Shown here: one piece after another, positions 1 to 64,000 of the stretch | Numbering within the stretch: the first letter of the stretch is position 1 | How the letters are laid out: every line of letters begins with the position of its first letter | IMG/VR virus record: IMGVR_UViG_3300021090_000723 | Coordinates: 32,001 to 96,000 of that record | Length of the DNA stretch: 64,000 nt | Reading direction: 5' to 3' (one strand) | Source: a virus | The notes under the pieces: generated by a model | Databases searched by the model: none | What the model saw: the letters and a program-made list of their open reading frames with translations, nothing else | Told to the model about the DNA's origin: nothing | Program-made: the position numbers and the translations under genes

Positions 1-210
1 CTTCTCCAGCAGGTTCTTGACGTCGGACATGCACTCGCCGGATAGCTTGTCCTTCTCGTCCAACAGCCGGTTGTATTCGGCCGCATAGGCTTTCGCCGCG
101 GTCTTGCTGACCCCGACGTTCTTCCGGCGCTCGGACTTGGTCGCCGCCGCCTTTTTGGGAGCGGCAGGGGCCTTTCCATGGCCCTTACCGTTTGCTGCTT
201 TGCTTGCCAT
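1..210 (-). CDS. Partial ORF (runs off window); possible GapR/DUF2312-like nucleoid-associated protein
   Basis: Read manually from ATG at 210: MASKAANGKGHGKAPAAPKKAAATKSERRKNVGVSKTAAKAYAAEYNRLLDEKDKLSGECMSDVKNLLEK. The helix RLLDEKDKLS..DVKNL resembles the DUF2312 pattern RLEEEKK.I..DIK. GGAGGG RBS upstream. Confidence 0.45.
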   Translation of the reverse strand, partial: MASKAANGKGHGKAPAAPKKAAATKSERRKNVGVSKTAAKAYAAEYNRLLDEKDKLSGECMSDVKNLLEK

Positions 211-520
211 GCGTTTGGCCCTCCTTGGGCCCGTTCACCGCGTTGTTGAAAGCCCTGACGGCGGTGCGGCTTGCCGTTCGCTGGGCGATTGATTCTTGTG
301 GATGATTCTGACGCCAGGCTTCCAGGTGATCGCTGATCGTGACCGGCTCCGGCCCCAAAGCTTCCGTGACCAACTCGATCCGGAGCGCAACTTCAGGACG
401 GGGGAACGTGAGGCCCTTCTCGATTCTGTAGGTGTGACTGGGGCCTAGACCGAACAGTTCGCCCGCTTGGCGGAAGCTCAGTTCGTTCTTCTCGCGCCAG
501 CGAATCATCTGCATGCGCAC
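185..520 (-). CDS. XRE/Cro-like helix-turn-helix regulator
   Basis: WREKNELSFRQAGELFGLGPSHTYRIEKG..P is an HTH_3 pattern; divergent from the rightward early genes. Confidence 0.8.
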   Translation of the reverse strand: MRMQMIRWREKNELSFRQAGELFGLGPSHTYRIEKGLTFPRPEVALRIELVTEALGPEPVTISDHLEAWRQNHPQESIAQRTASRTAVRAFNNAVNGPKEGQTHGKQSSKR

Positions 521-574
521 GAGTCTATATGTTGCGGTGTTCTACAAACAGAAACGCCAGAGGCGCGTTCTTCT

Positions 575-603
575 TTGCAGGGCATGCGAAATCAGAGTAA
601 TGA
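575..603 (+). promoter_or_regulatory. Putative sigma70 promoter for the rightward early operon
   Basis: TTGCAG-17 nt-TAATGA in the divergent intergenic gap. Confidence 0.35.
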
Positions 604-632
604 TTCGCGTCACGAACTGAGGGGTTCAGCGC

Positions 633-797
633 ATGCCCGCGAGCCGTCGTAACTGCCGCCTTTGGCCGTTCACCACCATCGGAACCATCGTCTTTCTCGG
701 CGCCGCCGTGATCGTCGGCTACATGGGCTACTCGGCGTTCTGGTACATCGCCGCCAACCCGGATGAAGCCGCGCTGATGCTGGGGGCGCTCAAATGA
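633..797 (+). CDS. Small single-pass membrane protein (54 aa, not in ORF track)
   Basis: MPASRRNCRLWPFTTIGTIVFLGAAVIVGYMGYSAFWYIAANPDEAALMLGALK; GAGGGG RBS; stop overlaps next ATG (ATGA). Confidence 0.7.
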   Translation: MPASRRNCRLWPFTTIGTIVFLGAAVIVGYMGYSAFWYIAANPDEAALMLGALK

Positions 798-997
798 TGA
801 ACGAGCCAGCCGAGGGGCAGATATGGCGCGACAACGACAGGCGAAAGTTCCGCTTGGTCTACGTGATCTCGAACAGGGGTGGCTGGGTCCGCGTCTTCAC
901 CTGCGAAGAGGACGGCACCCAGAAGCGCGGCACCCGCGCCACTCACATCGCTGCTGACCGATTTATCGTGGACTTCACCTTTGCGAGGCAGAAATGA
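794..997 (+). CDS. Hypothetical protein
   Basis: ATGA-coupled on both sides; GQIWRD beta-rich small phage protein. Confidence 0.7.
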   Translation: MMNEPAEGQIWRDNDRRKFRLVYVISNRGGWVRVFTCEEDGTQKRGTRATHIAADRFIVDFTFARQK

Positions 998-1332
998 CCA
1001 ATGATCCCGTGCGGGTCCACCTGCTGAAAAGCTGGCCCGAATCGTTCGATGCGATCCTCTCCGGGGACAAGCCGTTCGATGTCCGGGTTGCCGATCGCGA
1101 CTATCAGGTGGGCGATTGGGTCAAGCTGCACAAATACGACCCGCAGCTGAAGGCCTACATGGGCGAGGTCTGCTACCGGCTGATCGGGTTCATGCAGCCC
1201 GTGATAATCGCCGAGGACACTTGGGAGGAGGGCATAGCGCACCGCTGGGATGTGCTGCATGAGCAAAGTGTCATCCTCGGCTACTCGTCCGGCGGCCATC
1301 CCGGCGACAACATCGTGATCGTCAGCCCATGA
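994..1332 (+). CDS. ASCH/DUF3850 domain protein
   Basis: HLLKSWPESFDAILSGDKPFDVRVADRDYQVGD.V.L..YDP matches the DUF3850/ASCH pattern. Confidence 0.8.
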   Translation: MTNDPVRVHLLKSWPESFDAILSGDKPFDVRVADRDYQVGDWVKLHKYDPQLKAYMGEVCYRLIGFMQPVIIAEDTWEEGIAHRWDVLHEQSVILGYSSGGHPGDNIVIVSP

Positions 1333-1532
1333 CAGGCGAAACCCCATACGACCTGGTCCTGGAGATCGCCGAACTGAAGGACACTCCGGCCGGGCAGGCC
1401 GCCTGCGAGACGGACCCGGCTCTCATGCTCAACACGATCATCGATCGAGCCAAGGCCGTGCTCAGAGGTGGCGGGCCGGCCCCGCCAACTGGCCGTGACT
1501 TCCATCGCGGGCGCGGCTTCGAGAACAGATGA
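1329..1532 (+). CDS. Hypothetical protein
   Basis: ATGA-coupled on both sides; phage-like codon usage. Confidence 0.65.
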   Translation: MTGETPYDLVLEIAELKDTPAGQAACETDPALMLNTIIDRAKAVLRGGGPAPPTGRDFHRGRGFENR

Positions 1533-2800
1533 CGGGGCACCTTCTCTTGATCGACGCCTCCGGCTTCGCCTATCGCGCCTACCACGCGATGTCCCCGCGG
1601 TTCCGGTCCGATGGTATGCCCACGCACGCCATCATCGGCTTCATGTCGCTGCTGTCCCGGATGATCGACCGCGCGGACAAGGACCCCTACCAACTCGCCG
1701 CGGCGGTGTTCGACGCGCCGGGCCCGACCTTCCGGCACAAGCTGTACCCCAAATACAAGGCGCAGCGCGTGCGGCCCGAGGATCTCAACCGGCAACTGCC
1801 CATCCTGCGCGAGGCCGCCCACGTCATGGGGTTCGAGCCGGTCGAACTCGACGGCTACGAGGCCGACGACATGATCGCGACCCTTGCCACCCTCGCCAAG
1901 GCGGCCAAGCTCCGGACCACCATCGTGTCGATCGACAAGGATTTCTGCCAGCTGGTGGAGGACGACGTGATCGAGATCGCCAACCCGGTCGAGCGGGTGC
2001 GCGTGCTCGAGTACGACGTGCTCCAGAAGTTCGGCGTGGCGCCGGACCTGGTCCCCGACGTTCAGGCGCTGTGCGGCGATGCCGTCGACAACATCCCCGG
2101 CGTGCCTGGCATCGGCCTCAAGACGGCGTCCGGCCTGATCCGCCGGTTTGGTTCGCTCGAAGGGCTCCGCAAGGCCCTCAGCCGGCCGACCGAGTGGACG
2201 GGGCGCACCCGGATTCGCGACTCCTTGCGGAAGGAAGCGCCGAACTTCCCGCTCTACCGGAAGCTGGTCACATTGAAGCGCAACGCGCCTTGGCCTGGTG
2301 AGATCCTATCCTTGCGGCCGCAGCACACGAGCGAGCCAGCGATCCGCGACATGCTCCGTCTGCTCGATGCTGGGGCGCTGTACGAGAGCATGTTCGAGCG
2401 CGGCGCGCGGCCGCCGCGCGTGGTCCAGGCCGATCCCGACCCCTATGCCTGGTGGAAGGAAGAACTGCTGGCCCGGGGGCAGGTGATCCCGCCCATCCCG
2501 CAATGCGGCTTCTACGAGCGGCGCCTGAACAAGTTCACCCAGCCGGTGGTGGCGCGCATCTGGCGCGAGCCCGAGCGCGACTTCATGACCGAGCAGCCGA
2601 CGGGCATGGACGTCCTGCGCTGCGAGGTCAACGGCGACCGCAAGGACCCCTACGATATGTGGGGCTATCTCTGCGCCAAGCCGATCACGCTCAAGGCCTA
2701 CGAGACCCGCAGCGGCACGCGCATCGAGACCATCAATTCCCCCGTCGATTTCACCAAACTCCCACCGCCGACCTTCGGCAGAAAGCGCAGCAAGACATGA
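1529..2800 (+). CDS. 5'-3' exonuclease/flap endonuclease (PolI N-terminal type) with C-terminal extension
   Basis: LLIDASGFAYRAYHA, FDAPGPTFRHKLYPKYKAQR, GYEADD, SIDKD, GDAVDNIPGVPGIGLKTA (H3TH). Confidence 0.92.
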   Translation: MTGHLLLIDASGFAYRAYHAMSPRFRSDGMPTHAIIGFMSLLSRMIDRADKDPYQLAAAVFDAPGPTFRHKLYPKYKAQRVRPEDLNRQLPILREAAHVMGFEPVELDGYEADDMIATLATLAKAAKLRTTIVSIDKDFCQLVEDDVIEIANPVERVRVLEYDVLQKFGVAPDLVPDVQALCGDAVDNIPGVPGIGLKTASGLIRRFGSLEGLRKALSRPTEWTGRTRIRDSLRKEAPNFPLYRKLVTLKRNAPWPGEILSLRPQHTSEPAIRDMLRLLDAGALYESMFERGARPPRVVQADPDPYAWWKEELLARGQVIPPIPQCGFYERRLNKFTQPVVARIWREPERDFMTEQPTGMDVLRCEVNGDRKDPYDMWGYLCAKPITLKAYETRSGTRIETINSPVDFTKLPPPTFGRKRSKT

Positions 2801-4299
2801 GCGACGAATTCGCCCGGTCCCCCAGCGTCAACCGTCAGCACAACAAGCCGCCGATCGAGGCGCCCACGCCGGTTGATGCTCAGGCCGATGTCAGGGAACG
2901 CTACCCCGATGTCGAGAAGCGCGCTGAAGAGCTTCTGGCCTCGGCCAAGCAGGTTCCGGAGCGCATCGAGGACGAGGCGACGGCCAAGGATGTCCAGACC
3001 CTGCTGCGCTCGATGACCGAAACTATGGGCGGCTGGAAGTCGCTGCGCACCAACGAGAAGGGCCCATGGCAGAAGGTCGCCGACACCGTCTATGCGTTCT
3101 TCACCACGCCGTTGGAGAAGGTCAAGAAGTCCCACGACGACATCAAGGCCCGCTACACCGCCTATCAGGAGATCGTCCGGGAGAAGGAGCGGCAGGCGCG
3201 GGAAGAGCGGGCCCAGAAAGAGCGGGATGAAGCCGCCAGGCTGCAAAAGGAGGCCGAGGAAGCGCGTGAGCGCCGGGAGAAGGCCGAGGCCGACGAGCGC
3301 GCGGCGCGTGAGCGCGAAGCCGAAGCCCAGCGCAAGGCCGCCGAGGCTGAGCAGCGTCGCATCGATGCCGACGCCGCGGCCGCACGGGCCAAAGCCGAAG
3401 CGGAACGCATCGCGCGCGAGAAGAAGGACCGTGACGACCGCGAGCGCCGGGTGCTGATGGACAACCTCTCGATGCTGCGCCGGCAGGCGACCCTGATCGA
3501 GCAGTTTATCGGCAAGGAAATCGCCGGCAAGATCGAGGAGGACGAACTGGTCCGGCTCGAAGACCTGCTCAGTCCCCATGGCTCGATGGCGCAGATGGCC
3601 GCGCCGATCCTGCGTGGGCTTGATCTCCTGGACGAAACCCAGCAGGCCGGGTTCAAGCTGATCCGGGAGCGGCGCTCGCTTCTGATCGCGGAGCGTGACA
3701 AGCGCATCGCCGACCACGTGGCCGAGGTCCGGCGCAAGGAGCAGGAAGAGGCCGACCGGCGCGAGGCCGATGCCGCCGAGGCACGCCGCAAAGAGCGGGA
3801 GGATGAAGAGGCCCGCCTTGAGACGGCCCGCCGTCAGCGTAAGGATGAGGAGGACAAGGCCGCCGCCGCCCGCCTCGATCAGAAGGCCGCCAAGGCAGAC
3901 GCGCGCGAGGCGAGGTCGGACGCGCGCGACGCCTATTCCGAGGGCAAGGACGCGGGCAAGACCGAGAAGGCCGCCGAAGCGATTGCCGAGAAGACCGACG
4001 CCAGGGCCGACCGGCTCCAGCGCTCGGCCGACGGCGCGACTGATGCCGACCTCACGCGGCTGCGGGGCGAGCACGGCACGGTCGGATCGCTGACCGCGCG
4101 CTGGACCGTTGCCGCCATCGACCACGACGTGGTCCCGCTGGAGAAGCTTCGCGGCTTCTTCATGGCCGACCACGTCGACGCGGCGATCTACCGCTACATG
4201 CGCGCCAACCAGGGCGAATGGGCGGGCAAGGAAATTGTGGATACCGCGCTTGAGGGCGTGATCTTCGAGCGGATTCCCGAGACCAGGATCAAGGGCTGA
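2797..4299 (+). CDS. Long coiled-coil phage protein in recombination module (500 aa, start MSDEF)
   Basis: ATGA overlap at 2797; E/R/A-rich helices; C-terminal W...D.....L..F....GV.F..I motif. Confidence 0.7.
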   Translation: MSDEFARSPSVNRQHNKPPIEAPTPVDAQADVRERYPDVEKRAEELLASAKQVPERIEDEATAKDVQTLLRSMTETMGGWKSLRTNEKGPWQKVADTVYAFFTTPLEKVKKSHDDIKARYTAYQEIVREKERQAREERAQKERDEAARLQKEAEEARERREKAEADERAAREREAEAQRKAAEAEQRRIDADAAAARAKAEAERIAREKKDRDDRERRVLMDNLSMLRRQATLIEQFIGKEIAGKIEEDELVRLEDLLSPHGSMAQMAAPILRGLDLLDETQQAGFKLIRERRSLLIAERDKRIADHVAEVRRKEQEEADRREADAAEARRKEREDEEARLETARRQRKDEEDKAAAARLDQKAAKADAREARSDARDAYSEGKDAGKTEKAAEAIAEKTDARADRLQRSADGATDADLTRLRGEHGTVGSLTARWTVAAIDHDVVPLEKLRGFFMADHVDAAIYRYMRANQGEWAGKEIVDTALEGVIFERIPETRIKG

Positions 4300-4586
4300 T
4301 GCCACACTATCTGGCGGAGTTCGAGTTCTACGACCGGGAACACACGGTCCACTCGACCAAGATCATGGTCGAGAGCCCCGACGATAAGGCCGTGGTCGAA
4401 GACATCCGCCGGTGGATGAAGCGCCGCCAGGAGTGCGTGCCTGAATGGTTCACGACCTATCTGGCGGTCAAGATCCACGGCTTCTTCATCGGGCGCGTGG
4501 ACGAGAAGGGCAGCATCGACCCGGGCATCCGCCACCGCGTCTACGAGTGGAAAATCGATCACGACACCAACCCCTACGGCACATAG
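4299..4586 (+). CDS. Hypothetical protein
   Basis: TGATG-coupled; normal codon usage. Confidence 0.65.
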   Translation: MPHYLAEFEFYDREHTVHSTKIMVESPDDKAVVEDIRRWMKRRQECVPEWFTTYLAVKIHGFFIGRVDEKGSIDPGIRHRVYEWKIDHDTNPYGT

Positions 4587-4594
4587 GAGCGACC

Positions 4595-5836
4595 ATGACG
4601 ACTGATCTTCCAGAAAATCTGCCCGCCATCACCAAGGCGGACTTGCAGGAGGTTGGATTCCCCGAGGGCATGCAGATGGCCGCGGGGCTTGCCGTCTTCC
4701 TGAACGACAGCCTCTTCAAGCGCTGCTCATCGATCGCGGTGCGCATGGCCAATGCGGCCAAGGAGGGCGTGCTCCCCAAGCATCTGGCCGACCGGCCGGC
4801 GGCGTGCTTTGCCATCATCAGCCGGGCCATCACCTGGAACCTCGATCCGTTCGCCGTCGCGCAATGCACCTATGAGACCCCGGGCGGGCGCATCGGGTAC
4901 GAGGGTAAGCTCGTCCAGGCCATCCTGGAGAACAGCGGTCACCTTGAGGGTGGCGTGCGCTACGAACACAGAGGCGATTGGAGCCAGGTCGAGGGCAAGT
5001 ACAAGATGATCGACAGCCAGAGGGGTGGAAAATACCCGAGCCCGACCTGGACGCCGGAGGACGCGAAGGGTCTTTCGGTTGTCGTCTCCGCCAAAGTGAA
5101 GGGCCGCGCCGAGGCTGAGACCCTGACCTTCAAACTGACGGAAGCCTTCCCGCTGAATTCACCGCTGTGGGCGACGGCGCCGCACCGGCAGATTTGCTAC
5201 ACGGCCGTGCGCGCGTTCGCGAACCTGTGCCTGCCCTCGATCCTCATGGGCGTACCATTCGACGTGGACCCGGTCTCGTTCTATGGCGACCCGATGCCGC
5301 CGACGACCGATATCACGCCGCGCAAGCCGGACGCGCCAGCGAAGGGCAATGAGTTCGACCGCTCGTCTCCGCGCAAGGACGCGGAGTTCAAGCCGGACGA
5401 GACGATCCCAGCGGGCAAGGCGGCCGACCCACCAGCCGTCCAGGAGACGCTCCAGCAGCAGGGCGAGCCCGCGCCCCAGGCCGAAACTCAGTCAACTGGA
5501 ACGCAGGAAACCCCGGCTCAAGTAAAGCCGATTCCCGAAACCCAGCCCCAGACCATCGTGGCCAAGGCCGAAATGGAGCCGCAGCCCGATCTGCTGGACG
5601 ATCCAGCCGCGCGGAAGCTGCAAGGCCTCAAGGACTACCTCGCGGATCTGATCGGGGGCGACCTCAAGAAGTGCAAGCACGTCCGCGACGTGACCGAGCT
5701 TTACAAATCCGAGGAGCACAACTTCACCGACCCGGAGCACAAGGCGCTTTTGGAGGAATGGGGCAAGTCCTGCAAGGCCAAGCAGCAGGAGATCATCGCC
5801 GCGGCCAATGCTCCGAAGGCCGGAGCCAAGAAGTAG
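4595..5836 (+). CDS. recT: RecT-family ssDNA annealing protein
   Basis: AGGAG RBS before ATG 4595; W.LDPFAVAQ.TY, GYEGKLVQA, LW...P..Q..Y.AVR.FA....P..LMGV motifs; low-complexity C-tail. Confidence 0.78.
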   Translation: MTTDLPENLPAITKADLQEVGFPEGMQMAAGLAVFLNDSLFKRCSSIAVRMANAAKEGVLPKHLADRPAACFAIISRAITWNLDPFAVAQCTYETPGGRIGYEGKLVQAILENSGHLEGGVRYEHRGDWSQVEGKYKMIDSQRGGKYPSPTWTPEDAKGLSVVVSAKVKGRAEAETLTFKLTEAFPLNSPLWATAPHRQICYTAVRAFANLCLPSILMGVPFDVDPVSFYGDPMPPTTDITPRKPDAPAKGNEFDRSSPRKDAEFKPDETIPAGKAADPPAVQETLQQQGEPAPQAETQSTGTQETPAQVKPIPETQPQTIVAKAEMEPQPDLLDDPAARKLQGLKDYLADLIGGDLKKCKHVRDVTELYKSEEHNFTDPEHKALLEEWGKSCKAKQQEIIAAANAPKAGAKK

Positions 5837-5839
5837 GCG

Positions 5840-6310
5840 ATGCCGACACTCTGGCTCAAACGCCGTCGCGGGCGTGCGCTCATGGAGTGGGCCGCCAAGG
5901 GCGGGAGCGCACTCGTGCCCTATGACGAATATGGCGAGGAAGAGATCAACGAGGTCCCGCTCGACCAGCCATGCCGCACGGTGCTGAACGTCTACAGCAG
6001 CGATCCCACCTTGCGCCGGCTCTTCCACGTGATCGTGGGCAAGGTGTCGAAGGGCACGGGGCGGAGCCGGGATGGCATCGTTGACGAACTGAAGGTGCGC
6101 GCCGGGCACTGCGAGACGTTCTTCATCGGCGAACACACGGTGAAGATGCCGAAATCGATCAGCGAGAAGAAGGGCTGCGACGAACTGAAGTTCCGGGAGT
6201 TCTTCGACGCGGCCATGGTCGCGCTCGCTGACGACCCCTTCAACATTGACCCTGCGGTGATCGAGGGCTGGATCGCCGAGGCCAGACAGAAGCGAGCACA
6301 AAGACGATGA
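5840..6310 (+). CDS. DUF1367/NinB-like recombination accessory protein
   Basis: LK..AGH.....PKSIS......F.EFF motif; follows RecT. Confidence 0.65.
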   Translation: MPTLWLKRRRGRALMEWAAKGGSALVPYDEYGEEEINEVPLDQPCRTVLNVYSSDPTLRRLFHVIVGKVSKGTGRSRDGIVDELKVRAGHCETFFIGEHTVKMPKSISEKKGCDELKFREFFDAAMVALADDPFNIDPAVIEGWIAEARQKRAQRR

Positions 6311-6687
6311 AACGACTGAGACACCGCACCGCCGATGAGGTTAAGCGTCTGATCGGCGCCCGCATCCGAGAGCGGCGCACGCTGGTAGAAATGACGCTGG
6401 AAAACCTATCGGAAATGATCGGTCTCTCCATGGGCCAGGTGGCGCGCTACGAGACCGGCGAGACGCCCGTGGACACCGTGACGCTGGTCCGGATCGCGCT
6501 CGCGCTGAACTGCTCGGTTGTCTCGCTGATGGCCGACTTCATGGAAGAACAACCGGCGCCAGCGCTGCCGCCCGACGTGATCGAGATCGCACACGCGGCG
6601 AACGCCATCAAGAACGGCGGGCTCCGCGGCGCGGTCAAGCAGCTGGCCGTCGGGCTCGCCAAGTGGGAACAGGCCAATGGGCGGTGA
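6307..6687 (+). CDS. XRE-family HTH transcriptional regulator
   Basis: IGARIRERR....MTLENLSEMIGLSMGQVARYETG...L..IA.AL. Confidence 0.88.
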   Translation: MKRLRHRTADEVKRLIGARIRERRTLVEMTLENLSEMIGLSMGQVARYETGETPVDTVTLVRIALALNCSVVSLMADFMEEQPAPALPPDVIEIAHAANAIKNGGLRGAVKQLAVGLAKWEQANGR

Positions 6688-6895
6688 GGACTACGTCGAG
6701 GTCGTCGTGGTGCTGAAGACGGTGCGGGAGAAGTCGATCCTCGTATCGGCGGCCGAGGACCGGACCGTTCAGGCCTGGATCGGGCGGAATTGCATCTATG
6801 GTCCGGACGAGCAGGGCCTGGGAAGGCTCCGCACGCCGCAAGAGACAACCATCCGCATGTTCCGCTGGGTGGCCGAGAAAGAGGGCCTGATATGA
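6677..6895 (+). CDS. Hypothetical protein
   Basis: Overlap-coupled; C-terminal W.AEKEGLI motif of small phage proteins. Confidence 0.7.
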   Translation: MGGEDYVEVVVVLKTVREKSILVSAAEDRTVQAWIGRNCIYGPDEQGLGRLRTPQETTIRMFRWVAEKEGLI

Positions 6896-7389
6896 TTAAG
6901 TGGACCGGCACTCGCAACGGCCGCCAGCTGCTCGGGATCGGTCTCGAGGAGGGCAACTTCAGGAAGCTCCGCGAGGGCATGCCCATCTTTGTCGATGGCA
7001 CCAAGATCAACCTGCCCATGGACCTCCTTATCCACTCTGGCCCTAGCAAGGAGGCGATGCTCACCGAGTTGAAGGCGCTGGGCGTGGAACTGCCGCCACT
7101 CCAGGACTGGATCGGGGCAGAGCACGTGGACCCCGGCGCCATGGTGCGGGAGGAAGAGCGCAACAAACACGCCCTCGCCAAGGACGAGATCATACAGATC
7201 CTGCCCGCCCATAAATGGGGCGGGTGCCTGGCGATCGTCAGCGAAGTCAAATCGTGGGGCGTGCTGGCCTATGTCACGGTCCCGGGCAGCGAAGGCATGC
7301 CGGCGGGCCACGCCCATATCCGGCTGGTCGCTGGCGACTTCGAGCGCATCGGGGCCAAGGCGACTTACATTCCAGCGGACGGCGGCTGA
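6892..7389 (+). CDS. Hypothetical protein (start MIKWTG)
   Basis: ATGA overlap at 6892; GC3-rich frame. Confidence 0.7.
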   Translation: MIKWTGTRNGRQLLGIGLEEGNFRKLREGMPIFVDGTKINLPMDLLIHSGPSKEAMLTELKALGVELPPLQDWIGAEHVDPGAMVREEERNKHALAKDEIIQILPAHKWGGCLAIVSEVKSWGVLAYVTVPGSEGMPAGHAHIRLVAGDFERIGAKATYIPADGG

Positions 7390-7601
7390 TGCAGTACCAC
7401 ATCAACGACTTCATCGAGATCATGAAGAGTCCCGCGCGCGTCGAGCAGTTCAAGCGCGATCACGCCGACGGCGAGCCCATCGAGCTATCGCTGGACGGCT
7501 ACAGCCTGGAAGAGCGCGAGCGCATCTGGACGCAACTGGCGGAAGGGTTTCGTCAACTGAACCCCGACCTGGTTGTGACCGACAAGAGGGGACGCGCGTG
7601 A
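7389..7601 (+). CDS. Hypothetical protein (start MQYHIN)
   Basis: TGATG overlap. Confidence 0.65.
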   Translation: MQYHINDFIEIMKSPARVEQFKRDHADGEPIELSLDGYSLEERERIWTQLAEGFRQLNPDLVVTDKRGRA

Positions 7602-7927
7602 CGATCGTCTACGCCAAGCACGAGCCGTGGGACCACAAGATCGGCGGCATCGTGGCCGACATGCGCCGCCTCGGCCCTCCGACGCTGCGCGCGGTCTACT
7701 ATGGCGGCTTCCACGCGCTTGAAGGATCGCACCGGCTCGCGGCCGCCCACTATCTGTGGCTCACCCCAACCCTGATTATCGAGCCACTGGACGCGCCCGA
7801 CGATGGACTGGCGGCGTTCTGGCTGAAGGCGCGCGATCGTCTGCCTTGGTACGACTTCCAGGGCTTGGTGGTCAGGTGGCCGATCGAAGATATGGGCGGC
7901 CGGTGGTATGGCAGCGCCGGCAGATGA
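7598..7927 (+). CDS. Minimal ParB/Srx-like domain protein
   Basis: GTG start after GAGGGG; ALEGSHRLAAA resembles the ParB-N DGxHRxxA motif. Confidence 0.55.
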   Translation: MTIVYAKHEPWDHKIGGIVADMRRLGPPTLRAVYYGGFHALEGSHRLAAAHYLWLTPTLIIEPLDAPDDGLAAFWLKARDRLPWYDFQGLVVRWPIEDMGGRWYGSAGR

Positions 7928-8567
7928 CCCCAAGGTCCGCGACCCCAGCCCCTGCATCGCCGCCGTCTTCGCGCAGCACCTGCCGCGCGTGGTGGGCAAA
8001 TGCCCATGGTGCGGGCTCGAACAGACCGACCGCACGCCGGTCAAGAAGCTGCTCAAGTTCATGCACAACGCCTGTCAGGCGGAGCTCGACGTCATCAAGA
8101 GTCCCGGCTATGCGCGTTGGCATGTCTGGAAGCGGGACCACGGGATCTGCGCGGAGTGCGGCGACGACTATTCGCAGATGTACCGGTTCGAGCCGGAGCA
8201 CCGCGATCGGATCACCAGGCTTCCCACGATCAGCTACGACATTCACGGCTGGAACACGAAGCACGAGGTCCGGATCGCCTACACCGCGCTCCGCGCCGTC
8301 TCGCTTTGGCACGTCGACCATAAGGTCCCGCTCTGGAAGGTCCGGCACATGCCGCCGCTCCAGCGCGTGGGATACTTCAAGCTCGCGAACCTGGTCACCC
8401 TGTGTGACCGGTGCCACGACAAGAAGACCCGCGAGGAGAACACCGACCGTGGGAAGTCCAAGCGCGCCGTCAAGCCGAAGGACAAGCCGAAAACGAAGTG
8501 GCCGAAGGGCCGGAGACTCCAGGGCCGCGGCTTCTCACGCGGCAAGCGTTCGATGAGAAGGCAATGA
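7908..8567 (+). CDS. HNH endonuclease with Zn-binding CxxC motifs
   Basis: CPWC, RDHGICAEC, VDHKVP, NLVTLCDRCHDKKT. Confidence 0.88.
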   Translation: MAAPADDPKVRDPSPCIAAVFAQHLPRVVGKCPWCGLEQTDRTPVKKLLKFMHNACQAELDVIKSPGYARWHVWKRDHGICAECGDDYSQMYRFEPEHRDRITRLPTISYDIHGWNTKHEVRIAYTALRAVSLWHVDHKVPLWKVRHMPPLQRVGYFKLANLVTLCDRCHDKKTREENTDRGKSKRAVKPKDKPKTKWPKGRRLQGRGFSRGKRSMRRQ

Positions 8568-8622
8568 GCCACCGCACCGTAGCAACCCCACACTTTAGAA
8601 ACCCAATGATTGCGAGCGAGCT

Positions 8623-9444
8623 ATGATAAAAGTCATCTACGGTGAAGGCTTTCCTGCCCGCTTCGAGGCGTCCACGTTCCCAGGCGGAGAACAGCACTTC
8701 CGGTTCAAGTATTTCGTGCAGCACCGGACCTGGGACATCCACACCGCGCTGACCTCGTCCGATGCCATCATGCAGCTGGCCATGGCTGTCGATGCCATCC
8801 GGCAACTCAACCCGCACGCGGATATCAAGCTCACCGCGCCCTATCTGCCCTACGCGCGCCAGGACCGCGTCTGCAATGATGGCGAGGCGCTGGCGCTCAA
8901 GGTCATGTGCCAGATGCTGAACGCGATGCGCTTCAGCGAGGTCGAGATCTGGGACGTTCACAGTCCGGTGTCGCTTGCGCTCCTCGATCGCGTCAGGAAC
9001 ATCCAGGCATCCCGCTTCGTCGATCGCATCGTCTACGAGGACCCGCTCAAGTATGTGCTCGTGGCGCCCGATGCTGGCGCGGTCAGCCGCGTTCGGGAGT
9101 GCGCCAAGCACCGGGGCATGGCCGTGGTGCGCGCGGACAAGATCAGGGACCCGAAGACGGGCGAGATCACCGATACCGTCGTCTATTCGGACCACATCGT
9201 GCACCACAACTTCCTGATCGTGGACGACATCTGCGATGGCGGCGCTACGTTCATCGCGCTGGCAAAGAAGCTCCGCCCACTGACGGACGGCGCCGTGTTG
9301 CTCTATGTGACGCACGGCATCTTCAGCAAGGGCCTGGAGGTCTTCCACGGCCTGATCGACCAGATTTACTGCCCGAACATTTGGCCGGGGGTCTCCATGT
9401 CGGGGAACGCCTCGGGGATTCTGTCACCCATAGGAGACGACTGA
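8623..9444 (+). CDS. prs: Ribose-phosphate pyrophosphokinase-like protein (likely Adps of NARP1)
   Basis: FPGGE, PYLPYARQDR, DVHS, APDAGA, IVDDICDGGATF, VTHGIFS. Confidence 0.9.
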   Translation: MIKVIYGEGFPARFEASTFPGGEQHFRFKYFVQHRTWDIHTALTSSDAIMQLAMAVDAIRQLNPHADIKLTAPYLPYARQDRVCNDGEALALKVMCQMLNAMRFSEVEIWDVHSPVSLALLDRVRNIQASRFVDRIVYEDPLKYVLVAPDAGAVSRVRECAKHRGMAVVRADKIRDPKTGEITDTVVYSDHIVHHNFLIVDDICDGGATFIALAKKLRPLTDGAVLLYVTHGIFSKGLEVFHGLIDQIYCPNIWPGVSMSGNASGILSPIGDD

Positions 9445-10937
9445 TGCCCTTCGACATCTTCATGCCGCACGCGACCGACTTCTATAAGACCGGCCATATC
9501 CGTCAGTACCCGGAGGGCACGTCGTTCGTCTATTCGAACTGGACATGCCGCTCGGACAAGCACGCGCAGGTGCTGCCCGACTTCGACCACAAGGTGGTGT
9601 TCTTCGGGCTCCAGGGCGTCTGCGACTGGATGCTGAACCAGCAGTGGCGCCGGTCGTTCTTCAACCGCCCGCTTTCCCAGGTCATCCGGCGGATCGAGAA
9701 GCGCATGGACGGCGCGCTCGGCGCAGGCGCCGTCGGCCTGGGGCCGTGGACCGCGCTGCACGGGCTGGGCTATCTGCCGGTCAAGATCAAGGCCGTGCCG
9801 GAGGGGAGCCGGGTGAACGTGCGCGTGCCGGTCTTCACGATCCAGAACACGCTCAACGAGTTCTACTGGGTGACGAACTACCTGGAGACCATGCTATCGG
9901 CGGAACTGTGGAAGCAGATGACCACGGCCACGACGGCCTACGAATACCGGCGCCTGCTCACGCGCTTCGCCCAGGCAACCGGTGCTGATCCAGGTTTCGT
10001 CCCCTGGCAGGGCCACGACTTCAGCATGCGGGGCTTGAGCGGGATATCCGACGCCACCCAGAGCGGCGCTGCGCACCTGACCTCGTTCCTGGGCACGGAC
10101 ACGATCTCCGCGCTGGACTACGTCGAGGAATTCTACGAGGGGGACGAGACCTTCATCGGCGGGTCCGTGCCGGCTACCGAGCACTCTGTCATGTGCATGG
10201 ACGGCGAGGGCAGCGAGATCGACACGTTCCGCCGCCTGATCTGCGAGCTTTACCCCAAGGGCATCGTCTCGATCGTCTCCGACACCTGGGACTTCTGGCG
10301 CGTCATCAACGAATATGCCCGTGAATTGCGGGAGGTAATCCTCAACCGGCAACCCGATGCGACCGGCAACGCCAAGGTGGTCTTCCGCCCCGACAGCGGC
10401 GATCCGGTCAAGGTGCTGGTCGGCGATCCGTCGGAGCCTTTCGGGTCTCCGGCGTTCAAGGGTGCGGTCGAGTGCCTGTGGGATATCTTCGGCGGGACGA
10501 CGAACGCCAAGGCTTATCGCACTCTCGACAAGCATGTCGGGCTGATCTACGGGGACTCGATCAGCCTCCAGCGCGCCCAGGAAATACTCGAGGGCCTGAA
10601 GCGCAAGGGCTTCACGTCCGGCAACGTGGTCTTCGGGCTCGGGTCATATACCTATCAGTATGTTACCAGAGATACGTTCGGCACAGCCATCAAGGCGACG
10701 TTCGGCCGCGTGAAGGGGCAGGACCGCGCCATCGCCAAGAAGCCGAAGACCGACGACGGCGTGAAGTTCTCCGCGCGCGGCCTGCTGCGCGTCGAGCAGG
10801 AGCGCGGCGAATTCGTGCTGCACGAGGACCAGGCCACCGAGCAGGAGGGCCAGGGCGTGCTGGAGACGATGTTCGAGGACGGGATTCTCGTGCGCCGCGA
10901 GAAGTTCTCGGACATTCGCAAGCGCCTCTGGCCGTGA
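9444..10937 (+). CDS. nadV: Nicotinamide phosphoribosyltransferase-like protein (likely Namat of NARP1)
   Basis: AGGAG RBS; TDFYKTGH, HDFSMRG, GTD, PATEHS, VSDTWD, RPDSGDP, IYGDSI, K.PKTD..K.S.RG. Confidence 0.92.
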   Translation: MPFDIFMPHATDFYKTGHIRQYPEGTSFVYSNWTCRSDKHAQVLPDFDHKVVFFGLQGVCDWMLNQQWRRSFFNRPLSQVIRRIEKRMDGALGAGAVGLGPWTALHGLGYLPVKIKAVPEGSRVNVRVPVFTIQNTLNEFYWVTNYLETMLSAELWKQMTTATTAYEYRRLLTRFAQATGADPGFVPWQGHDFSMRGLSGISDATQSGAAHLTSFLGTDTISALDYVEEFYEGDETFIGGSVPATEHSVMCMDGEGSEIDTFRRLICELYPKGIVSIVSDTWDFWRVINEYARELREVILNRQPDATGNAKVVFRPDSGDPVKVLVGDPSEPFGSPAFKGAVECLWDIFGGTTNAKAYRTLDKHVGLIYGDSISLQRAQEILEGLKRKGFTSGNVVFGLGSYTYQYVTRDTFGTAIKATFGRVKGQDRAIAKKPKTDDGVKFSARGLLRVEQERGEFVLHEDQATEQEGQGVLETMFEDGILVRREKFSDIRKRLWP

Positions 10938-11059
10938 ACTGGAATTCCTACTGGGTCCCATCACCATTGCGTCCGCTGTTCGTGCGGTTTAGGCGCTGGT
11001 GGTGGGCCCGCAAGCCGCGGAACGCCCACTATCGCGCGATGAGAAAGAAGCTTCGATGA
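10934..11059 (+). CDS. Small basic Trp-rich peptide (41 aa)
   Basis: GTGA and ATGA overlaps bridge both neighbours. Confidence 0.45.
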   Translation: MNWNSYWVPSPLRPLFVRFRRWWWARKPRNAHYRAMRKKLR

Positions 11060-12921
11060 CCCTACCGATCCCAGACGCAGCGCTCGCCCGGCACATCGCG
11101 GTCGTGGGCGAAACCGGAAGCGGCAAGACGCACGACACCAAGGCGGTGATCGAGTATGTCGTGGCGCAGGGCCACCGGGTGTGCGTGCTCGACACGATCA
11201 AGTCCGACTGGTGGGGCATCACGTCGAGCGCCAGCGGGAAGAAGCCCGGCTTGCCGTTCACGATCCTGGGCGGTCCGCGCGGGCACGTGCCCCTTCTGGC
11301 GAACTCCGGCAAGGCCATCGGCCAGCTGGTCGGCGAGGGCAAGCTCCGGCTCTCGATCATCGATATGGCGGACTTCGAGCCGGGCGGGCCCCAGCGATTC
11401 TTCGAACACTTCGCGCAGTCGCTGTGGAAACACATCAAGGGCGTCGTCTACCTCGTGATCGAGGAAGCCCACGAGATTGCGCCGAAGGAACGGGCCGGAT
11501 TCGAGAAAGAGAACATGGCCATCCACTGGGCGAAGAAGCTCGCGACCGGGAGCCGGAGCAAGGGCATCCGCCTGATTATCGCCTCGCAGCGGACCCAGGC
11601 GGTGCACAATGCGCTGCTCGGCAGCTGCAAAACGCTGATGGCGCACAGCCTATCGCTGCCGGCGGATCAGAAGCCGATCATCGACTGGCTGAAGGCGAAC
11701 GTCCGCGACGGCAGGCTCCGCGACAACATCGAGCGCGACCTGGCGTTTCTGCCGACCGGCACGGCCTGGGTGTGCAGCGCCAAGGACGAGTTCTTCAAGA
11801 AGGTCCATTTCCCGAAGATCGAGACATTCGACAATACGGCCACGCCAGATTTGGATGCCGACGAAGTCGAGGTTGAGACGGCGCCGGTCGATCACGAGGA
11901 ACTCAAGGCCATCATCGGCGAGGCGGTCAAGGAGGCCCTGGCGAACGACCCGAAGGCGCTCAAGGCAGAGATCGCCAAGCTGAGGATCGAGCTTGCGAAG
12001 AAACCGGGCGTGTCCATTTCTTCGCCCTCAAATGAGGCGGCAAAAACGAACATGGCCGCACTGCGGGCCGAACTCCAGAAGGGTGTGGACGAGGGCTACG
12101 GCCACGGCTTTGGCCGCGGCTATGCCGAGGGCCTGATGGATGGCTACAAGAACGCCGCAACCGAGATCGGCGTGGCCCACCAGGATCTGGCGCGCCGGGC
12201 ATCCGATGCGGTCGCGCGCTACAAGGAGATCGAGAGGGCGCAACGATCGCGCTTCGGCCAACACAAGCGGGTTCCCGAAACCCCCGTTCCAGCACAAGCG
12301 CCGTACACAAAGCCGGCTCCGGTGATCGACGCCAAGGACGGGTTCGCCCCATCCCTCACGACGCGCCCAGATTTCCAGGAGGCGCAGCGGCAAGAGACCG
12401 CCCGGATACGTGGCCTGCTTCAGAACGGGGAGGTTCAGATCACTGGCGCGGGCCAGCGCATCCTCGATGGTCTGGCGGAGCTCGAAGCGCTTGGCGTCAG
12501 CCAGGCGCCGCGCGTGCTGGTCGCGTTCCTCGCGGGCTATTCCCACCTACAGAGCAAGGGCTTCGTCAACGCGATCGGCGCGATCCGCTCGGCGGGGATG
12601 GTCGAATATACCGGGGATGGCGCGGTCTTCCTGACCGATGCCGGCCGCGTCGCCGCCCATCCGCCGGAGGTGGCGCTCACGACGCAGGACGTCCAGAAGC
12701 GCATCATGGATCTGCTCGGTGGCGCGTCGTCCAAGATCCTTGCGCCGCTGATCGAGGCCTACCCCGACAGCCTGCCACGCGAAGAGGTCGCGCAGCACGC
12801 CGGATACGGGCACCTTGGGAGCAAGGGGTTCGTGAACGCGCTGGGCCGGATGAAGACGCTCGGGTTCGTGGAATACCCGCAGCAAGGCCGCGTCCGCGCG
12901 AGCGATCTGCTATTTCCATAG
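11056..12921 (+). CDS. HerA/FtsK-like (DUF87) ATPase fused to coiled coil and duplicated C-terminal winged-helix-like repeats
   Basis: Walker A GETGSGKT, Walker B LVIEEAHE, GRSKGI..I.ASQR-like motif; two GY.HL.SKGFVNA.G.....G.VEY repeats. Confidence 0.82.
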   Translation: MTLPIPDAALARHIAVVGETGSGKTHDTKAVIEYVVAQGHRVCVLDTIKSDWWGITSSASGKKPGLPFTILGGPRGHVPLLANSGKAIGQLVGEGKLRLSIIDMADFEPGGPQRFFEHFAQSLWKHIKGVVYLVIEEAHEIAPKERAGFEKENMAIHWAKKLATGSRSKGIRLIIASQRTQAVHNALLGSCKTLMAHSLSLPADQKPIIDWLKANVRDGRLRDNIERDLAFLPTGTAWVCSAKDEFFKKVHFPKIETFDNTATPDLDADEVEVETAPVDHEELKAIIGEAVKEALANDPKALKAEIAKLRIELAKKPGVSISSPSNEAAKTNMAALRAELQKGVDEGYGHGFGRGYAEGLMDGYKNAATEIGVAHQDLARRASDAVARYKEIERAQRSRFGQHKRVPETPVPAQAPYTKPAPVIDAKDGFAPSLTTRPDFQEAQRQETARIRGLLQNGEVQITGAGQRILDGLAELEALGVSQAPRVLVAFLAGYSHLQSKGFVNAIGAIRSAGMVEYTGDGAVFLTDAGRVAAHPPEVALTTQDVQKRIMDLLGGASSKILAPLIEAYPDSLPREEVAQHAGYGHLGSKGFVNALGRMKTLGFVEYPQQGRVRASDLLFP

Positions 12922-12930
12922 GAGGACCGC

Positions 12931-13248
12931 ATGGTTGTTGACCTGAAGAAGCACGCCGAGCCCCGCTGTGGGAACTGCAAGCATGCCACCCCGCGCGATG
13001 GTGGTGATCCGGAGAAGAAGGGCTATCTCTGCCGCCGCTTCCCGCCCCAGGTGCAGCTGGTCCCGCTGTGCCCGGCGGTGATCCTGCCATACGTGCTCGA
13101 GATCGCCCCGGCGCCGGCGGCGCTGAAGGAGGCGGTCGCCGAGTTCAAGGGACTGCCGGTCTTCTACCCCCTGGTCAACTTCCCAGGCGTGGCGGGCGGC
13201 GATGTGTGTGGAGAGCACACCCCGGCACTTATGAGGGCGATGAACTGA
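12931..13248 (+). CDS. Small Cys-rich protein
   Basis: AGGAGG RBS; CGNCKH...CRRFPP...CGEH motif. Confidence 0.75.
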   Translation: MVVDLKKHAEPRCGNCKHATPRDGGDPEKKGYLCRRFPPQVQLVPLCPAVILPYVLEIAPAPAALKEAVAEFKGLPVFYPLVNFPGVAGGDVCGEHTPALMRAMN

Positions 13249-13526
13249 TGCCCGAGCCATGGTCGAAAGACAAACGCGCCCAGGTCGCGCGCAAGGTCAC
13301 CAAGGAGGCGGCGCGCGCGGCCGGACGGCTGGGCGCGAAGGCGGTGATGATGATCGCGTTCTTCCCGGAGGGCCGGGAGCATTTCCACATCATCGAAGGT
13401 GGTGTAATGCCTGGGTCGTCGGATGCGACATCGCCTCAAGACGCCAAGCGCAAGTTCTACCTGCAAATGGCGTCGATGTGCGAAGTGCTCGACCAGAACG
13501 ACGGGGAAGACGTCGCACTGAACTGA
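13248..13526 (+). CDS. Hypothetical protein (start MPEPWS)
   Basis: TGATG overlap. Confidence 0.65.
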   Translation: MPEPWSKDKRAQVARKVTKEAARAAGRLGAKAVMMIAFFPEGREHFHIIEGGVMPGSSDATSPQDAKRKFYLQMASMCEVLDQNDGEDVALN

Positions 13527-13580
13527 AAGGATGGTGATGGATAACACGCAGTCGCAAAGAAGGAATTCAGCGAAATGCTA

Positions 13581-13610
13581 GAGCCCCGGGGGTCCTTTTA
13601 CCCGGGGCTC
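13581..13610. terminator. GC-rich hairpin (possible terminator or processing site)
   Basis: GAGCCCCGGG-10 nt-CCCGGGGCTC perfect 10-bp stem; no clear U-tract. Confidence 0.4.
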
Positions 13611-13627
13611 ACTCACCGGAGGAACCC

Positions 13628-13870
13628 ATGCCATTTCCCAAGATTGACGACATCAAGCGCGGCGACAAGCTGATCGCCGATGGCGGCTTCACTTGCATCG
13701 ATGAAGACGAAGTCCTCGAAGTCATGGAGGATGAGGGCGGCCTCTACGTGTTCTGCCGCGGCGAGGACGGGCTCCACGGGCCCGGCAATCACCACTACCT
13801 GGAAGGTCAGGTCGATGACGACGACGGCGCGTGCGTAGGCTTCAAGTTCGCCCCGAAGGTCACTGCGTAA
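13628..13870 (+). CDS. Hypothetical acidic protein; last + strand gene before convergence
   Basis: GGAGG RBS; GD.LIADGGFTC motif. Confidence 0.75.
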   Translation: MPFPKIDDIKRGDKLIADGGFTCIDEDEVLEVMEDEGGLYVFCRGEDGLHGPGNHHYLEGQVDDDDGACVGFKFAPKVTA

Positions 13871-14273
13871 CCAGGTGCAGCCAGAAGCCAGTGCTACCGA
13901 TCACGGCGATCGCCACAAGGTAGGCCGCCGAGTTGAGCGCCACGCGCCGCACCGGCACATCGAACCGGAAGGCGGCCCAAGCAGTCAACGCGAGATAGTG
14001 GGCCACCGTGATAACCACGATCCCGATGAACACGGTGCTGATCGAGCCATGGAACTCGCCTGGCATCGCGATCATGATGTAGCCGCTGTTGATGTTCGTG
14101 AACCCCGCGCCCAGCGCGAAGAGCCAGACGGCGGCGCCCAGGCGGTCCTCCGTCCCTCGGCCATGGAGGAATTCATAGATCCGCGCTGAAAAGCCGTAGA
14201 CCACGCCCAAGGTCAGCGCCATCAAGACGCACCTTAAGCCGAACAGGGCCACCAGCATGCTAGTTGTCACCAT
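13860..14273 (-). CDS. Four-TM membrane protein at end of lysis cassette
   Basis: Four hydrophobic segments. Confidence 0.65.
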   Translation of the reverse strand: MVTTSMLVALFGLRCVLMALTLGVVYGFSARIYEFLHGRGTEDRLGAAVWLFALGAGFTNINSGYIMIAMPGEFHGSISTVFIGIVVITVAHYLALTAWAAFRFDVPVRRVALNSAAYLVAIAVIGSTGFWLHLVTQ

Positions 14274-14442
14274 TGCCGCCTAAGGCCTCCCTGAGCATCT
14301 TCCGTTCGCGGATGCGCCGGATGTCTTCTACGAGCTCATCCTTCTGCCGCTCGACGGAGTGCACGATGCGATCGAGGGATTGCTCCTTCTGGGCCTCCTG
14401 GGCCAACTCCCCCGCGGTCTTCCGTTTGAAGATGCTGAACAT
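14260..14442 (-). CDS. Small coiled-coil protein (start MFSIFKRK)
   Basis: ATG 14442 shortly after upstream stop; overlaps downstream start. Confidence 0.6.
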   Translation of the reverse strand: MFSIFKRKTAGELAQEAQKEQSLDRIVHSVERQKDELVEDIRRIRERKMLREALGGNGDN

Positions 14443-14447
14443 CGATC

Positions 14448-14651
14448 TCAGCCTTTCACTGCGGCTCTGAGTTCCGCGAGAACCTGAGCCGTTGACGACC
14501 CCAAAGAGATAACCTGATCGGTCAGCTTTTCGATCCGAGCGTCCTTCTGCTCGATGACCCTCTGCTGGGTCCGGATGATCCACCACGCGAGCACTGCCGC
14601 TGGCGCGAACGCGCCGAGAGACGGCAGGATCGTTTGAAAAATTTGGTCCAT
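14448..14651 (-). CDS. Putative holin (one TM plus coiled coil)
   Basis: GAGGGAG RBS; N-terminal TM then charged helix; lysis-cassette position. Confidence 0.55.
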   Translation of the reverse strand: MDQIFQTILPSLGAFAPAAVLAWWIIRTQQRVIEQKDARIEKLTDQVISLGSSTAQVLAELRAAVKG

Positions 14652-14654
14652 TAC

Positions 14655-14963
14655 TCACTCCCTCGAACACGCCTGGATCTGGATTTCGTCGAGGGCAAGC
14701 CACGTCCGGTAAATCCCCCGCGCGGCCCTGTAGATTTTTCCAAGCGTTTCGAAGTCGCCATCGGGCACTGCGGCGAGGTCTTCGTCATCGTCAGGCAAGT
14801 CTTGAGTGCGCGGCGGCCGGCGGTCGGGGCAGACCCGCTGCTCGACGCGGGGGACCTCCACGCGGATGACCTCCGCGGGCGGGCGTTCGGGCGTCGGCGG
14901 GGTTTGGCAGGCCGCTGATGCAAAAACGGCCGCAATTATGCAGAACCTATGCAAATTATTCAC
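14655..14963 (-). CDS. o-spanin (Rz1-like lipoprotein)
   Basis: GTG start overlapping i-spanin stop; signal peptide with lipobox SAAC; Pro-rich. Confidence 0.72.
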   Translation of the reverse strand: MNNLHRFCIIAAVFASAACQTPPTPERPPAEVIRVEVPRVEQRVCPDRRPPRTQDLPDDDEDLAAVPDGDFETLGKIYRAARGIYRTWLALDEIQIQACSRE

Positions 14964-15403
14964 GGCAAGGCCCCCCGGAGATACTTCTCGCCCGCGGAAC
15001 ATGAAGCGAGCGTGCCTGGGGTGGTCACCGTCGGGCGGGCCAGGATCAGGGCGGAGTTATCGAGCGCACCCTTGGCCTGCTTGGCCGTGGCCGCCATGCT
15101 CTTCTGAAGCCCCTCGTCCCTGGCCTTATCGCCGTCCTCGCGGTCCTTGGCGTTCTTGTCGACGTCGGCGATGGCCTCGCGCAGGCCGGTGGTGTTCGTC
15201 AGGCACTGGGTGACCTGGCGGGTGTAGCCGGTGTCCGGGTTCTCGATCCGCTCCTTGTAGCTGTCGCGATCTGCTTCAATTAACGAGATCCGCCAGGACC
15301 ACACGCCCCACTGCACGGCGTTCCCGATGAGCGCACCGAGGGCAATGATGCCGAAGAGCGGACCAGCGATTGGCCCGATGAAGAACTTCAGCAGCGCAGT
15401 CAT
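14960..15403 (-). CDS. i-spanin (Rz-like)
   Basis: N-terminal TM, helical periplasmic domain with Cys; directly upstream of lipoprotein. Confidence 0.72.
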   Translation of the reverse strand: MTALLKFFIGPIAGPLFGIIALGALIGNAVQWGVWSWRISLIEADRDSYKERIENPDTGYTRQVTQCLTNTTGLREAIADVDKNAKDREDGDKARDEGLQKSMAATAKQAKGALDNSALILARPTVTTPGTLASCSAGEKYLRGALP

Positions 15404-15621
15404 CCGGGGATGAGCTTCGCCACCGCAATGGCGCCCGCGAGCAGGCCGACACCGACGGCGGCGCCGACGATGGGCCCAACGGTCGCGACGGCCGTGGTCG
15501 TGAGCGCGCCGATCACAACGCCGCCCCAGAATCCGGTGAGCGGGTGCTTTTTGATGTACTGGCGGAAGAAGCCCCACTCTTCATCGAACTTCTTCTGCGC
15601 CTCACCTGTGTTCAGCGACAT
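15400..15621 (-). CDS. Small membrane protein (holin/antiholin candidate)
   Basis: AGGAGG RBS; hydrophobic C-terminal half. Confidence 0.6.
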   Translation of the reverse strand: MSLNTGEAQKKFDEEWGFFRQYIKKHPLTGFWGGVVIGALTTTAVATVGPIVGAAVGVGLLAGAIAVAKLIPG

Positions 15622-15623
15622 GG

Positions 15624-16169
15624 TCAGACCTCCTTGTTGGGCGAATCGCCGCCCGCGATCATGCCGGTCACGATGTGGACCGGCTTCACTTCCGTTGGCT
15701 GGAGCTTGTAGATCGGACGACGGCAGGCATGGAGCCGCGCCTTCTCCTTCGCGACGATCGTCACGGCATCGCCCTGGTTCCCGCCCAGGCAATAGAAGCG
15801 CGTCTCGTCCTCGCCGACATACAGCGCCACGTGGCCGCCGCCTTGCCGCTGGAACGTGAGCACGTCACCGAGCGATGGCTCCGGCGAGGCCACGCCGAAG
15901 GTCGCCCAGGACAGCGCGCGCAGCGGGACGGCGGGCGGGTTCTTGCCTGCGCGCTTGGCGATCAGCGCCATGAAGAGGCCGCACCACGGGACATCGTCGC
16001 CCGTGTAGCCGGCGTGATCGAGCCCGGTCTCTTTCGCCCACGCCATGATGGTCGGGTTGTTGCCCGGGCCAGGCGTCTCCAGGGTTCCGTAGAGCTTGAC
16101 GGCATGGACGACCATCAAGGGGCCGGTCAGGGCTGCGAGCCACGCGAATTGGGATGGCAGGGTGCTCAA
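15624..16169 (-). CDS. Endolysin, TIGR02594/NlpC-P60 (CHAP-like) family
   Basis: G..E.PG...NP.I..W, DDVPWCGLF, RA.SW..FG, R.GGGHV.LY.G, LGGNQGD.V. Confidence 0.88.
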   Translation of the reverse strand: MSTLPSQFAWLAALTGPLMVVHAVKLYGTLETPGPGNNPTIMAWAKETGLDHAGYTGDDVPWCGLFMALIAKRAGKNPPAVPLRALSWATFGVASPEPSLGDVLTFQRQGGGHVALYVGEDETRFYCLGGNQGDAVTIVAKEKARLHACRRPIYKLQPTEVKPVHIVTGMIAGGDSPNKEV

Positions 16170-16199
16170 GGCGGCTTTTCCTCACAGGTTTTGAGGGAA

Positions 16200-16240
16200 G
16201 CCGACGGACGAGCGCCGACGCGAACAATGACAACTTATCA
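16200..16240 (-). promoter_or_regulatory. Repeated late leader element, copy 1 (extended -10 plus GTCGGCG hairpin)
   Basis: TGaTAAGTT then GTCGGCG-ctcgtc-CGTCGGC upstream of the endolysin. Confidence 0.6.
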
Positions 16241-16291
16241 GGCCCATGGGACCGTTGGTAGAGGGCGGCGTGATTCGCACCAGGGATGGCG

Positions 16292-16381
16292 ATGCGCCTG
16301 TACGATTATTGCGTGTGGCTCGTGTTCGGGGGACCGCTTCTTCTCGCGATCCTGGTCGGCCTCATCAAGGTCTTCGCCTAG
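16292..16381 (+). CDS. Small hydrophobic peptide (29 aa), opposite strand to the late genes
   Basis: MRLYDYCVWLVFGGPLLLAILVGLIKVFA; AGGGA RBS; one TM helix. Confidence 0.55.
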   Translation: MRLYDYCVWLVFGGPLLLAILVGLIKVFA

Positions 16382-19300
16382 TCCGCTCCAGATATTCGGC
16401 GTTGAACATGCGGATGATACGTTCTTCCGCCTCGTTCAAGATCCGCACCTGCTCGTTGTAGCGCGGCCTCGCCATCCTGCCCTGCTCCAACGCCATCTTC
16501 GCCTGAGCGCGCGATGCCCTGATCTCGGACAGTTCCGTCCTGGCGTTGTTCGCGTCGTTGTAGAGCGAGAGCATTGCCCGATTCTCCTGGACGAAGCCAC
16601 GAGCCTCAGGTCTCCGGCCCTCGCGCTGGTAGTCCCTGGCATAGGCGCGCGACTGCTCGATCTTGTTGATCCGCTCGTAGAACGTCGCCTTGTCGATCCA
16701 GGGCGGCTTGGATGTGACGACGCGGCGCACGAAGGGGATGTCGTTGAACGTGATCGTGCTGGTCGGGTCGGCAAACTTCATGGGCAGATCGAGGAAGTTG
16801 CGCTCGTAGAACGTGCCTGCGGCGCCCCAGGCCACGCCGAACCCATAGTCCAGCCACTCGGGCGAAATCTCGATCAGTCCGGGCTCGACACCCGTTCCGC
16901 CCGAGGCCGTGCTCAGGAAGTCTGTGACCGCTTTGTAGGCGGGCGAGACCGAATTCCAATAGCGCTGGCTGTTCGGGACCTGTGGGCCGTACTGGGACTG
17001 CTCCGGCGCGATCGGCCGCCCGGCATAGTCCTTGTTCATGAAGAGATCGACGACCGGGTCCATGGTGGTGGGCGCGATCATGTTGAGCAGGTTCTGCGCG
17101 CCGCCAACCGGGTTGAACGAGTCCATGATGGTGATCGCGAGGTTGCCGGCCGACTCCAGCGGGTCCTTGCCACGCATAACCTCGGCGATCGAGCGGCCGA
17201 CGCCGTAGAAGATGTTGTAGCCGTAGGGCAGCGGGATCTTCGCCGCCACTCCGCCCTCGCTCGGCGTCATGACGATCAGGTTCCGGCTCTTATCGAACGG
17301 CGTCACCTTGTCGTAGAGCAGCTGGCCGTCATCGTCCTCATCGCTGACAAAGGCGTTGAGGAAGTCCAGCAGGAAGCCGGTCAGCACCGCGAACGCTGCA
17401 ACCTTGCGCACGCGCGGGGACTTCCAGGCGGTGAGCAACGTCGCGGTGCCTTGGATGCTCGCGTTATAGAACAGGTAGAGGCTGTTCATCAGCGGGCCCC
17501 ACGAGCCGCGGCGGTTGAAGTTCACCGTCAGGTTCTTGGCGAGAGACGCCGCCTTCGCCGGGGTGAAGCCACGCTCGCGCGCGTTCTTGTAGGCCGAGAG
17601 ACGGATGGCGTTTTCCACCCCGATGTTCGTGTTCTCGATGATGCGGCCGAGCGTCTTCATCGCCATGATCGGGTTGAGCTTGGACGTGCCGATCTCCCGC
17701 ATCTGACCGTCCAGGCGCTTCCGTAGCTCGAGCACGTCTTCCATCTGGTTGAAGTAGACGCGCCCGCCGTTCTCGCGGAACTCCTGGGCCCAACGGTCCC
17801 ACTCGGCCTGGTCCTTCGCCATCCACGGCATCAGGGTTTTGCCCGGCTCCGCCTTGAACGCGCTGCGGCTCGATGCCACCAGCGCCTTGCGGTAGTCCTT
17901 CACCGTTCCCTTGGTGATGCCCTTGATGTCGCCGTGCGCCTGGATGTTCGAGAGCGCGGTCTGCGCATCGCGGAAGGCGTTCGTGATGACGAACTCCGGG
18001 TTGAGCGTCGTGTTCACGTGGCTGAGAATCCGGTTGATCGCGCCAAAATTCCGGATCAGCAGGCTGATCTGATCCTGCCCCAGGCCCTTCAGGCCCTGGG
18101 CGAGATCGCGCGCGACCGGGTTGTTGCGGTTGAACGTGATGCGATGCTCTTGCCCGTCGATCTTGGTGGACAACGTGTACGGAGCATCTTCGGCGAGGAT
18201 GCGCCGGACCGGCCAGTATTGGACCTCCTGGCGGGCCTTGATCCACACCGGCCGCATCGCGACCTTGTCGACCTTCCAGAAGTTCTCGTTGGGCGCGGCC
18301 TTCGCCAGTTCGTAGATCGCGTTGCCGATACGATTGTTCTCTCCACGGATGATCGCTTCCTCGGCCTGCATGAACGCATAGGCCAGGATGTCACGCGCTG
18401 GCGACTGACGGCCGAAGGCACGGTGCGATTCCTTGCCCTTGACGTCGAAGCCCTTGCCCGGGCGCGGGCGGTCGGCCTCGACCTCAGGGTCCAGTTCGGC
18501 CACGCCGCGCAGCGGGACATAGTCGCGATAGGTGGCGCGCCAGGCCTCGGCCTGCTCTTCCGACATAAGACCCGCTTCGACGCGCGTGTTCAGCGCGAAG
18601 GCCAGGACGTCGTCGACCATGCCTGCCAGGGCGTCGAAGTCCGCGCGCCGGCCGGTCTTATCGACCTCGTCCATGATGCCGCGCGCATCTTCATCGCTCA
18701 TGCCCGAGCCAGCGATGCCCTCTTCCCGGAACTTCGGGTTGATCTCATTGATCCGCGCGTTGCGTTCCGGCGCGTGCCGGGCATAGAGGAACGTCTCAAG
18801 CTCTTCCCGGCTGATGCCGCGCTCGTGCATGGCGAGCACAAGCGGCCGGATTTGGCGCTCGAACAGATCCTCCAGCTTCGCGCCCTTGCGGCCGGACGAC
18901 AGTTCCTCGGCCAGATAGGCGTTCTCTTCCTCCGTGAGCGGACGACCCAGCATCTGCTCGATCGCCGCCTGCATGCGCGCGACCTTGAGATAGCGGTCCT
19001 GGAAGCCCACGCGCCACTTGTCGAACGACGCATTGATGGCGGAGAGCGAAGCGGCGCCCTTCAGCCGCTCCATCAGGGAGAGGTTCGAGTTGCGGAGATA
19101 GTCCACCACGCTCGGCTGCGGGGAGTCGGTGAACATCGTGAAGGCGTTCGCGCCGGGTGGCATGCGGCGGGCGAACAGGCCCTGGCCCTCCATCACGGAC
19201 TCGCGCATGGCAGGCGTCACGTCGAGCGAGTGCACGTCGATCACGCCCTGCTTCTTCTGTGGGTGGGTCTCGGCCACGGTCCACGACGGCTCCGATTCCT

Positions 19301-22300
19301 TGCCGGTGTCGATCTTGGTGGTCCCGACCTTCGCGTCCCACTTCTTGGCGTACCGGTTCAGGAACTGGGGCACGATCCTGTCGTAGAAGCCCTTCATGCC
19401 CTCGCCGCCGACGGTCAGGTCGAGGCCGGAGATTTCACGCACGCGCACACCAAGTCCGGCTGACCGCCCCTCTACTGGTGTTACAGCCAACAGCTTATCG
19501 GCAAGCTCCGCTCCGACCAGTTCCGCCAAGTCATCGCGCGACTCGATCTGACGATTGATGGCCTCCTCATTGCGCTTCCCGTAGGCAATGAGGTGCCCAC
19601 GTTCGAATGGCCCGTCCATCCGCGGGCGCCCAATCCCGCCGCTGACGTTGTCTGTCAGCCGGAGGCTGTTGACGTGCTTGGCAAGATTGTACCGCTCAGC
19701 CTGCTGCGCACCGGTCGTCCAGGCGAGGCGGTCGTAGCCGTTCTCGGCGGCGTAGCGCAGCATCCGCTTGAGGGCGATCTCGTGCCAGGTCGACTTGAAC
19801 GGCGCGTCCGGGACGCCGGTGCGCTTCTCGATCGCCTCGCCTTCCTTGATCGTCCAATTCGTCGTGTCCATCGGCGCTTGATCGTCACGATTCCACGCCG
19901 GCCGCCGCCCATGCTTATCGCGGATGAATTCCTGCGCCTGGTCCAGCGTCGGTCGAGTGCCTACCAGTTCGCCTTGATCGTCGAAGATTGAAAAGACCGG
20001 CGAACGGGTTTCCTTGACGCTATAGCCCTGGCGTCTGCCCTTCTGATGCCAATCGCTCTGGATCTCCTCGATGAAGAGCACCCTCTTGCCGTCGGCGTCT
20101 GCGCGATCCTTGAAGCGCACATGGGCCAGGATATTCGCCTCATCGAAGTGACCTGAGCGGAACTGGCCGCTGAGCGCATCGATCGCGAGGCTCCTGTCGC
20201 CGGGATACCGGCGCCGCATGACATCGATCCAATGCGCGTCGTTTGGGCCCTCGTATTTTTTCGTGACGCTATTGAGCACGATCGGGTCATCCCAGGTCCC
20301 AACCTTATGGTCGCCGTAGAAGACCGTGACGTCGCCCTGGGTGGTCGACCGACGATTGCGCTCGATGCGGACCTTGGCCGGGTCGAAGGGCACGCCGATC
20401 TGCGGCAGCGTCAGCAGCAGTTCGCGGTAGTTCTCGCCGCCAGGGAGGGTTTGGGACTCAAACTTGGTGGCGCCGCCCTCGGCGACGATCCCGGCATCAC
20501 GATGGATCGCTTCACGCGCTTCGATGAAGTCCCCGAAGTCGCCCAACTCTCGACCAGCCCGGATGGCATTTACGCGAGTAACCACTCCGCGCTGGTCGTA
20601 ATGGAACGTGACGCTAGCATCGTCAGCGTCAAAGGCCATTTCCGAATAATACCGTTGACCCTCAGGTTGGATGGTCCTTTCTTCATCGGGGAGCCAATCC
20701 TCGATATTCTCCGGATAGGGTCCCTCATCGTCGCCAGGCGCGCGGCCCTTCTCGACCTCCTCGATCTGGACGTTGTTCTCGCGGATGAAGTCGAGCAGCG
20801 CCTGCTTCGTGACCGGTCCCTGCTGGGACTCGAGCCATTCGTTCACGCCGGTCCACTCGGTCTCGTCCTTCGTGATGCCGCGCGCGTTCTTGATGAAGGC
20901 CTGCCACTGGATGCCCGACGCCTTCTCCTGCTTGGAGGCCTCGATCGTGCGCGCGAGCGTCGAGAAGAACGGCGCCGGCGGCTGTGGCTTCAGGGCGAAC
21001 TTCGCCTCGGACCTGGTGGGCCCGGCCTTGCCGCGCTTGCCGATCCTGCCGGACTCGATGCGCTTGAAGATGTCCTCTGGCGTCTGGAAGCCGCGGCCGC
21101 GGAAGAAGTTGCGCAGGCCCTCGAAGAAATTGCGCACGCGCTGGAGAACCTTTGTCGCCAGGCCTGCCTTCGCGAATTCGTTGCTAGGCTCATAGTTCTG
21201 CGCCGCGAACGCGATCGTTTCCTCGGTCTGGACGTCGGGCTTGTAGTATTTGCCGACGATATCGAACGTCCGTTTCCACTTGTCTTTTGCGGCCGCTTCG
21301 AGTGTGGCCCACTCTGACTTGGTGAAGAAGCCGAGATTGCGCAGGCCGTGGATGACCTCATGCGTGATGGTGCCGAACGGGTCCTTGGTATCGAGCGCAA
21401 TGGTGATGAGGTTTTTTGTGATGTCGAAGTGGCCGTCGGCCTCGTGGCCCTCAGGGTCCGCAATCGCATCGGCCACGCGCACGGCGAGCGGAAGGTTGCG
21501 ATTGACCAGATAGGCGCGGAGATCGGCGGCCAGCTGCTCGCGCTTCGCCTCGAACTCGGGGCTGAATGTGAAGGTGACGCCGTCGCCGGTCTCGATGACC
21601 GGTGGCGCCTGCGGGAGCCTTAGTCTTTCAAGGCCTCTTCCAACGCCTTCTGGGCGCGCGCCCTCGCCTGCTCCACCTCTGGGCTCGACGGCAAGTCCTT
21701 GGTCCTCGCCAAGAATCTCCGCAATGCCATCGGCGAACTGAGTGGGGGCGGTTCCTCGATCAGATACATTGACGACTCCAATCGCTTTCAGCGGCGAGGC
21801 GATGGCCTCGGCCCCGGCTTGCGCCATCGTATCGAACGTGGCCGCAAGGCTTTCCGGAACAACAACGGATGAACGGTAATCGATGAGGCCGGCGCGCGCT
21901 AGACCCACCGCGAAGTTATGGCTGAAGTTGGCGACGGCGAGGTTGCGATCGAGGCCCCGCTCGCGGATCAGCGAACGGCCGACGCGGCCCTGGGCGTTCT
22001 GCGATTCTTGCAGCATCTTGTTCAGGATGTCGGAGGGGCTGGACCACAGCGTCAGGTCCAGATCGGCGAAGGCCCGGCGCGTCTCGGGGGTGAGACGGGC
22101 GGCGTGCCACTGCCCCTCCGTGGTGTGGGCGATCATCCAGTCCAAGCCAGGGAGATCCAGCAACGTCAGGTCTGCGAAGGACAGGCCGTATGGCATCGTG
22201 TGGTTATGGTGGAACACGATCCGCGCATCTGGCTTGCTGAGCGCATCCTCGATCTTGCCCCGGAGGTTCACATATGTGTCCTTGCCGGAGGTCTCCGCCG

Positions 22301-25300
22301 CGATGACCGTCTGGGTGGCCGGGTCGTAGGCCACGGCCGCTTCGGTCTTGGTGCGCTCACCGAAGGCGCGGAGCCAGTCGCCGATCGCCACGTTCACGGC
22401 TGCTGGCGTCTTGGCCTTCTTCTTCGCGACGAATTTCCCGAGGTCGTCGGCCAGGTCCGAATTGCCCTCCACGATCCGGCGCGCGAGCATGCCCTCGTCC
22501 CTCGGCGGCCGGGCGGGCGGCGCCAAGCCCAGGCCTTCGCCAGGCGCCTCGCTCAGGATGAAGCCGGCGGAGCGGCGCGGCGGGAGGTCCGGCTCGGGCG
22601 CCCCGGCCACGGGCTGGGGATCGGCCTCGATGAGGCCAAGCGCCTGGTCGATCTTGCGCTGACGCTTCAGCGCCGCCTGGTATTGGTCCTCGCGCTCGAA
22701 CGGGACCTTGACCAGTTCCTTGAAGTCCACGAGCTTCTTCTTCGCCGTGTCGATCTTGGCCTGGCGATAGTCGATCTCGCCTGGGCGGCTCTTGAAGAAG
22801 TTCTCGATGCGGCTGATGGCGCCCAACTTGAGCGACTGGAGATCGAGCTCCACCTTGTCGGTCATCTTGCCGTGGATCACGGCCTGCGGCTGGTAGTAGC
22901 CGTCGACCTCAACCGAGATCGGGAAGCCGTACATCTTGCCGATCGGGATGTCCTCGATCTCGGCGTTGCGCTTCCGGCCCTGGGCCTCGTTCTTGGACTT
23001 CTGGAGGTTCCAGGCCTTCTCGATGATGTCGGCCAGCGCCTTGGACGCATCGACGCGCTTCTCATAGACCGTGCCCAGGATGGTGTAGTGCGGCTTGTCC
23101 TTGCGTTCGAGGTAGGCGGCGTGGTCGGCTTTGACCCGCCCGCGCGCCTCTTCCATCCCGGCGATCTCGCCCGGCAGGCGGTGGATCTGCCACTCCATTT
23201 CGTGGATGTTGTCGTAGTGCGCACCGCGCAGGCGCGAGAGACGATCGACGTCCGAGTCCGCCTTCGCCTTGTCCAGGATCAGCGGGTTGCCCGCGGCGAG
23301 GGCCTTGGCCTCGGCGAACGACAGCACCTGCTCATCGATGTCTTCGGCCTCGCGGACCGAGGGATCGCCGCGCTTGATCTGGTTGATGAAGCGGGCCTTG
23401 CGCTCGACGGTCTGCCACATATAGGCGTCGAACGATCCTTCGGTGACGTAGCGGAAGAGGTCGATCTCTTCGTTCGTGTTGCCCTGACGCTCGATGCGGC
23501 CCTCGCGCTGCTCGATGTCCGATGGGCGCCACGAGGGGTCGACGTGGTGGAGCGCCTTCAGGCGGTCCTGCACGTTCGTGCCGATGCCCATCTTCTCGGT
23601 CGAGCCCAGCAGGATGCGCTTGCGGCCGGCGCGCACGTCGGCGAAGAGGTTCGCCTTCTTCTGATCGGTGTTGGCGTCCTGGACGAACGCGACATCGTTC
23701 GCGTTCACGCCCTTCTTGACCAGTTCCTCCTTGATGTCGCGATAGATGCTGTAGGCCACGTTCGACGGGACCGACATATCGCAGAAGATGATCTGGGTGT
23801 GCTTTTCCTTGGCGCCCGCCTTGTAGATGCGCGCCGCGTTGCTCGCGACCTCGGAGGCCTTCCGGACCTTTTCCTTCCTCGCGGCCGGGTCCACCACACG
23901 CAGATCGAGCGATGCCTTGCGGCCGTCGGTCGAGATCAGCAGCATGTTGTCTTCGTCGGGCGTCACCTCGCGCTTGCGGACCGCCTCGGCGCGCTCGCCG
24001 ATCTCCGCGATGTAGGCCTTGAGCGCATCGCTCGCGGGCACGATGATGGTCTTGGGCCCGCCGCCGCTGATCTTCGGGAGCTTCACCTGGCCGGTCGCGA
24101 TCAGGTCGTCCTTGCTCACCAGGTCCGAGAACTGCCGGTACATCGAGATCAGTTCGGGGATGTTGCGGAAGCGCGCGAAGCGGGTCTTCAGCATCGCCTT
24201 TCCGCCCTCGGGCGTGATCTCGGCTTGCGTGACGGTGTCGCCGAAGGTCGAGGCCCAGGCGTCGAAGTGCGAGAGGCCGCGCTCGGCCAGCCCGCGCGGC
24301 TGGAGATAGCGCTGCATCGTGTACATTTCGGCCATCGAGTTCGAGATCGGCGTGCCGGTCATGAACATGAGGCCGCGGCCCGGCGTCATCTTGTCGATGT
24401 ACTTGGTCTTCAAATAGAGATCGAACGCCCGCTGGCTCGACGGCGGGTTCATGTTCGTGATCTTCGTCGCGAATTCCAGGTTCTTGAACAGGTGGGCTTC
24501 ATCGACAAAGATGCCGTCGACCCCCATTTCCTCGAACGACAGGCCCCGGTCCTTGTCCTTGGCCTGCATCAGTTCGCGGAGCTTTTCCTCACGGCGCTTC
24601 TTCGCGGCTTCCAGCTGCTTGACCGTCGGGCTGCGGCCCCCGGTGTCGGTCTCGCGCGCGGCACGGATCAGGTCCGCATATTCGGCGATCTCGTCGCGGA
24701 TATAGTCAGCCTGGAACTTGGCCGACATGCCGACGCGCTCGAAACTGGAGTGCGTCATGATGATCGCGTCCCAGTTTCCGGCCGCCGCACGGGCGACGAA
24801 GCGACGGCGATTGTCGCCAGCGAAGGCGCGCTCGTCCGCCACCAGGATGCTGGCGTTCGGGTACAGCTGCATGAACTCGCGGCTGAACTGCTCCAGCATG
24901 TGGTTCGGGACGGAGAACAGCGGCTTGCTCAGCAGGCCTATGCGCTTGGCCTCCATGGCGGCCGCGATGGCCGTGAACGTCTTGCCGGCGCCCACCAGGT
25001 GGTCGAGCAGCGTGTTGCCCGAGACCAGGTAGCGCCAGACGGCCTTCTTCTGGGTGGAGCGCAGTTCGATCGTGCTGCTGGAGCCAGGAAGCGTCAGGTG
25101 ATCGCCGTTGAAGGTGGCGACCCGGAGGTTGTTGAAGTTGTCGTTGTAGAAGCGGGACAGCCGCGCACCGCGCTCTGGGTCCTTCCAGATCCACTTGGAG
25201 AAGCGCTCCTTGATGTCGTTCTGCTTTTCCTGCGCCACGATGGTGGCGTTCATGTCCGTGTGGGTCTTGCCCTCGGAGTCCTGCCAGGAAATGACGGTCG

Positions 25301-28300
25301 ACTTCTGGTTAAGCGCATCGCGGATGAGGTCGATGCCGCGGCGCGCGATCGACTTGCCCTCGGCGCGCGAGGTCGTCCAGTTGACCGACCAGGTCTGGGT
25401 GTTGGGCGCGGTGCCCTCCTGGGCAATGCGCACGTGCCAGGTCGCTTCCTTCGGCACGTATTCAACGATGGCCTCGGTCTCGAGCAGTTCGGAAATGAAC
25501 CCCTCGACGTCCGAGTTGGGAATCCACGGCGTGCCCATGCGCACCGCGATCTGAGACGGCTTCAGATCGACTGGCTGGACGACTTCGAGCGCCTTGACGT
25601 TCTCGGCCCACTCGGGCTCGCCCTTGGCAGCGTCACGCGCGAAGGCCAACTTTCCGCGCACGTTGCCCGAGAGATAGACCTCGGACGGCTCGTAGGCGCC
25701 GGTCGCCGGGTTCTTGAAGATGCGGCCCTTGAGTTCGTTGAGGAACGTGCTCGGCTGACGGCCCAGGATTTTTGCCATGTAGGGCACGTCGACTATGCCC
25801 TTCATGTTCATGGACGCGATCAGCGCCTCGTCCGGCGTGTTCACGCGGAGGATTTCGCGCGTCGGCTCGACCACGCGATCGGTGAAGATCGGGCCTTTGA
25901 TGCCCTCGTTCTTCTCTTCATCGAAGCGCTCGAGCGCGGAGACCAGCGCCGCGTCCGGATCGTCACGGAACGCCAGCATGTTCGGGTAGCGGCGGTATTC
26001 GCGCACCTCACCGTCCGGCATCGTGCGCCGGCTGATCTGAACCTGGTTGATGTAGCCGAACGCCTTGACGAACTGGGCGTAGAGTTTCCCCAGTTCCTTC
26101 TGCGGCGCGACCCACGGGGCCGTGCCCTTGCCTTCCCACTCGCCGCGCTGCGCGGTCAAGATCTCGCGGGCCTTGTCGCGGAGCCTGATGAGCAGGCGCA
26201 CGCGCCCGGCCTGGCCGTCGGAGAGTTCGACCGGCACGGAGGATTGCAGCACGCGCTGGAACAGCTTGCCGTCACGTTCGAAGAAGGCGTTGTCCTTCAC
26301 CGTGTCGGGCGGCGGCGCCAGGTCATCGTATGTGTCCACGTCCCCGGCCTCGGGATCGAAGCGGAGCGCGGACTTCTCCATCATGGCCTGGACGGCATTG
26401 GCGATCTTCTCGCGCAGGCCCGTTGCCGTTCCGGTAACGGTGTATTCGTCCTCGCGGTACATGCCGCGCGTGACGGCGTTCGTCCCCAGGATCATGTTGG
26501 GGTTGTCTTTGAAATACTGATTGACCGTCGCCGGGCTCGTGCCGACGCGGAACTCCTTGGCCTCCAGCCAATCCGGCTTCCCGGCAGGCTCGCCCTCCTT
26601 CCGCTTACGGATGAACAGGATGTCCGTGACGACTTGGGTCCCGGCGTTCTCCTTGAAGGCGGTGTTGGGGAGACGGATGGCGCCGATCAGGTCGCCGCCG
26701 GCGTCCCGGATCATGGTGCGCGCGGTCTTGTCCTGCGAGTCCATCGTGTAGCGGCTGGTCACGAGCGCAAGCACGCCGCCAGGTTTGACCAGCTTCAGGC
26801 TCTTGAAGATGAAGTAGTTGTGCAGGCTGAGCGGGCGGCCCTTATTGTACATCTTGTCGGCCGGGCGAATGTCGCCGAACGGCACGTTGCCGATGACAAG
26901 GTCCACGCTGTCTTCCGGAAGCGCGGTGTCCTCGAAGCCCTGCACGAAGATGCGCGCCTCGGGGTAGAGCGCTCGCGCGATCTTGCCGGTGACGTCGTCA
27001 AGCTCCACGCCGATGAACTTCGGATCGCTGCCCTTCGGGCGCATGCCCATGAAGTTGCCGATGCCCATGCCGGGTTCGAGCACGTTGCCCGAGCCGGTGA
27101 AGCCGAGTTCGGTCACGCCGTCCCAGATGCCGCGAACCACATCCTGGCTGGTGTAGTGCGCGTTGATGGTGGTCGCGCGAGCCGACGCGAACTGCTCCGG
27201 CGTCAGCATGGCCTTCAGCTGCTCGCGGTAGGGGATCAGGCCGTAGTCGAGCCCGCGGCCCTCATCGAAGATCTTGGCGAGGCCCGTGGCGCCCCAGCCC
27301 ACGTAATGGGCAAGCTGCTCCTGGTCCTCACGGCTGGCGAGTTGCCCGCCCTTCTCCAGGTCGAGAGCGACCCGGATGGCTTCGATGTTCTTGACGATGC
27401 GCTGGGCTGGACTGCCGGTGGCATAATCGGCGTCTTCAGCGATGCGGAAGTTTAGTCCTCGTATCCCCCGCTTGGCCCGATCCCCGAGGCTTCCCTCTCG
27501 CTCATCGGGAGATACTCCCTCAGGGCGTCCGACTCCGCCATCAGGAGGGCGCTCCGCTCCAGCTTGATCCGTCTCTCCAGAGGCTCGTCCTGGCTCACTT
27601 GCGGAAGTTGGCTGTTGACCCAGTTCGCTATCGATTCCGATAGGTCCTGGACCCTCTGCTCCAGCTTCCCCTCCGCCTTCAGGCCCGCGAACTCCTGTGG
27701 TCGGTGCACCCGCAGGTGCCCTTCCACCTTGCTCCGGTAGCTTTCCGGGCTGACCTTTTGCACGTTTTTCCCTTTCGAGCTCGGCCCAGCGCTTCGGAAT
27801 ATCGATCTTTTTGAGCGCTTCTTCAACTGCCTGCTTGGAGTCGGGCAGCGGCGTGTAGGTCTTTTCCTTGAGCGATCCGTCCTCGTTCCACTCCAGCTGG
27901 TCGAGCAGGCCGCGCCACATCAGGGCGAAATTGGCGCGCTCTTCCTCGGCGGGATAGGGCGTGCCGCGATAGCCGGCTTCCTTGGTCGTCTGGCCTTCCG
28001 CCACCCAGCCATTGACCAGGTAGGGCGAGGTCTGCCCCTTGGCGGCCAGTTCATCGTAGATGAAGGACTCGAACGAGCGCGCCCACAGTTCCTCGGGCCG
28101 CACCCAGTATTTGCCAAGCTCTTGGGCGTTGCGCTTGAACTTGGTCGTGAGCTTCGCGCTCCACCCCTCGTTCTGCCAAAGGTGGTCCACGTACTGCTCG
28201 GCGGTCTTGAGCGGGCCCAGGCCTTGCCTGCCCCGGATGTGCGACCGGCCGGTGAGCAGATTGTCGACCATCTTGATCGCACCCTCCACGTCCCAGGTGT

Positions 28301-31300
28301 GGGAGAGCGTGCCGTTGACGCTTGCGAGCAGGGCGCGCGCACTCTGACCGGCGGCCAGCAGCGCCTTCTTCTCGGCCTGGAGCGGCTTGACCTTGTCGGA
28401 CAACTCCATCGAGTTGATCGTGCCCTCGCGGTTCCGCTTCACCAGCGCCTCGATCTCCTTGTCGATCGCCGGGACCCGGACGCCGCCTGCGCGCAGGTTG
28501 AAGTCGAGCGCATGGCCCCATTCGTGCGACAGGGACCCGTCGCCCTTGGTCTTGGTCAGGTTGATGACGTTGGTGTCTGGCTCGTAGTGAGCGGAGCCGA
28601 ACCCAGATCCGCGCGAGCCGAACGCCAGGCCCAGCTTACCGCCGATGGAGATTGCCTTCGCTGGCACACCCATTATCTCGGCGAAGTCCATGAGCGCGTC
28701 GTAGGCGGCGTTGACGTGCGCCTGGCCCTCGCGGCCGGTGACCCAGTTCCCGAACTCGACGCCGCGGAAGCCGAAGGTCTTGCGGAAGTCCTCGGCCTTG
28801 ACGTTCTTGCCCGCCTTCCGGCGCTCGGGCAGGCCCGGGCGCGTGATGTCCTCGATCCGGATGCTCGGCCGCACGAGGGGCGTGGCGCGTGTCGGCATCG
28901 TGTTGTCGTCGCGGAAGTGGGGCAGGCCTTCGTCCAGGCGCCACAGGTTCGGCCACGAATAGTGGTGCAGGTACGGCCGCAACGTCTTCTGCGCCCAGTC
29001 CGTGGCGATGACGCGCGCCGACATGCCTTCCGGGCGCTGGACCTCTTTGACGATCAGGCGCTTGAGCGCGGCGTGGATGTCCTCGACGTTCTTCGCGCCG
29101 GCGAGCGCATCGCCCAGGATCTCCATCGCGCCGATGTATTCGGCGGCGTTCTCCAGGATGGTCTCGCGCTTCTCCTCCCAGCGCTTCTCCAGCGTCTTTC
29201 TGAACGGCGTGCGCCATTTGCCACGGCCGCCGCCCTGGTTCTTACCCTCCTGCTCGGTGAAGGTGACGAACGAGCGGGAGACGAAGTCGGCGAAGACGTG
29301 GGCGCCGGTCGTGGCGTCAGCCGCCAGGCGGGAGCGGAGGTCCCGCGCGTCCAGAGCCTGCTCGAGCATCTTGTCCAGATCCTCGATCTTCTCGACCTTG
29401 GCTTTGGCCTGGGCGCGCTTGCCCGCCATGGCCTCGCCCACGTCCGTCATCTTCGGCATGGGCGCGCGGCGGTCGGTGACCGGCTTCCTTGGTTCTTTGA
29501 CCGGCCTCTTCTCGGGCGCCTCGATTGTTTCACGTGAAACATCAACGGCCTGGGGCAGAATCGCGGTGGTCGTGTCGCCCTCTTCGATCCACCGTTTGAA
29601 GTCGGCCACGTTCATTTCGAGGCCGCCGTTCTTCCGGCGCTGCGGCCCCGAGCCGTCCGAGTACCCGGCGTCATAGACCGCGATGGCCTGCTCCGGGGTG
29701 TCGACCGCGGCGATGGCCTTGTGCTCATCGAACTTGCCGGTCTTCGGATCGTACTGATCGATGACGAAGACCTTGTCGCTCTTCAGGTTCGGTCCGAGGT
29801 AAATGTCCAGCTTTTCCTGCTGGTTAGGCGGGGCGTTCGGCTTCGCATCCGCACCGATCGAGCGCTTGATGTAGCCGTAGTCGGCCAGGATGTTGACGTT
29901 CGTCCAGATCGGCTTGCCGTCCTCGCCCTCGGGCCCAAGGCGATCCGTGCCCTTCGGCGTCTCGATAGTGATGTCCAGGCCGTTCCAGTTCTCGATGTGG
30001 CCCTTGGCGTAATTCCCAGCCTCGCGCTGCGCCTCGGTCGTCTCCTTGGCGACCGCGTCACGCGCCGGCTGGATGTCTTCCTCGGTCTCCGGACGCTTGA
30101 CGGGGTTGGTCTTGGTGCCTTCCGGCGCCCGGGCGACGTGCTTGATCTTCGCAAGCTGCTCTTTGGCGCTGGCGATGAGGCCGAGGGCGTCCCGCTTCGC
30201 AGAGTCGGGCCAGCTGCCCGACATTGCCCGCTCGACATAGCTGGTCACATAGGCCTTGGCTTCGTCCAGCGTGGCGAATTCGTTCGCGTGCGAGCCGCCC
30301 ATGCCGCCCGCTTGGCTGGTGATGTTGTACGAAATGCGCGGGACCGTGTAGCGGGCCTCCTGCGGGTCGTAGACGATCATAAACGCGAGGTTGCTGCTGC
30401 TCTTCTTCGCCTTGGCCGGGAGCAGTTTGCCGGTGTCGAGCACCACTTCGCCGCGCTCCATGACGGCCTCGTGCTCGTCCCGGGCGACCTTCTCGCGCGC
30501 CCTCCGGGCGTCGTGCTCGGCATCCTCGGCGGCGCGCTGGCTTTTGGCTTCCTTGGCGATCGTCGGCCACTTGTACTCAAGGTCGGACTGCTCGGCCTTC
30601 GCCTTCGCGATGTCCACTTTGTAGCGCTCGATCTGGCTCTTCCACGTGTCGAGGTTGATCTTGGATGGCTTCTTCGGTCCCGCCAGGGCCTCGTCCATGC
30701 GCTTCTGCGTCTCGGCCATGTTGTGCTGGTAGGCCGAGAGGTGGAATTCGCGCTGGCGGTAGTCGTCCAGATCCTGCGCCATCGGATGCTCGGGGGCTTC
30801 CGGCTGCTCGCGCTCCACCAGGTAGTCGCCAATGTCCTTGACCAGGTCCGGGAACTTCTTGCCGTACCACTCCAGGCGCAGGCCCTTGGCCGCGGCGCGC
30901 GCGGCGTAGATCGACTTGTCCCAGCCCGGCTCCGGGGTGAAGCGCTCTTCCTGCGCCTCTTCCTCGGCGCGATCGGCCTCCATCTGGACGATCTCGTCCG
31001 TGGTGGGCTCCATCACGTCTTCGCCGGACTTCTCGCCGGGCGCGAGTTCGCGCGCTGGCGGGGTTATGAGACCAGGCAGCGGCTCAACGGGACCTTCGCC
31101 TTCGCGTTGCGCCATGCGCCGGGCTTCATCGGCGCGCTCATCGGCAATGCGCGTTTCCAGCGCCGCGCGCATCAGCCCGGTTTTGGTGTCGTAGTTCCGG
31201 AGGATGTGCTCCTGGAACACATCGGCGGCTTCCACGCCGAACGAGTCGGCATAGGCGCCCCACCAGTTCACGAATTCCTCAGGGGCGGCGGTGAAGGCCT

Positions 31301-33665
31301 CCTTGGCCTCTTTATCGAGCCGGTCCTTGGCCTTGGCGTTCTTCGGCGGCTTGCCGGTGGCGGGATCGTTGCCCGAGTCGATGTAGGCCTGCGCCGCGCG
31401 CAGCTGGTTGATGGGCTCTTCGAAGTGCCGCAACGCCTCATCGTGGAAGGCGCGCAGCGTTTCGGTGCGCTCTTCCGGCGTCTCGGCCGGGTTCTCGTCC
31501 CAGAAGCCGGGGCGTCCGGCTTCGCGCAGCGCTTCATCCGCAGGCTCGGGGAACGTCTTCTTGAAGTCGAAGGGCAGTCGTTTGCCGCTCGACTTCTTGC
31601 CCTTTTCCTTGGCGAGATCGGCGGCCTCGCGCTCGATCTGGGCCATTTCCGCCTCGACGTCCTGGGCGGGCTTGGTGCCCGGCACGGTGAACGTCTCCTT
31701 GGGCGGCGTCTCCCTGATCCATTCCTCACTAGGCTCACCTGGCGGCTGGGTGAGATCGGCGCGCTTGACGTCGCCGGTCTTCACGTTGTGCCAGCCGATC
31801 TGGTTGTCCTCTTCGTCGAAGAGCGCTTGCCAGTCCTTGCCACGGGGCTTGGGCGGCATTTCTGCCTTCGGCGGCTGGGTTGGTGGCTTGGGCGGTGGCT
31901 CTGGAGCCTGTTCGGCCGCACCCGCTGGCGGCTCTCCTGGCGCGCCTGGGCGCTCCATCGTGGGCTCGACGCGCGGCTTTTCCGGCTCGCCCTCGCCCCG
32001 GACGAACGGGTGCGTGGCCGCCGCGATCGTGCCGCCCATCACGCCGCCGGTGAGGCCCGCGGCGATCACTGCGCGGGTGGCTTCACCGAACGTCATCTTC
32101 TCGTTCAGGATGCCCATGGAATAGCCGGTCTGGAGCACCTGGGTGAACATTTCCTGGATGCCTTCGGCGCCTGCCGCCTTGAGCGTGCGCGGCAGGAACT
32201 TCCCGCCCTCCTTGATGATGATCCCGAGCGGGATTTTCTCGCCGGCTGTTTCGGCGAAGGCCATGAACGCGCCGTCGAGCGCGGCCTGGGTGGGCGAGCG
32301 GCCGTTCTTGGCGGACTCGCTGTACTGCTCCAGGCCGACCTGGCTTCCCATCATGGCGAGGCCGATGGCCGGGCTTCTGGTCAGGATGGACGCGCCGACG
32401 GTCGCCAGCATGGGCACGCCGGACTCGATGGCGTTGAAGTAGACACCCTTGATGCTGAGTGGATCGAGGTCTTTCGGGGCGCTCTCCTCGAGATCCTTGA
32501 GCGCGGCGAAGGCGATCTTGCCGCCGATGGTGCTGCCAGCGTCCTTGACCGCCTTCTCGCGCGCGGCGAGCATGCCCTGGTACGCCTCTTCGACCTGTGG
32601 CGGCAGCTTGCCGGTGAACGGATTGACCTGTTCGATCGGATAAGGGACCGGGGCCTGGTCCATGGCGAGAATCGCGCCGCCGATCATGTTCTTCAGGTGC
32701 AGCGGCACGCGCTCGGCGGCCGCCATGGTCAGTTCACCGAAGCTGGGCCCGGGGTCCTTCTTGCCGATGCCCGCGATGAACGCGCGCGCCGCGCCGGCGC
32801 CGACGCCTTCCACGTCGGGTTGCTCGATGGGCTTGAACGGCTTCTGTTTGGCCGCGAACGCCTCGGCGGCCGCGGGCGTCTCGAACTTGCCCATGTGCTG
32901 GCCGGTCTGCTTGTAGCGCTCGATGATCGCTTCGTCTGACTCGCCCTCGGTCAGCTGCGGGAGCACGGTCTCCTTGAAGATGCCGTTCTCCGTGAACTCG
33001 AACGAGCGCGTGCCCGCAAAGTCGCCCTTGTAGTTGCCCGGTTCGAGCAGGCCCGGCTCCTGGCGCACGAAGTCCGGCTTGTCAGCGACCGCCTGCGGCG
33101 CAGCGGTGATCGGCTCTTCGGAAACGATCGCATACGGATCATCGCCGCCGGGCGGCGCAGCGGAGATCGCCGTCGGGTCGATCGGCTCTTCGGAAACGAT
33201 GGCATACGGGTCGTCCTGCGGCCCCTGAGACATTTGGACCACGCGCTGGACGTAGTCGTTCGTCTCCGGGAACGGGATCTGGGCGATGAACTCGGCTTCG
33301 CTGATCTCGCCCTTGCGCGGATCGCCCAGGCGGTTGAGCCAGCCTTCGAGCGCGCCCGGGCCAGCGTTGTAGGCCGCACCCGCGAGCGCCGGGCTTCCAT
33401 AGCGCTCAAGCATGGCGGCCGCATAGTCGACGCCTACGCGGTCAAGCTCTTCCGGAGTGTCGTTCGCCGCCGGGCGGACGCCAAAGCCCGGGTCCTTCGC
33501 GGTGCCCGGCATAACCTGCATTTCGGAGCGCGCGCCCTTGGGAGAGACCGCGTTGATCGGGCTCGCTTCCGCGCGCCGGATGATGCTGGGGAAATCGACA
33601 GGCGTGGGCGCGAGCCCTCCGCCGTCCATCGGTTCTTCCGAGACGACGTCCCATTCGTTGACCAT
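16365..33665 (-). CDS. Giant polyvalent virion/ejection protein (5766 aa): SLT transglycosylase, PPase-like, LPD1-like, N6-adenine MTase + SNF2 helicase (DarB-like), JAB-like, zincin, LPD38-like
   Basis: AVSPKGA..EMQVMP/AAYNAGPG/ET.DYV (SLT); ADYGYI...GAD..D.Y.GP...DEHK (PPase); FGFRGVEFGNW..HEWGHALD; VLEPGMGIGNF and GNVPFG (MTase); VGAGKT, DEAH, TGTPISN, QREGRIERQGN (SF2); HHNH.....S.AD (JAB); HEVIH; IEEIQSDWHQ; NFNRRG..LYLFYNASIQG. Confidence 0.9.
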   Translation of the reverse strand: MVNEWDVVSEEPMDGGGLAPTPVDFPSIIRRAEASPINAVSPKGARSEMQVMPGTAKDPGFGVRPAANDTPEELDRVGVDYAAAMLERYGSPALAGAAYNAGPGALEGWLNRLGDPRKGEISEAEFIAQIPFPETNDYVQRVVQMSQGPQDDPYAIVSEEPIDPTAISAAPPGGDDPYAIVSEEPITAAPQAVADKPDFVRQEPGLLEPGNYKGDFAGTRSFEFTENGIFKETVLPQLTEGESDEAIIERYKQTGQHMGKFETPAAAEAFAAKQKPFKPIEQPDVEGVGAGAARAFIAGIGKKDPGPSFGELTMAAAERVPLHLKNMIGGAILAMDQAPVPYPIEQVNPFTGKLPPQVEEAYQGMLAAREKAVKDAGSTIGGKIAFAALKDLEESAPKDLDPLSIKGVYFNAIESGVPMLATVGASILTRSPAIGLAMMGSQVGLEQYSESAKNGRSPTQAALDGAFMAFAETAGEKIPLGIIIKEGGKFLPRTLKAAGAEGIQEMFTQVLQTGYSMGILNEKMTFGEATRAVIAAGLTGGVMGGTIAAATHPFVRGEGEPEKPRVEPTMERPGAPGEPPAGAAEQAPEPPPKPPTQPPKAEMPPKPRGKDWQALFDEEDNQIGWHNVKTGDVKRADLTQPPGEPSEEWIRETPPKETFTVPGTKPAQDVEAEMAQIEREAADLAKEKGKKSSGKRLPFDFKKTFPEPADEALREAGRPGFWDENPAETPEERTETLRAFHDEALRHFEEPINQLRAAQAYIDSGNDPATGKPPKNAKAKDRLDKEAKEAFTAAPEEFVNWWGAYADSFGVEAADVFQEHILRNYDTKTGLMRAALETRIADERADEARRMAQREGEGPVEPLPGLITPPARELAPGEKSGEDVMEPTTDEIVQMEADRAEEEAQEERFTPEPGWDKSIYAARAAAKGLRLEWYGKKFPDLVKDIGDYLVEREQPEAPEHPMAQDLDDYRQREFHLSAYQHNMAETQKRMDEALAGPKKPSKINLDTWKSQIERYKVDIAKAKAEQSDLEYKWPTIAKEAKSQRAAEDAEHDARRAREKVARDEHEAVMERGEVVLDTGKLLPAKAKKSSSNLAFMIVYDPQEARYTVPRISYNITSQAGGMGGSHANEFATLDEAKAYVTSYVERAMSGSWPDSAKRDALGLIASAKEQLAKIKHVARAPEGTKTNPVKRPETEEDIQPARDAVAKETTEAQREAGNYAKGHIENWNGLDITIETPKGTDRLGPEGEDGKPIWTNVNILADYGYIKRSIGADAKPNAPPNQQEKLDIYLGPNLKSDKVFVIDQYDPKTGKFDEHKAIAAVDTPEQAIAVYDAGYSDGSGPQRRKNGGLEMNVADFKRWIEEGDTTTAILPQAVDVSRETIEAPEKRPVKEPRKPVTDRRAPMPKMTDVGEAMAGKRAQAKAKVEKIEDLDKMLEQALDARDLRSRLAADATTGAHVFADFVSRSFVTFTEQEGKNQGGGRGKWRTPFRKTLEKRWEEKRETILENAAEYIGAMEILGDALAGAKNVEDIHAALKRLIVKEVQRPEGMSARVIATDWAQKTLRPYLHHYSWPNLWRLDEGLPHFRDDNTMPTRATPLVRPSIRIEDITRPGLPERRKAGKNVKAEDFRKTFGFRGVEFGNWVTGREGQAHVNAAYDALMDFAEIMGVPAKAISIGGKLGLAFGSRGSGFGSAHYEPDTNVINLTKTKGDGSLSHEWGHALDFNLRAGGVRVPAIDKEIEALVKRNREGTINSMELSDKVKPLQAEKKALLAAGQSARALLASVNGTLSHTWDVEGAIKMVDNLLTGRSHIRGRQGLGPLKTAEQYVDHLWQNEGWSAKLTTKFKRNAQELGKYWVRPEELWARSFESFIYDELAAKGQTSPYLVNGWVAEGQTTKEAGYRGTPYPAEEERANFALMWRGLLDQLEWNEDGSLKEKTYTPLPDSKQAVEEALKKIDIPKRWAELEREKRAKGQPGKLPEQGGRAPAGAPTTGVRGPEGGGEAGAEGPGPIGIDSELGQQPTSASEPGRASGETDQAGAERPPDGGVGRPEGVSPDEREGSLGDRAKRGIRGLNFRIAEDADYATGSPAQRIVKNIEAIRVALDLEKGGQLASREDQEQLAHYVGWGATGLAKIFDEGRGLDYGLIPYREQLKAMLTPEQFASARATTINAHYTSQDVVRGIWDGVTELGFTGSGNVLEPGMGIGNFMGMRPKGSDPKFIGVELDDVTGKIARALYPEARIFVQGFEDTALPEDSVDLVIGNVPFGDIRPADKMYNKGRPLSLHNYFIFKSLKLVKPGGVLALVTSRYTMDSQDKTARTMIRDAGGDLIGAIRLPNTAFKENAGTQVVTDILFIRKRKEGEPAGKPDWLEAKEFRVGTSPATVNQYFKDNPNMILGTNAVTRGMYREDEYTVTGTATGLREKIANAVQAMMEKSALRFDPEAGDVDTYDDLAPPPDTVKDNAFFERDGKLFQRVLQSSVPVELSDGQAGRVRLLIRLRDKAREILTAQRGEWEGKGTAPWVAPQKELGKLYAQFVKAFGYINQVQISRRTMPDGEVREYRRYPNMLAFRDDPDAALVSALERFDEEKNEGIKGPIFTDRVVEPTREILRVNTPDEALIASMNMKGIVDVPYMAKILGRQPSTFLNELKGRIFKNPATGAYEPSEVYLSGNVRGKLAFARDAAKGEPEWAENVKALEVVQPVDLKPSQIAVRMGTPWIPNSDVEGFISELLETEAIVEYVPKEATWHVRIAQEGTAPNTQTWSVNWTTSRAEGKSIARRGIDLIRDALNQKSTVISWQDSEGKTHTDMNATIVAQEKQNDIKERFSKWIWKDPERGARLSRFYNDNFNNLRVATFNGDHLTLPGSSSTIELRSTQKKAVWRYLVSGNTLLDHLVGAGKTFTAIAAAMEAKRIGLLSKPLFSVPNHMLEQFSREFMQLYPNASILVADERAFAGDNRRRFVARAAAGNWDAIIMTHSSFERVGMSAKFQADYIRDEIAEYADLIRAARETDTGGRSPTVKQLEAAKKRREEKLRELMQAKDKDRGLSFEEMGVDGIFVDEAHLFKNLEFATKITNMNPPSSQRAFDLYLKTKYIDKMTPGRGLMFMTGTPISNSMAEMYTMQRYLQPRGLAERGLSHFDAWASTFGDTVTQAEITPEGGKAMLKTRFARFRNIPELISMYRQFSDLVSKDDLIATGQVKLPKISGGGPKTIIVPASDALKAYIAEIGERAEAVRKREVTPDEDNMLLISTDGRKASLDLRVVDPAARKEKVRKASEVASNAARIYKAGAKEKHTQIIFCDMSVPSNVAYSIYRDIKEELVKKGVNANDVAFVQDANTDQKKANLFADVRAGRKRILLGSTEKMGIGTNVQDRLKALHHVDPSWRPSDIEQREGRIERQGNTNEEIDLFRYVTEGSFDAYMWQTVERKARFINQIKRGDPSVREAEDIDEQVLSFAEAKALAAGNPLILDKAKADSDVDRLSRLRGAHYDNIHEMEWQIHRLPGEIAGMEEARGRVKADHAAYLERKDKPHYTILGTVYEKRVDASKALADIIEKAWNLQKSKNEAQGRKRNAEIEDIPIGKMYGFPISVEVDGYYQPQAVIHGKMTDKVELDLQSLKLGAISRIENFFKSRPGEIDYRQAKIDTAKKKLVDFKELVKVPFEREDQYQAALKRQRKIDQALGLIEADPQPVAGAPEPDLPPRRSAGFILSEAPGEGLGLAPPARPPRDEGMLARRIVEGNSDLADDLGKFVAKKKAKTPAAVNVAIGDWLRAFGERTKTEAAVAYDPATQTVIAAETSGKDTYVNLRGKIEDALSKPDARIVFHHNHTMPYGLSFADLTLLDLPGLDWMIAHTTEGQWHAARLTPETRRAFADLDLTLWSSPSDILNKMLQESQNAQGRVGRSLIRERGLDRNLAVANFSHNFAVGLARAGLIDYRSSVVVPESLAATFDTMAQAGAEAIASPLKAIGVVNVSDRGTAPTQFADGIAEILGEDQGLAVEPRGGAGEGARPEGVGRGLERLRLPQAPPVIETGDGVTFTFSPEFEAKREQLAADLRAYLVNRNLPLAVRVADAIADPEGHEADGHFDITKNLITIALDTKDPFGTITHEVIHGLRNLGFFTKSEWATLEAAAKDKWKRTFDIVGKYYKPDVQTEETIAFAAQNYEPSNEFAKAGLATKVLQRVRNFFEGLRNFFRGRGFQTPEDIFKRIESGRIGKRGKAGPTRSEAKFALKPQPPAPFFSTLARTIEASKQEKASGIQWQAFIKNARGITKDETEWTGVNEWLESQQGPVTKQALLDFIRENNVQIEEVEKGRAPGDDEGPYPENIEDWLPDEERTIQPEGQRYYSEMAFDADDASVTFHYDQRGVVTRVNAIRAGRELGDFGDFIEAREAIHRDAGIVAEGGATKFESQTLPGGENYRELLLTLPQIGVPFDPAKVRIERNRRSTTQGDVTVFYGDHKVGTWDDPIVLNSVTKKYEGPNDAHWIDVMRRRYPGDRSLAIDALSGQFRSGHFDEANILAHVRFKDRADADGKRVLFIEEIQSDWHQKGRRQGYSVKETRSPVFSIFDDQGELVGTRPTLDQAQEFIRDKHGRRPAWNRDDQAPMDTTNWTIKEGEAIEKRTGVPDAPFKSTWHEIALKRMLRYAAENGYDRLAWTTGAQQAERYNLAKHVNSLRLTDNVSGGIGRPRMDGPFERGHLIAYGKRNEEAINRQIESRDDLAELVGAELADKLLAVTPVEGRSAGLGVRVREISGLDLTVGGEGMKGFYDRIVPQFLNRYAKKWDAKVGTTKIDTGKESEPSWTVAETHPQKKQGVIDVHSLDVTPAMRESVMEGQGLFARRMPPGANAFTMFTDSPQPSVVDYLRNSNLSLMERLKGAASLSAINASFDKWRVGFQDRYLKVARMQAAIEQMLGRPLTEEENAYLAEELSSGRKGAKLEDLFERQIRPLVLAMHERGISREELETFLYARHAPERNARINEINPKFREEGIAGSGMSDEDARGIMDEVDKTGRRADFDALAGMVDDVLAFALNTRVEAGLMSEEQAEAWRATYRDYVPLRGVAELDPEVEADRPRPGKGFDVKGKESHRAFGRQSPARDILAYAFMQAEEAIIRGENNRIGNAIYELAKAAPNENFWKVDKVAMRPVWIKARQEVQYWPVRRILAEDAPYTLSTKIDGQEHRITFNRNNPVARDLAQGLKGLGQDQISLLIRNFGAINRILSHVNTTLNPEFVITNAFRDAQTALSNIQAHGDIKGITKGTVKDYRKALVASSRSAFKAEPGKTLMPWMAKDQAEWDRWAQEFRENGGRVYFNQMEDVLELRKRLDGQMREIGTSKLNPIMAMKTLGRIIENTNIGVENAIRLSAYKNARERGFTPAKAASLAKNLTVNFNRRGSWGPLMNSLYLFYNASIQGTATLLTAWKSPRVRKVAAFAVLTGFLLDFLNAFVSDEDDDGQLLYDKVTPFDKSRNLIVMTPSEGGVAAKIPLPYGYNIFYGVGRSIAEVMRGKDPLESAGNLAITIMDSFNPVGGAQNLLNMIAPTTMDPVVDLFMNKDYAGRPIAPEQSQYGPQVPNSQRYWNSVSPAYKAVTDFLSTASGGTGVEPGLIEISPEWLDYGFGVAWGAAGTFYERNFLDLPMKFADPTSTITFNDIPFVRRVVTSKPPWIDKATFYERINKIEQSRAYARDYQREGRRPEARGFVQENRAMLSLYNDANNARTELSEIRASRAQAKMALEQGRMARPRYNEQVRILNEAEERIIRMFNAEYLERTRRRP
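21620..21769 (-). CDS. Nested overprinted small gene (49 aa) in +1 frame of the giant ORF
   Basis: GGAG-7 nt-ATG; MYLIEEPPPLSSPMALRRFLARTKDLPSSPEVEQARARAQKALEEALKD; GC3 bias shifts to this frame. Confidence 0.6.
   Translation of the reverse strand: MYLIEEPPPLSSPMALRRFLARTKDLPSSPEVEQARARAQKALEEALKD
27452..27763 (-). CDS. Nested overprinted gene (103 aa) in +1 frame of the giant ORF; TnpV-like helical protein
   Basis: AAGGGA RBS before GTG; Y.....HL..HRP.....L...GKL pattern; nested frame is GC3-rich while the host frame is a Gly/Pro/Glu linker. Confidence 0.75.
   Translation of the reverse strand: MQKVSPESYRSKVEGHLRVHRPQEFAGLKAEGKLEQRVQDLSESIANWVNSQLPQVSQDEPLERRIKLERSALLMAESDALREYLPMSEREASGIGPSGGYED
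29526..29541. promoter_or_regulatory. parS: Perfect chromosomal-type parS site
   Basis: TGTTTCACGTGAAACA, 16/16 match to the bacterial parS consensus palindrome; encodes VSRET in the giant ORF. Confidence 0.85.
33109..33215. repeat. Direct repeat (about 35 nt, 72-nt period) encoding DDPYAIVSEEPI twice
   Basis: ATCGGCTCTTCGGAAACGAT at 33109 and 33181; a third degenerate copy (WDVVSEEP) at the N-terminus. Confidence 0.8.
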
Positions 33666-33669
33666 GACG

Positions 33670-35058
33670 TCACTGCAACCTTACAGGCTTGCCGTTCTTG
33701 AGGGTCCACTTCTCGCCGCCGGAGAACGTGGTGACCACGCCCTCCTTGAGACGAGAAGCGACCTGCGGGGGCAAGGTCTTGGCACCACCCGCAGGAGCGG
33801 CAGCAGGCGCCGCGGCAGATGCCGGCGGCTTCATTTCGTCGGCTTTGACGACGCCCGCGCGCTGCTGCGGCAGCGGGAAGTTCGTCTTGAAGCCGGGATT
33901 GGTTGGCGTGTTCGCGTCGATCGGTTCGCCGGGCGGTGTGGCCAGGGCGCCTGCACGGGCGCGCACGTTCTTGATGGCCTGCTGCTCGGCAGTGGCGTCT
34001 TCGATGCCGAAATTGTTCTCCATGATGAGCTTCTTCTCGGCCTGGACCAGGCGCTGGAAGGTGCCGGGGTTCTGGACGCTCTCGCGTAGCATCCCGACAG
34101 CCTCCGGAATATCCTTGGCGATCCCGTTGTCCACATAGAACTTCGCGTTCTTCTCAAGCGTGGTGGGCGCATTGCTCGCATTGCTGATGGGCGTGGTGCG
34201 TTTCACGCCCGGGAAGAAGACTGGCGGGTCGTCGCCCGTGGTCGGGTAGCGATAGGAGCCCGCGACCTCCTTGCCGTCCGGACCGGGGCCTTGACCTGCT
34301 GACCAGGTGTAGCGGCCGCGCTCGGCCAGATCCTCGCGAGACTCGCGGTCGGCCGTGCGCTGGGCGATCTGGGCGTCGCGGTATTCGTTAAGTTCGCGCT
34401 CCCGCTGCATGCGCGCGGCGATGGCTTCCCTGTTCTGATCGGCCAGGCGCCCTTGCGTGAAGAACTGCTCGGCCAGGCGCTGGCGCTGATCCTGCGCTTG
34501 CCCTTCGGCGGTGGCCTCGTCCCAGCCGACCCCGGCTTGCGCGATGTCGAGTGTGTTGAGCGCCTTGGCCTGCTCGACCGCCGCGGCGCGCCGCTCGTCC
34601 ATCGCGCCTTGGCGCATCATGGCCGCGTTCGAGATCGCCTCGGAAAAGCGGCCCGTGCGCGTCGGCGCGCCGATGCCGAGCGCCCACGCCCGCTGCGGGT
34701 CGGGCATCAGCTTGTCGAGATCCTTGATGCGGATCTTGGCGTTTTCTAGCGCATCGCGCTTCTTCTGCGCCGCCTGCTGGCGCGCGTCCTTCAGCGCATT
34801 GGCTTGCGCGAGAGGTCCGCCGCCGAACTCGAGAAGCTCCGTGCCCCACTTGTCGAACGGGGTCTTGTTGCCGCCCGCCGACAGCGCGCCCTGCGCCCCT
34901 TCCGGGCGGTCAACCTGGAGATCGTCCTCGTTGCGCGTCGAGCCGGTCGCCGACAGCGCGCCGGCCACATCAGGCGCGCTCGGATCGTCGGCCATATCCA
35001 GCAGCTGCTGGAAGGGGCTCGGCGGACCTTGGAGGATGCTGGCGATAGGTGAGGCCAT
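33670..35058 (-). CDS. Putative DNA ejection/internal virion protein
   Basis: Ala/Gln-rich helical protein directly upstream of the giant protein. Confidence 0.65.
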   Translation of the reverse strand: MASPIASILQGPPSPFQQLLDMADDPSAPDVAGALSATGSTRNEDDLQVDRPEGAQGALSAGGNKTPFDKWGTELLEFGGGPLAQANALKDARQQAAQKKRDALENAKIRIKDLDKLMPDPQRAWALGIGAPTRTGRFSEAISNAAMMRQGAMDERRAAAVEQAKALNTLDIAQAGVGWDEATAEGQAQDQRQRLAEQFFTQGRLADQNREAIAARMQRERELNEYRDAQIAQRTADRESREDLAERGRYTWSAGQGPGPDGKEVAGSYRYPTTGDDPPVFFPGVKRTTPISNASNAPTTLEKNAKFYVDNGIAKDIPEAVGMLRESVQNPGTFQRLVQAEKKLIMENNFGIEDATAEQQAIKNVRARAGALATPPGEPIDANTPTNPGFKTNFPLPQQRAGVVKADEMKPPASAAAPAAAPAGGAKTLPPQVASRLKEGVVTTFSGGEKWTLKNGKPVRLQ

Positions 35059-35065
35059 TTCTCAC

Positions 35066-35989
35066 CTACGCCGCGCGACGGTACGACAGCGCTCCGCGCG
35101 AGTGCGCATAGGGGCGAGGACGGACGGCGCCGCCACGACGCATGCTGCCGCCTTGGAGGAACGACGCGAATGGCGACGGCGCGTAGGCTCCGGGATAGCT
35201 CGTCCCCACCTGCTGGGTCGTGTAGCCGCCGTACTGCGTCGGCAGACCGCGGATGATGTCCGACAGGTAGGTGAGGTTCTGGTACGGGAACGCGCGCTGT
35301 TCCGCGAAATCCCCATAGGCCTGGTCGAGATTGCCCTGGCGGTAGCGATCCTGAGCCGAGCCGGAGGCCGCCATCTGGCCGATGTCTCCAAGCCCCAGGC
35401 GTTGGCTGAGCGCGCCCAACTCGCCGAACTGCGCGCCGCCGGACATCATCTGGCCGCGCTGCGCAAGCGCTGCGTTCAATGCAGACCCGTAGCCGCCCGC
35501 CATCGCCTCCCCGATCGCGCCCTGGGTGTCGCGCGCGGCGCGCATGGTCATTTCCTGCTCTTGCGGGGACCGCGACTGCCCGGCGGAGACAAAGCGCGCC
35601 GAGATATCGGGGAGCAGGTTCTGGTTCAGGTTCCGGTTGAGCCCCTGGGTGACGTAGTCCTGGAAGGGGTTGAGGAACGGGGTGACGTCACCGGCCGACC
35701 ACGGCTTGGTCGCAGCCGAGGTGAGCGCGCCTGCCTGTTGCATGTACGGCTGATAGCCGCCCACGTTCTGTTGCCCCATCTTCCAGGCTTCTTGCGTGGC
35801 GCCCGACGGAGCAGCGATGCGCGGGCCCTGGTAGGGCTGATAGGGCTGGCCCGCGAGGTCGGTGGCCGCGCCGATCGTGTTGTAGATGGACTGCTGGAGC
35901 CAAAGCGGGAACTGGGTCGAGGAGTCCTGGCCGGTCGGAGCGGCGATCGGTGCCTGGCCCTGGAAGAGGAAGTCAAGTGCGCCAGCCAT
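35066..35989 (-). CDS. Putative DNA transfer/pilot protein
   Basis: YQPYQGPRIA, NPFQ..V, Q/G/A-rich; ejection-module position. Confidence 0.65.
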   Translation of the reverse strand: MAGALDFLFQGQAPIAAPTGQDSSTQFPLWLQQSIYNTIGAATDLAGQPYQPYQGPRIAAPSGATQEAWKMGQQNVGGYQPYMQQAGALTSAATKPWSAGDVTPFLNPFQDYVTQGLNRNLNQNLLPDISARFVSAGQSRSPQEQEMTMRAARDTQGAIGEAMAGGYGSALNAALAQRGQMMSGGAQFGELGALSQRLGLGDIGQMAASGSAQDRYRQGNLDQAYGDFAEQRAFPYQNLTYLSDIIRGLPTQYGGYTTQQVGTSYPGAYAPSPFASFLQGGSMRRGGAVRPRPYAHSRGALSYRRAA

Positions 35990-37125
35990 TAGCGACGTCC
36001 TCCCTTGGTGCCTGAGGCGAGATAGCTCATCGGCTCTTTCGATTTGCGCGGGATGACGCGCGGAGATCCTGTGGTGTGGCGCGCGAGGCGCGAGCGCATC
36101 TTGTCGAGCTTGCGCGCGCCCGCCTCATTTGACCCGTTGCCGAGCCTCGCGACTGTCGCGGCGTCCATCACGTACTCGCCGGCGGAGAGCTTCGCATCGA
36201 CGCTGTCGCTCTGGCCGTCGCCATCGCCCTGCACGAAACGATGCCCGGCGGCGGAATCGAAGGTGCCAGCGTTCGGCGGCATCCCGCCCTGGGCATCGCT
36301 GATGCGCGCCTGCGAGAGCGCGCCACCATGGGCGAGGTTCAGCTGGTTGTTGTTGAAGAACTGCGGCTGCGCCTGCGTGCCGTAGGAATACCAGTCGTTC
36401 GAGACCGGCTGATAGTTCTGGACCGGCGTCCGACTGATGTAGCCCGATTGCAGCGGCTTGTCGAAATAGGGCCCGCGTGTCGCGGCCGTGGTCTCAGGCC
36501 CAGGCATACCGCTGTAGTCCGGCTTGCCGCCCGCCGACAGCGCGCCGCCGAGCAGGTTCACGAGCCCCTTGCCCATGTTGAAGCCCTTGCCCTTGCCGTC
36601 CTCGCCCTTGGTCAGGCCCATGACGTTGCCGATGTCCGAGAGGAAGCCGCCTTGCGTCTTCCCGCCGCCACCACCACTCCAGTCGTCGATACCGAGGTCG
36701 AGCGGGTTGAAGCCGGGGCCGCTACTGAGTGCGCCGGCCGGGTTGCTGCCACTGCCGAACCCGCCAGCGCCCGGGATGTAGTTCCCGTCAGCGCCCATGG
36801 TGGCCTGACCGTACAGCCCCATGGCCCCCATCGTCTCCGGGAAGAAGTGGCTCGCGCCGCCCAGCGCGCCGCCGCCAAGACCGCCATAGAGCGCACCCTT
36901 GCCAACGTCGCCGCCAGACACCGCGGAAGATAGCGCGCCCACGCCTGCGCCGATCAAGGCAGGGGCGGCAACGCTCCCGATGATGCCTGCGGTCGCCGCG
37001 CCGACACCGGCGCCGGCCAGCGCCGAGGTGATACCACCGGCGATGAGGATCGAGAGCCCGAAATGGCACTCCCGCTTCGTCTTTGCGAGCCACCGTTCTT
37101 CATGTTCGTACTCGTGCCTCAGCAT
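35989..37125 (-). CDS. Putative ejection protein, Gly-rich with hydrophobic N-terminus
   Basis: AHGG motif; GDGDGQSDSV.AKLS.GEYV..A..V..LGNGS..AGA..L motif. Confidence 0.65.
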   Translation of the reverse strand: MLRHEYEHEERWLAKTKRECHFGLSILIAGGITSALAGAGVGAATAGIIGSVAAPALIGAGVGALSSAVSGGDVGKGALYGGLGGGALGGASHFFPETMGAMGLYGQATMGADGNYIPGAGGFGSGSNPAGALSSGPGFNPLDLGIDDWSGGGGGKTQGGFLSDIGNVMGLTKGEDGKGKGFNMGKGLVNLLGGALSAGGKPDYSGMPGPETTAATRGPYFDKPLQSGYISRTPVQNYQPVSNDWYSYGTQAQPQFFNNNQLNLAHGGALSQARISDAQGGMPPNAGTFDSAAGHRFVQGDGDGQSDSVDAKLSAGEYVMDAATVARLGNGSNEAGARKLDKMRSRLARHTTGSPRVIPRKSKEPMSYLASGTKGGRR

Positions 37126-37925
37126 TTGACGATCTCGAGCTTTCCGCTGACGAGACGGATCAGTCCGACATCCATGCGGATGGTCGGCGGATCTAGCGTC
37201 ACGAGTTCGATGGTCTTGTGCCGGGCTACCTGGGCCCAGCGATTGTACAATGAGACCGCCTTGGGCAACTGGCCGCCGATCATCATTTCAGTGCACGCGC
37301 CGACGATGCGGTTGTGGTCCAGGTCTTCCTCGTGCGGCGGCTCCGTGATTCCGATCTTCTTGGCCTGTTCGCGCATTTCCGCATGGGTGCGCGCGCCGAT
37401 CTGCTCCAGCATTTGGTCCTTCTGGACCCAGTCCTGAATGGTGATCGCGTAGAGATCGATGGGCGTGACCTGGCCCATGAAGCGGCTTCCGTCGGGCCGT
37501 GTCAGTTCGAACTTCATGCCCGCCGCGACCGAGAGGGTGCGCGCGGCCTGGTGTCCGTGCGGCACGCGGGTGACGACCTCGCAGGCGTCGGTGTTGCAGA
37601 ACATCCAGCGCAGGACGGCCTTGGCCATCGAGAGCGCCCAGGGCCCGCGCCCCTCAGGCCGCACGAGCGTGTGGACCTCGTAGAGAGCCGGCGTGAGCTT
37701 CAAGAGCATGCACCCGCCGTGCTCGCCCAAGAGCAGCACGTTGCTCTCGTTCCTGACCTGACCGGTGAGATCCAGCACGCCCTCGTCCGGATCGGCGATG
37801 AACGGGCGGATGTCTGGATGGTTGGCGAGCTCGTTCAGGCGCTTCGCCGCAAAGGAGCGCAAGACCTCGACCATGGGCCTTTGGGTCCGCGCGATCGGCG
37901 GCTCTTCCTTGCGCGAGGTCTTCAA
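37119..37925 (-). CDS. GNAT-fold/DUF2824-like virion-associated acetyltransferase
   Basis: YEVHT...P..RG.W......L.W.F motif; start may be ATG 37874. Confidence 0.65.
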   Translation of the reverse strand: MKTSRKEEPPIARTQRPMVEVLRSFAAKRLNELANHPDIRPFIADPDEGVLDLTGQVRNESNVLLLGEHGGCMLLKLTPALYEVHTLVRPEGRGPWALSMAKAVLRWMFCNTDACEVVTRVPHGHQAARTLSVAAGMKFELTRPDGSRFMGQVTPIDLYAITIQDWVQKDQMLEQIGARTHAEMREQAKKIGITEPPHEEDLDHNRIVGACTEMMIGGQLPKAVSLYNRWAQVARHKTIELVTLDPPTIRMDVGLIRLVSGKLEIVKC

Positions 37926-38096
37926 CGTGTCCTCCGGGCGCCGAGCGCGCCAGGCGTGGGCGGCGCGAGCTTGCGCTTCATGCGCGACTGAGAAAGGGCG
38001 CCGACCGCCGAGGGGGCGCTCATCCTCGGCATCCTCGGGCGCGGCCGCTTCACGCCAGCGCGGATCGCTGACGGCTTCTTCTTGCGGGTGCCCATG
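37922..38096 (-). CDS. Small Arg/Lys-rich protein (start MGTRKKK)
   Basis: Stop overlaps next start; weak RBS. Confidence 0.45.
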
Positions 38097-38176
38097 CTGA
38101 GGGGGGAGACGACGGACGGAAAGTCGGAACTGCGCATGCGGCTCTCACCCAAGATGGTGCGGCGGTTAGACCAACC

Positions 38177-38215
38177 GCCAGCGGGAGAGCACGCCGACGC
38201 AGAACGCGGAGCATA
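38177..38215 (-). promoter_or_regulatory. Repeated late leader element, copy 2
   Basis: TATGCT then GTCGGCG-tgctctcc-CGCTGGC. Confidence 0.5.
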
Positions 38216-38240
38216 AACGAGACGGTGACGATGCGAAAGG

Positions 38241-38315
38241 TGGCAGCTGCTGAGGGAGTCGAACCCTACGTCCCCGGAGTCAAAGTCCGGTGCCCTACCG
38301 TTAGACCAAGCAGCC
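38241..38315 (-). tRNA. trnQ: tRNA-Gln(UUG)
   Basis: CCGGA-CT TTG AC-TCCGG; TTCGA T-loop; CCA end. Confidence 0.92.
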
Positions 38316-38316
38316 G

Positions 38317-38392
38317 TGGCGCGCCCAGGGGGAGTCGAACCCTCCGTTTGCCGATTGAGAATCGGCGTTCCTGACCGTTAGAAGATGGGCGC
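38317..38392 (-). tRNA. trnE: tRNA-Glu(CUC)
   Basis: GCCGA-TT CTC AA-TCGGC; CCA end. Confidence 0.92.
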
Positions 38393-38394
38393 AT

Positions 38395-38468
38395 TGGCGC
38401 AGCTGCGGGGAATCGAACCCCGGTTGTCGGAGTGAAAATCCGCTCTCCGGCCACTAGAGGACAGCTGC
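38395..38468 (-). tRNA. trnE: tRNA-Glu(UUC)
   Basis: GCGGA-TT TTC AC-TCCGA; CCA end. Confidence 0.9.
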
Positions 38469-38471
38469 GAT

Positions 38472-38545
38472 TGGCGAGGGTGCGACGAATCGAACGCCGG
38501 TCATCGGGTTTGGAAGCCGAGGCCCTACCACTGGGCGACACCCCC
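38472..38545 (-). tRNA. trnW: tRNA-Trp(CCA)
   Basis: TCGGC-TT CCA AA-CCCGA (C31-C39 mismatch); G73; CCA end. Confidence 0.85.
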
Positions 38546-38550
38546 TGAAG

Positions 38551-38624
38551 TGGTGCGGACGGAGAGGATCGAACTCTCACCCCCGGGTTGGAAGCCCGGT
38601 ACTCTGCCGTAGAGCTACGTCCGC
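38551..38624 (-). tRNA. trnG: tRNA-Gly(UCC)
   Basis: CCGGG-CT TCC AA-CCCGG; A73; CCA end. Confidence 0.92.
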
Positions 38625-38625
38625 G

Positions 38626-38696
38626 TGCGGGTCGCCGGAATCGAACCGGCATCAGCGGAGTGGCACTCCGCGGCCCAGCCAATAGACCAGACCCGC
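38626..38696 (-). tRNA. trnG: tRNA-Gly(GCC), no encoded CCA
   Basis: GCGGA-GT GCC AC-TCCGC. Confidence 0.88.
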
Positions 38697-38701
38697 AAAA
38701 A

Positions 38702-38776
38702 TGGACATGCGCGCCGGAATCGAACCGGCTCATCGCGATTTTGCAGACCGCCGCGTTCCCACCTCGCCCGCGCATG
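38702..38776 (-). tRNA. trnC: tRNA-Cys(GCA)
   Basis: GCGGT-CT GCA AA-ATCGC; U73; CCA end. Confidence 0.9.
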
Positions 38777-38819
38777 CAAGCATCCAGTTCAGTTTGCGAA
38801 ATTTCGATATTTCGATATT

Positions 38820-38893
38820 TGGCGACCCCACATGGATTTGAACCACGATTTCCAGAGTCAGAGTCTGGCGGCCTACCGTTGGCCGATGGAGCC
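38820..38893 (-). tRNA. trnQ: tRNA-Gln(CUG)
   Basis: CCAGA-CT CTG AC-TCTGG; CCA end. Confidence 0.92.
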
Positions 38894-38900
38894 TTGGAAA

Positions 38901-38977
38901 TGGTTGCGGGGGTCGGAATCGAACCGACGACGCCTGCGCCTTCAACGCAGCGCTCTACCGGACTGAGCTACCCCGCC
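38901..38977 (-). tRNA. trnF: tRNA-Phe(GAA)
   Basis: CTGCG-TT GAA GG-CGCAG; G1-A72 mismatch; CCA end. Confidence 0.9.
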
Positions 38978-38995
38978 AAGAGGCAGCGCGTTGGC

Positions 38996-39043
38996 TTATC
39001 GCCAACAACCTCGTTCGGGAAATCGTTGCTGTCGATTGAGCAT
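38996..39043 (-). CDS. tRNA-block leader peptide D: MLNRQQRFPERGCWR
   Basis: ATG CTC AAT CGA CAG CAA CGA TTT CCC GAA CGA GGT TGT TGG CGA TAA; lists N,Q,Q,F,E,G,C,W, the amino acids of the surrounding tRNA block. Confidence 0.8.
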   Translation of the reverse strand: MLNRQQRFPERGCWR

Positions 39044-39048
39044 GCCAA

Positions 39049-39123
39049 TGGCTGCGGAGGACGGGCTCGAACCGCCGACCTCGCACTTAACAGGCGCTCG
39101 CTCTACCACTGAGCTACTCCGCA
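39049..39123 (-). tRNA. trnN: tRNA-Asn(GUU)
   Basis: AGCGC-CT GTT AA-GTGCG; G73; CCA end. Confidence 0.92.
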
Positions 39124-39147
39124 CTGCCGTCTCCATTGGTTGGCCCA

Positions 39148-39195
39148 CCAGGTGGGCGAGGCGCCGGTTTTGTCAACCGGGCCCCGAAATGTCAA
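39148..39195 (-). promoter_or_regulatory. Putative promoter of tRNA block D
   Basis: Two TTGACA hexamers (39195-39190 and 39176-39171); -10 poorly conserved. Confidence 0.55.
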
Positions 39196-39208
39196 GCAGA
39201 GTGTAAAG

Positions 39209-39284
39209 TGGCGTCCCCGGTAGGAATCGAACCCACGTCTGGCCGGATTAGAAGTCCGGTGCCTTTCCGCTAGGCTACGGGGAC
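39209..39284 (-). tRNA. trnR: tRNA-Arg(UCU)
   Basis: CCGGA-CT TCT AA-TCCGG; CCA end. Confidence 0.92.
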
Positions 39285-39286
39285 GT

Positions 39287-39361
39287 TGGAGGACCAGGCG
39301 GGGCTCGAACCCGCAACCGTTCGATTAAAAGTCGACTGCACCACCATCGTGCTGCTGGTCC
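39287..39361 (-). tRNA. trnK: tRNA-Lys(UUU)
   Basis: GTCGA-CT TTT AA-TCGAA; C8; CCA end. Confidence 0.9.
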
Positions 39362-39362
39362 G

Positions 39363-39434
39363 TGAACCGGGTGGGACTTGAACCCACAACCATCGGATTA
39401 AGAGTCCGCCGCACCACCATCGTGCTGCCGGTTC
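39363..39434 (-). tRNA. trnK: tRNA-Lys(CUU), no encoded CCA
   Basis: GCGGA-CT CTT AA-TCCGA; D-arm identical to Lys(UUU). Confidence 0.88.
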
Positions 39435-39465
39435 AAAACGATCGCCGACTATAGTCGGCGGAAGT

Positions 39466-39540
39466 TGGCGTGCGCGGAGGGAGTCGAACCCACAGCTTCC
39501 AGATTCGTAATCTGGCGCTCTTCCGTTGAGCTTCGCGCAC
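39466..39540 (-). tRNA. trnR: tRNA-Arg(ACG)
   Basis: CCAGA-TT ACG AA-TCTGG; A8; CCA end. Confidence 0.92.
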
Positions 39541-39544
39541 AAAC

Positions 39545-39619
39545 TGGCGTTCCCGGGTGGATTCGAACCACCGCCCTTCAGATCCGGAATCTGACGCTCC
39601 TCCGCTGAGCCACGGGAAC
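39545..39619 (-). tRNA. trnR: tRNA-Arg(CCG)
   Basis: TCAGA-TT CCG GA-TCTGA; CCA end. Confidence 0.92.
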
Positions 39620-39649
39620 AAGTCAAAAATCGCCACATCTGACGTAAAC

Positions 39650-39724
39650 TGGCGCGCGTTAGGGGTATCGAACCCCTGACCTTCCGGTTGACAACCGGGT
39701 GCTCTCCCTCTGAGCTAAACGCGC
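39650..39724 (-). tRNA. trnD: tRNA-Asp(GUC)
   Basis: CCCGG-TT GTC AA-CCGGA; G73; CCA end. Confidence 0.92.
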
Positions 39725-39728
39725 AGTC

Positions 39729-39805
39729 TGGTCGCAGGGGCTGGGATCGAACCAGCGCATGACGCCCTTATGAGGGGCGGGCCTTTCCAGCTTGGCTACC
39801 CTGCG
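39729..39805 (-). tRNA. trnM: tRNA-Met(CAU) elongator (or Ile2)
   Basis: CGCCC-CT CAT AA-GGGCG; paired 1:72; CCA end. Confidence 0.85.
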
Positions 39806-39877
39806 TCGTTCTGGATGGTCTCGAACCACCGTCCTCACGATTATCGGTCGCGCGCTCTACCACTGAGCTACAGAACG
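39806..39877 (-). tRNA. trnI: tRNA-Ile(GAU), no CCA, abuts tRNA-Met with zero spacer
   Basis: CGCGA-CC GAT AA-TCGTG (C33). Confidence 0.85.
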
Positions 39878-39881
39878 TCAT

Positions 39882-39956
39882 TGGTACGCGCAGAGGGGAT
39901 CGAACCCACCGTTTCCGGGTCCACAACCCAGCGTCCTTCCATTGGACGATGCGCGC
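39882..39956 (-). tRNA. trnH: tRNA-His(GUG), alphaproteobacterial type
   Basis: CTGGG-TT GTG GA-CCCGG; no G-1; G1-U72; A73; CCA end. Confidence 0.92.
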
Positions 39957-39960
39957 GAAT

Positions 39961-40037
39961 TGGTCTGAGCGGCAGGATTCGAACCTGCGTGTACCTGGTC
40001 CCAAACCAGGTGCGTGACCAGGCTACGCTACGCTCAG
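39961..40037 (-). tRNA. trnP: tRNA-Pro(UGG)
   Basis: CCTGG-TT TGG GA-CCAGG; C1-G72; CCA end. Confidence 0.92.
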
Positions 40038-40042
40038 GAAAA

Positions 40043-40119
40043 TGGTCGCCCCTGCACGGAATCGAACCTGCGACCTCCCGGGTGTAGGCCGGGCACTCTA
40101 CCAGCTGAGCTAAGGGGCG
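40043..40119 (-). tRNA. trnV: tRNA-Val(UAC)
   Basis: CCCGG-CC TAC AC-CCGGG (C33); one-base T-stem bulge; CCA end. Confidence 0.85.
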
Positions 40120-40171
40120 GCGCGGTGAACGGGGGAGCGGGCGTGGGCCCGCGGTGAGGGACGAGGTCGCC

Positions 40172-40249
40172 TTAGGCGACGACTATCCTATGCGGTCGAA
40201 TGGACATTCGCCGCTTTCTTGGATCTCGTGGTTTGAGAACCGTGCTCAT
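40172..40249 (-). CDS. tRNA-block leader peptide C: MSTVLKPRDPRKRRMSIRPHRIVVA
   Basis: ATG AGC ACG GTT CTC AAA CCA CGA GAT CCA AGA AAG CGG CGA ATG TCC ATT CGA CCG CAT AGG ATA GTC GTC GCC TAA; contains V,P,H,I,M,D,R,K, all downstream tRNA identities. Confidence 0.8.
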   Translation of the reverse strand: MSTVLKPRDPRKRRMSIRPHRIVVA

Positions 40250-40257
40250 GGCCGGGG

Positions 40258-40286
40258 TGTATGACGGATCATCTTGTTGTCGTCAA
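40258..40286 (-). promoter_or_regulatory. Promoter of tRNA block C (leaderless start)
   Basis: TTGACG-17 nt-CATACA, 8 nt before the leader ATG. Confidence 0.65.
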
Positions 40287-40294
40287 CAACGTGA

Positions 40295-40381
40295 TGGTCG
40301 GAGCGGAGGGATTCGAACCCTCTAGCCGCAAGCGGACCGGATTTACAGTCCGGCGCAACCCACCGTCTTTGCCGCGCTCCG
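40295..40381 (-). tRNA. trnY: tRNA-Tyr(GUA)
   Basis: CCGGA-CT GTA AA-TCCGG; long variable arm; C1-G72; CCA end. Confidence 0.92.
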
Positions 40382-40417
40382 TATATCAAACAGGCCGTTT
40401 CGGTATACGTTTGAGAT

Positions 40418-40499
40418 TGGTAGGCCCGGAGAGATTTGAACTCTCACGCCGAGGCGCCTGCTTCTGAGGCAGGTGTGTCTGCCGTTCCACCACGGGCCC
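40418..40499 (-). tRNA. trnL: tRNA-Leu(CAG)
   Basis: CCTGC-CT CAG AA-GCAGG; variable arm; CCA end. Confidence 0.92.
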
Positions 40500-40501
40500 A
40501 C

Positions 40502-40578
40502 TGGTAGGCGCGGAGAGACTCGAACTCTCAGATGTCGGGATTTAACGCCGATGCGTCTGCCGATTCCGCCACGCGCCC
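40502..40578 (-). tRNA. trnL: tRNA-Leu(UAA) lacking the long variable arm
   Basis: Leu-type D-arm GTGGCGGAATCGGCAGACGC; TCGGC-GT TAA AT-CCCGA; 5-nt variable loop; CCA end. Confidence 0.8.
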
Positions 40579-40585
40579 GAGAAGC

Positions 40586-40627
40586 TCAGGCAAGTCGTAA
40601 GGTGCGGTATCGTAGGTTCGTGCGCAT
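40586..40627 (-). CDS. tRNA-block leader peptide B: MRTNLRYRTLRLA
   Basis: ATG CGC ACG AAC CTA CGA TAC CGC ACC TTA CGA CTT GCC TGA; Leu x3 and Tyr ahead of Leu, Leu, Tyr tRNAs. Confidence 0.75.
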   Translation of the reverse strand: MRTNLRYRTLRLA

Positions 40628-40633
40628 GCGATC

Positions 40634-40666
40634 CTTCTTGCATTTCCCCGCGCGGCTGTCTACAGA
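40634..40666. promoter_or_regulatory. Overlapping divergent promoters for tRNA blocks A (+) and B (-)
   Basis: + strand TTGCAT-17-TACAGA (40638-40666); - strand TAGACA (40662-40657) with weak -10. Confidence 0.55.
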
Positions 40667-40675
40667 GCGGCCACC

Positions 40676-40738
40676 ATGTTCCGAACGCGAACCACTCGAG
40701 CGGCACGAGCCGCAACACGATCAAGTTCCTCTTCCTGA
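40676..40738 (+). CDS. tRNA-block leader peptide A: MFRTRTTRAARAATRSSSSS
   Basis: ATG TTC CGA ACG CGA ACC ACT CGA GCG GCA CGA GCC GCA ACA CGA TCA AGT TCC TCT TCC TGA; Thr/Ala/Ser ahead of Ser, Ser, Ala, Thr tRNAs. Confidence 0.82.
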   Translation: MFRTRTTRAARAATRSSSSS

Positions 40739-40741
40739 TAC

Positions 40742-40829
40742 GGAAGGGTGGCAGAGTGGTTTATTGCGGCGCACTGCTAACGCGCCGGACCTGAAGGTCC
40801 CGTAGGTTCGAATCCTATCCCTTCCGCCA
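40742..40829 (+). tRNA. trnS: tRNA-Ser(GCU)
   Basis: GCGCA-CT GCT AA-CGCGC; long variable arm; G73; CCA end. Confidence 0.92.
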
Positions 40830-40834
40830 ATCTC

Positions 40835-40923
40835 GGATGGGTCCGCTGCGTGGGCGGCAACCGGCTTCGAATACCGGCATGGGGTCCGTCAGGGCAGGGG
40901 TTCAACTCCTCACCCATCCGCCA
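40835..40923 (+). tRNA. trnS: tRNA-Ser(CGA), probable 8/4 fold
   Basis: CCGGC-TT CGA AT-ACCGG; acceptor GGATGGGT/ACCCATCC (8 bp); 4-bp T-stem; G73; CCA end. Confidence 0.8.
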
Positions 40924-40942
40924 ATCTTCCAGATCAGGATAA

Positions 40943-41017
40943 GGGCTCGTAGCTCAGCGGGAGAGCACCGGCTTTGCATACCGGGTGTCGTGGGTTCGAT
41001 TCCCACCGGGTCCACCA
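40943..41017 (+). tRNA. trnA: tRNA-Ala(UGC)
   Basis: CCGGC-TT TGC AT-ACCGG; G3-U70; CCA end. Confidence 0.92.
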
Positions 41018-41027
41018 GTTTGGAAAT

Positions 41028-41104
41028 GCCGGCGTAGCTCAGATGGTAGAGCAGTGTCTTTGTAATTCACAGGTCGCGGGTTCGAGTCCTCGCCGCCGGC
41101 TCCA
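41028..41104 (+). tRNA. trnT: tRNA-Thr(UGU), weak anticodon stem
   Basis: GTGTC-TT TGT AA-TTCAC; GCCGGCG acceptor; CCA end. Confidence 0.82.
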
Positions 41105-41108
41105 AACC

Positions 41109-41429
41109 TCACCCGAGGGTGCAGATCGTGAATCGACCGCGCTTCGAGAACAGCTGCTTGGTCGCGTCCGTGTACCGCAGCTGGACGTGCCAGTTACCGG
41201 CTTGATCGAGTTGTCCGATGGTGAAGGTGTAGGTCACATACTCGTTGGGGAGGAACGTGCCGACCTCCGTCACGATTTCGAGCGCGCCCAGTTCCACGGC
41301 GGGGTTGGTCACCACCAGCGTGGTGTTGTCCGGCTTGGTGAAGGTGAGTTCGAGCCCGGTGAAGGCTGACATATCGTAGCCGACACCGAAGCGGATCTGG
41401 ACGCCGAAACTACCAACGAAAATGGTCAT
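41109..41429 (-). CDS. Small beta-sandwich virion protein (BppU-like)
   Basis: L.FTKPD.T, Y.F..G.LDQAG.W..Q motif; GAGGGG RBS. Confidence 0.6.
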   Translation of the reverse strand: MTIFVGSFGVQIRFGVGYDMSAFTGLELTFTKPDNTTLVVTNPAVELGALEIVTEVGTFLPNEYVTYTFTIGQLDQAGNWHVQLRYTDATKQLFSKRGRFTICTLG

Positions 41430-41449
41430 GCTGGCTTAGCCCCTCTGTG

Positions 41450-41500
41450 GACCAGCCAGCGGACAAGCGCCGACCCTGCTTCGCGACTTGTAGCATATCA
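41450..41500 (-). promoter_or_regulatory. Repeated late leader element, copy 3
   Basis: TGaTATGCT then GGGTCGGCG-cttgtc-CGCTGGCTGGTC. Confidence 0.65.
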
Positions 41501-41692
41501 CGGGCATGCGCACCCCGGCTCATAGACATCAATCGTGGCCTGCCCCATGGGCGAGCACGGCTTCGCGGCGAGCGTGTCCAGCATACTGCTCCACACATTG
41601 AGCACGTCCATCATCGCCGCCGGCTCCCCGGGACACAGTTCCGGGGTAACGTCGATTGGCCCTTCACTGATGGATGCACATGGGTCCGGCAT
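41498..41692 (-). CDS. Small Cys/Pro-rich protein (start MPDPC)
   Basis: GAGGAGGAG RBS. Confidence 0.55.
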   Translation of the reverse strand: MPDPCASISEGPIDVTPELCPGEPAAMMDVLNVWSSMLDTLAAKPCSPMGQATIDVYEPGCACP

Positions 41693-41693
41693 G

Positions 41694-42335
41694 TCAGCAC
41701 TCCTCCTCGCAGCATGGGTTTCCATCAACGGCGAAATTGTCGGTCATCGGCGCATAGACCGCGAACGTCGGGACGAACGGCGGGGGTGGTAACTGCCCCG
41801 TTGCGAACGTGGACAAGATCGCGCCGGACAGTTTTGGCCTCAGCCTGATCGGCTCGGAGAGCGGCTGGAACCACTTCGAGACGAGCGTGGTCTCGGGCAG
41901 CGTCATGCCGAACGGGCTGATCGTGGTCGTCATCTGCAACGATGCGCGCAGGCCGCGCTTCAGCCGCGCCGGCTCGCGCCACGGGGCGTACCATTTGTCG
42001 AGCGTGACGACCTCGGTCTGGAAGTGCCAGACCATGGCCAGCTGGAACGCAACCGGCCGCTTCGTGCGGATCGGCTGGGAGAGCGGGATCAGCCAGCGAT
42101 CGACCGTCACGGCCTCCGCGTCCGTCATACTCTGCGGGTCCATCGCCGTCGCCTGCTGCTGCGATGGCTTGAGCCCTTGCACGCGCGGTGTCGGCACGTT
42201 GAGCGGCGCGAACCACTGGCTCATGAGGATCGGCCCGCCCACGCTCGTATCCGGCGCCTCGAAGCGCTGTAGCGCCTCTCGTAGCCGCGGCGGCTGGCGC
42301 ACGGGCTCGGATAGAGGGCGGAACCAGTCGTCCAT
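41694..42335 (-). CDS. Protein with five W(F)xPLSEP-type repeats
   Basis: WFRPLSEPVR, WFAPLNVPTP, WLIPLSQPIR, WYAPWREPAR, WFQPLSEPIR. Confidence 0.72.
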   Translation of the reverse strand: MDDWFRPLSEPVRQPPRLREALQRFEAPDTSVGGPILMSQWFAPLNVPTPRVQGLKPSQQQATAMDPQSMTDAEAVTVDRWLIPLSQPIRTKRPVAFQLAMVWHFQTEVVTLDKWYAPWREPARLKRGLRASLQMTTTISPFGMTLPETTLVSKWFQPLSEPIRLRPKLSGAILSTFATGQLPPPPFVPTFAVYAPMTDNFAVDGNPCCEEEC

Positions 42336-42622
42336 TACCTGATCCCATAGGATTCGAGCGAGCGTTGGCGTTCAAGCTGCCGTTCGATCTGCTGCTCGAG
42401 ATCCTTCTCGAACGGGATGCAGGCCGCGCCATTGGCCATGAGACCGGTGCAGCGCGGGCAGAGCAGGCCGGTGCAGCGCGGGCACATTCCCCCGATGTCC
42501 TCGGGGCGCTCGCGCGGCTTGATGTGCGAGTGGCGCTGGCAATGCTTGCACATGAAGGTCTCGCCCTCATGCACCTTGCCGTCGAGGTCCGTCTCGAAGG
42601 TGTACCCGCTCGGCTTGAGCAT
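42335..42622 (-). CDS. Small Zn-finger protein
   Basis: CKHC...CPRCTGLLCPRC...C. Confidence 0.75.
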   Translation of the reverse strand: MLKPSGYTFETDLDGKVHEGETFMCKHCQRHSHIKPRERPEDIGGMCPRCTGLLCPRCTGLMANGAACIPFEKDLEQQIERQLERQRSLESYGIR

Positions 42623-42644
42623 CGCTTACCCCTATCAGTCGGAA

Positions 42645-42672
42645 GGGCGGGAGCGCTTCTGCTCTCCCGCCC
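42645..42672. terminator. Intergenic GC hairpin
   Basis: GGGCGGGAG/CTCCCGCCC 9-bp stem, no U-tract. Confidence 0.35.
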
Positions 42673-42701
42673 CCCGGTAACTTGACGATCAGCGCGAAGG
42701 C

Positions 42702-43169
42702 TTACTCTTCGTGCATCATCGTGCAGGTGGCCGTGCCGGTGTAACCGGCCGAGAGCGCGCGGAAGGCCACGCCGTTCTCGTCCACGGCCGGGATGATGAG
42801 TTCGGAGCCCGGGTTCGCGACCCAGCGATACGAGGCCCGCTGGTTGACGCCGATGAAGAACAGCGACGACGCGGCGGTGATGGTGCCTTCGGCGGTGTAG
42901 TTCGCCTCCGCGATCGAGCCCGCAGCACGGTTGCCCGGATCGATCAGGACGGGGAGGACCGCAGTCGCGGTGCCGGCGGCCGTCTGCCTGGAGATATCGT
43001 ATTCCAGGAAGTTGTCGGCAGGCGTCCCGTTCGTGCCGAAGAGCACGTCATAGACCTTGGCGTTCGTGAGGGTGGCGGTCTCGGCCGTCAGCGAGAGCAG
43101 CGTCTTGAAGGTGCCCGAAATGGCCTGCTGCACGCCACCGAGGTCATTGTTTGAGGAATAGCGCGCCAT
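42702..43169 (-). CDS. Putative virion structural protein
   Basis: GGGAG RBS; Thr/Ala/Gly-rich beta protein. Confidence 0.65.
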   Translation of the reverse strand: MARYSSNNDLGGVQQAISGTFKTLLSLTAETATLTNAKVYDVLFGTNGTPADNFLEYDISRQTAAGTATAVLPVLIDPGNRAAGSIAEANYTAEGTITAASSLFFIGVNQRASYRWVANPGSELIIPAVDENGVAFRALSAGYTGTATCTMMHEE

Positions 43170-43201
43170 AAAATATCTCCCTGGCTTGGCTCAGATTGCG
43201 A

Positions 43202-43256
43202 GACCAGCCAGCGGACAGGCGCCGACCCTGTGGTGATGCTTCGCGGAAGATAGCAC
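43202..43256 (-). promoter_or_regulatory. Repeated late leader element, copy 4
   Basis: TGcTATCTT then GGGTCGGCG-cctgtc-CGCTGGCTGGTC. Confidence 0.65.
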
Positions 43257-43270
43257 CGCGCCCGGTGCGA

Positions 43271-43510
43271 TCATAGTCCGAGCTTACGCAAACCCTCGTT
43301 CACCTGGTGGGCCCAGGCCTGCCAGGTCGCGAAGCCCGTCGGGTCTGGGATACCCAGGCCGGAGAGCGCCGGGACCGTCAACAGGCTGCGCCCAAAGGCC
43401 TCCCAGTCCTCTTCGCGGGGCTCCACCGGCACGTTGCCGATCGCGGCAATGTCGAAGGCCGTGTAAGTGCCCCATTCCTCGAACGTCAGGCCTCGTGGAT
43501 CGTAGGGCAT
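43271..43510 (-). CDS. Small tail-associated protein
   Basis: DPRG.TF.EW...W...P.P..F..WQ.WA motif. Confidence 0.7.
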   Translation of the reverse strand: MPYDPRGLTFEEWGTYTAFDIAAIGNVPVEPREEDWEAFGRSLLTVPALSGLGIPDPTGFATWQAWAHQVNEGLRKLGL

Positions 43511-44107
43511 CTACTCTTCGGTGAAGTCTGAGAGCGGCGTGGACGGGATGGTCAGCGGCGGGTCGACTGGGATCGCGGTCCGGTCTGGCGGCGTGCTGAG
43601 CGGCTTGCCGGTGCCTCCCGACATCTTCTGATCGCCCGCCTCCACATGGAGCACATTGCGGCCGAAGATGTAATCGCCGTTCATCGTGTTGGACTCGAAG
43701 ATCACGCGCAGATACCGACGCGACATCTTCAAGCCCACCAGCTGCTCGTCCGAGTTGGCCGGGTCGGCCTTGAGGATCGCCGCATCGGTCGGGATATCCG
43801 ATGCGCGCGGGTTGAAGCCGCCCGAGCCGATGATGGCTATGTCACCCTGCTGGATAATGTCGGCCTCGAGCAGCCCGGCGCTGACCCCGTGCGAGTCGGG
43901 AGGGTTCGCCATTGGTCCCCCGAAAAATGGCGTCGACACATAGGCGCGGATCGGCGTTGCGCCTTCGCGGGTGATCTTGTTCTTGCCCAGTGTCTCATGC
44001 AACCACAGCTGATACTGGTTCGAGCTTGGCGGCGTAGGTCCGCTAGTCTCGTAGATGAACACGATCACGCCCTGACCGCCGATTCCGCTCTCAGCCATCA
44101 CTGCCAC
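43511..44107 (-). CDS. C-terminal part of tail tube/nozzle (P22 gp10-like) protein
   Basis: LWLHE.G, RR..RV.FESN...GDY..G motifs; in frame directly after the upstream TAG. Confidence 0.6.
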   Translation of the reverse strand: MAVMAESGIGGQGVIVFIYETSGPTPPSSNQYQLWLHETLGKNKITREGATPIRAYVSTPFFGGPMANPPDSHGVSAGLLEADIIQQGDIAIIGSGGFNPRASDIPTDAAILKADPANSDEQLVGLKMSRRYLRVIFESNTMNGDYIFGRNVLHVEAGDQKMSGGTGKPLSTPPDRTAIPVDPPLTIPSTPLSDFTEE

Positions 44108-45091
44108 CTACTGGATATCAACGAACCCGGCCCCTGCGCCGCCACCGTAGAGACCGCCGCCGCCGCCCAAGCCATCGAAGGCAAGGGGGAGACCGCCGCC
44201 ACCACCACCACCACCACCACCCGGGCCAGCCCATTCAAGTGTCTCGCTGTCCTGCCAGGTCTGGCCATCGCCGCCGTGGCCGCCGTCGACCTCGCCAACA
44301 GGTGCTTCGACCGCCGGGCTCCCGCCGCGTCCGCCGCCACCGAGCGTTCCGTTCGGGGCATCAGGACTGAGCGTTCCACCGCCGACACCTTCGCTGTTAT
44401 TGCCGCCATCGCCGGCTAAAGCATACTGGCCGGTGAGAAGAGTGGCATCGATCTGGCCATCGCCGCGGAAACTAGGCCAGCCGACGCCGTCGGGGTCCAC
44501 GATCGCGCCCCCACCGCCGCCTTGGGCCCTGCCTAAGTTGACGGGGTTAGCCTGGATCGCAAATCCGGCACATCCGGAATCGAGGGGGTTGGGGCTGTCG
44601 ACAAACTTGCGTGTTCCGCCCGCAGCGCCACCCGACAATTCCTGGTTCTCACCACCCCAGCTTACGCGCCCATCATTTGGGAGCGGCGCATGGAAGGTTT
44701 TGCCGCCACCTGTGTCTGGGCACGGCACAGGCACGGTGGTCGGGTTGAAGCCGATCCCCCAGCCGACATAGCCTGGAGGGGCAAGGATCATGAGGGCACC
44801 GTCAGCGTCCTCCATCCAGGTCTCGGCCACCGCCAAATCGGCCACGTCCTGGTCGTAGGGTTGCCCGATCTGCAAATTGACCAACGCACCCGCCTGGAGA
44901 TTGAAGCCCGCTGCGTCAGCGCCCGTGATGCCGATATAGGCTCCGCCAAAGCCGCCGTGGCCGTTATCGACACCGTTGCCGTCCAGGCCGTTCCCACCCG
45001 CGCTGATCGCGTGGATGGCGACCAGGGAACTGAAATCGGATGGGATCTCGAATTCAGTACCAGCGGTGATGATGAGTATCTTCTGGGCCAC
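44108..45091 (-). CDS. Glycine-rich tail fibre-like domain inserted in the nozzle gene
   Basis: GTG after AGAAGGA; P.D.......HAI.AGG.G and poly-Gly, paralogous to 53554..54432. Confidence 0.6.
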   Translation of the reverse strand: MAQKILIITAGTEFEIPSDFSSLVAIHAISAGGNGLDGNGVDNGHGGFGGAYIGITGADAAGFNLQAGALVNLQIGQPYDQDVADLAVAETWMEDADGALMILAPPGYVGWGIGFNPTTVPVPCPDTGGGKTFHAPLPNDGRVSWGGENQELSGGAAGGTRKFVDSPNPLDSGCAGFAIQANPVNLGRAQGGGGGAIVDPDGVGWPSFRGDGQIDATLLTGQYALAGDGGNNSEGVGGGTLSPDAPNGTLGGGGRGGSPAVEAPVGEVDGGHGGDGQTWQDSETLEWAGPGGGGGGGGGGLPLAFDGLGGGGGLYGGGAGAGFVDIQ

Positions 45092-45108
45092 AGCAAGATG
45101 ATCCTTCT

Positions 45109-46284
45109 TTATGGCGTGGGCGGAGCCATGTTCTCGACGCCGGTCATGATCGGGAAGCGGAAACCTTGGGCAAAATGTCCCGCCGAGCGACCGCCCTCGG
45201 GCAGCACCGTGTCGTACCAGCACTTCTCGCGGATGTTGTAGATGGCTGCGTGGCTCGGCTCGGTCGCGCCGAAAAGCGGTGCGCAGAACCAAATCTCGCC
45301 GTAGCGCGGGACCTTGAACGCGAACGATTTGCCCGCGTAGCTCGGGTTCAAGTTGTCGAAGAACCAGTCGGCGTTGAAGCTGTTCGGGATCTCCACCACC
45401 GTCCCGTTGAACATCAGGAAGCGATCGACGCCCGCCCAATAGTAGAGCCCGTCGTTCTCGATGACGGTGGCACCTGCCAGGATCGAGGACGACGGCGAGG
45501 CGGTGTTGAATCGGAACCACTCGGGCGGGCCGGTGAAGTTCGCGGACACGACCTCTGACAGCGACCAGAAGAGCGCAGCCGGCGAATTGGCGCCGCCGCC
45601 GCGCAGCGGCATGCCCGCCACGAACTTCTGGGCGGAGACGCGCGCGATGCCTGCGCCGATCGTGCCTCCCGAGATTCCAAGCGTGGTCGGGATGTTGGGC
45701 GCTGACCAGCCAATGCGACCGTCGCTGTCGAACGAGAACAGGAACGGCTGGACGCACACGATTCCGCCCGCGACCTGGGGCTTGGTGTAGTTGCCGCCGA
45801 AGGTGCTGGACGGGTTGCCAAGCTGCTTCAGCGGCTCGGTATCGTCCATGAGCCCGATGAAGGGCGGCGTGCGGACGTTGGTAGGAACCACGCCCACGTT
45901 CGGCGTGGAGTGCGCGATGATCTGCACGGCCTCGCTCGTGGTGTCGAAGAGTGCGTCGATGGTCCAGCCTGGCTCGATGCCGCCGATGAAGTTCGCTGGC
46001 GTGCGGTCCACGCGGCTGATGAAATTGCCTTCTAAGTCGAAGACGACCTTGTCGATGCCGTGGCTGTGCCCGATATGCCCAAAGACCTCGCGGCCCTGGT
46101 AGAACATATGGATGCGGCGGCCGATGCCCCCGATCCCGTCCGTGATGGTCCGGTAGCCGCCCATCTTGCGCGGCCGCCCGTTGCGCCAGCGCGTCCACTG
46201 GGCATCGACCGAGCACTTGGAGTCCACGCGCGTCCCATCGCGTTGCACTCCGGGCTGGAAATCAAGCGGGTATGGTCGGCTCAT
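45109..46284 (-). CDS. N-terminal part of tail tube/nozzle (P22 gp10-like stabilization) protein
   Basis: PGVQRDGT, W.RW..GRPRKMGG, YW.GVDRF..FNG.V, KVPRYGEIWF, IYN.RE..WYD. Confidence 0.72.
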   Translation of the reverse strand: MSRPYPLDFQPGVQRDGTRVDSKCSVDAQWTRWRNGRPRKMGGYRTITDGIGGIGRRIHMFYQGREVFGHIGHSHGIDKVVFDLEGNFISRVDRTPANFIGGIEPGWTIDALFDTTSEAVQIIAHSTPNVGVVPTNVRTPPFIGLMDDTEPLKQLGNPSSTFGGNYTKPQVAGGIVCVQPFLFSFDSDGRIGWSAPNIPTTLGISGGTIGAGIARVSAQKFVAGMPLRGGGANSPAALFWSLSEVVSANFTGPPEWFRFNTASPSSSILAGATVIENDGLYYWAGVDRFLMFNGTVVEIPNSFNADWFFDNLNPSYAGKSFAFKVPRYGEIWFCAPLFGATEPSHAAIYNIREKCWYDTVLPEGGRSAGHFAQGFRFPIMTGVENMAPPTP

Positions 46285-48824
46285 AGGTTGTCCGTCCAGC
46301 CGTAGCACATCAGTGCGTTGTTCGCGCCTTGCGATGCCCAGTAGAGGTCGCCCGATTCGAGCATGAACGTGACTGTGTCGGTGACCGTGTTGGACGAACC
46401 CGGGCTCGCCAGGTCGATCTGCGGAGCGCCCAGTGGGTTGGAGAACGCGCCGCCATAGGTGCTGTTCGGCGCGACGATCACAAGCCCGTTGGTCCCGGTG
46501 GCCTGGGCAACAACGGTGACCTCACTCGCGGTCGGAGGCGCGAAGTTGGACGTCGACACCGGTATCCAGTTCGGGATGGAGATCGAGCCCGCATCGCCGG
46601 TCGCCATGGCTTGCAGCGCTTCGGTGTACCGCCCCTGTCGGCCGTATTGCAGGGTGCGCCGGAATTGAGCAGATCCGTTTGTCCGCACCGCGCCGACGCG
46701 GCCGAAGAACGTGTAGCCGGCGGGAAGTGTGGGCGTGGAGAAGTTGGTCGAGATCAGGCCCGCCGTCGTGGTCCCGTCCGAGATCACGTAGACCGCGTAC
46801 CAGGTGTTGTTGCCGAGCGAGCCAGCGTCCAGACCATTGGGCACGCCCACGGCGAGCCCGTTGATGGTGACCGCGACGTTCGTCCGGATCAGCACCGGGC
46901 TTCCGCTCACCGGGGCAACGCCCACCGATTCCGCGCTGACATCGATCTGGGATGCGGGCGTGCCGGAGTTGTTCGCGACCCGCAGGCGTGTGAACGAGCT
47001 CCGCGCGCCGCCGCCACCACCGGTCGAGCCAGCGAAGGCCGGATTCATAAATTCCCAGCGGGTGTTGGCGAAGTCGTAGCGCAGGATCGCCTCGTACCCA
47101 GCAGCGGCAATGTCGCCCACCACAAGCGGCTGGCCGCCCAGCTTCACGATGGGATTCGCGGTGAGCGCGTTCGGCTGGAACGTCGGGGCGACGACGGTGT
47201 TGGCGCCGATTGCTCGGAAGCTCAGGAGCAGGCCATCGGTCAGAGCCGCGATGGCGGGGCTGTAGGCGCCGCTGATGACGTCTGGTGTGCCGCCCGCGAT
47301 GACCCAAGGGATGCCGCCGCCAGCGCCGCCGCCTGACGCCGGATTCATAAGCTCCCAGCGGGTGTTGGCCAGGTTGTAGCGCAGGATCGCTTCGAAGCCA
47401 GCGCCCGAGATATCGCCCGCTGCGAGCGCGATGCCGCCCAGCTTGGTGATGACTTGCGCGCCCAGCACATTGGGATTGAACGTGGGCGTGGCCGTGACGT
47501 TCGCTGAGATCGCCCGGAAATACAGCAGCAGGCCGTCCACCAGCGCGGCAACAGGCGGGTCGTAGGTCGCCGTGATGGCATCCGGCGTGCCGCCCGCGAC
47601 TACCCAAACGCCTGCGGAATTGTCGAGAAAGAAGGTCCACCAGGTGCCGTTCGGCGATGCGCCATCGGTCACGATCAGCGCGGACGCACCTTGCTTGATG
47701 ACCAGCGGCGCGGCGAGCGCCCCGGTGTTGATCTGGTCAGCAGCCGGCGGCTGAATCGTCACATCGCCGCCCTGGGCGAGCACACCGATGAAGTAGTCGG
47801 CGCCGACCGTTCCGGCCTCGGGCAGGTTGATGGTCAGCGCGGCCGTGGCGACATACATCGTGCCGGCGTTGGTATCGTCGAGGGTCTGGTCCGTCGCGAC
47901 CGTGCTTTCAACCAGCAGGCTTTGCTGGATGCCGAGCAGCGTCAGGACCGCGGCGGCCGACGGTGCGGTGAAGATCGCAATGCCGATGGCCGTTCCGCCG
48001 AAGTTCGTCAGCGCGCCCAGCGCCGTGGTGGCGCCGGTGCCACCGGCCGAGATCGGGACCGGGATGGGCTGCGCGCCGAAGACGTGGAAGCCCGTCGATG
48101 AGGCGACGATGATCGCGGTGTAGCGCAGATCCGTGGTCGCGGGCGGGAGCGTGAACGACGGCAGGCCCTGGTTGATCGTGTCAGCGCCGGAGGCGTCGAT
48201 GGTCAGAACGCCGTCGGATTCGTTGGTGACCATCGCCCACCAGCCGGGCTTGAGCGTGCTCGAGGTCCCATCCCCGATAGCTGAAAGCTGGAAGGTGTGA
48301 TCGTTCGGACCAGTGAGCACCGCGGCGTTGGCGCGGTGCGTCTCGGTCAGCGTCAGGTCCTCGTCAGCTGCGAAGACGGTGGCGATCTTGGACCGGAGCA
48401 GCGTGAGGTTCGCTTCGAGCCCCGCGCCAGCGAGCGCGCCGGCTTGCGCGTCCGACGTCATGGCGCCCAGCTGCACCACGCGCCACAGGCCCGCCTGCGT
48501 CGTGTTGTCGGTCAGCAGGATGACCCAGGCGGTGCCCGGATCGACCATCGTGATCTGCGCGCCGGAGTTGTCCTGAAGCTCGAAGGAGTCCGTGCCGATG
48601 TTCGCGATGATGAGCGAGATACCGGTTGCGGCCTGGCGCGCATCGGGCATGCGGATGAAGTCGCAGTCCGTCGAGTCCACGTCGATCCAGTCGGCCACAT
48701 AGGGCACGCCGGACTGGCTCTCGGTCGGCCAGACCAGCGTCACATCGCCCGTCGGCTCGATGAGTTCGTACTCGGGGAAGGCTGAACGCTGGGCAAGTCC
48801 CGAGAAGAGGTTCTGCCAACTCAT
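46281..48824 (-). CDS. Tail fibre/spike protein
   Basis: 847 aa, Ala/Gly/Thr-rich; GGTGATT motif; internal 100-aa duplication. Confidence 0.8.
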   Translation of the reverse strand: MSWQNLFSGLAQRSAFPEYELIEPTGDVTLVWPTESQSGVPYVADWIDVDSTDCDFIRMPDARQAATGISLIIANIGTDSFELQDNSGAQITMVDPGTAWVILLTDNTTQAGLWRVVQLGAMTSDAQAGALAGAGLEANLTLLRSKIATVFAADEDLTLTETHRANAAVLTGPNDHTFQLSAIGDGTSSTLKPGWWAMVTNESDGVLTIDASGADTINQGLPSFTLPPATTDLRYTAIIVASSTGFHVFGAQPIPVPISAGGTGATTALGALTNFGGTAIGIAIFTAPSAAAVLTLLGIQQSLLVESTVATDQTLDDTNAGTMYVATAALTINLPEAGTVGADYFIGVLAQGGDVTIQPPAADQINTGALAAPLVIKQGASALIVTDGASPNGTWWTFFLDNSAGVWVVAGGTPDAITATYDPPVAALVDGLLLYFRAISANVTATPTFNPNVLGAQVITKLGGIALAAGDISGAGFEAILRYNLANTRWELMNPASGGGAGGGIPWVIAGGTPDVISGAYSPAIAALTDGLLLSFRAIGANTVVAPTFQPNALTANPIVKLGGQPLVVGDIAAAGYEAILRYDFANTRWEFMNPAFAGSTGGGGGARSSFTRLRVANNSGTPASQIDVSAESVGVAPVSGSPVLIRTNVAVTINGLAVGVPNGLDAGSLGNNTWYAVYVISDGTTTAGLISTNFSTPTLPAGYTFFGRVGAVRTNGSAQFRRTLQYGRQGRYTEALQAMATGDAGSISIPNWIPVSTSNFAPPTASEVTVVAQATGTNGLVIVAPNSTYGGAFSNPLGAPQIDLASPGSSNTVTDTVTFMLESGDLYWASQGANNALMCYGWTDNL
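47037..47610. repeat. Tandem domain duplication in tail fibre (300-nt period)
   Basis: GGATTCATAA..TCCCAGCGGGTGTTGGC at 47041 and 47341; WV.AGGTPD...ANTRWE.MNPA twice. Confidence 0.85.
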
Positions 48825-49480
48825 GGCTTGGTCCTTTCAACCGCGCGATCGAGGATGCGCTGGAGATCCTGGCCGTTCAGAAGCCCAAGGGCCTCGTTGA
48901 ACTTCTTCTCCCAGACCGGGATTCGCTCATCGTTCTTGAGGTACGGGGCGGCTTCGAGCAGCGCCCCATAGAGCAGCGCGTTGGGGGTGTAGATCGCGTA
49001 GAAGTTCGTTTCGTTCTGTTCGTCCAGCAGCTGCGGCTGCATGTAGAAGACGCCGAGCATCGGATAGGTCGCCTGGGGCGTCGGCACGATCAGGTAGTGC
49101 TGATAGTCGTAGTCCGCGTAGAACTCCGGCACGCCGACCGCCGTCTGGTCGGGCCAATACATCTGGCAATACTCCAGCGAGCGCGGGAAAAGCGGGTTGA
49201 GCGTGTTGGCGCCCGTGCCCGTGCCGAACTTCAGCGAGACCGTCTGCCGCCACCGGTCGGGCTTGGTGATGATCGCCTGATTTATGACCAGGCCGGACAG
49301 GTCGCGCAGCACTTCGATCTGGCCGAGCAGCTTCAGCCGGTCGGAAATGTTGCGCTCGCTCGCGTTGATGAGACGCGGGATCTGGGCAAAGACCTCAGGG
49401 TCCGACGTGGCCGAGCCGCCGCGCTCCAGATACGTCTTCATGTCCGTCCGCAGACTGTTGAATGTGGTCGTTTCAGGCAT
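48821..49480 (-). CDS. Head-tail adaptor protein
   Basis: IP.LI..SER.I...LK, G.P.FYADY, PTP...Y, LLYG.L.EA.PYLKNDERI.VW. Confidence 0.75.
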   Translation of the reverse strand: MPETTTFNSLRTDMKTYLERGGSATSDPEVFAQIPRLINASERNISDRLKLLGQIEVLRDLSGLVINQAIITKPDRWRQTVSLKFGTGTGANTLNPLFPRSLEYCQMYWPDQTAVGVPEFYADYDYQHYLIVPTPQATYPMLGVFYMQPQLLDEQNETNFYAIYTPNALLYGALLEAAPYLKNDERIPVWEKKFNEALGLLNGQDLQRILDRAVERTKP

Positions 49481-49487
49481 GGCTCAC

Positions 49488-49676
49488 CTACTTCAGCGCG
49501 ATCGAGTCTTGGCTCGATCCGCCGATGGTCATCAGCTTGAGCGGCGGCGGCCGCTCGGGACGCGCCTCGAACTGCGCAAAGACGGCGGTGGGCAGCTGAC
49601 GCCGCCTGAACAGGTGCGGCGGGTTCATCGTGCCGAACGGGCCTGCGGCGACGGCGTCTTCCGGGGGTGTGGCCAT
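49488..49676 (-). CDS. Hypothetical protein (start MATPPE)
   Basis: TGATG-coupled. Confidence 0.5.
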   Translation of the reverse strand: MATPPEDAVAAGPFGTMNPPHLFRRRQLPTAVFAQFEARPERPPPLKLMTIGGSSQDSIALK

Positions 49677-50182
49677 CAGGGCTCTCCAGCGGTGAAGTAG
49701 ACGCCGGTCGCGCGCGGCCACTCGGGCGGGTCGTCTCCGCTCCACCCGTCCTCGAGGACCACGATCCACGGCTGGGGCAACGTCGTGTTCTCCGAGTTCG
49801 GGTCCTGCGGCACGATGGTGTCGCCCTTCCGGTAGAAGGTGCGCGGTTGCCACACGCGCGCGGGGCGCAGCTGCGTGATCGGCGCGCCACCCACGGCCGA
49901 GACGTTGTTAACGATCGGGTTCAGCTGGTTCGTGCCGTAGAGGGGCGTCGGGCCCAGGTCGGCGATCCCCACGTCCGGGCGCGGATGGTCGAGGCTGATG
50001 TCCTCGGTCTGGCGCGCCGGCAGACGCCACGGGTCGAACTGATCCTTGTCGTCCTTGCAGACGAACAGGCCCGGGATGTTCGGGTCCTCTTCGAGTTCGT
50101 CGTAGGGGAATTTTTGCGAGCAGCGGCCGCAGATCGCGATTGCAATCTTGGTGCGTCCCCTTGTGTCGATAAATTTCGGCAT
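49676..50182 (-). CDS. Virion morphogenesis protein with CxxC
   Basis: AIC.RC..KFPY..L..DPN.PGL.VC...D.FDP...I.L..PRPD; C-terminal W.P.T.Y..GD module. Confidence 0.7.
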   Translation of the reverse strand: MPKFIDTRGRTKIAIAICGRCSQKFPYDELEEDPNIPGLFVCKDDKDQFDPWRLPARQTEDISLDHPRPDVGIADLGPTPLYGTNQLNPIVNNVSAVGGAPITQLRPARVWQPRTFYRKGDTIVPQDPNSENTTLPQPWIVVLEDGWSGDDPPEWPRATGVYFTAGEP

Positions 50183-50185
50183 CGC

Positions 50186-51304
50186 TCACCTCGTGTAAGG
50201 CGAGATATCCGGCGTGATCCGGATCGGCGCCTTCGTGCGCTCTTCCGACCAAGCCAGCATCCGGGCTTCCTTGGCCCGGCGTTCGCACAGGTCCAGGCGC
50301 TGCTTGCGCTCCGCGAGCCTCAGCTGGGTCAGTTCGGGCGGATCGGCGAGCAGGATGTTGGCCGGGATCTCGGACATGATCTTCTCGGCCAAGGTCCACT
50401 GGACGCACTCGATCCAGCGCCGCGGGATTTCCAGATCGTCCCGTAAAGTGCCTGGGTCCTGGATGTAGCGCCGGGTCAGGGCGGTGACCGTGCCCGCGTA
50501 GAAGGCCGAATTGTCCGGCACACCCCAGATTTTCAGGATCGGGCCATCGATGCCGTCGGTGATCTGGCGGTCCACATAGGCCACGACCGGCCGGTTGGAC
50601 TGCTGGGCCTTGTTCGGCAGGGTGAAGTAGTCATCGATGTTCTCGACGCCGAGCGGGGTATCGATGCCGTTCGCCAGGCCGAACTGCATGTGGTTGATCG
50701 CGATCGTGCCGATGCCGGTGTAGTTCACCCGCACGTACTGGGCCTGGGTGGAGGGATCGAGGTCGAAATACGCCCAATGCCCCGGGGTGAAGGTGGTTTC
50801 CGGAAGCAGCTGGCTGGTCGTCCAGGTGACCCCGTCCTCCGAGGTCTGGACCTGGAAGGCTGTCACCACGTCGACCGAGCCGCCCAGCAGGATACCGATG
50901 GTGTTCAGTATGCTGACCGTCGTGAAGTCGACCGAGACAAAGCTGGTGTTAACGTCGGGCCCATCCTCCGCTGCGAAGAGCGTCGAGTTCGGCCCGCCCG
51001 AGACGGTGCACACCCCACGGTACGGGTTGAAGGACCGCCAATAGGACTGGAGCACGTCCACGACGCCGCGCGGGAAGATGACATTGGGCGACCCGGGCGT
51101 GATGCCGAGCAGCAGGTATTGCCGCGTCCAAAGCGGGAAGCCTGCGTTGATGAGGTCGGTGCACAGCGAATAGAGCAGATCCAGGGCGATCGTCATGCCC
51201 TCGCTGGTGATCTTCTGGACCTCATAGCCCGCGCGCATGAAGGCGTGATCCATGATCTTGCGGATCGGATACGGGTGCGCGCTGACCGTGCCGGAGGTGG
51301 CCAT
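50186..51304 (-). CDS. Head-tail connector protein with inserted discoidin-like domain (start MATSGT)
   Basis: MATSGT, N.G..LW, DY..LPNK....RP, IQD.G.....IP.RW, EER...PI...P.ISPYT. Confidence 0.72.
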   Translation of the reverse strand: MATSGTVSAHPYPIRKIMDHAFMRAGYEVQKITSEGMTIALDLLYSLCTDLINAGFPLWTRQYLLLGITPGSPNVIFPRGVVDVLQSYWRSFNPYRGVCTVSGGPNSTLFAAEDGPDVNTSFVSVDFTTVSILNTIGILLGGSVDVVTAFQVQTSEDGVTWTTSQLLPETTFTPGHWAYFDLDPSTQAQYVRVNYTGIGTIAINHMQFGLANGIDTPLGVENIDDYFTLPNKAQQSNRPVVAYVDRQITDGIDGPILKIWGVPDNSAFYAGTVTALTRRYIQDPGTLRDDLEIPRRWIECVQWTLAEKIMSEIPANILLADPPELTQLRLAERKQRLDLCERRAKEARMLAWSEERTKAPIRITPDISPYTR

Positions 51305-51308
51305 CAGG

Positions 51309-51881
51309 TCACCATTTGCAGGACGGCTTGTCGACCGAGCCACCGTGCGAGAAGCGCTTCGGCAGCGCCTCGGCGGGCGTGGACGGCGGACGGCGGCCCT
51401 GCTCGCGGGCCTTCTCGCCGATCGCGCGCGCCTTCTGCCCCTCGGCCTCGAACTGATCGAGCCGCCGGTGGTGGCGCTCGGGCTGGGTCTGGACGCCACG
51501 GCGCCGGCCCTTCGGGTTCAGCACGCCTTTGCCTGGCGACGGCATTTCGTCCCAGGTCTCGTAGAAGTTGTCGATGTCCTCGGTGCGTTCGCGCGCGCTT
51601 TGCGGACCAGGCCGCACGGCTGCATCGCCGCGCGCCGAGATCATGTTCATCCGCTCTTGCGCCTCTTCGCGCAGATCGTCCTCGGTGCGGCTGACCGAGC
51701 CGCCCTTGGCCAGGTGCTGAAGCTTCTTCGTGCGCTCAGGGAGCCGCGACACCTTCTGGCCGTGCGATTCCTTCACGAACTTCTTGGCGACTTTCGGGCT
51801 GATCTTCAGGCGCTCGGCGACCTCGGGGTCAGCCGCGGCGGCGTGCATAAAGCGGTTTTGTGCCTTGGAGCGCATGGGCAT
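51309..51881 (-). CDS. Small basic virion-associated protein with xxGGxV motifs
   Basis: AGGAG RBS; MP..SKAQ.RFM.AAA.DP..A....I...VAK.F; AKGGSV, SHGGSV. Confidence 0.7.
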   Translation of the reverse strand: MPMRSKAQNRFMHAAAADPEVAERLKISPKVAKKFVKESHGQKVSRLPERTKKLQHLAKGGSVSRTEDDLREEAQERMNMISARGDAAVRPGPQSARERTEDIDNFYETWDEMPSPGKGVLNPKGRRRGVQTQPERHHRRLDQFEAEGQKARAIGEKAREQGRRPPSTPAEALPKRFSHGGSVDKPSCKW

Positions 51882-51900
51882 TGGCTGATCTCCTGATTGC

Positions 51901-51943
51901 GACCAGCCAGCGGGCAACGCGCCGACCCAGACTCACTGTAACA
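51901..51943 (-). promoter_or_regulatory. Repeated late leader element, copy 5
   Basis: TGtTACAGT then GGGTCGGCG-cgttgcc-CGCTGGCTGGTC. Confidence 0.65.
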
Positions 51944-51947
51944 CGGC

Positions 51948-52169
51948 TTAGTCGGTTGTGTCGTCCGCGCGCGGATGTTCGGTGATCGGCTCGGCGGGCA
52001 ACGGCTCATCGGGCACATTCGGGTCGTTCTGAAGGCGCCCGATCTGTCGCGAAGCCTTACCCAGAAAGAACGCGACCGACGCGCAACCCTCGCCGCCATC
52101 GGCCTCGTACATGCGGGCCCACTCCTCGAGCGCGTGGCGGTGAGCCCGCATAATCTCCGGCGTCATCAA
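51948..52169 (-). CDS. Hypothetical protein
   Basis: Coupled to upstream stop. Confidence 0.55.
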   Translation of the reverse strand: MMTPEIMRAHRHALEEWARMYEADGGEGCASVAFFLGKASRQIGRLQNDPNVPDEPLPAEPITEHPRADDTTD

Positions 52170-53524
52170 TGGACCTTGCCTCCTGAACGCAGCGTGGTGA
52201 TCGGCTGCATGCCGTTGTTCTGCGGGAGCATGGTGTTCGCCATCGGTGGCCCGCCCATGCCCATGCCCATGCCAAGGCTCGGATCAACCATACCGCCCAT
52301 ATTGAGCTTGAGCTTCGTCGGCCTCTGGCCCTTGTGCATGCCGGTCTCGTGCTGGCGGACGCCCTTCTTGACCATCGCGCGGTCCTGGGAGACGTCGCCA
52401 TTCACAGATCCGCCCTTCGCCATGCGCATCTTGCCCTGGGTCTTACCGGCGATCCGCTTGGCGATGATCTTGCCCGCCATTTCGCCAAGGCTCGAACCCG
52501 CTTGCGCGAGTGCCGGCGGCAGCGCCACGCCGGTGTCACCCTGGCTGCGCCCGTTGCCCTGAAAGCCGGGCGTCGGCTGCGGCGGAGCCATCGGGCCTGA
52601 AGGCTGGGTCGTCTGGAACGGGGCCTGTTGGGCCGCCTTGGCGGCGGTCGCCTTTTGCTGCATCGCCTGCATGATGGTGCCGATCATGCCGCCTGCGGGG
52701 GCGACCTTGCCGCCCGTGGCCATGGCGCGCCTGGGCACGCCCGCGCGACGGCTGACTCGGCTGGCGAGATCGTTGACCGCCGTCTGCATCACCGGTGGCG
52801 GCAGCGTTTGCGTCGGCATGCCCGGACCAGGCTGCGCGCCTGGGAGCTTCCCGGCGTCCATGGTCGCCGTGCCGCCGAACGTCTGCGGGTTGAGTGGCAC
52901 GGGCTGCGCCATCGGTGTCGGCGGCGCCATGGGCGTCGGTTTGGCCATCGTGAGCGCGCCAGGCTGCATGGGCGTGATCCCGCCAATCGCGTATTTCTTG
53001 ACCTTGCCGCCCTTGGCGTATTTCTGCTTGGCGGTGGCTTTACCGGCCCCTCCGGCCGCCGCTCCGGCGTCGCCAGCCTTGGAGAGCGCCTTGTTGACCT
53101 TGTCCATGGCGTTGCCCATCGGGTGGGCCTTCACGACTGCGCCGAACAGGCGCTCCGCGAGCGAGGGCGCTGGCTTCTTCACCGTGCCGCCTTCGGCATA
53201 ACCCTTCTTCGCCATGCCGCCGCGGCACATCTTCTGGGCCTGTGCGGCGCGCATCAGATTGGCGTTGCGGTCGCCCTTGTTGACCTTGCCGCCCTTCTTG
53301 AAGCCGTAGCCGCCGCTCTGCCGCCAGTTGTGCTCGGCCTTGTTGTCCGCCTTCGCCTTGTCCGACGTCGGATCGGTCGAGGGGTTCAGCTGTCGGTTCG
53401 TGACCGGGCCCCCATTGGCGAACGCCTGCGGCTTGTGTCCTGACGGCGAGAACACATGGCGATTGTCGAAGTCTCTTCCTCCGAAGTCCTTGCCCTCGGG
53501 CAGATAACGAAGCGTTTTGCTCAT
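52166..53524 (-). CDS. Low-complexity protein with about ten (F/Y/M/L)xxGGx(V) motifs
   Basis: FANGGPV, FKKGGKV, MCRGGMA, YAEGGTV, YAKGGKV, YAIGGIT, MATGGKV, MAKGGSV, LNMGGMV, LRSGGKV. Confidence 0.75.
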   Translation of the reverse strand: MSKTLRYLPEGKDFGGRDFDNRHVFSPSGHKPQAFANGGPVTNRQLNPSTDPTSDKAKADNKAEHNWRQSGGYGFKKGGKVNKGDRNANLMRAAQAQKMCRGGMAKKGYAEGGTVKKPAPSLAERLFGAVVKAHPMGNAMDKVNKALSKAGDAGAAAGGAGKATAKQKYAKGGKVKKYAIGGITPMQPGALTMAKPTPMAPPTPMAQPVPLNPQTFGGTATMDAGKLPGAQPGPGMPTQTLPPPVMQTAVNDLASRVSRRAGVPRRAMATGGKVAPAGGMIGTIMQAMQQKATAAKAAQQAPFQTTQPSGPMAPPQPTPGFQGNGRSQGDTGVALPPALAQAGSSLGEMAGKIIAKRIAGKTQGKMRMAKGGSVNGDVSQDRAMVKKGVRQHETGMHKGQRPTKLKLNMGGMVDPSLGMGMGMGGPPMANTMLPQNNGMQPITTLRSGGKVH

Positions 53525-53553
53525 GGTCGACTCACCCTTTGGTTGACGTGATA

Positions 53554-54432
53554 CTACCCGACAAGGCCGGGGATTGATGTTCTTCCTGTTGGCGGCACGA
53601 GCGGCGTGTAATCGAGCACGAGCAGACCTTGGCCGCCGTCGCGTGGTGAAGCGTTTCCCGCGCCGCCGCCGCCGCCATAGGTGGCACCTTGTCCGGTCAC
53701 TCCCGCTGCTTTCCGCCCGCCGCCACCGCCGCCGGAGCCGTGTGTGGCATCAAATGCTTGGTCCATCGCGCCGTTGAAGCCACTCTGATTGCCAGCGACG
53801 CCGCCCGCGCCGCCACCGCCCGTACCAGGGGTGCCTGGATTACCGGCCGTGCCGCCGCCCGTGCCGCCTACGCCGTCACCACCTTGCCCTTGCCCATCGG
53901 TGTTGCCCGCTTCACCACTATTTGCACCGCCGCCACCGCCCGCTGGCTGAGCGCTGATACCGTTGCCGCCTGCACCGCCTGCGCCACTCGGCCCACCGGC
54001 ACCGCCGCCGGCACCACACGCTGTATTGCTACCGGCCGCTCCGGGTCCGGTCCCACCCGTGCCGCCATTTGCGTTTCCGTCCGGCCCTGTGCCCCCGGTC
54101 CCGCCCGTTCCAGCCTGACCAAAATTGCCGCCGTTCTTGGCTTCAAGGATGATCGTGCCGCCGCCGCCGTTCTGGTTTTTCAACCATGTTCCGGCCACGG
54201 CGTTGCCAGCGTTCGGGGCCACCACATTGATGTCGTAAGCCCCACCAGCGACAAGACCGGCCGGGTTGTTGATGCGCCGATACTCGCCACCACCGCCCGC
54301 GCGAACGGTCGCTTGATTGGTGCCGCCTTGGCCGCCGGCACCGATCGCGTGCCACGCCGCGGCGGCAGGGTCGTAATCGGCCGGCAGTACGATCTGGCTG
54401 GCCCCGAGCGTGGTGTAGAAAACCAGGGTCAT
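53554..54432 (-). CDS. Glycine-rich tail fibre-like protein
   Basis: HAIGAGG.GG, GGGGEY, poly-Gly, GGQGLLVLDY. Confidence 0.75.
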   Translation of the reverse strand: MTLVFYTTLGASQIVLPADYDPAAAAWHAIGAGGQGGTNQATVRAGGGGEYRRINNPAGLVAGGAYDINVVAPNAGNAVAGTWLKNQNGGGGTIILEAKNGGNFGQAGTGGTGGTGPDGNANGGTGGTGPGAAGSNTACGAGGGAGGPSGAGGAGGNGISAQPAGGGGGANSGEAGNTDGQGQGGDGVGGTGGGTAGNPGTPGTGGGGAGGVAGNQSGFNGAMDQAFDATHGSGGGGGGRKAAGVTGQGATYGGGGGAGNASPRDGGQGLLVLDYTPLVPPTGRTSIPGLVG

Positions 54433-54755
54433 GAGGGCCCCGCCGATCGGATGGTGGGGCTGACCCCCGGATCAAGCTCCTGGTCCTTCTCCCGCTCGAC
54501 GCGGCCGGCCTCAACCTGGTCCATGCGCTGGAGTTCGGCATGGATGGCGGGTGGCAGTCCTTTGTCGCTGGCCTCAACGCAGGCCCGGTGCAGCGAGCGC
54601 TGATCGGTGCAGGCTCGATAGACCCGCGCATCGAGGATGACTTGGGTGTGGCCCTTCGGGTTGAAGGCTGGGTCGGTGGCGAGCGCCTTGGACGACGCGC
54701 CCGAGACGGTGATCGCGATCAAGCCCTGCTCATCGAAGATGACCGCGATCGTCAT
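54429..54755 (-). CDS. Hypothetical protein
   Basis: ATGA-coupled on both sides. Confidence 0.65.
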   Translation of the reverse strand: MTIAVIFDEQGLIAITVSGASSKALATDPAFNPKGHTQVILDARVYRACTDQRSLHRACVEASDKGLPPAIHAELQRMDQVEAGRVEREKDQELDPGVSPTIRSAGPS

Positions 54756-55327
54756 GACTTGCGCACCCTCAGACCGAGCTCCACCCGCTCGATGTCCGTC
54801 ACGCTGTCGACGTTGAAGCGGTAGGTGTCACCGGCCGCGAACGCCGTATCCCAACCGGTCAGCGTGTTGTCCTGCGACTTGTCGGATGGCCCTGAGATCG
54901 TGGGGGGCGTACCACCTGACGTGATGGAATCGGCGTCCGTCGGCGGGTAGTTGGCATAGGTGTCCTTCCAGATGTCGATGACGATTGCGCCTGATTGATC
55001 GGCGAGCATCGTATAGCCGAGCAGTTCGCCATCGAAGTCCCAGTGGTGATCGCCCTTGATGCCGGTCGTGATCTCCGCGCCGCCGCCGTCGATGACGATG
55101 GGCAGCGTCGTGATGTTGTCGACCCAGGACGCATCGAAATCGGTGCCCGAATCCTTGTGCAGGATCTGGCCCGCCGCGCCGCCGGTCGGGAGCGTGCCAG
55201 GAACAGGGCCGCCGCCTTCCCAGTCTGCATCGAAGTTGTCGTTGGATTCCTTGGTCAGAACCTGCCCGGTGAGACCACCTGGTGGCAGACCAGGGGTTGC
55301 TACGACTCCAGCCCCGCCGACGCTCAT
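54752..55327 (-). CDS. Tail-associated structural protein
   Basis: Two LP.GG..GQ.L.K.S...FDA.W repeats; IDGGG..I.TG.KG; DQSG.IV.DIWK. Confidence 0.72.
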   Translation of the reverse strand: MSVGGAGVVATPGLPPGGLTGQVLTKESNDNFDADWEGGGPVPGTLPTGGAAGQILHKDSGTDFDASWVDNITTLPIVIDGGGAEITTGIKGDHHWDFDGELLGYTMLADQSGAIVIDIWKDTYANYPPTDADSITSGGTPPTISGPSDKSQDNTLTGWDTAFAAGDTYRFNVDSVTDIERVELGLRVRKS

Positions 55328-55494
55328 GACGTCAATCCCTTCTTGGGCTCGAGATCGGCATCGATCAGTTCAGCGAACTCGAACTCTTCCGGCGGCTCCG
55401 GATCAGGCTGAACGATGCCCGAGACTTGGCTGACGCCCGCGCCCGAGACGACACCGCCAGAAAGCGACACCCCGGTGGAGGTGCTGACACCCAC
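55324..55494 (-). CDS. Small protein (56 aa, not in ORF track)
   Basis: GTG start; MGVSTSTGVSLSGGVVSGAGVSQVSGIVQPDPEPPEEFEFAELIDADLEPKKGLTS; fills the gap and its stop overlaps the next ATG. Confidence 0.6.
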   Translation of the reverse strand: MGVSTSTGVSLSGGVVSGAGVSQVSGIVQPDPEPPEEFEFAELIDADLEPKKGLTS

Positions 55495-55498
55495 AAGG

Positions 55499-55846
55499 TC
55501 ACCGCCCTGTGCTCTGGATGATCGTCAACTGCCCGACGTCGGTCCCATTGGCATCTGCGGCAAGCCGGATCGCCCTGACCGAGAAGGCGTAGTTGCCGTC
55601 CTCGTCCGCAACCATGGCCGCCATGGTCGGATGGCTGAACCACTTCGCATTGGCGTTGTAGAGATCCGCCGACGCATACGACCATGGGTCCTCGAAGCAA
55701 TGCTGGACCGTGAAACCCGTCGTGTTGCCGTTCGTGTTGAACCCCATGCCGACGTTGAAGGGGTTCTCGTAGATGTCCATCGGGCACGGCGCGCTCAAGC
55801 TGGGCGTAGCGCCATTGCCGGTCAGGGTTAGCGTAACAGGCCGCAT
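55499..55846 (-). CDS. Virion structural protein
   Basis: GGAG RBS; D.Y..PFNVG, TVQH.F.DP, W..HP, GNYA..V.AIRL. Confidence 0.72.
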   Translation of the reverse strand: MRPVTLTLTGNGATPSLSAPCPMDIYENPFNVGMGFNTNGNTTGFTVQHCFEDPWSYASADLYNANAKWFSHPTMAAMVADEDGNYAFSVRAIRLAADANGTDVGQLTIIQSTGR

Positions 55847-55861
55847 GGGATTCTCCGCCGG

Positions 55862-56245
55862 TTACGGGTTGGGGCTGTCGCCCGTTCCCGTGGCTGCTGG
55901 GGCTCCGTCACCCGTGGGTGCTGGCGTGCCTTCGCCCGTCGGCGCGGTGCTTCCATTGCCTGTCGGCGCTGGCGCTCCAGCTGGGCCCGACGTGGTTTCG
56001 GGTCCATCGGCCGGTGCATCGCCCGTGCCGGACTCTGCCGGCGGTGCGGGAGGCTGCTGGGGCAGAGGCATCTGCTCTTCCTCGACCTCGTCCGGCGGCC
56101 CGTCAAAGGCGGCTGAGATACCGGCCTGAATGGCAACCTTGACGTCATCGAAGCTGGGCGCGCCGCGATAGGGCTGGGCCGCAAAGGCTGCGTCGATGCT
56201 CTTGCCGATGTGCGCCAGCATGCGAGCCTTCGTTTCGTCGTCCAT
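55862..56245 (-). CDS. Pro/Ala/Thr low-complexity protein (start MDDETK)
   Basis: GAGGA RBS; APTG repeats. Confidence 0.6.
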   Translation of the reverse strand: MDDETKARMLAHIGKSIDAAFAAQPYRGAPSFDDVKVAIQAGISAAFDGPPDEVEEEQMPLPQQPPAPPAESGTGDAPADGPETTSGPAGAPAPTGNGSTAPTGEGTPAPTGDGAPAATGTGDSPNP

Positions 56246-56306
56246 GGGACTTCCTCTCTTGAGGGCTGGACCTGCCGCGACCACGCGGCCGCAGCAGGCC
56301 TAAACC

Positions 56307-57230
56307 TCAGCTGTTGAAGGCCGCGCCGTTCACCAGGCCGGCTGCATCGTAGTTGCCGGTGAAGATGACGTTCGGCTGGCCGCTGATGTCGAACTGAGCC
56401 GCGATCAGGGCCGCATCGGCGAAGAAGTTTCCGCAGATGAGAGCCGAGTTCGCCGCCAGATCGCCCGCAGCGCCCTGGTCCATGTCCGCGTAGACGAACG
56501 CCGCCCCGACGGTCATGAAATAGTTCGCCGCGATCAGCGTATTGAGGAAGATGCCCGCGCCGCCGCCCGAGACGTTGACCAGCGACTGGAGATCCACGGC
56601 GTTGCCGACGAAGCGGTTGCCGATGACCCTGTTGTCGGTGGTGCCCACGCCCGATGGATTCGCCGCGTGCTGGAACGCCAGCCCGTAGCCCGCCGCGTTG
56701 CCCCGGAACAGGTTGCCCTGGATGAGGCCCTCGGATGCGGTGTAGCCGTCATCCGCTGCGAGGCCGACCAGGCGCAGGAGCGCTTCGGTGGCGCCTTGAC
56801 CGTCACCGTCGAACACGCAGCCAGTGTACTCGAAGCCGTTGCCGTTCTGCTGGACAACGTCCGAATCCGCCGAAGAGAGGCGGAGATTGCGGGCGATGAA
56901 GCCTTGGGCCTCGACTTTGAGGGTCACGCCCGCGCTCGCGACCAAGTCCGGCTTGCCGTAGCCCGACAGGTTCGCGCCCATGATCGTGATGTAGTCCTTG
57001 GTGATGACCAAGTTCTCGTCGTACTCGCCGGGGAAGACGAAGATGGTGTCGCCGGGGCGCGCGGAATCGTAGGCGTTCTGGATGGCTGGGAACGGTTCGG
57101 CAGGGCTGATGCCCGTGCCGGCCGCCGAGCCGTTTACGAACCAGACCTTGCCGTTGACGCTCGGGATCGAGACCCCTGGTGTCAGGAGCGGCATGCCTGC
57201 TCCGAAAACCATGTCTGAAAAGCTCGTCAT
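56307..57230 (-). CDS. Right-handed beta-helix (pectin lyase-like) virion protein
   Basis: WFVNG...G.S...PF..IQ.A.....GDTI.V.PG.Y.E; repeated I.GN.F. Confidence 0.75.
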   Translation of the reverse strand: MTSFSDMVFGAGMPLLTPGVSIPSVNGKVWFVNGSAAGTGISPAEPFPAIQNAYDSARPGDTIFVFPGEYDENLVITKDYITIMGANLSGYGKPDLVASAGVTLKVEAQGFIARNLRLSSADSDVVQQNGNGFEYTGCVFDGDGQGATEALLRLVGLAADDGYTASEGLIQGNLFRGNAAGYGLAFQHAANPSGVGTTDNRVIGNRFVGNAVDLQSLVNVSGGGAGIFLNTLIAANYFMTVGAAFVYADMDQGAAGDLAANSALICGNFFADAALIAAQFDISGQPNVIFTGNYDAAGLVNGAAFNS

Positions 57231-57295
57231 GACTGTTCTCCCTGTGCTGATGGCGTGACGCGATTAAGCGCCACGCCCCAGCGAAGAGGCCTCGG

Positions 57296-58210
57296 TTAGA
57301 GACCGGCGGTGCCGAACACGGTGCGCGGGTCGGTCCATCCGGGGATGTACCGTTCCGTCGCCTTGTAGCGGGCGGTGTCGGTCTCGAAGTCGCCTTCCAT
57401 GGACCGCTTCAGGCCACGGCGCTTCACGAGCTTGAGGCCCTCGGGAGCGTTCGTGTTGACCCACCACGCCGTCGTGGAGGTCAAGCGGCTCATGTTGTAC
57501 TGGCCCTCGGTCAAAAGTTGCATACTTTTGATCGGGTTGATGTCGTTGTTCGCAGTTCCCGTGCGAAGCGCGGACTTCAAGATCGTCTCGGCCTGGAAGA
57601 TGTTCGAGGGCGAGCAGGTGATCGCGCGCGGCATGAGCCGGATCTTCTTGCCGTTGTTGTCGACGGCGCCGCGGACCTGGATGAGCATCTGCTCGAGCGA
57701 GGTCTGCGAGAGCACCGCGGCGATGGCAAGCTGATTGCTGAACGTGCCGTTGGCGATCGGGTGGGCAGTCGAGACAAGCGAGACGCCATCGCCGCCAGGG
57801 AACGCGCCGTTGAACGCCCGATTGAGGATGTTCGCGGTCAGCGTTTCCTTCGTTTCGATCAGCGACTGCGCCAGGTGGCGCGAGTAGATCTGGCCGATGC
57901 GGATGTGGTCGCCGTCTTCCACCAGGATCTGGGTGAGCGCGAACGCCAACCCGAACACGCGATACTGGTAGCGCTTGATGAACAGGGTTCCGCCCTGCTG
58001 GTAACTCACTGGCATACCATCAGGAATCTCGGGTGCGGCTCCAAAACCGAACAGCACCGGTTCTTCATGATAGTTACGCGGCGTCCCGGTGATTTCTTTG
58101 AACGGACCCTTCCATTCGTCGGTACGCTGCTCGTAAAGACCGTCGAATTCCTCGTTGAGGATGGGCTCGACGATTGCTCTGAAGTCTGTGGACCTCATTG
58201 CGATGGACAT
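57296..58210 (-). CDS. Major capsid protein (start MSIAMR)
   Basis: AGGAG RBS; P.LN..F...Y, EE....GFG.AP, LA.S...TKE...AN.LNRAF, GGDGV.L....HP, GDFET...RYKA.ERY..GW.DPR..FG. Confidence 0.88.
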   Translation of the reverse strand: MSIAMRSTDFRAIVEPILNEEFDGLYEQRTDEWKGPFKEITGTPRNYHEEPVLFGFGAAPEIPDGMPVSYQQGGTLFIKRYQYRVFGLAFALTQILVEDGDHIRIGQIYSRHLAQSLIETKETLTANILNRAFNGAFPGGDGVSLVSTAHPIANGTFSNQLAIAAVLSQTSLEQMLIQVRGAVDNNGKKIRLMPRAITCSPSNIFQAETILKSALRTGTANNDINPIKSMQLLTEGQYNMSRLTSTTAWWVNTNAPEGLKLVKRRGLKRSMEGDFETDTARYKATERYIPGWTDPRTVFGTAGL

Positions 58211-58286
58211 GGGACTCTCCTTCAAGTTCTGGTCAGAAGGCGGAGGAACCGAATTAGGGCGCCCCCGAGACTGGTCAGGGCTCTCC

Positions 58287-58883
58287 TTAGCCGGGTGAGG
58301 TCTGGAAGCCGGACACGGCTTGCGGGTAGCTGATCGCAACGATCAGGTCGGTGAACGCATCGCCGACAAGCTCGTTGATGCCTTCGCCGAATTCGATCAG
58401 CTGCAACTGGCCCTGCACGCCCACGCCGACCGCGGCTGCTGCCGCCGTCATGGCCGAGAGGCCCGTGACGGTGCTGCCGGCGGCGAAGTTCGACAGGTTG
58501 AACTGGTCGCCATAGGCGGCCTGAGCGACCGTGCCGTCCGCTTGGATGCGGAAGCGCATGTTGTCCACCCATGCCGGGCAGATGCAGGCCTCCATTTTGT
58601 CGAGCCCTGCCACATAGGTGGAGCCCGACGGCCAGAAGTCCGCCACCACCGGGCGTTGGCCCGTTGGCGTGTATTCGACGCCCATGAACACGCCGTAGAT
58701 CTTGTCGGTCGTCGCCGTGACCGGGGTGATGGTCCCGTTGACGGTGTCAAGCTTCACGGCCTGGTACTTGAAGATGTTGGCGGCGAGCCCGGACGCGATC
58801 CCGTTCTTCAGGACGAGCGGCCGGACCGTGCCGGAAAAGTCGCTGATGGGCTGGAGCCCATAAGGCGCTGCTGTTGCACTCAT
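58287..58883 (-). CDS. Minor capsid/decoration protein
   Basis: AAPYGL.P, GVF.GVEY; directly upstream of the major capsid gene. Confidence 0.72.
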   Translation of the reverse strand: MSATAAPYGLQPISDFSGTVRPLVLKNGIASGLAANIFKYQAVKLDTVNGTITPVTATTDKIYGVFMGVEYTPTGQRPVVADFWPSGSTYVAGLDKMEACICPAWVDNMRFRIQADGTVAQAAYGDQFNLSNFAAGSTVTGLSAMTAAAAAVGVGVQGQLQLIEFGEGINELVGDAFTDLIVAISYPQAVSGFQTSPG

Positions 58884-58938
58884 TGTGGTCTCCCACGGTC
58901 AAGGTTTCACCGTGGGCGCGAACAAGGTTTGGAGGTCT

Positions 58939-59577
58939 CTAGCTCGAGAACTCCGGCATTGGCCGCGCCCGTTGGACGATATCGGCCGTACCATCGCCTT
59001 CCTCAGCGATTCTGGTCCCCACTGTCTGCGCTGCATCCTTGAGGCCTGTGACGACGGCCCGGAGCTTTTCTTCTTCGGCTCGGGGGAGCGTGTCGTGGAC
59101 CTCAACCATGTAGCGGTTGTAGAGGCGGAGAGAGATTCGCGCCGCGACCATTTCGTTGACGCTGATGACGCCCTTGTATTCCCCGGACTTGAGGCTTTCG
59201 CCTCTCCAGCCAGCGATCATGTCCTGCGTGATGAGCTCGTAGCCCATACGGACTCGCATCGCGATGCTGTCTCGGGGATTGGTCGTCGTCAGCCAACAAA
59301 GATGGTAACCCGGCATAGGTGGAAGGTTCGGTAGGACCGATTGCACGATCGAGGACTGGAAGAGAGCGAAGCGTTCGTCCTCGGTCAGTTCCCGATCTGG
59401 ATTGTTGATGTCCCGCTCGTTGTGGTCTGTGTCGCGGCCATCATCCTGGCCCTCGCGTGACGTCTCACGGGCGGCATCCGCTTGCGCGGCGGCAGGCTTA
59501 GAACGGGTGCGCGCATTTTTAGGCGCAACGCCGTCGCCATCTGCCAGGCTCGATTCCGTGTGTTGTTTCGCGGCCAT
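58939..59577 (-). CDS. Conserved head-morphogenesis protein
   Basis: LP.LP..PGYH.CWL.TTN..D.I..R...GYE motif. Confidence 0.7.
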   Translation of the reverse strand: MAAKQHTESSLADGDGVAPKNARTRSKPAAAQADAARETSREGQDDGRDTDHNERDINNPDRELTEDERFALFQSSIVQSVLPNLPPMPGYHLCWLTTTNPRDSIAMRVRMGYELITQDMIAGWRGESLKSGEYKGVISVNEMVAARISLRLYNRYMVEVHDTLPRAEEEKLRAVVTGLKDAAQTVGTRIAEEGDGTADIVQRARPMPEFSS

Positions 59578-59589
59578 GGATTACGTCCC

Positions 59590-60921
59590 TCAACTCTTGG
59601 TCAGACCGTGTGTGCGGTCGAAGTCCGCATACTGCCGGAGCATGCGCTGGAATTTTGGTGGGTCAGCGATTGTGCCGTCGGCTTGGACGACACCGGCATC
59701 GATGAGTGCCTTCTTGCGTTCGGGAGTGACCTTGACTTGGTTCTTCCCGCCTCCGGACGACCGCTGCTCGGCCGCCCCACTGGTCATTGGCCCACGCCGT
59801 TCCGGCTGAGCCTGTTGCCGTTCGCGCCGCCCATCGCCGTTCGCGTGGCCATTGGCCTGGCGTCGGGCGGGCTGGCGTTCTTGACGCTGCTGGCGGTCGC
59901 CAGCGTCGTCCTCGTCCTCGAAGTGTTCCGGGAGGCGCGCAGCCAAGCGCTTGTTGAGTTCGTCCCAGTAGTCGTCGTTCTCGGGGTTGAACCCGGCCTT
60001 GCGGACCTGGTTGTCGATGAAGATGGTCAGCTGCGAGTCTTCGTCGCCGCCGTTCGGATCGAACCAATCGTGCTGGGCGCAGAACTCGTCCACGCGGCGG
60101 AGGCCACGGGCGCTCAGCTTGCTGGCGGGCTGGTCACGCCGCGGCCGACGGTCACCACCATCGTCCTGGCGGTTCTCGCTGCGGTTGCCCCGGTTGTCGC
60201 GGTCGTCATCTTCCGGTGCTCTGCGCTTGTACTCGTCGCGCGCGCCCTCGGCCTGGAGCTTCGCAACAAATGCTGCTTGTTGCTTGTCGAGGGCGGCTAC
60301 AACCGTCTCCTCATCACCTTCGCGCAGCGCCTTCGCGAAGGCCTTCTTTGCCGCATCAAGCTCGGCGGTGGCGGCGGTGACGTTGTTCTCGAGGTTGGTG
60401 GCGGCTTCCTTGGAGAAGCGCTTCTCGATGTGGGCGAGGCGCGGCTCGGTCTCATCTTGCGCGGCCCGTAGACGCCGGATCTCGGCCTTCAGATCGTCGT
60501 TCTCTTTGTCCTTGCGGGCGCGGGCATTGCGCTGGCGCTCGCGGCGTGAAGAGCGGCTTTCCCAGCGCTCGTTGCCACGGCCCTTGCCGTTGATGAGCGG
60601 TTCATCGTGCTCGCCGCGGCCCTGGTCGTCTTCCGAGAGCGTGGCCTCGCGGCGGTCGGGATCGTCATCGTCCTGGCCGTCATCGACCTGGTCGTCCCGA
60701 CCCTGGGTGGCAGGGTTGAGCGGTCTGCCTTTGTCGTCGACCTCGAAGGCCTCGAACTGGTCGTCGGCCTGTTGCTGGGCGTTCCTCAGGACGGGCTGCT
60801 GGGGAGCAGCGAGCCGTTCGAGCCGTTCATTGCCGTTGACCACGACTTCGCGGCTCTCGCCGTCATCGCCGTCGTCCTCGGTGATTACGTTCGTCTTCTG
60901 GGGTGCAGCTGCGCGGGCCAT
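59590..60921 (-). CDS. Putative capsid scaffolding protein (start MARAAA)
   Basis: Acidic N-terminus, coiled coil, WF......D......GF.P....YW.EL..RL...P..F, V..TPER. Confidence 0.7.
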   Translation of the reverse strand: MARAAAPQKTNVITEDDGDDGESREVVVNGNERLERLAAPQQPVLRNAQQQADDQFEAFEVDDKGRPLNPATQGRDDQVDDGQDDDDPDRREATLSEDDQGRGEHDEPLINGKGRGNERWESRSSRRERQRNARARKDKENDDLKAEIRRLRAAQDETEPRLAHIEKRFSKEAATNLENNVTAATAELDAAKKAFAKALREGDEETVVAALDKQQAAFVAKLQAEGARDEYKRRAPEDDDRDNRGNRSENRQDDGGDRRPRRDQPASKLSARGLRRVDEFCAQHDWFDPNGGDEDSQLTIFIDNQVRKAGFNPENDDYWDELNKRLAARLPEHFEDEDDAGDRQQRQERQPARRQANGHANGDGRRERQQAQPERRGPMTSGAAEQRSSGGGKNQVKVTPERKKALIDAGVVQADGTIADPPKFQRMLRQYADFDRTHGLTKS

Positions 60922-60934
60922 GTTCGCGATCTCA

Positions 60935-61609
60935 TCAATCCAGGAAGGCTTTGACTTTGAGGGGGTCACCCGTAATGACGCCGAGGATGTCCTTCGCCTT
61001 GAACAGGCAGAAGATGATCTCCTCGCGGCGCGTGCTGGGCTCGAAGTGATCCGAGCCCGGCTCTTTCAGGCGATAGACGTGGTCGTACTCGACAGCGAAG
61101 CGGTCGCCGCCGTATCTGGGGACACGGACGTATTCGCCCAGTTCAAACCAGGCGCCCTCCACGTAGGGCACCATGATGTCGTGAGGGGCCTCGCCAGCGA
61201 TGGCGGGCTGGACCTCTTTCACGGTCTTGAAGCAAAGCGGCCCTAAGGCGATCACCTTGGCCACCTGGGTGTTGTAATACTCGGTCGCACGGGTCTCCGC
61301 GACCAGTTCCACCCCGCCGGCGCTGAAGCGCTTGGGCTGGCGGATCTGGACTAGCACCACCGCCCCGAGGGGCTTGATGCCTGGGTCGATCGCCGGGAAG
61401 GCTTCGTCGAGCGAGTCGTACTTGAACCCCAGCGCGTTGCCCGAGGTCAGCAGCGACTGTGCGTCCCCTTGCTTGGATGGCGCCTGGTCGTACCGGCTTC
61501 GGGTCCGGGTGGGCGTTTTGTTGAACTCTGCGATTGGTGCAGCCGCCCGGCGCCTGGTCCGGGCCGTCTTCAGTACCGTGACGTTGGAAGCAGCCGCCCT
61601 GGAAGCCAT
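60935..61609 (-). CDS. groES: GroES-like co-chaperonin
   Basis: IKPLGAVVLV, SAGGV.L, KVIALGP, W...G.YV...RYGG, DILGVI. Confidence 0.78.
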   Translation of the reverse strand: MASRAAASNVTVLKTARTRRRAAAPIAEFNKTPTRTRSRYDQAPSKQGDAQSLLTSGNALGFKYDSLDEAFPAIDPGIKPLGAVVLVQIRQPKRFSAGGVELVAETRATEYYNTQVAKVIALGPLCFKTVKEVQPAIAGEAPHDIMVPYVEGAWFELGEYVRVPRYGGDRFAVEYDHVYRLKEPGSDHFEPSTRREEIIFCLFKAKDILGVITGDPLKVKAFLD

Positions 61610-61806
61610 TAGTCGTGGTCTCCCGTGAGCGCCATGTCCTTGCGGCCCGCTTCGCGCATCAGTTCGACGGCCTTATCCAGGCCGCGACAGATGCCCTTAA
61701 GCTCCGTCAATCCATGGGAATCGCCGTTGGCCAACTTCATTGCCGAGTCCGCCATCTTTCGCTTTTCCGCATCGATCAACTGCTCAAAGTGGGTCTTTGC
61801 CGCCAT
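61609..61806 (-). CDS. Small helical protein (start MAAKTH)
   Basis: G...GL..A motif typical of the gene preceding phage GroES; TAATG coupling. Confidence 0.65.
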   Translation of the reverse strand: MAAKTHFEQLIDAEKRKMADSAMKLANGDSHGLTELKGICRGLDKAVELMREAGRKDMALTGDHD

Positions 61807-61998
61807 CGGTGCCGCGAGGGTTGCGGCAACCAGAGTAGGAGCGCAATCCCTCACCACAAGATGTGCGATTGCGCGCTATAGGTTGCGATAGGCTTGCAAC
61901 GGCGTTGGATTATTTTCATAACCATCGCGACACCAGAGACGGCGATTCGTTCCGCCGGTCTTCCGCGCAGAGGTGCAGGTGCCTCGAATCAAAGCAGG

Positions 61999-62277
61999 AT
62001 GGCGCCAGTGAACGACACTCCGGCCCGGGCCTATCTCTCCCGCAAAGAAGCCGCCGACTATCTCACCGAAAAATACTTCCCGATCTCGAAATACGCGCTC
62101 GCCCGATATGCGATGGACGGGACTGGCCCCGAGGCGCGCACGCGGCCAGGCGGCGGCCAATGCCTCTACCTCAAGACGGAGCTCGACACCTGGGCCAATG
62201 CGTTCCCGGTCGTCGGCGGCCACAAGCAAAGGAAGCGCCAGCGTGGTGTTGGCGCGCTATCAGGAGCAAAGCGATGA
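61999..62277 (+). CDS. Excisionase/AlpA-like HTH DNA-binding protein
   Basis: YLSRKEAADYL......S...LA..A..G.GP.......LY....LD.W. Confidence 0.78.
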   Translation: MAPVNDTPARAYLSRKEAADYLTEKYFPISKYALARYAMDGTGPEARTRPGGGQCLYLKTELDTWANAFPVVGGHKQRKRQRGVGALSGAKR

Positions 62278-62531
62278 GCACGAGCACCCGCGGATTCGCG
62301 TCGATGGACCCAGTGAAGCAGCGTGCGATAGCCAGCAAGGGCGGCTCGAGTGTCGACCCGGCAAAGCGATCGTTCTCGCAAAGCAACGATCTCGCGAAGG
62401 CCGCCGGGCGGAAGGGCGGGGAGAACGTAGCGCCCGAGAGCCGGTCGTTCTCACAGGACCGGACGCTTGCCGCCAATGCCGGCCGCAAGGGCGGGCTCGC
62501 ACGTGGCCGTCAGATCAAGGGCGAGCCATAG
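62274..62531 (+). CDS. KGG-repeat stress-induced protein (YciG/GsiB/Con-10-like)
   Basis: RGFASMDP.KQR.IASKGG; RSFSQ...LA..AGRKGG twice. Confidence 0.88.
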   Translation: MSTSTRGFASMDPVKQRAIASKGGSSVDPAKRSFSQSNDLAKAAGRKGGENVAPESRSFSQDRTLAANAGRKGGLARGRQIKGEP

Positions 62532-62775
62532 GGGCCAACTCGGCGAGGATTTCCTGGGCCGAGCGCCCCTGCTTGAGCATGGCCCCGATCTTCGGCCCGA
62601 AGTTAACGTCCTTCTCGATCAGCGCGCGCAGCTGGCGCGCGGCGGTCGCCTCGCGGATCTCTTCGTTGATCTCGGTCCCTGATCTGGGCGCGATGAACGG
62701 CGCGCCAGCTGCCTTCGCCTGCTCATAGCCGAAGCCCATCCGGCCAGCGGCCGGTCCGTCTGCGTGTTTTGGCAT
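62515..62775 (-). CDS. Hypothetical protein (start MPKHAD)
   Basis: GAGGG RBS; GC3-rich. Confidence 0.6.
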   Translation of the reverse strand: MPKHADGPAAGRMGFGYEQAKAAGAPFIAPRSGTEINEEIREATAARQLRALIEKDVNFGPKIGAMLKQGRSAQEILAELAPMARP

Positions 62776-62866
62776 TGCCCTACCCTCGATTGACGCGACG
62801 GGTGACCCGCTGCCGGCTCTTCCCACCAGCTGCCCACGTGGCCGGGCCACCCGCGCTCAGATCATG

Positions 62867-63181
62867 TCAGTCGAACGTCACGCGATCAACGGTCTTTCCG
62901 GCCGCGTTCTCGACGTAGGCCGCGTAGTAGAAATCGACCTCTTTCGCGAAGCCTTCTGGCTTCGGCCTGTTGCGGTTGGCGATGTAGTAGGCGGAGTAAG
63001 CGTTCGGGCCGCCCGGCGGATGGGTGATGGCGACCTCCATGAGTTCTTGTGACCGGAGGGTGTGGACCGCGACCTCAGTCGCCTCAACAATAAATGTGGA
63101 GAAGCGCTTCAAAGTCGTCGGGCCGCCCGGGGCATCGGGAACATCTTCTACGCGCTCAAGCATAATCTTCACTGTCAACAT
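62867..63181 (-). CDS. Hypothetical protein (start MLTVKI)
   Basis: AGGAG RBS; AYVEN..GKTV motif. Confidence 0.7.
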   Translation of the reverse strand: MLTVKIMLERVEDVPDAPGGPTTLKRFSTFIVEATEVAVHTLRSQELMEVAITHPPGGPNAYSAYYIANRNRPKPEGFAKEVDFYYAAYVENAAGKTVDRVTFD

Positions 63182-63191
63182 GGTGCTGCTC

Positions 63192-63227
63192 CTGTTTCTG
63201 TTTCTGCTGCTTCTGCTGCTTCTGCTG
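63192..63227. repeat. Short tandem repeat (CAGCAGAAG)x3 plus CAGAAA on - strand
   Basis: Lies between tRNA 3' end and RBS of the next gene. Confidence 0.7.
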
Positions 63228-63231
63228 TGGT

Positions 63232-63308
63232 TGGTTGCGCAGGAGGGATTTGAACCCCCGACCTTCAGCTTATGAGGCTGACGAGCTACCGGGCTGCTCC
63301 ACCGCGCC
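63232..63308 (-). tRNA. trnM: tRNA-Met(CAU), initiator-like
   Basis: fMet-type D-arm TGGAGCAGCCCGGTAGCTCG; TTCAAAT T-loop; 1:72 mismatch; TCAGC-CT CAT AA-GCTGA; CCA end. Confidence 0.9.
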
Positions 63309-63311
63309 ACC

Positions 63312-63453
63312 AGTCCCGCCACCCGCCCGACCCTTTCGGGTCGGGCTTCGTGGCGACTCGCGACCAAGAAGGTCTGTCCGTCCTACGCCAGGTCCCGGAG
63401 GAGCACTGATCCGGATAGCCTCGCCCACTGATTCGCGAACCCGGATTATGCCA
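63312..63453 (-). ncRNA. Structured leader or possible ncRNA upstream of tRNA-fMet, with extended -10
   Basis: TGgCATAAT at 63453-63445; long hairpin 63312-63358 capped by GAAA; second CCGGA/TCCGG stem. Confidence 0.4.
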
Positions 63454-63688
63454 CGCTTGGTGACGATGGGGTGGCGTCGTTGTGCTTCTTGCCCTTGTAG
63501 GCGGAGTTCGAGCGAATCCATTTGTGGAAGTGCGAGCCGATCGACTTCGCCTTCTTCAGTTCCTCGTACACCTGGACCGGGACGGGCGTGTATTCCCAGA
63601 CCTCGCCGGACTGGAACTGGACGTAGAGCGTCTTGTCCTCGTGGGCCAGCGCCTTGATGTTCGTGGATTGGACTGGCTCGAGCTTCAT
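63446..63688 (-). CDS. KTSC domain protein
   Basis: PVQSTNI.......TL.V.F.SG....Y..VP..VY..L..A.SIG..F...IR. Confidence 0.9.
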   Translation of the reverse strand: MKLEPVQSTNIKALAHEDKTLYVQFQSGEVWEYTPVPVQVYEELKKAKSIGSHFHKWIRSNSAYKGKKHNDATPSSPSVA

Positions 63689-63909
63689 TGGCGCGGCGTT
63701 CCGTCTGGTTGGCGCGTGATGGCGACGTTCGCCCACATCGCGTTCGAGCGGTGGGCCCGCATGATGAAGGTCTTGTCGGGACCGTCGGGCAGTTCGGCAT
63801 CGAGCACGTCGGCGTAGACCTTGGCCGCGGCTCGGACCTTGGCCATGCGCTCGACCTGTTCATCCGTTGGCTTCAGATACTCGAACGTCGATGGGTGCAG
63901 AACCGTCAT
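63685..63909 (-). CDS. Acb2/Tad1-like helical-hairpin protein (putative immune-signal sponge)
   Basis: AGGAG RBS; F.Y..P...Q......R......A......P....K.......MWAN.AI.R. Confidence 0.6.
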   Translation of the reverse strand: MTVLHPSTFEYLKPTDEQVERMAKVRAAAKVYADVLDAELPDGPDKTFIMRAHRSNAMWANVAITRQPDGTPRQ

Positions 63910-63998
63910 GCCCGTCTCCTTGTGGTTAGGCCGCGCTCCGCGATATCGCAGAGCCGTTCGACCGCAGCGAATTCGATGGTCAGGCTGTTGGCGAGCGG
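63906..63998 (-). CDS. 3' end of an ORF entering from outside the window
   Basis: Open frame PLANSLTIEFAAVERLCDIAERGLTTRRRA ending in an ATGA overlap. Confidence 0.45.
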   Translation of the reverse strand, partial: PLANSLTIEFAAVERLCDIAERGLTTRRRA

Positions 63999-64000
63999 GC

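Follow-up and report, generated by a model that had tools for sequence, protein, structure and literature searches.

Four mini-ORFs matched in amino acid content to their tRNA blocks in the 28-tRNA array of an uncultured phage

The window, a 64,000-nucleotide stretch of DNA from an uncultured 105-kb phage, contains a tRNA array at positions 38241-41104. ARAGORN lists exactly 28 tRNAs, 24 on the minus strand and four on the plus strand; Rfam agrees, confirming the count in the initial annotation. The plus- and minus-strand sets diverge at 40579-40741. All 20 amino acids are covered by the array, and each is confined to one block. The array is a cassette in a variable slot flanked by two virion-module genes. 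In a relative that is 84% identical (L084), exactly the same slot holds a 264-amino-acid ORF without tRNAs.

The array was initially described as four blocks (A to D), each with a tiny ORF. All four ATG mini-ORFs are present, and their coordinates and translations are correct. The division into four blocks carries a caveat, as the tRNA-oriented sides contain five spacers of at least 60 nucleotides. In addition, tRNA-Asn is set apart by spacers of 85 and 71 nucleotides, and ORF D follows it.

ORF A (40676-40738, plus strand) has 20 codons for 20 amino acids and heads Ser(GCT), Ser(CGA), Ala(TGC), and Thr(TGT), ending 3 nucleotides before the first tRNA. Ser, Ala, or Thr account for 13/19 residues, and five codons are CGA. 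ORF B (40586-40627, minus strand; 13 codons, 13 amino acids) heads Leu(TAA), Leu(CAG), and Tyr(GTA) at a distance of 7 nucleotides, with Leu or Tyr at 4/12 residues. ORF C (40172-40249, minus strand; 25 codons, 25 amino acids) heads Val, Pro, His, Ile, Met, Asp, Arg, Arg, Lys, Lys, and Arg. It contains 19/24 own-block residues and none from the block D set, and the spacer around it is strongly structured (z -3.8). An 8-codon uORF (40246-40272) overlaps the ATG of ORF C by ATGA.

ORF D (38996-39043, minus strand; 15 codons, 15 amino acids, four CGA codons) lies in the 71-nucleotide spacer between tRNA-Asn and tRNA-Phe. Its ATG is 5 nucleotides past the CCA of tRNA-Asn, which places the ORF inside the unit and not ahead of its block. 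The peptide contains Asn, Phe, Gln (twice), Cys, Gly, Trp, and Glu, the full repertoire of tRNA-Asn and the nine downstream tRNAs. Among 1362 ORFs in the window, only ORF D covers its amino acid set.

The four ORFs are not paralogous and their peptides share no sequence; regularities common to them are therefore independent. Hardly any other ATG ORF lies wholly within a spacer on the tRNA strand, which leaves little scope for cherry-picking. As first annotated, every tRNA identity occurs in the peptide of its own block. The residues listed as exclusive to ORF D (Gln, Cys, Gly, Trp, and Glu), ORF C (Val, His, Ile, Asp, and Lys), and ORF B (Tyr) also held on recheck.

The match of ORF to block was assessed in several ways. 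Own-block residues number 44/69, whereas random partitions of the amino acids give 18.5 +/- 4.0 (p < 5e-7). A reservation is that the pattern was picked post hoc from a scan of many windows. The highest count in 2e6 random partitions was 39, and none reached 44. Only 179 of 9.98e8 partitions of the 20 amino acids are valid, with every ORF covering its block. A shuffled spacer yields a covering ATG ORF with P 0.20 (A), 0.15 (B), 0.036 (C), and 7e-5 (D). Each ORF is enriched in own-block residues relative to dinucleotide shuffles (A 0.0014, B 0.0086, C 0.0078, D 0.0063; Fisher 1e-6), with P only 0.14 for ORF B under an in-ORF shuffle. A uniform pipeline gives P 0.002, 0.004, and 0.002 on the window (0.004 for ORF C). 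The same pipeline on eight other phage arrays gives P > 0.06 in all 29 tests, so the own-block test is calibrated. The ORF-block link is real, greatly exceeding what chance would produce.

At the codon level, the ORFs show an excess of CGA, a slow and rare Arg codon. It makes up 14 of the 69 in-frame codons, while no codon exceeds 11 in any of 20000 shuffles (P < 5e-5). The CGA trinucleotides are in frame in 14 of 16 cases, and in the real genes of the phage CGA accounts for 5% of Arg codons. The codons otherwise used are rare and A/T-ending. A preference for codons read by the anticodons of the own block was not found, as matching among informative codons is close to what chance would give. 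Those read by the GCU/CGA anticodons of the phage are 1/5 for Ser, and codons matching its own anticodons are 1/3 for Leu and 0-1 of 3 for Val. The idea that stalling on a depleted codon calls up the replacement tRNA thus fails at this level for Ser, Leu, and Val. The wide sampling of synonymous codons is correctly listed (for example, CAG and CAA in ORF D), but an untuned sequence would give the same.

All four stop codons sit in hairpins that are more stable than shuffles (Fisher 9e-5). The ORF A stop is in the loop of a hairpin that has the 5' acceptor strand of tRNA-Ser as its 3' arm (P 0.041). The ORF B stop is in a stem that takes in the first 5 nucleotides of tRNA-Leu (P 0.031). The TAA of ORF C is in the loop of a 6-base-pair GC hairpin (P 0.004), and that of ORF D is in a hairpin loop (P 0.022). 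The 5' arms are formed by the last sense codons, mostly own-block: Ser-Ser-Ser in A, Val-Val in C, and Gly-Cys-Trp in D. No U-tract terminator or recognizable antiterminator was found between any of the four ORFs and its tRNAs. The in-frame CGA codons and the stop-codon hairpins point to a translated regulatory element.

The region between blocks A and B (40579-40675) is a putative divergent control region. TTGACA-like hexamers are present on both strands, 38 nucleotides (A) and 35 nucleotides (B) upstream of the ATGs. The two face each other and overlap around CCGCGCGG, a palindrome. The region upstream of ORF C (40250-40294, minus strand) reads TTGACG, 17 nucleotides, CATACA, 8 nucleotides, ATG, and is a candidate promoter from which the start of ORF C would be leaderless or near-leaderless. 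The 85-nucleotide Asn-Arg spacer (39124-39208, minus strand) lacks an ATG ORF; TTGACA occurs in it twice without a mismatch, together with two strong hairpins (z -2.7). It is likely the promoter region of the Asn to Gln unit. A sigma-70 consensus scan returned no promoter site meeting its criteria, so the leaderless starts, proposed from hexamer spacing, are candidates. Among the four leaders, a Shine-Dalgarno-like AAGGA is present only at ORF B. None was found for ORFs A, C, and D, which score -2.5, -1.1, and +0.7 kcal/mol, respectively, versus a median of -8 for the phage's own genes.

Natural variants of the leaders were found in related sequences. The match to a contig in run X3 is confined to 40172-40262 and is gapless, with 14 substitutions. 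In a contig from run X8, homology holds up to 40250, and 181 other nucleotides replace 40251-40290. A variant in run X7 has an in-frame 9-nucleotide tandem duplication after 39015, within ORF D. The in-frame duplication, the gapless match, and the homology boundaries at the ends of ORF C weakly favor leader ORFs.

The feature is real, and the mini-ORFs are probably leaders through which ribosomes gauge tRNA supply. In the reading we prefer, which we hold to be somewhat on the probable side, they are translated cis-acting leader ORFs of tRNA sub-operons, and ribosome transit sets tRNA output. Codons for the amino acids of the tRNAs behind it predominate in each leader, so the time a ribosome takes to cross it would report the decoding of those amino acids and set the output of the tRNA genes downstream. 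The AUGs of A, B, and C would lie at or a few nucleotides from the RNA 5' end, judging from the TTGACA-like hexamers 35-38 nucleotides upstream. That of ORF D may also be a near-5'-end start, as it follows the 3' end of processed tRNA-Asn by 5 nucleotides. Such leaderless initiation would explain the absent Shine-Dalgarno sequences. A ribosome dwelling on the terminal codons would hold the stop-codon hairpin open, and a fast ribosome would depart and let it form. The hairpins of A and B would sequester the first tRNA's 5' acceptor strand and thereby decide precursor folding and RNase P processing; those of C and D may serve in pausing, termination, or processing. The position of ORF D behind tRNA-Asn, in a presumably polycistronic and rapidly processed precursor, counts against this explanation. 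The multiplex-sensor model of the initial annotation keeps the block match, the CGA excess, the stop hairpins, and an analogue in Caulobacter phages, and loses the attenuator anatomy and the codon-level logic. Any link of the leaders to anticodon nucleases would be pure conjecture. No publication of leader-ORF control of tRNA genes was found, in agreement with the statement that none was known for phage tRNA arrays.

A rather unlikely alternative is that the ORFs are translated but are no homeostatic depletion sensor, with ribosomes shielding the long untranslated precursor from Rho or RNases or opening the stop hairpin to allow folding of the first tRNA. As the leaders use the amino acids of the block, this would amount to feed-forward, where tRNA supply permits more tRNA, or to coupling to overall translational capacity. 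Like Rho loading sites, ORFs A and B are rich in C and poor in G (C/G 1.6 and 1.9). The ORFs abut tRNAs, their stop hairpins involve the acceptor strand, no terminator was found, and many codons are not read by the phage's own tRNAs. Release of the tRNA by a ribosome that completes the ORF would have a sign opposite to that of classical attenuation. However, shielding alone needs no block-specific amino acid content, and leader-to-acceptor pairing on its own is no more than chance (P 0.09 and 0.69). In trp-, his-, and ilv-type attenuators, as in leaderless Cys sORFs, it is stalling that relieves repression, and the Caulobacter phage cassettes have the leader and terminator anatomy of attenuators, as judged from sequence alone.

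Coincidence is less probable still. Here, the spacers would be only promoters and processing or stabilizing hairpins, the ORFs would be untranslated, and the block match would be a chance product of a very large scan. Consistent with this, GC3 is 30-58% in the mini-ORFs versus about 85% in real genes, and codon usage resembles non-coding DNA. The missing Shine-Dalgarno sequences of A, C, and D, the lack of a terminator, the chance-level codon matching, and the negative result in eight other arrays fit as well. Against it are three independent regularities in four non-homologous ORFs (own-block residues, in-frame CGA, and stop hairpins), the calibration on control arrays, the near absence of other ORFs to choose from, and the recurrence of the principle, with covariation, in Caulobacter phages.

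That the product is instead four small basic peptides binding RNA or tRNA, acting on the array as, for example, chaperones or antitermination factors, is very improbable: their Arg content (27%) and basic character recall the Arg-rich motifs with which lambda N and similar peptides bind RNA hairpins, but Arg richness is partly expected of GC-rich DNA in any frame, the block-specific composition is left without a reason, the four peptides have no common sequence, and neither the ORFs nor the longer overlapping frames tested have an exact match in a collection of 15 billion proteins.

The preferred leader-ORF reading resembles the ilvGMEDA (Ile/Val/Leu), thr (Thr/Ile), trpL, hisL, and pheL attenuators in having a short 5' ORF enriched in codons for several amino acids related to the function of the downstream genes and the ribosome as a sensor of charged tRNA. 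Those attenuators regulate biosynthetic enzymes, whereas the leaders of the window precede tRNAs. The latter contain up to eight amino acids, mostly once to a few times and without runs except Ser x5. No intrinsic terminator and no 1:2, 2:3, or 3:4 alternative pairing was found in them, and three of the four ORFs lack a Shine-Dalgarno sequence. T-box riboswitches likewise respond to the state of a tRNA and regulate genes in its decoding pathway; they do so without translation, by direct binding of uncharged tRNA to a specifier codon and the T-box sequence. Rfam assigned neither a T-box nor a member of another family to the spacers.

In the leaderless polycysteine sORFs of mycobacteria (Ms5788A, "Cys ribulon"), a stalled ribosome blocks local RNA structure and relieves repression (Canestrari et al., bioRxiv 10.1101/834739). 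Like the window's leaders, with their inferred starts, they are unannotated short ORFs that lack a Shine-Dalgarno sequence and start where the RNA does, and several independent leaders form a ribosome-directed regulon without a classical terminator (bioRxiv 10.1101/834739). In the Cys ribulon, what the structure masks is a protein gene's ribosome-binding site, located downstream, a site that the window's tRNAs do not have. It senses one amino acid, whereas the four leaders together cover twenty, and in the window the leaderless starts are proposed from hexamer spacing.

Caulobacter phages RBC63 (PV231352.1) and CcrBL9 (MH588546.1) contain cassettes of promoter, mini-ORF, and terminator before tRNA blocks; no publication on these cassettes was found. 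As in the window, a mini-ORF upstream of a tRNA block is composed mostly of the block's amino acids. A further likeness is the ATG 7-9 nucleotides after a -10-like hexamer. Unlike the window's leaders, theirs are built from common GC-ending codons of the phage and from codons that the block's anticodons read. A canonical GC hairpin with a U-tract follows them, and they lie 100-200 nucleotides before the first tRNA instead of abutting it. The own-block match has P 0.014 in RBC63 and 0.005 in CcrBL9, where gp149 has 33/38 own-block residues. One leader has eight consecutive Phe/Val/Ile/Gln codons ahead of a Phe-Val-Ile-Gln block, and Trp residues occur only where the block has tRNA-Trp. Peptide and tRNA content co-vary in these cassettes, and the principle thus exists beyond the phage of the window.

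The array occupies positions 38241-41104 and comprises 28 tRNA genes, 24 on the minus strand and four on the plus strand, with both sets diverging from one 163-nucleotide spacer (ARAGORN). A Rfam search of the array agrees with all 28. The tRNAs serve all 20 amino acids, none of which is shared between blocks. The tRNA-Asn is isolated, with an 85-nucleotide spacer on one side and a 71-nucleotide spacer on the other. A CAT-anticodon tRNA (39729-39805, minus strand) overlaps tRNA-Ile(GAT) by one base and may be a lysidine-type tRNA-Ile2 instead of a tRNA-Met. Outside the array this genome has a single tRNA-Met and no other tRNA, and therefore contains no out-of-sample block. This lone second tRNA-Met(CAT), at 63232-63308 on the minus strand, is far from the array. 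In the approximately 50 nucleotides downstream of it, a purine-rich (CAGCAGAAG)-like triplet repeat follows and extends to the next ATG.

The parent IMG/VR record is 104.9 kb long, 88% complete, and approximately 64% GC. The neighbors of the array on both sides are virion-module genes. A single 5766-amino-acid ORF (16365-33665, minus strand, GC3 of 0.86) fills 17 kb of the virion-gene region. The closest relative of a flanking gene is L084 (JGI contig Ga0193708_1000223, 84% identical), which aligns to position 41112 and resumes at 38225. The array is missing from the complete 64-kb relatives, and all relatives of the flanking gene that searches of IMG/VR and the JGI metagenomes returned lack it, which identifies it as a cassette occupying a variable slot. 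L084 carries no array at this position; its slot contains a 264-amino-acid ORF of lower GC (L084 positions 8766-9560), which marks this site between two conserved genes as a hot spot of cargo exchange. GenBank phages have no more than single tRNAs in common with the array. Anticodon-loop order patterns (Asn-Phe-Gln and Val-Pro-His) gave only chance matches without tRNAs in IMG/VR and the genome collection, and a 22-nucleotide tRNA-Tyr pattern gave zero matches among viral and genome contigs.

The initial annotation had divided the array into four blocks, each with a mini-ORF listing the amino acids of its own tRNAs. The four mini-ORFs are present exactly as it placed them, with translations rechecked. 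ORF A (40676-40738, plus strand) heads Ser, Ser, Ala, and Thr, and ORF B (40586-40627, minus strand) heads Leu, Leu, and Tyr. ORF C (40172-40249, minus strand) heads the block running from Val to Arg. A, B, and C are directly upstream of their respective blocks. ORF D (38996-39043, minus strand) belongs to the block of Asn, Phe, Gln, Cys, Gly, Gly, Trp, Glu, Glu, and Gln. Every tRNA identity does occur in the peptide of its own block, and the residues said to be exclusive to one peptide, as well as the codon lists, are correct. The tidy scheme of one ORF per block fails at tRNA-Asn, which is set apart. ORF D lies behind this tRNA, the first of its unit, and not in front of the block, and the 85-nucleotide Asn-Arg spacer has no ATG ORF. 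A to D are nearly the sole ATG ORFs wholly inside spacers on the tRNA-coding strand, and the initial choice of ORFs therefore had little freedom. The codons of ORF C include one internal ATG and one ATA. An 8-codon upstream ORF (40246-40272, minus strand) overlaps the start of C by ATGA, and of the seven residues that follow its Met, six belong to the block-C set. We lean toward reading the mini-ORFs as putative translated leaders that gauge the decoding of their block's amino acids. The association of ORFs with blocks, the frame-specific CGA codons, and the stop-codon hairpins are direct observations.

For A, B, and C, a TTGACA-like hexamer precedes the ATG by 35-38 nucleotides, and two perfect TTGACA hexamers are present in the Asn-Arg spacer. 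A sigma-70 scan found no promoter matching its criteria. The ATG of D is 5 nucleotides past the CCA of tRNA-Asn. Shine-Dalgarno pairing is −2.5, −1.1, and +0.7 kcal/mol for A, C, and D, respectively, versus a median of −8 kcal/mol in confident phage genes. A, C, and D have no Shine-Dalgarno sequence; only B has one, a moderate AAGGA. The negative promoter scan and the missing Shine-Dalgarno pairing both count against the sensor reading. At the center of the divergent A/B control region (40650-40657) is a palindrome, CCGCGCGG, flanked by face-to-face overlapping promoter-like hexamers. This palindrome is a possible regulator site.

CGA, an Arg codon, accounts for 14 of the 69 codons across the four ORFs; of the 16 CGA trinucleotides that the ORFs contain, 14 are in frame. 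The highest count for any codon in 20000 shuffles was 11. In the real genes of the phage, CGA makes up 5% of Arg codons, or approximately 3 per 1000 codons. The GC3 of the mini-ORFs is 30-58%, versus approximately 85% in real genes, which again counts against the sensor reading. The initial annotation had further proposed that stalling on a depleted codon switches on the block holding the replacement tRNA. The codons bear this out in block D (8 of 8) and for the Pro, Lys, and Arg codons of C, but not for Ser, Leu, or Val. One of five Ser codons (AGT) can be read by the phage GCU and CGA anticodons, TTA alone of three Leu codons can be read by phage tRNAs, and the Val codons are GTT, GTC, and GTC versus a phage anticodon of UAC. 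Overall, informative codons match block anticodons at approximately the chance rate. This codon-level mismatch does not fit a device that summons the replacement tRNA for the stalled codon. Enrichment of the kind known from trpL, hisL, and ilvL is found at the amino-acid level only and not for block anticodons, a further point against the sensor reading.

Every stop codon lies within a local hairpin more stable than those of shuffled sequences (P of 0.041, 0.031, 0.004, and 0.022 for A, B, C, and D; Fisher combined 9e-5). The final sense codons form the 5' arm; these are a run of Ser codons in A, Val-Val-Ala in C, and Gly-Cys-Trp in D. For A and B, the opposite (3') arm is supplied by the first tRNA through its 5' acceptor strand, and this tRNA begins 3 and 7 nucleotides, respectively, after the end of the ORF. 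As a stand-alone signal, this pairing between leader end and acceptor strand does not reach significance, and no second helix competing with the stop-codon hairpins was found. The array lacks classical attenuator anatomy, as the terminator scan found no hairpin with a U-tract (Rho-independent terminator) after any of the four ORFs. Terminator-like sites number two, both inside block C (39460-39443 and 39644-39631), which does not exceed the shuffle expectation. These hairpin and T-run sites, on the minus strand at the Arg/Lys and Asp/Arg junctions of the block, could split it into three units. The spacers have no T-box match in Rfam at E <= 1. At this threshold, Rfam returns the tRNAs and sub-threshold unrelated families, mostly on tRNA genes, one of which extends into the D spacer. 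The spacers were also considered as decayed tRNAs. This was rejected, as they hold only short T-arm-like and anticodon-arm-like fragments and no Rfam tRNA match.

If the mini-ORFs are sensors, initiation would be leaderless or near-leaderless at RNA 5' ends, which promoters would supply for A, B, and C, and 3' processing of tRNA-Asn for D. The CGA codons would slow ribosome transit, and a ribosome dwelling on the last own-block codons would prevent the stop hairpin from closing. With the hairpin open in A or B, the first tRNA, as it emerges, would have its acceptor strand available for folding and for cleavage by RNase P. For C and D, the same opening would remove a pause, termination, or processing signal. 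The fullest form of this scheme is tentative, and we consider it rather unlikely as a whole. It holds that ribosomes sense through tRNA maturation with no terminator, their dwell on the CGA-slowed leaderless mini-ORFs setting the hairpin, the tRNA processing, and the top-up. The four mini-ORFs would then jointly inventory all 20 amino acids, and the hairpin, built from the last own-block codons, would decide the folding and processing of the next tRNA. The phage would top up exactly the tRNA sets whose decoding fails, for instance once a host anticodon nuclease has struck. The missing U-tract terminators, the near abutment of A and B on their tRNAs, and the acceptor pairing that is not significant alone count against sensing. 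Translation might instead merely shield or open the precursor, with an effect of opposite sign or none. This too appears doubtful.

The own-block composition bears on whether the ORFs arose by coincidence in spacers that serve promoters and processing. In a coverage test, a dinucleotide-shuffled spacer had to yield a covering ATG ORF on the correct strand. It did so with P of 0.20 (A), 0.15 (B), 0.036 (C), and 7e-5 (D), and the coverage evidence by itself depends mainly on D. Of the 1362 real ATG ORFs in the window, D is the sole one to cover the D set. Residue counting, which leaves out the initiator Met, is more sensitive than coverage. Own-block residues (amino acids carried by tRNAs of the same block) make up 13 of 19 in A, 4 of 12 in B, 19 of 24 in C, and 8 of 14 in D, for a total of 44 of 69. 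A permutation of block assignments kept the peptides fixed and dealt the 20 amino acids randomly into blocks of 3, 2, 8, and 7. The observed 44 compares with a mean of 18.5 (sd 4.0) and a maximum of 39 in 2 million trials (p < 5e-7). With blocks fixed and spacers shuffled, P is 0.0014, 0.0086, 0.0078, and 0.0063 for A, B, C, and D (Fisher approximately 1e-6). When the shuffle is restricted to the ORF interiors, the values are 7.5e-4, 0.14, 1.2e-3, and 9.3e-3.

The window was compared with nine GenBank phage arrays by a uniform test, which picks, for each block with at least three amino acids, the best ORF in the 700 nucleotides upstream and scores its own-block z against shuffles. The window gives P of 0.002, 0.004, and 0.002, which is the floor of the test, and the Caulobacter phage RBC63 (PV231352.1) gives 0.016. 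In 29 tests on eight other phages, with hosts Ruegeria, Mycobacterium, Streptomyces, Xanthomonas, Vibrio (two), Stenotrophomonas, and Synechococcus, every P exceeds 0.06. These outcomes show the test to be calibrated and the signal to be genuine, though not universal. Coincidence, which the weak initiation signals and low GC3 would suit, is accordingly quite improbable. Paralogy among the four leaders was also rejected. They have no mutual sequence homology, and their common features are therefore not inherited from one repeat. That the ORFs encode functional Arg-rich peptides, as their high Arg content might suggest, is very improbable, and the mini-ORFs and overlapping frames have no exact entry in the protein collection. 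The remaining probability lies with some other mechanism.

Contigs of four sequencing runs were compared with the array. Identical pieces of it occur in two further samples, so the array sequence is natural, and related arrays are approximately 85-92% identical. A variant in run X7 has an in-frame 9-nucleotide tandem duplication inside D, adding Gly-Phe-Pro. A 151-nucleotide contig from run X3 matches only 40172-40262 (ORF C plus 13 nucleotides), with 14 substitutions and zero gaps. In a contig from run X8, homology extends from tRNA-His to 40250, one base past the ATG of C. Beyond this point, 181 unrelated letters replace 40 nucleotides and are followed by tRNA-Tyr, and the X8 array thus appears to be rearranged. 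These three contigs are weakly compatible with a conserved, frame-preserving unit. No RNA sequencing run containing the stretch is listed.

Phage tRNA arrays are usually regarded as constitutive, passively processed precursors. Why phages carry tRNAs is debated, the choice being between codon usage and spares against host tRNA-cleaving defenses. Leader-peptide sensing, or ribosome-mediated attenuation, is an established control of amino-acid and synthetase genes; its use on tRNA genes would be new as far as we found. In agreement with the initial annotation, a literature search found no leader peptides controlling tRNA genes, and no publication of the idea was found. If the leaders report decoding capacity for the tRNAs behind them, phage tRNA supply would be regulated on demand, and ribosome-mediated attenuation would extend to tRNA genes themselves. 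With no terminator present, the array makes one ask by what means a stalled ribosome could control an RNA product that is itself untranslated. Its four short leaders, which together span the 20 amino acids, and the simple mutable reporter designs that they allow make it a compact system for such a test.

Similar leaders are found in an unrelated group of Caulobacter phages. In RBC63, a 31-codon ORF lies approximately 210 nucleotides upstream of a Phe-Val-Ile-Ile-Val-Gln-Gln-Ile block and contains eight Gln, Phe, Val, or Ile codons in succession. It is preceded by TTGACC-N17-TAGCTT-N7 and followed by a canonical GC hairpin and U-tract. An annotated 45-codon ORF composed nearly entirely of Ala, Leu, Ser, Thr, Lys, Pro, and His heads a block running from Pro to Thr, Lys, Leu, His, and Ala, and a terminator is present there as well. 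At 4159-4340 of the flipped RBC63 locus (L192) are two tRNAs of 87 and 90 nucleotides with a long variable arm and class-II length. ARAGORN calls both Lys (CTT and TTT), but in the record they are annotated as Leu and Lys, and the leader before them is Ser-rich as well as Lys-rich. In the phage CcrBL9 (MH588546.1), a leader homologous to that of RBC63 heads a Val-Ile-Val-Gln-Asn-Arg-Phe block (P 0.005). CcrBL9 gp149 has 33 own-block residues of 38. It has Trp and its block has tRNA-Trp, while the corresponding RBC63 unit is without both. Peptide and tRNA content thus covary in this case. These phages show leader design for tRNA blocks together with the anatomy of a classical attenuator and at least one instance of covariation, and so the design exists outside the window.

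The Caulobacter cassettes and the window have block-like composition in common, whereas the canonical terminator is present only in the Caulobacter phages. The array is a distinct variant, with four leaders covering 20 amino acids, CGA codons, stop hairpins, no terminator, and one leader behind a tRNA. The trpL, hisL, and ilvL attenuators resemble it in having a 5' ORF (as in A, B, and C) and amino-acid enrichment, and differ in that the window has no Rho-independent terminator. In the mycobacterial Cys ribulon, ribosomes stalled on a leaderless polycysteine sORF block an RNA duplex and not a terminator (Canestrari et al., bioRxiv 10.1101/834739). In the window, A and B would offer the corresponding duplex, namely the stop-codon hairpin that involves the acceptor strand, a pairing not significant alone. 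The downstream genes of the window differ in being tRNAs, which have no ribosome-binding site. This polycysteine sORF is the closest experimentally demonstrated precedent for the logic proposed for the leaders of the window.

Follow-up and report, generated by a model that had tools for sequence, protein, structure and literature searches.

In attenuators of the E. coli trpL type, a short ORF enriched in the sensed codons lies at the start of the transcript, its stop codon lies at the tip of the first (1:2) hairpin, as we checked on the trpL sequence, and the position of the ribosome picks one of the competing helices, with a 3:4 terminator and a U tract at the end of the leader. The 1:2 hairpin of trp is the classical pause hairpin. 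The leaders of thr and ilvGMEDA are multivalent, that is, several amino acids are sensed together. In tnaC of E. coli and mgtL of Salmonella, leader-peptide control depends on Rho: there is a leader ORF and no intrinsic terminator, and in the case of tna the C-rich RNA starts directly after the leader stop codon. Phage tRNA arrays, on the other side, have usually been treated as passive cargo for codon usage or anti-defence.

A leader-peptide attenuator in front of tRNA genes is found in Caulobacter phages of the phiCbK family (Dolichocephalovirinae), where it precedes a block of Tyr, Phe, Val, Ile, Gln, Asn and Arg tRNAs. The 1:2, 2:3 and 3:4 helices of these leaders covary, the last being accompanied by a T tract, and a segment of the ORF mimics the 3′ arm of the terminator to form the 2:3 antiterminator. 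In eight of the nine phages the stop codon lies in a hairpin loop, with six or seven different stem sequences among them, and the stop of phiCbK gp083 is likewise in such a loop. Although it makes no contact with a tRNA or with the terminator, which follows 25-30 nt later, this stop hairpin is conserved. A literature search for leader peptides preceding tRNA genes, including the phiCbK-family attenuator, returned no paper.

The window analyzed here, a stretch of 64,000 nucleotides from the 105-kb genome of an uncultured phage, carries four mini-ORFs, each at the front of a block of tRNA genes (Table 1). Leader ORF A contains five in-frame CGA codons and codons for Ser, Ala and Thr, and block A consists of tRNAs for Ser, Ser, Ala and Thr; ORF B, with an AAGGA-like Shine-Dalgarno sequence 5 nt 5′ of it, contains two in-frame CGA codons together with Leu and Tyr, the amino acids of block B (Leu, Leu, Tyr). 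All eight amino acids of the 11-tRNA block C occur in ORF C. ORF D, whose ATG is 6 nt 3′ of tRNA-Asn, has four in-frame CGA codons and all six amino acids of its block (Phe, Gln, Cys, Gly, Trp, and Glu). An Rfam scan of the spacers matched tRNAs and nothing else, so the spacers are not recognizable decayed tRNAs or known RNAs.

Table 1. Positions of leader ORFs, hairpins, tRNA genes and candidate signals in the window.
Feature	Position	Strand	Description
tRNA genes (24)	38241..40578	-	blocks B, C, Asn and D
tRNA genes (4)	40742..41104	+	block A
Leader ORF A	40676..40738	+	20 codons + TGA
Leader ORF B	40586..40627	-	13 codons + TGA
Leader ORF C	40172..40249	-	25 codons + TAA
Leader ORF D	38996..39043	-	15 codons + TAA
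Hairpin A	40729-40748	+	7 bp (one G-U), 6-nt loop (40736-40741); 5′ arm 40729-40735, TGA 40736-40738, 3′ arm 40742-40748
Hairpin B	40591-40575	-	7 bp (one G-U), 3-nt loop; TGA 40588-40586
Hairpin C	40158..40188, core 40180-40166	-	core of 6 bp, TAA forming the triloop
Hairpin D	38980..39012, core 39007-38989	-	core of 6-7 bp, 5-nt loop with TAA
C-rich tract	40120..40165	-	between hairpin C and tRNA-Val; 59% C, 22% G
Weak terminator-like hairpin	39443..39460	-	7-bp GC hairpin + short T run between two block C tRNAs, no ORF
Second weak terminator-like hairpin	39631-39644		with T run, inside block C
Gap between divergent ATGs of leaders A and B	40628..40675	.	putative back-to-back promoters overlap and extend past the gap
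Putative -35-like hexamers, A/B gap	40638-40643 (+), 40662-40657 (-)		read from sequence
Putative -10-like hexamers, A/B gap	40661-40666 (+), 40639-40634 (-)		read from sequence
Putative leader C promoter	40258..40286	-	TTGACG 40286-40281, 17 nt, -10-like 40263-40258

The mini-ORFs look real and bear strong marks of translation. CGA occurs 14 times in frame and once in each of the other two frames of the four leaders (binomial ~1e-5), and its frequency is 192 per 1000 codons in the leaders vs. 11 per 1000 in long ORFs; 20 CGA-rich mini-ORFs starting with ATG are present across the 105-kb genome, and the four leaders are among them. The codon following each CGA specifies a block amino acid or is the stop. 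The full set of own-block amino acids is present in four of four leaders (shuffle probabilities of 0.57, 0.36, 0.084, and 0.0027 for the individual leaders, ~5e-5 jointly), a cognate codon is found in the own leader for 22 of 27 block tRNAs, and 15 of the 16 codons from 6 to 21 of leader C are decoded by tRNAs of its own block. As in ribosome-mediated attenuators, codons that relate to the genes downstream are over-represented in a short leader ORF, and as in the phiCbK type, its alphabet is that of the amino acids of the downstream block. When the four leaders are pooled, codons decoded by the phage tRNAs (49/69) are no more frequent than at baseline (46/61). The Ser codons in the first arm of hairpin A do not match the phage's own Ser tRNAs, which counts against the explanation preferred below.

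The initial annotation placed all four leader stop codons in hairpins, and each of them was found there: the loop holds the stop of A, C, and D, and the stop of B is within the 5′ arm. In hairpin A, the 5′ arm is composed of the final Ser codons, the TGA starts the loop, and the 3′ arm is bases 1–7 of tRNA-Ser(GCU), that is, the 5′ acceptor strand, just as had been proposed. The overlap with tRNA-Leu(UAA) described for hairpin B is likewise correct, the last four bases of its 3′ arm (40578-40575) being bases 1–4 of this tRNA. Hairpins C and D contact no tRNA. In the minimum-energy folds, C acquires an outer helix and D an additional outer helix of 5 bp ending 2 nt 5′ of tRNA-Phe. Predicted energies of the four hairpins are from -5.8 to -8.6 kcal/mol. 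The arrangement, in which the 5′ arm of the first hairpin is inside the ORF and the stop is within the hairpin or at its tip, is that of attenuators.

The four hairpins are non-random, and chance is an unlikely source of them. Genome-wide, hairpins with stems of 6 bp or more enclose 254 of 3923 stop triplets (6.5%) completely, which gives P ~1.8e-5 for four leaders out of four. In the long spacers, six of 18 stop triplets are in hairpins, and four of these six are the leader stops (hypergeometric p ~0.005). A 7-nt stretch that is an exact 3′ arm of a hairpin occurs at 0.27% of the genome positions, and at 0.95% of positions the first 4 nt are covered by a hairpin of at least 7 bp. Possible acceptor-strand decoys appeared in the folds of the other two leaders: hairpin C is followed by a sequence identical to the 5′ strand of tRNA-Val in 6 of 7 bases, and an 8-bp pairing with two G-U pairs to bases 4–11 of tRNA-Phe is seen in D. 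Neither exceeds chance by a rough estimate, and no weight is placed on them.

Predicted folds set the hairpin against the acceptor stem in A and B, and show no clear alternative in C and D. The conformer with the leader hairpin is calculated to be more stable than that with the acceptor stem by 5.9 kcal/mol in A and 10.4 kcal/mol in B, and the hairpin pair probability is 0.97–0.99 at all of the nascent RNA lengths tested; nearest-neighbor folding ignores the tertiary structure and modifications of tRNA, and the sequestered fold is probably overstated in these values. Folding with and without a ribosome footprint, the check suggested at the outset, revealed that hairpin A responds to the modeled position of the ribosome: it is open only with the A site at codons 15–18 or later, and the acceptor stem of tRNA-Ser is predicted with 7 of 7 pairs only with the A site at codons 15–18, a stretch that takes in AGT, the sole codon decoded by tRNA-Ser(GCU). 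In leader B, the acceptor stem appears at one modeled ribosome position only. These models favor a competition with the acceptor stem, and hence an effect on tRNA folding and RNase P access, in A and B only. The claim that the ribosome at the stop codon controls a structural switch is partly supported: the hairpins are non-random and lie at the ends of ORFs with strong marks of translation, the modeled footprint opens hairpin A, and stop codons within hairpins recur, with other stems, in the phiCbK family and in trpL. As its output the annotation proposed Rho, pausing or RNase P access, with no choice among the three.

We give a probability of roughly 45% to the reading that the mini-ORFs are translated leaders sensing the tRNA supply and that all four hairpins function in them. 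In its best form, the system would be an attenuator lacking a terminator, in which, judging from the folding models, the hairpins of A and B compete with the acceptor stem of the tRNA that comes first in the block. Each hairpin would be the counterpart of the classical 1:2 hairpin. Because the last codons form its 5′ arm, it would be open only with a ribosome sitting at the 3′ end of the ORF; and because the 5′ acceptor strand of the leading tRNA doubles as the 3′ arm in A and B, the competing helix would be that acceptor stem itself and a terminator would be unnecessary. The sequences, statistics, predicted folds and phage parallels are observations; translation of the ORFs, the timing and the effect on RNase P are inferences, as follows. 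When the ribosome leaves early, close behind RNA polymerase, the hairpin would shut before the 3′ strand of the tRNA exists, and the precursor would be kept in a non-cloverleaf fold, expected to be a poor substrate of RNase P. When the ribosome is delayed, by a CGA-X pair or by a codon of a scarce tRNA, the 5′ arm would still be covered or melted once the 3′ strand has been made, and the tRNA would fold. Hairpins C and D may represent the stop-loop type conserved in the phiCbK-family attenuators, with a candidate role as a pause site or an insulator. Against the preferred reading, a switch of this kind would control one tRNA per block, the leading one, although the ORFs spell out the amino acids of whole blocks; hairpins C and D also lie clear of any tRNA, and in leader B the modeled acceptor stem is limited to a single ribosome position.

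A more specific variant, which we consider somewhat doubtful, takes the ribosome as a timer: the mini-ORF would be leaderless, composed of codons of its own block and paced by CGA-X pairs, and its terminal arm would imitate the 3′ acceptor strand of the leading tRNA. Only a ribosome delayed somewhere along the ORF would free the 5′ strand of the tRNA at a time when the 3′ strand is already present, and in this case alone would the tRNA fold and mature. The regulated steps would be tRNA folding and the access of RNase P, not termination of transcription.

The likeness to the phiCbK family extends to the promoter, putative in the window, with a -35 box of the TTGAC type and a -10 box that the ATG follows within a few bases, to the sensing half of the ORF, which contains only amino acids of the downstream tRNAs and is punctuated by Arg, and to the stop codon within the loop of a small hairpin. 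The phiCbK-family leaders differ in their three covarying helices with a T tract and in a stop hairpin separate from both the terminator and the tRNA; in the window, neither a terminator nor an ORF segment mimicking its 3′ arm is present. DNA similarity between the family and the window is confined to tRNAs. With the trpL-type attenuators the phage leaders share the short ORF rich in sensed codons, the stop in the first hairpin and, in the proposed mechanism, the choice of a helix by the ribosome position, and with thr and ilv the proposed simultaneous sensing of several amino acids; they differ in that the controlled genes would be those of tRNAs, the competing helix in A and B would be an acceptor stem, no 3:4 terminator with a U tract is present, and the ORFs are punctuated by CGA-X pairs. 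The tRNA array of Ruegeria phage RpAliso, used as a negative control, has no such ORFs. A long accessory tRNA array in Anabaena, the trn operon, also responds to trouble in translation, being induced under translational stress (PMC8421152); unlike what is proposed for the phage blocks, its control lies with TrcR, a protein repressor (PMC10272220), in place of a leader ORF or an RNA switch.

No intrinsic terminator, i.e., a GC hairpin with a U tract, was found between the leader and the tRNAs in any of the four cases by a scan and by reading of the spacers. The initial annotation had stated that U-tract terminators are missing; this holds beside the leaders, and inside block C there are two weak hairpins with T runs, whose count is not above that in shuffled sequence. 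Such a lack would be expected if the leaders worked like tnaC and mgtL, with the ribosome in the leader masking or blocking C-rich RNA, Rho loading and stopping transcription of the whole block once the ribosome has left, and the hairpins merely tuning how much single-stranded RNA is exposed. Whole-block control would fit the block-wide codon lists, the C-rich tract comes right after the stop of leader C and is the most C-rich of all 46-nt windows of the genome, and the C/G ratio is 1.6–2.0 in the stretches from the ATG to the tRNA of A and B. We regard Rho-dependent attenuation as unlikely all the same. The available RNA, short and structured, measures 49–130 nt, which is below the usual need of Rho; a ribosome stalled in ORF C would leave the tract free and give the wrong regulatory sign; D has no C bias; and the model leaves unexplained the exact match of two 3′ arms to acceptor strands, a feature without a counterpart in tnaC or mgtL. 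The rut-like character noted earlier for the tract stands as to its composition, which is real and extreme; the models make it only a weak rut candidate, since it comprises just 46–52 nt, about half of them predicted to be paired, with a 6-bp GC hairpin at 40152-40137. The hairpins might instead be pause sites for RNA polymerase, or barriers to the ribosome after termination, that keep the ribosome and the polymerase in step with no direct effect on tRNA folding. The trp 1:2 hairpin, with the stop at its tip, and the conservation of the phiCbK-family stop hairpin apart from terminator and tRNA are precedents for this, but there would be nothing to time where neither a terminator nor another decision point follows, and the acceptor-strand overlap in A and B is not accounted for; we judge this role distinctly unlikely.

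It is slightly less probable still that the hairpins are incidental or have nothing to do with translation, being by-products of codon choice and A/T-rich loops, elements for processing or stability, or relics of tRNA duplication. Hairpins are indeed found in spacers without an ORF, such as the terminator-like one at 39460-39443 and a pair preceding tRNA-Asn; 16–19% of all stop triplets fall into a hairpin loop when stems of 5 bp or more are counted; and the resemblance of the first arm of hairpin A to the 3′ acceptor strand of the tRNA is what a relic of duplication would show. The four-out-of-four probability of 2e-5 genome-wide and ~0.005 within the spacers, the rarity of acceptor-strand arms, and the conservation of the feature with different stems in another phage family all tell against this. 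A function of the palindromes in DNA, either as operators for dimeric proteins or as hairpin promoters for a virion RNA polymerase of the N4 type, appears very improbable. Early promoters of N4 are hairpins with a stem of 6–7 bp and a 3-nt loop, a shape that several of the stems share, but the four palindromes have no sequence in common and a transcript start ~12 nt downstream would land inside the tRNAs of A and B. Furthermore, the giant 5766-aa ORF, the only ORF scanned in this respect, encodes a polyvalent protein with SLT, InPase, LPD1, LPD38 and helicase domains and contains no RNA polymerase domain, and the N4-type promoters were dropped.

The promoters and transcript starts given in Table 1 are guesses from the sequence. 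The ATG of leader C is 8 nt after the putative -10-like hexamer, and a strict sigma-70 scan found no promoter.

With the preferred reading, the window adds evidence that phages may meter their tRNA supply via leaders read by ribosomes, and points to a terminator-free version in which the switch would be inside the acceptor stem of the first tRNA. If true, this would be a new way of coupling translation to RNA maturation, offered in a compact and testable system of a leader of ~150 nt and one tRNA, and the recurrence of rare CGA codons in such leaders would be explained. A stop codon in a hairpin, a feature now common to trpL and three leader sets unrelated to one another, may serve as a search signature for undiscovered attenuators.

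Relatives were sought in several collections. IMG/VR gave no match to single flanking proteins or to three DNA patterns, and a spurious ORF that crosses the divergent spacer, used as a query, gave none either. An alignment-based scan yielded 67 loci of at most 48% identity, none with a tRNA array beside the flanking gene, and a metagenome scan gave L068, whose flanking gene is 84% identical and where the array is missing, its place being taken by a 264-aa ORF. No RNA sequencing run with the array was found. Logan includes contigs encoding P0004 (71%) and P0008 (59%, 103.7 kb), and relatives bearing the array are present in sequencing runs of three other studies as short contigs with 85–98% identity over the spacers.

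The stop codons of the four CGA-rich mini-ORF leaders (A–D) that precede tRNA blocks all lie in hairpins, as the initial annotation had noticed; the sequence and a hairpin scan place all four at the positions described there. The stop codon is located in the loop of hairpins A, C, and D and in the 5′ arm of hairpin B. The further claim that two of the hairpins sequester the 5′ strand of the next tRNA is borne out by the sequence: the 3′ arm of hairpin A matches bases 1–7 of tRNA-Ser(GCU) exactly, and that of hairpin B ends with bases 1–4 of tRNA-Leu(UAA). Hairpins of 6 bp or more fully enclose 6.5% of the stop triplets in the genome; at that rate, all four leader stops would fall in one with P ~2e-5. 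At 0.27% of positions, a 7-nt stretch is exactly a hairpin 3′ arm, and at 0.95% the first 4 nt are covered as in B; overlap with the acceptor strand at two of the five block-heading tRNAs has a p of order 1e-3.

Because the whole finding depends on it, the reality of the leader ORFs was tested. CGA occurs 14 times in frame vs once in each other frame, a 17-fold enrichment over the long ORFs of this phage, and of the 20 CGA-rich ATG mini-ORFs in the genome, four are in these spacers, which total ~500 nt. Each leader contains all amino acids of its own tRNA block (probabilities of full coverage by dinucleotide shuffles, 0.57, 0.36, 0.084, and 0.0027). For 22 of the 27 block tRNAs, the leader of the block includes a cognate codon, and leader C has a run of 16 codons of which the tRNAs of its block read 15. 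Furthermore, the codon next after each leader CGA encodes an amino acid of the block, or is the stop codon in D, a pattern whose joint chance is estimated at ~0.01, given the ORF compositions. In Ruegeria phage RpAliso, used as a control, the tRNA array lacks such ORFs. Curran is said to have found in 1995 that CGA wobble is inefficiently decoded in E. coli. The codon is decoded by inosine-adenosine wobble, on which ribosomes stall in yeast (PMC4408800). With CGA in the P site, the codon that follows may thus be sensed more sharply.

All four hairpins are included in the predicted minimum-energy folds of the leaders. When the leader is folded with its first tRNA, in models that leave out tRNA tertiary structure, the hairpin conformer is predicted to be favoured over the acceptor-stem conformer by 5.9 kcal/mol in A and 10.4 kcal/mol in B, with a hairpin pair probability of 0.97–0.99 across all nascent lengths tested. 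The switch by ribosome position that had been proposed is reproduced for leader A by footprint-constrained folding, which likewise leaves out tRNA tertiary structure: the tRNA-Ser acceptor stem is predicted to form only with the A site on codons 15–18, a stretch made up of the final CGA plus the first three Ser codons, one of which, AGT, is read by tRNA-Ser(GCU). Leader B is predicted to behave likewise, at a single modelled position, and leader C to switch among near-isoenergetic folds.

We tentatively propose, with a probability of about 0.45, that the hairpin is a 1:2-type element, whose alternative helix in A and B is the first tRNA's acceptor stem. The regulated step would therefore be tRNA folding and RNase P maturation, for which a terminator is unnecessary. 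A ribosome delayed at any point of the ORF would reach arm 1, the 5′ arm formed by the last codons, once the tRNA 3′ strand exists, and its late arrival would thereby license tRNA folding; with a fast ribosome, or none, the tRNA 5′ strand would stay trapped. The sign would be homeostatic, each codon contributing through delay. Under this model, control would stop at the first tRNA of each block, and hairpins C and D are left unexplained.

Rho-dependent attenuation is an unlikely alternative. The C-rich tract at 40120–40165, which had been likened to a Rho loading site, does reach 59% C on the transcribed strand, more extreme than every other 46-nt stretch of the genome. The reported lack of U-tract terminators holds beside the leaders; block C does contain two weak hairpins that resemble terminators and have T runs; neither adjoins a leader, and shuffled sequence holds such sites at least as often. 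It is rather doubtful that the hairpins merely pause polymerase or insulate the blocks. More doubtful still is incidental structure. Although hairpins cover 10–34% of bases in the spacers vs 8–9% in the genome, they hold only six of the 18 stop triplets in the long spacers, and four of those six are the leader stops (p ~0.005). That the element is a DNA-level site is hardly credible.

The leaders in the window have an independent parallel in a unit compared among ten phages of the phiCbK family. In Caulobacter phage phiCbK, a TTGACA promoter is followed by an ATG 7 nt past its -10 box and by an ORF of 32 codons; next come an annotated terminator and the tRNAs (a tRNA-Tyr-like gene, then Phe, Val, Ile, Ile, Val, Gln, and Gln). 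The family's leader ORF is leaderless, and most records carry no ORF annotation over the match. Its sensing half encodes nearly only Tyr, Arg, Gln, Phe, Val, Ile, and Asn, the inventory of the family's block, in an order shuffled among phages. Pairing reaches 95.6% in helices 1:2 and 3:4, where seven pairs have changed on both sides, a result matched by none of 500 shuffles; for the 2:3 antiterminator, the figures are 97% and three such pairs. Judged by its sequence, this unit is a classical attenuator ahead of tRNA genes. In eight of nine aligned phages, a hairpin of 5 bp or more carries the unit's stop codon in its loop (background, 16–19%); the stems have six or seven different sequences, and the tenth phage, BL9, likewise has such a hairpin by reading of the sequence. 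ARAGORN did not call the tRNA-Tyr(GTA)-like gene in phiCbK; a tRNA-Tyr is annotated at the corresponding place in the record of Brevundimonas phage Gurke. Downstream of phiCbK gp083 are a terminator and then Pro, Pro, Lys, Lys, three Leu, and two Ser tRNAs; its stop codon is at the apex of a hairpin, and the gene resembles a second leader of the inventory type. In E. coli trpL, the stop codon is at the tip of the 1:2 hairpin. Because these leaders share the feature, a stop codon in a hairpin is a recurrent, selected feature of ribosome-read leaders, and the observation in the window is therefore supported as functional.

Features of the window and of phiCbK (L144)
Feature	Position	Strand	Remarks
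tRNA genes (28)	38241-41104	24 minus, 4 plus	
Leader A; hairpin	40676..40738; 40729-40748	+	
Leader B; hairpin	40586..40627; 40591-40575	-	
Leader C; hairpin	40172..40249; 40180-40166	-	
Leader D; hairpin	38996..39043; 39007-38989	-	
Polyvalent protein, 5766-aa ORF	16365-33665	-	Pfam domain search
Attenuator unit before tRNA block, phiCbK	L144:5427-5589	-	sequence comparison; matching stretches in other family phages (L146-L154)
tRNA-Tyr(GTA)-like gene	L144:5300-5385	-	unannotated; long variable arm; between terminator and tRNA-Phe
gp083, 45 aa	L144:7253-7390	-	rich in Ser, Ala, Thr, Leu, Pro, Lys

The unit in the window works like a leader-peptide attenuator but lacks the terminator that defines one, and it is therefore not filed as classical. 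Our literature search found no publication on leader-peptide attenuators before tRNA blocks; the nearest published case is the protein-repressor-controlled Anabaena trn operon (PMC8421152, PMC10272220). New here are a form without terminator, the arms taken from acceptor strands, and the evidence for generality of the stop in a hairpin.

In the closest relative contig examined (L068), the flanking genes are shared, one with 84% identity, and a 264-aa ORF (L068:8752-9711 vs window 38225-41112) replaces the array, which is thus an insertion or deletion module in the virion gene cluster. Short contigs from three other studies match the spacers with 85–98% identity. A related strain in sequencing run X4 has a 9-nt insertion within ORF D (39017) that keeps the frame, and it lacks 2 nt where hairpin B meets tRNA-Leu (40579–40580), with a 6-bp hairpin still possible; these sequence differences are suggestive only.

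The window derives from a 104,903-bp contig of a freshwater-sediment metagenome (G+C ~64%) encoding an SU10-type adaptor protein, whose closest cultured relatives are 62-kb Caulobacter podophages (46% identity for the adaptor). The polyvalent protein has SLT transglycosylase, InPase, LPD1, and LPD38 domains, with weak matches to an Eco57I-methylase-like stretch and a helicase C-terminal domain. The minus- and plus-strand tRNA sets diverge at a 163-nt spacer. A second tRNA-Met(CAT) stands alone at 63232–63308 (-), 22 kb away from the array. In the spacer preceding tRNA-Asn, 39124–39208 (-), there are two TTGACA boxes and a pair of 6-bp hairpins, and no ORF ends inside; an ATG at 39136 runs into the tRNA in the same frame as ORF D. 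The 43-nt spacer between tRNA-Cys and tRNA-Gln, 38777–38819 (-), contains no ORF and carries a tandem 9-nt repeat and a palindrome.

Follow-up and report, generated by a model that had tools for sequence, protein, structure and literature searches.

Frequent in-frame CGA codons in tRNA-matched mini-ORFs of a freshwater phage as possible slow steps of translated leaders

The genome of this freshwater phage (104.9 kb) contains a cluster of 28 tRNAs, the large gaps of which are occupied by four mini-ORFs, here named leaders A to D. The question raised by this locus is why these short frames are so rich in the arginine codon CGA, which is scarce in the genes of the same phage. We analyzed the window, i.e., the 64,000-nucleotide stretch in which the cluster lies, together with the rest of the genome. 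A first-pass annotation had counted CGA as 14 of the 73 sense codons of the leaders, and our recount gave exactly the same number (5 of 20 in A, 2 of 13 in B, 3 of 25 in C and 4 of 15 in D), with an ATG-to-stop frame present in all four. It had also described the ordinary genes as favouring CGC and CGG. This was confirmed in a reference set of 15,136 codons from ORFs with GC3 above 0.7, taken as likely genes of the phage, in which CGC and CGG take 51% and 22% of the Arg codons, and CGA represents 6.6% of the Arg codons and 0.51% of all codons. CGA is the second-rarest Arg codon of the phage. The comparison of CGA frequencies that had been proposed on that basis thus gives 19% of the leader codons vs. 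0.5% in the genes.

Leader A (40676..40738, plus strand; 20 sense codons, MFRTRTTRAARAATRSSSSS) ends 3 nt 5' of tRNA-Ser(GCU), which is followed by Ser(CGA), Ala(UGC) and Thr(UGU). Its five Arg codons are all CGA (40682-84, 40688-90, 40697-99, 40706-08 and 40718-20), and the next codon is in every case one for Thr, Ala or Ser. The other three leaders are on the minus strand. Leader B (40586..40627; 13 sense codons, MRTNLRYRTLRLA) is preceded by a Shine-Dalgarno-like AAGGA motif 4 nt 5' of its ATG and ends 7 nt 5' of tRNA-Leu(UAA), with Leu(CAG) and Tyr(GUA) behind it. Its two CGA codons (40610-12 and 40595-97) stand before Tyr and Leu, both amino acids of its own block, and two CGC codons stand before Thr, which is not. 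Leader C (40172..40249; 25 sense codons, MSTVLKPRDPRKRRMSIRPHRIVVA) lies 52 nt 5' of a block that starts with tRNA-Val, Pro, His, Ile, Met and Asp and continues with Arg(CCG), Arg(ACG), Lys, Lys and Arg(UCU); besides CGA at 40226-28, 40208-10 and 40196-98, it uses AGA, CGG and AGG for arginine. A further mini-ORF, MIRHTPRP (40246..40272, minus strand), has its TGA overlapping the ATG of leader C (ATGA) and encodes arginine by CGT and CGG, with no CGA. As it lies inside or upstream of a -35-like TTGACG, it may be missing from a transcript starting at leader C. Finally, leader D (38996..39043; 15 sense codons, MLNRQQRFPERGCWR) is found 18 nt 5' of tRNA-Phe, Gln, Cys, Gly, Gly, Trp, Glu, Glu and Gln, with CGA at 39032-34, 39023-25, 39011-13 and 38999-39001, the last one adjoining the TAA stop. 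In leaders A and D, which have no tRNA-Arg downstream, all nine Arg codons are CGA, bearing out the earlier remark that the codon appears even in such blocks.

The binomial probability of 14 CGA in 73 codons is 2e-18 when referred to the gene usage and 7e-8 when referred to the frequency of the CGA trinucleotide in any frame (3.2%). Inside the leaders the frames 0, +1 and +2 carry 14, 1 and 1 CGA, respectively (P=1.2e-5), and 20,000 dinucleotide-preserving shuffles produced a mean of 3.6 in-frame CGA and a maximum of 11, never 14. Among the 747 ATG ORFs of 10-30 codons found in the six frames of the whole genome, the four leaders rank 1, 2, 7 and 13 by CGA fraction. Two other ORFs rich in CGA, one at position 11504 of the genome and one at position 63144 of the window, are out of frame within coding DNA and were not considered leaders. 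CGA accounts for 14 of the 19 Arg codons of the leaders (74%; P=6e-8 against a uniform 1/6), so that a need for arginine alone is insufficient to explain the pattern. Several sources of the excess were considered and dropped. An effect of rare codons at gene starts does not fit, as CGA is only 12% of the Arg codons within the first 20 codons of the genes; as for a donor genome, we know of none with CGA at 74% of its Arg codons. Remnants of tRNA T-arms (TTCGA) were discarded since the contexts are unsuitable, and +1 frameshifting at CGA since there are no slippery P-site codons.

We have also compared the leaders with wild variants, represented by single contigs at depth 2-5, with differences listed only beyond 30 nt from either end of an aligned piece. 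The variants of leader C (runs X3-X5) are mostly synonymous (CCA>CCC, TCC>TCA, GTC>GTG, TAA>TAG and AGA>CGA), and the CGA codons at 40226-28 and 40208-10 show no visible change. Two of them carry the synonymous AGA>CGA replacement; in one, the AGA at codon 11 became CGA and an AGA was gained at codon 16 via three substitutions. In leader D, a variant (run X4) shows an in-frame insertion of 9 nt with all four CGAs kept. The parts of leaders A and B covered by diverged contigs fall inside this 30-nt margin, for which no differences are listed. The share of CGA among the Arg codons, its strict in-frame excess and the synonymous AGA>CGA variants argue for selection on the CGA codon itself rather than on arginine.

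Other relatives say less. One (L012, 77-85% nucleotide identity in both flanks) has a 264-aa ORF where the tRNA cluster would be, the sequence of another (L003) stops short of the cluster, and a flanking gene has relatives (P0008 and P0004) on contigs of 103,668 and 14,236 bp. In ten long MAG contigs that carry capsid relatives, the stretches fetched contain no tRNA cluster. Searches of viral_contigs and genome_contigs with degenerate DNA patterns, designed from the peptides of leaders C and D, gave 0 matches, a spurious ORF spanning seven tRNAs matched only an unrelated tRNA pair when used as query, and when the cluster was compared with 50,697 phage records by BLAST, the similarity was limited to single tRNAs. 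As the closest accessible relatives do not have the tRNA cluster, conservation of the CGA codons is only weakly tested by them.

All the 19 amino-acid types of the four blocks are present in the corresponding leader, and 40 of the 55 non-CGA codons encode an amino acid of the own block; the true pairing of leaders with blocks scores these 40, and the next best of the 24 permutations scores 30. The match is at the amino-acid level, since in leader A the anticodons of its own block read only about half of the codons. Immediately 3' of CGA the agreement is complete, with 13 of 13 sense codons encoding an own-block amino acid against the background of 40 in 55, although this P value (0.008) is post hoc. 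Successive CGAs are 2-6 codons apart. The first-pass description of a CGA after every one to three sensor codons is accurate for leaders A and D, and looser in B and C.

Our preferred reading, to which we would give about an even chance, is that CGA has been selected as a slow step, read by I:A wobble, by which translated leaders that gauge tRNA supply are paced or made more sensitive. Once translated, the leaders would gauge how fast the ribosome reads codons for the amino acids of the downstream tRNAs, and the CGA codons would be deliberately slow steps, selected at the codon level. Recurring at these short intervals directly 5' of a block-matched codon, they would keep the ribosome in the short leader long enough to have an effect and may render the decoding of the next sensor codon rate-limiting. 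A ribosome stalled on the 3' part of the leader would in turn keep open a predicted hairpin at the stop codon. In leader A the stop codon lies in the loop of such a hairpin (40729..40748, plus strand), formed by CUCUUCC of the last leader codons and GGAAGGG, bases 1-7 of tRNA-Ser. The one across the stop codon of leader B (40575..40591, minus strand) takes the first four bases of tRNA-Leu into its 3' arm, so that in both cases the closed hairpin would tie up the first tRNA's 5' acceptor strand. The loop of the hairpin GUCGCC-UAA-GGCGAC (40166..40180, minus strand) contains the leader C stop codon, and at the tip of GUUGGC-GAUAA-GCCAAC (38990..39006, minus strand) lie the stop codon of leader D and its last CGA. 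The region of leader C has a strong predicted folding (z=-4.6), and its hairpin is followed by a C-rich tract (40120-40171; of its 52 nt, 29 are C and 13 are G).

We infer that the leaders are translated, with indirect support from the frame-specific CGA and the mostly synonymous variants, that CGA is slow in the host of this phage, and that the position of the ribosome affects the tRNA output. A clear Shine-Dalgarno motif is found only in leader B and a scan for sigma-70 promoters found none, so that translation of A, C and D would depend on a leaderless start. A terminator scan found no terminator-like site in the leader gaps; the GC hairpins of leader C lack a U tract, and the two terminator-like sites detected (39443-39460 and 39631-39644) are both within block C. 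As no terminator separates leaders A, B and D from the first tRNA, control of the output by the position of the ribosome is a conjecture.

The premise that CGA is read slowly is experimentally established in Salmonella hisL, where it flips a bacterial attenuator: CGA strongly de-attenuates, whereas reading of CGU and CGC by the same ICG tRNA is faster (Chevance, Le Guyon and Hughes 2014, PMC4046918). The phage leaders resemble hisL with engineered Arg codons, in which a CGA in a short leader peptide slows the ribosome and alters the fate of the downstream transcript. However, in hisL the codon was placed by experimenters in an amino-acid biosynthesis attenuator provided with terminator and antiterminator (PMC4046918), whereas in the phage it is natural, occurs 2-5 times per leader before tRNA genes, and no terminator follows A, B or D. 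Like trpL, hisL, thrL, pheL and ilvL, the phage leaders are short same-strand ORFs directly upstream, with product-matched codons and hairpins at the 3' end. Unlike these classical attenuators, they precede tRNA genes, the match is multivalent (2-8 amino acids per leader), the terminator/antiterminator pair is not found (in three of the four no intrinsic terminator was detected), and in A, B and D the pacing codon does not correspond to the product. Neither do they match a leader family of Rfam: among its leader and cis-regulatory families none fits the gaps (E up to 1), which gave only tRNA models or weak sub-threshold matches overlapping tRNAs.

A natural parallel is Salmonella speF orf34, a leader ORF in which Arg codons (AGG-CGG) and translation to the stop control expression with no intrinsic terminator, through Rho and RNA refolding (PMC6386406). 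Leader C, which has a C-rich tail, could be controlled in this way too. Unlike the phage leaders, orf34 senses arginine by a single pair of Arg codons and regulates a protein gene, and the fact that rare and frequent Arg codons regulate alike there counts against pacing by CGA (PMC6386406). Among other phages, a mini-ORF of Mycobacterium phage StAugustine (PV251870.1, positions 81321-81383), provided with a Shine-Dalgarno motif, precedes the tRNAs Thr, Ile, Arg, Tyr, Arg and Arg. CGA is used for 4 of its 8 arginines, and each CGA stands before a codon for Thr, Ile, Arg or Tyr. It is a possible analogue of the CGA leaders. A mini-ORF of Shelob was set aside as a weak analogue, its N-terminal half being missing from most Bixzunaviruses, and a crude scan of Caulobacter phage RBC63, Streptomyces phage Jada, Gordonia phage Sixama and Ruegeria phage RpAliso found no CGA-rich matched leader. 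The minigenes of the bar type of phage lambda, of two to few codons, end after a rare codon and lead to peptidyl-tRNA drop-off. The leaders are not toxic minigenes of this kind, with 13-25 codons and CGA next to the stop in D only.

In a more specific version, which we hold only tentatively and consider rather improbable, the leaders would be chains of programmed CGA-X dicodons, X being always an amino acid of the own block, and accumulation of tRNA-Arg(ACG) would retune all blocks. In yeast, a CGA in the P site with its I:A pair distorts the mRNA at the A site (Tesina et al., bioRxiv 10.1101/755652), and CGA-CCG is among the strongest stalling pairs (Gamble et al. 2016, as cited in bioRxiv 10.1101/755652). 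This pair is present in leader C, although slowing by CGA pairs is known from yeast ribosomes only. As described in that preprint, a CGA decoded by the ICG anticodon acts from the P site on the next codon, which in the phage is presumably the one being gauged; there, unlike in the leaders, it is a eukaryotic defect that triggers quality control and not a regulatory device. The only phage tRNA potentially able to read CGA, after editing of A34 to inosine, is tRNA-Arg(ACG) (39466..39540, minus strand; 62.5 bits to RF00005, anticodon loop UUACGAA). This editing is carried out in bacteria by the deaminase TadA. The other phage Arg tRNAs are (CCG) and (UCU), and no tRNA-Arg(UCG) was found in the phage genome. 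The capsid relatives sit in MAG bins from many phyla and give no pointer to the host. As the only phage tRNA that could read CGA belongs to block C, its accumulation would retune the four blocks together.

The alternative that survives best, although we would bet against it, is that CGA is itself a sensor codon common to the four leaders, reporting the supply of functional tRNA-Arg(ICG) from the host and from the phage tRNA-Arg(ACG). All blocks would then respond together, for instance as a global feedback once phage tRNA accumulates, or as an alarm upon cleavage or under-modification of tRNA-Arg. The presence of CGA in all four leaders, densest in A and D where no Arg tRNA follows, speaks for it, as do a canonical phage tRNA-Arg(ACG) with the UACG anticodon core and the lack of a UCG isoacceptor in the phage. 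CGA is, besides, the codon most sensitive to the level of the ICG tRNA (PMC4046918), and the leader codons for G34 tRNAs are likewise mostly NNU, the weaker wobble-read form (7 of 9). However, a common sensor leaves unexplained why CGA stands directly 5' of block-matched codons and why it has 2-5 copies per leader, far above the 1-2 of other sensor amino acids in C and D; besides, an unsystematic look at the genome noticed no known defence or phage function targeting tRNA-Arg(ICG) or TadA. The logic of a common sensor is that of the Streptomyces bldA tRNA-Leu(UAA), in which the rare UUA in regulatory ORFs ties expression to one tRNA. Unlike UUA, CGA is in leaders and not in regulator proteins, nor is it confined to regulatory ORFs, with 77 in the sampled genes of the window. 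The earlier proposal of a brake or a shared sensor is partly supported, as regards codon-level selection on CGA, and the two options are not separable here. They are also mutually compatible.

A second alternative, quite improbable in our opinion, is that the arginine residues are what matters, by slowing of a basic nascent chain in the exit tunnel or as Arg-rich RNA-binding peptides, and the CGA codon is incidental. Binding to RNA hairpins is known for arginine-rich motifs like the one in lambda N, the leader peptides are strongly basic, and Arg makes up 19 of their 69 non-start codons (28%) vs. 7.7% in phage proteins. But an incidental choice would follow mutation bias, the gene usage (CGC and CGG) or a roughly uniform distribution, at odds with the share of CGA found; the wild variant replaced AGA by CGA and not by CGC, and periodic Arg is the sole peptide motif common to the leaders. 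The initial suggestion that nascent Arg residues help stalling is thus disfavoured as the sole cause. It is even less probable that the ORFs are untranslated and that the excess reflects a constraint on RNA or DNA (hairpin arms, TCGA palindromes, processing sites) or chance with a post hoc choice of frame: some CGAs do belong to predicted stems (such as the one between CGGCGAAUG and CAUUCGACCG in leader C), the genome holds another ORF with five CGAs, unrelated and out of frame, and promoter and ribosome-binding signals are weak, but structure would not predict the frame split nor the failure of the shuffles, a TCGA context is found for only 3 of the 14 CGAs, the wild variants are for the most part synonymous, with stop codon retained and indel in frame, the amino acids match the blocks strongly, and no Rfam family fits the gaps.

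If CGA does act as a slow step, these phages would tune their own tRNA production through leaders read by the ribosome, following a compact design rule, a slow I:A-wobble codon immediately 5' of each sensing codon. The leaders would be the natural counterpart of the engineered codon-speed assays in hisL. We know of no demonstration of the P-site I:A effect on bacterial ribosomes, and the phage leaders would provide a testable case; should the CGA-X dicodons be real, they would represent the first natural regulatory use of this effect and its first instance in bacteria or phages. In-frame CGA punctuation of tRNA-matched mini-ORFs would then be a search signature for other phage genomes, and the slow-step reading would be relevant to how the tRNA set of a phage responds to host defences that target tRNAs.

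Listing all ATG-to-stop frames in the gaps of the tRNA cluster recovered exactly the four leaders of the first-pass annotation. The cluster (38241-41104) contains 28 genes serving all 20 amino acids, 24 on the minus and 4 on the plus strand, in a phage genome of 104,903 bp (64.6% G+C) of which the window covers 32001-96000. Leader A (40676-40738, plus strand; 5 CGA codons) heads a block of genes for tRNA-Ser, Ser, Ala and Thr, and leader B (40627-40586, minus; 2 CGA) one for tRNA-Leu, Leu and Tyr. Leader C (40249-40172, minus; 3 CGA) precedes tRNA-Val, Pro, His, Ile, Met, Asp and then Arg, Arg, Lys, Lys, Arg, and leader D (39043-38996, minus; 4 CGA) precedes tRNA-Phe, Gln, Cys, Gly, Gly, Trp, Glu, Glu, Gln. 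All 19 of the 19 block amino acids are present in their own leader. Among the non-CGA leader codons 40 of 55 are block-matched, and the true pairing of leaders to blocks scores 40 versus 30 for the best of 23 wrong pairings. The match is at the level of the amino acid, not codon for anticodon. Codons for G34 tRNAs take the weaker NNU form in 7 of 9 cases and leader GC3 without the CGAs is 0.55, a preference that fits either sensitive sensor codons or the mere absence of the GC3 bias of the genes. A clear Shine-Dalgarno motif precedes leader B only and the consensus scan found no promoter, so that translation of the leaders, perhaps leaderless, stays an inference. Leaders A, B and C do have -35-like hexamers 35-38 nt 5' of the ATG, with poor -10 elements. 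No Rfam family matched in the cluster gaps. An eight-codon mini-ORF, MIRHTPRP (40246-40272, minus), overlaps the ATG of leader C (ATGA) and is made of the block C amino acids Ile, His, Pro and Arg plus Thr; its Arg codons are CGT and CGG, with no CGA.

The first-pass count of 14 CGA among 73 leader codons was reproduced. The likely genes (15,136 codons) use CGA for 0.51% of all codons and for 6.6% of their Arg codons, while CGC and CGG, described before as favoured, together reach 73% of Arg codons; counting just the opening 20 codons of genes raises the CGA share of Arg codons only to 12%. Against the any-frame frequency of the CGA trinucleotide (2.7-3.2%) the excess has P=7e-8, and in 20,000 dinucleotide-preserving shuffles of the leaders the mean of in-frame CGA was 3.6 and the maximum 11. 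By CGA fraction the leaders rank 1, 2, 7 and 13 among the 747 ATG ORFs of 10-30 codons in the six frames of the whole genome; the other high-ranking ORFs that were checked lie out of frame within coding DNA. The frames 0, +1 and +2 of the leaders hold 14, 1 and 1 CGA (P=1.2e-5). Arginine as such is also over-represented (19 of the 69 non-start codons), with CGA used for 14 of these 19 (P=6e-8 versus equal use of the six codons). Taken together, these tests show that the CGA excess is real, codon-specific, frame-specific and highly non-random.

That CGA is slow to read, as the earlier annotation held, is backed by the Salmonella hisL leader, in which a CGA codon strongly stalls the ribosome and relieves attenuation, CGU and CGC being faster to read (PMC4046918). 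[quoted passage not shown] In the leaders, CGA may exert its effect while in the P site, on the sensor codon that comes next. The sense codons directly 3' of CGA are block-matched in 13 of 13 cases (background 40 of 55, hypergeometric P 0.008), the fourteenth CGA being followed by the stop of leader D. In leader B the two CGA precede Tyr and Leu codons and two CGC precede off-block Thr codons. Since this adjacency was spotted after inspecting the data, it serves as a lead rather than a test. Full-text literature searches turned up no publication that deals with leader peptides upstream of phage tRNA genes or with attenuators naturally paced by CGA.

Of the two roles proposed in the annotation, a speed brake or a shared sensor, the brake is the more probable: selection of CGA as a slowly decoded I:A codon, in leaders that are translated and gauge tRNAs, is the best-supported reading, with about an even chance of being right. 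A shared sensor of tRNA-Arg(ICG), compatible with it, seems rather unlikely. The phage tRNA-Arg(ACG) is canonical, with an anticodon loop UUACGAA that carries the UACG core recognised by TadA, and the phage genome has no tRNA-Arg(UCG). That the nascent Arg residues alone matter is disfavoured, in spite of the Arg enrichment, by the dominance of CGA among the leader Arg codons. An untranslated RNA motif as the source of the in-frame excess is likewise disfavoured.

Slow decoding could bear on structures at the leader ends. Every leader stop codon lies in or beside the loop of a 6-7-bp hairpin; in leader A the final codons (CUCUUCC) are paired to tRNA-Ser bases 1-7, and the 3' arm of the leader B hairpin takes in the first bases of tRNA-Leu. 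In leaders A, B and D the last CGA stands 0-4 codons 5' of the 5' arm, and by this geometry alone a ribosome paused at that point would hold the hairpin open. The gaps from stop to tRNA (A 3, B 7, C 52 and D 18 nt) contain no intrinsic terminator. The 52 nt after leader C are C-rich (29 C and 13 G) and could serve Rho, as in speF orf34. The position of the ribosome could control hairpins that sequester the 5' strand of the tRNA, the access of Rho, or processing. Inside block C, two intrinsic-terminator-like hairpins with T runs (39443-39460 and 39631-39644, minus), one 3' of tRNA-Asp and one 3' of tRNA-Arg(ACG), divide the block into Val-to-Asp, Arg-Arg and Lys-Lys-Arg units. The 85-nt gap from tRNA-Arg(UCU) to tRNA-Asn (39124-39208, minus) has two TTGACA boxes and two GC hairpins and contains no short ORF within it; an ATG at 39136 (minus) opens a frame crossing tRNA-Asn into leader D.

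Near-identical and diverged fragments of the region are found in other freshwater and sediment metagenomes. Differences in four runs were aligned to the region and translated, away from the ends of the aligned pieces. Leader C shows CCA>CCC, TCC>TCA, GTC>GTG, TAA>TAG and, in two runs, AGA>CGA, besides CCA>CAA, TCC>ACC and TCC>AGA. In one leader C variant, from sequencing run X3, codon 11 changes from AGA to CGA and codon 16 from TCC to AGA by three substitutions (40202-40219), exactly one AGA being kept, which looks like compensation preserving the codon inventory. No listed difference touches the leader C CGA codons at 40226-28 and 40208-10, and a variant of leader D with an in-frame 9-nt insertion, adding Gly-Thr-Pro, keeps all four CGAs. 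These fragments, on which the assessment of conservation is based, are single contigs of depth 2-5. Variant support for the leaders is real but thin.

The cluster is surrounded by virion genes, namely the capsid protein (57296-58339, minus), tail-fibre-like proteins and a 5766-aa ORF. The latter, one open frame of 5766 codons (16365-33665, minus; GC3 0.86) adjoining tail genes, encodes a virion-associated protein unusually large for a 105-kb phage. Genes at 8907-10937 and 4445-5836 (both plus) code for a nicotinamide/nicotinate phosphoribosyltransferase-like protein (NAD salvage) and a RecT-family recombinase. The 55 capsid relatives (L021-L075, 40-77% identity) are on contigs, mostly from freshwater, whose MAG bins span many unrelated phyla. 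The contigs have the look of phage sequence binned in error, so this family of phages is widespread and its bin labels are uninformative on host. The fetched stretches of ten long contigs of this set lack the tRNA cluster. The closest relative contig (Ga0193708_1000223, L012) is collinear and 77-85% identical on both flanks, with a 264-aa ORF (L012:8766-9560) replacing the cluster (window 38226-41111), so the tRNA-plus-leader module is an accessory insertion or replacement.

Seven GenBank phages were examined for CGA-rich matched leaders, and two have possible analogues. A crude script found nothing comparable in Caulobacter phage RBC63, Streptomyces phage Jada, Gordonia phage Sixama and Ruegeria phage RpAliso. 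Mycobacterium phage Shelob has a GTG-started 23-codon ORF (L019:10669-10740) before tRNA-Pro and tRNA-Trp, with a promoter-like TGATACGCT upstream and the pairs CGA-CCC and CGA-TGG among its codons; most of the 202 Bixzunavirus records share just the 3' half of this ORF, the first half not being conserved in most. In Mycobacterium phage StAugustine (PV251870.1) a 20-codon ORF, MRTRIIARPLVAPRRRYSRR (L016:6588-6650), has a strong Shine-Dalgarno ribosome-binding site, GGAAGGAG, and lies 28 nt 5' of genes for tRNA-Thr, Ile, Arg(ACG), Tyr, Arg(CCG) and Arg(UCU). Of its 8 Arg codons 4 are CGA, and the codon next to each CGA on the 3' side is one for Thr, Ile, Arg or Tyr; in the long ORFs of the fetched StAugustine locus CGA makes up 15.5% of Arg codons. 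StAugustine is a cultured system where the CGA idea could be tested.
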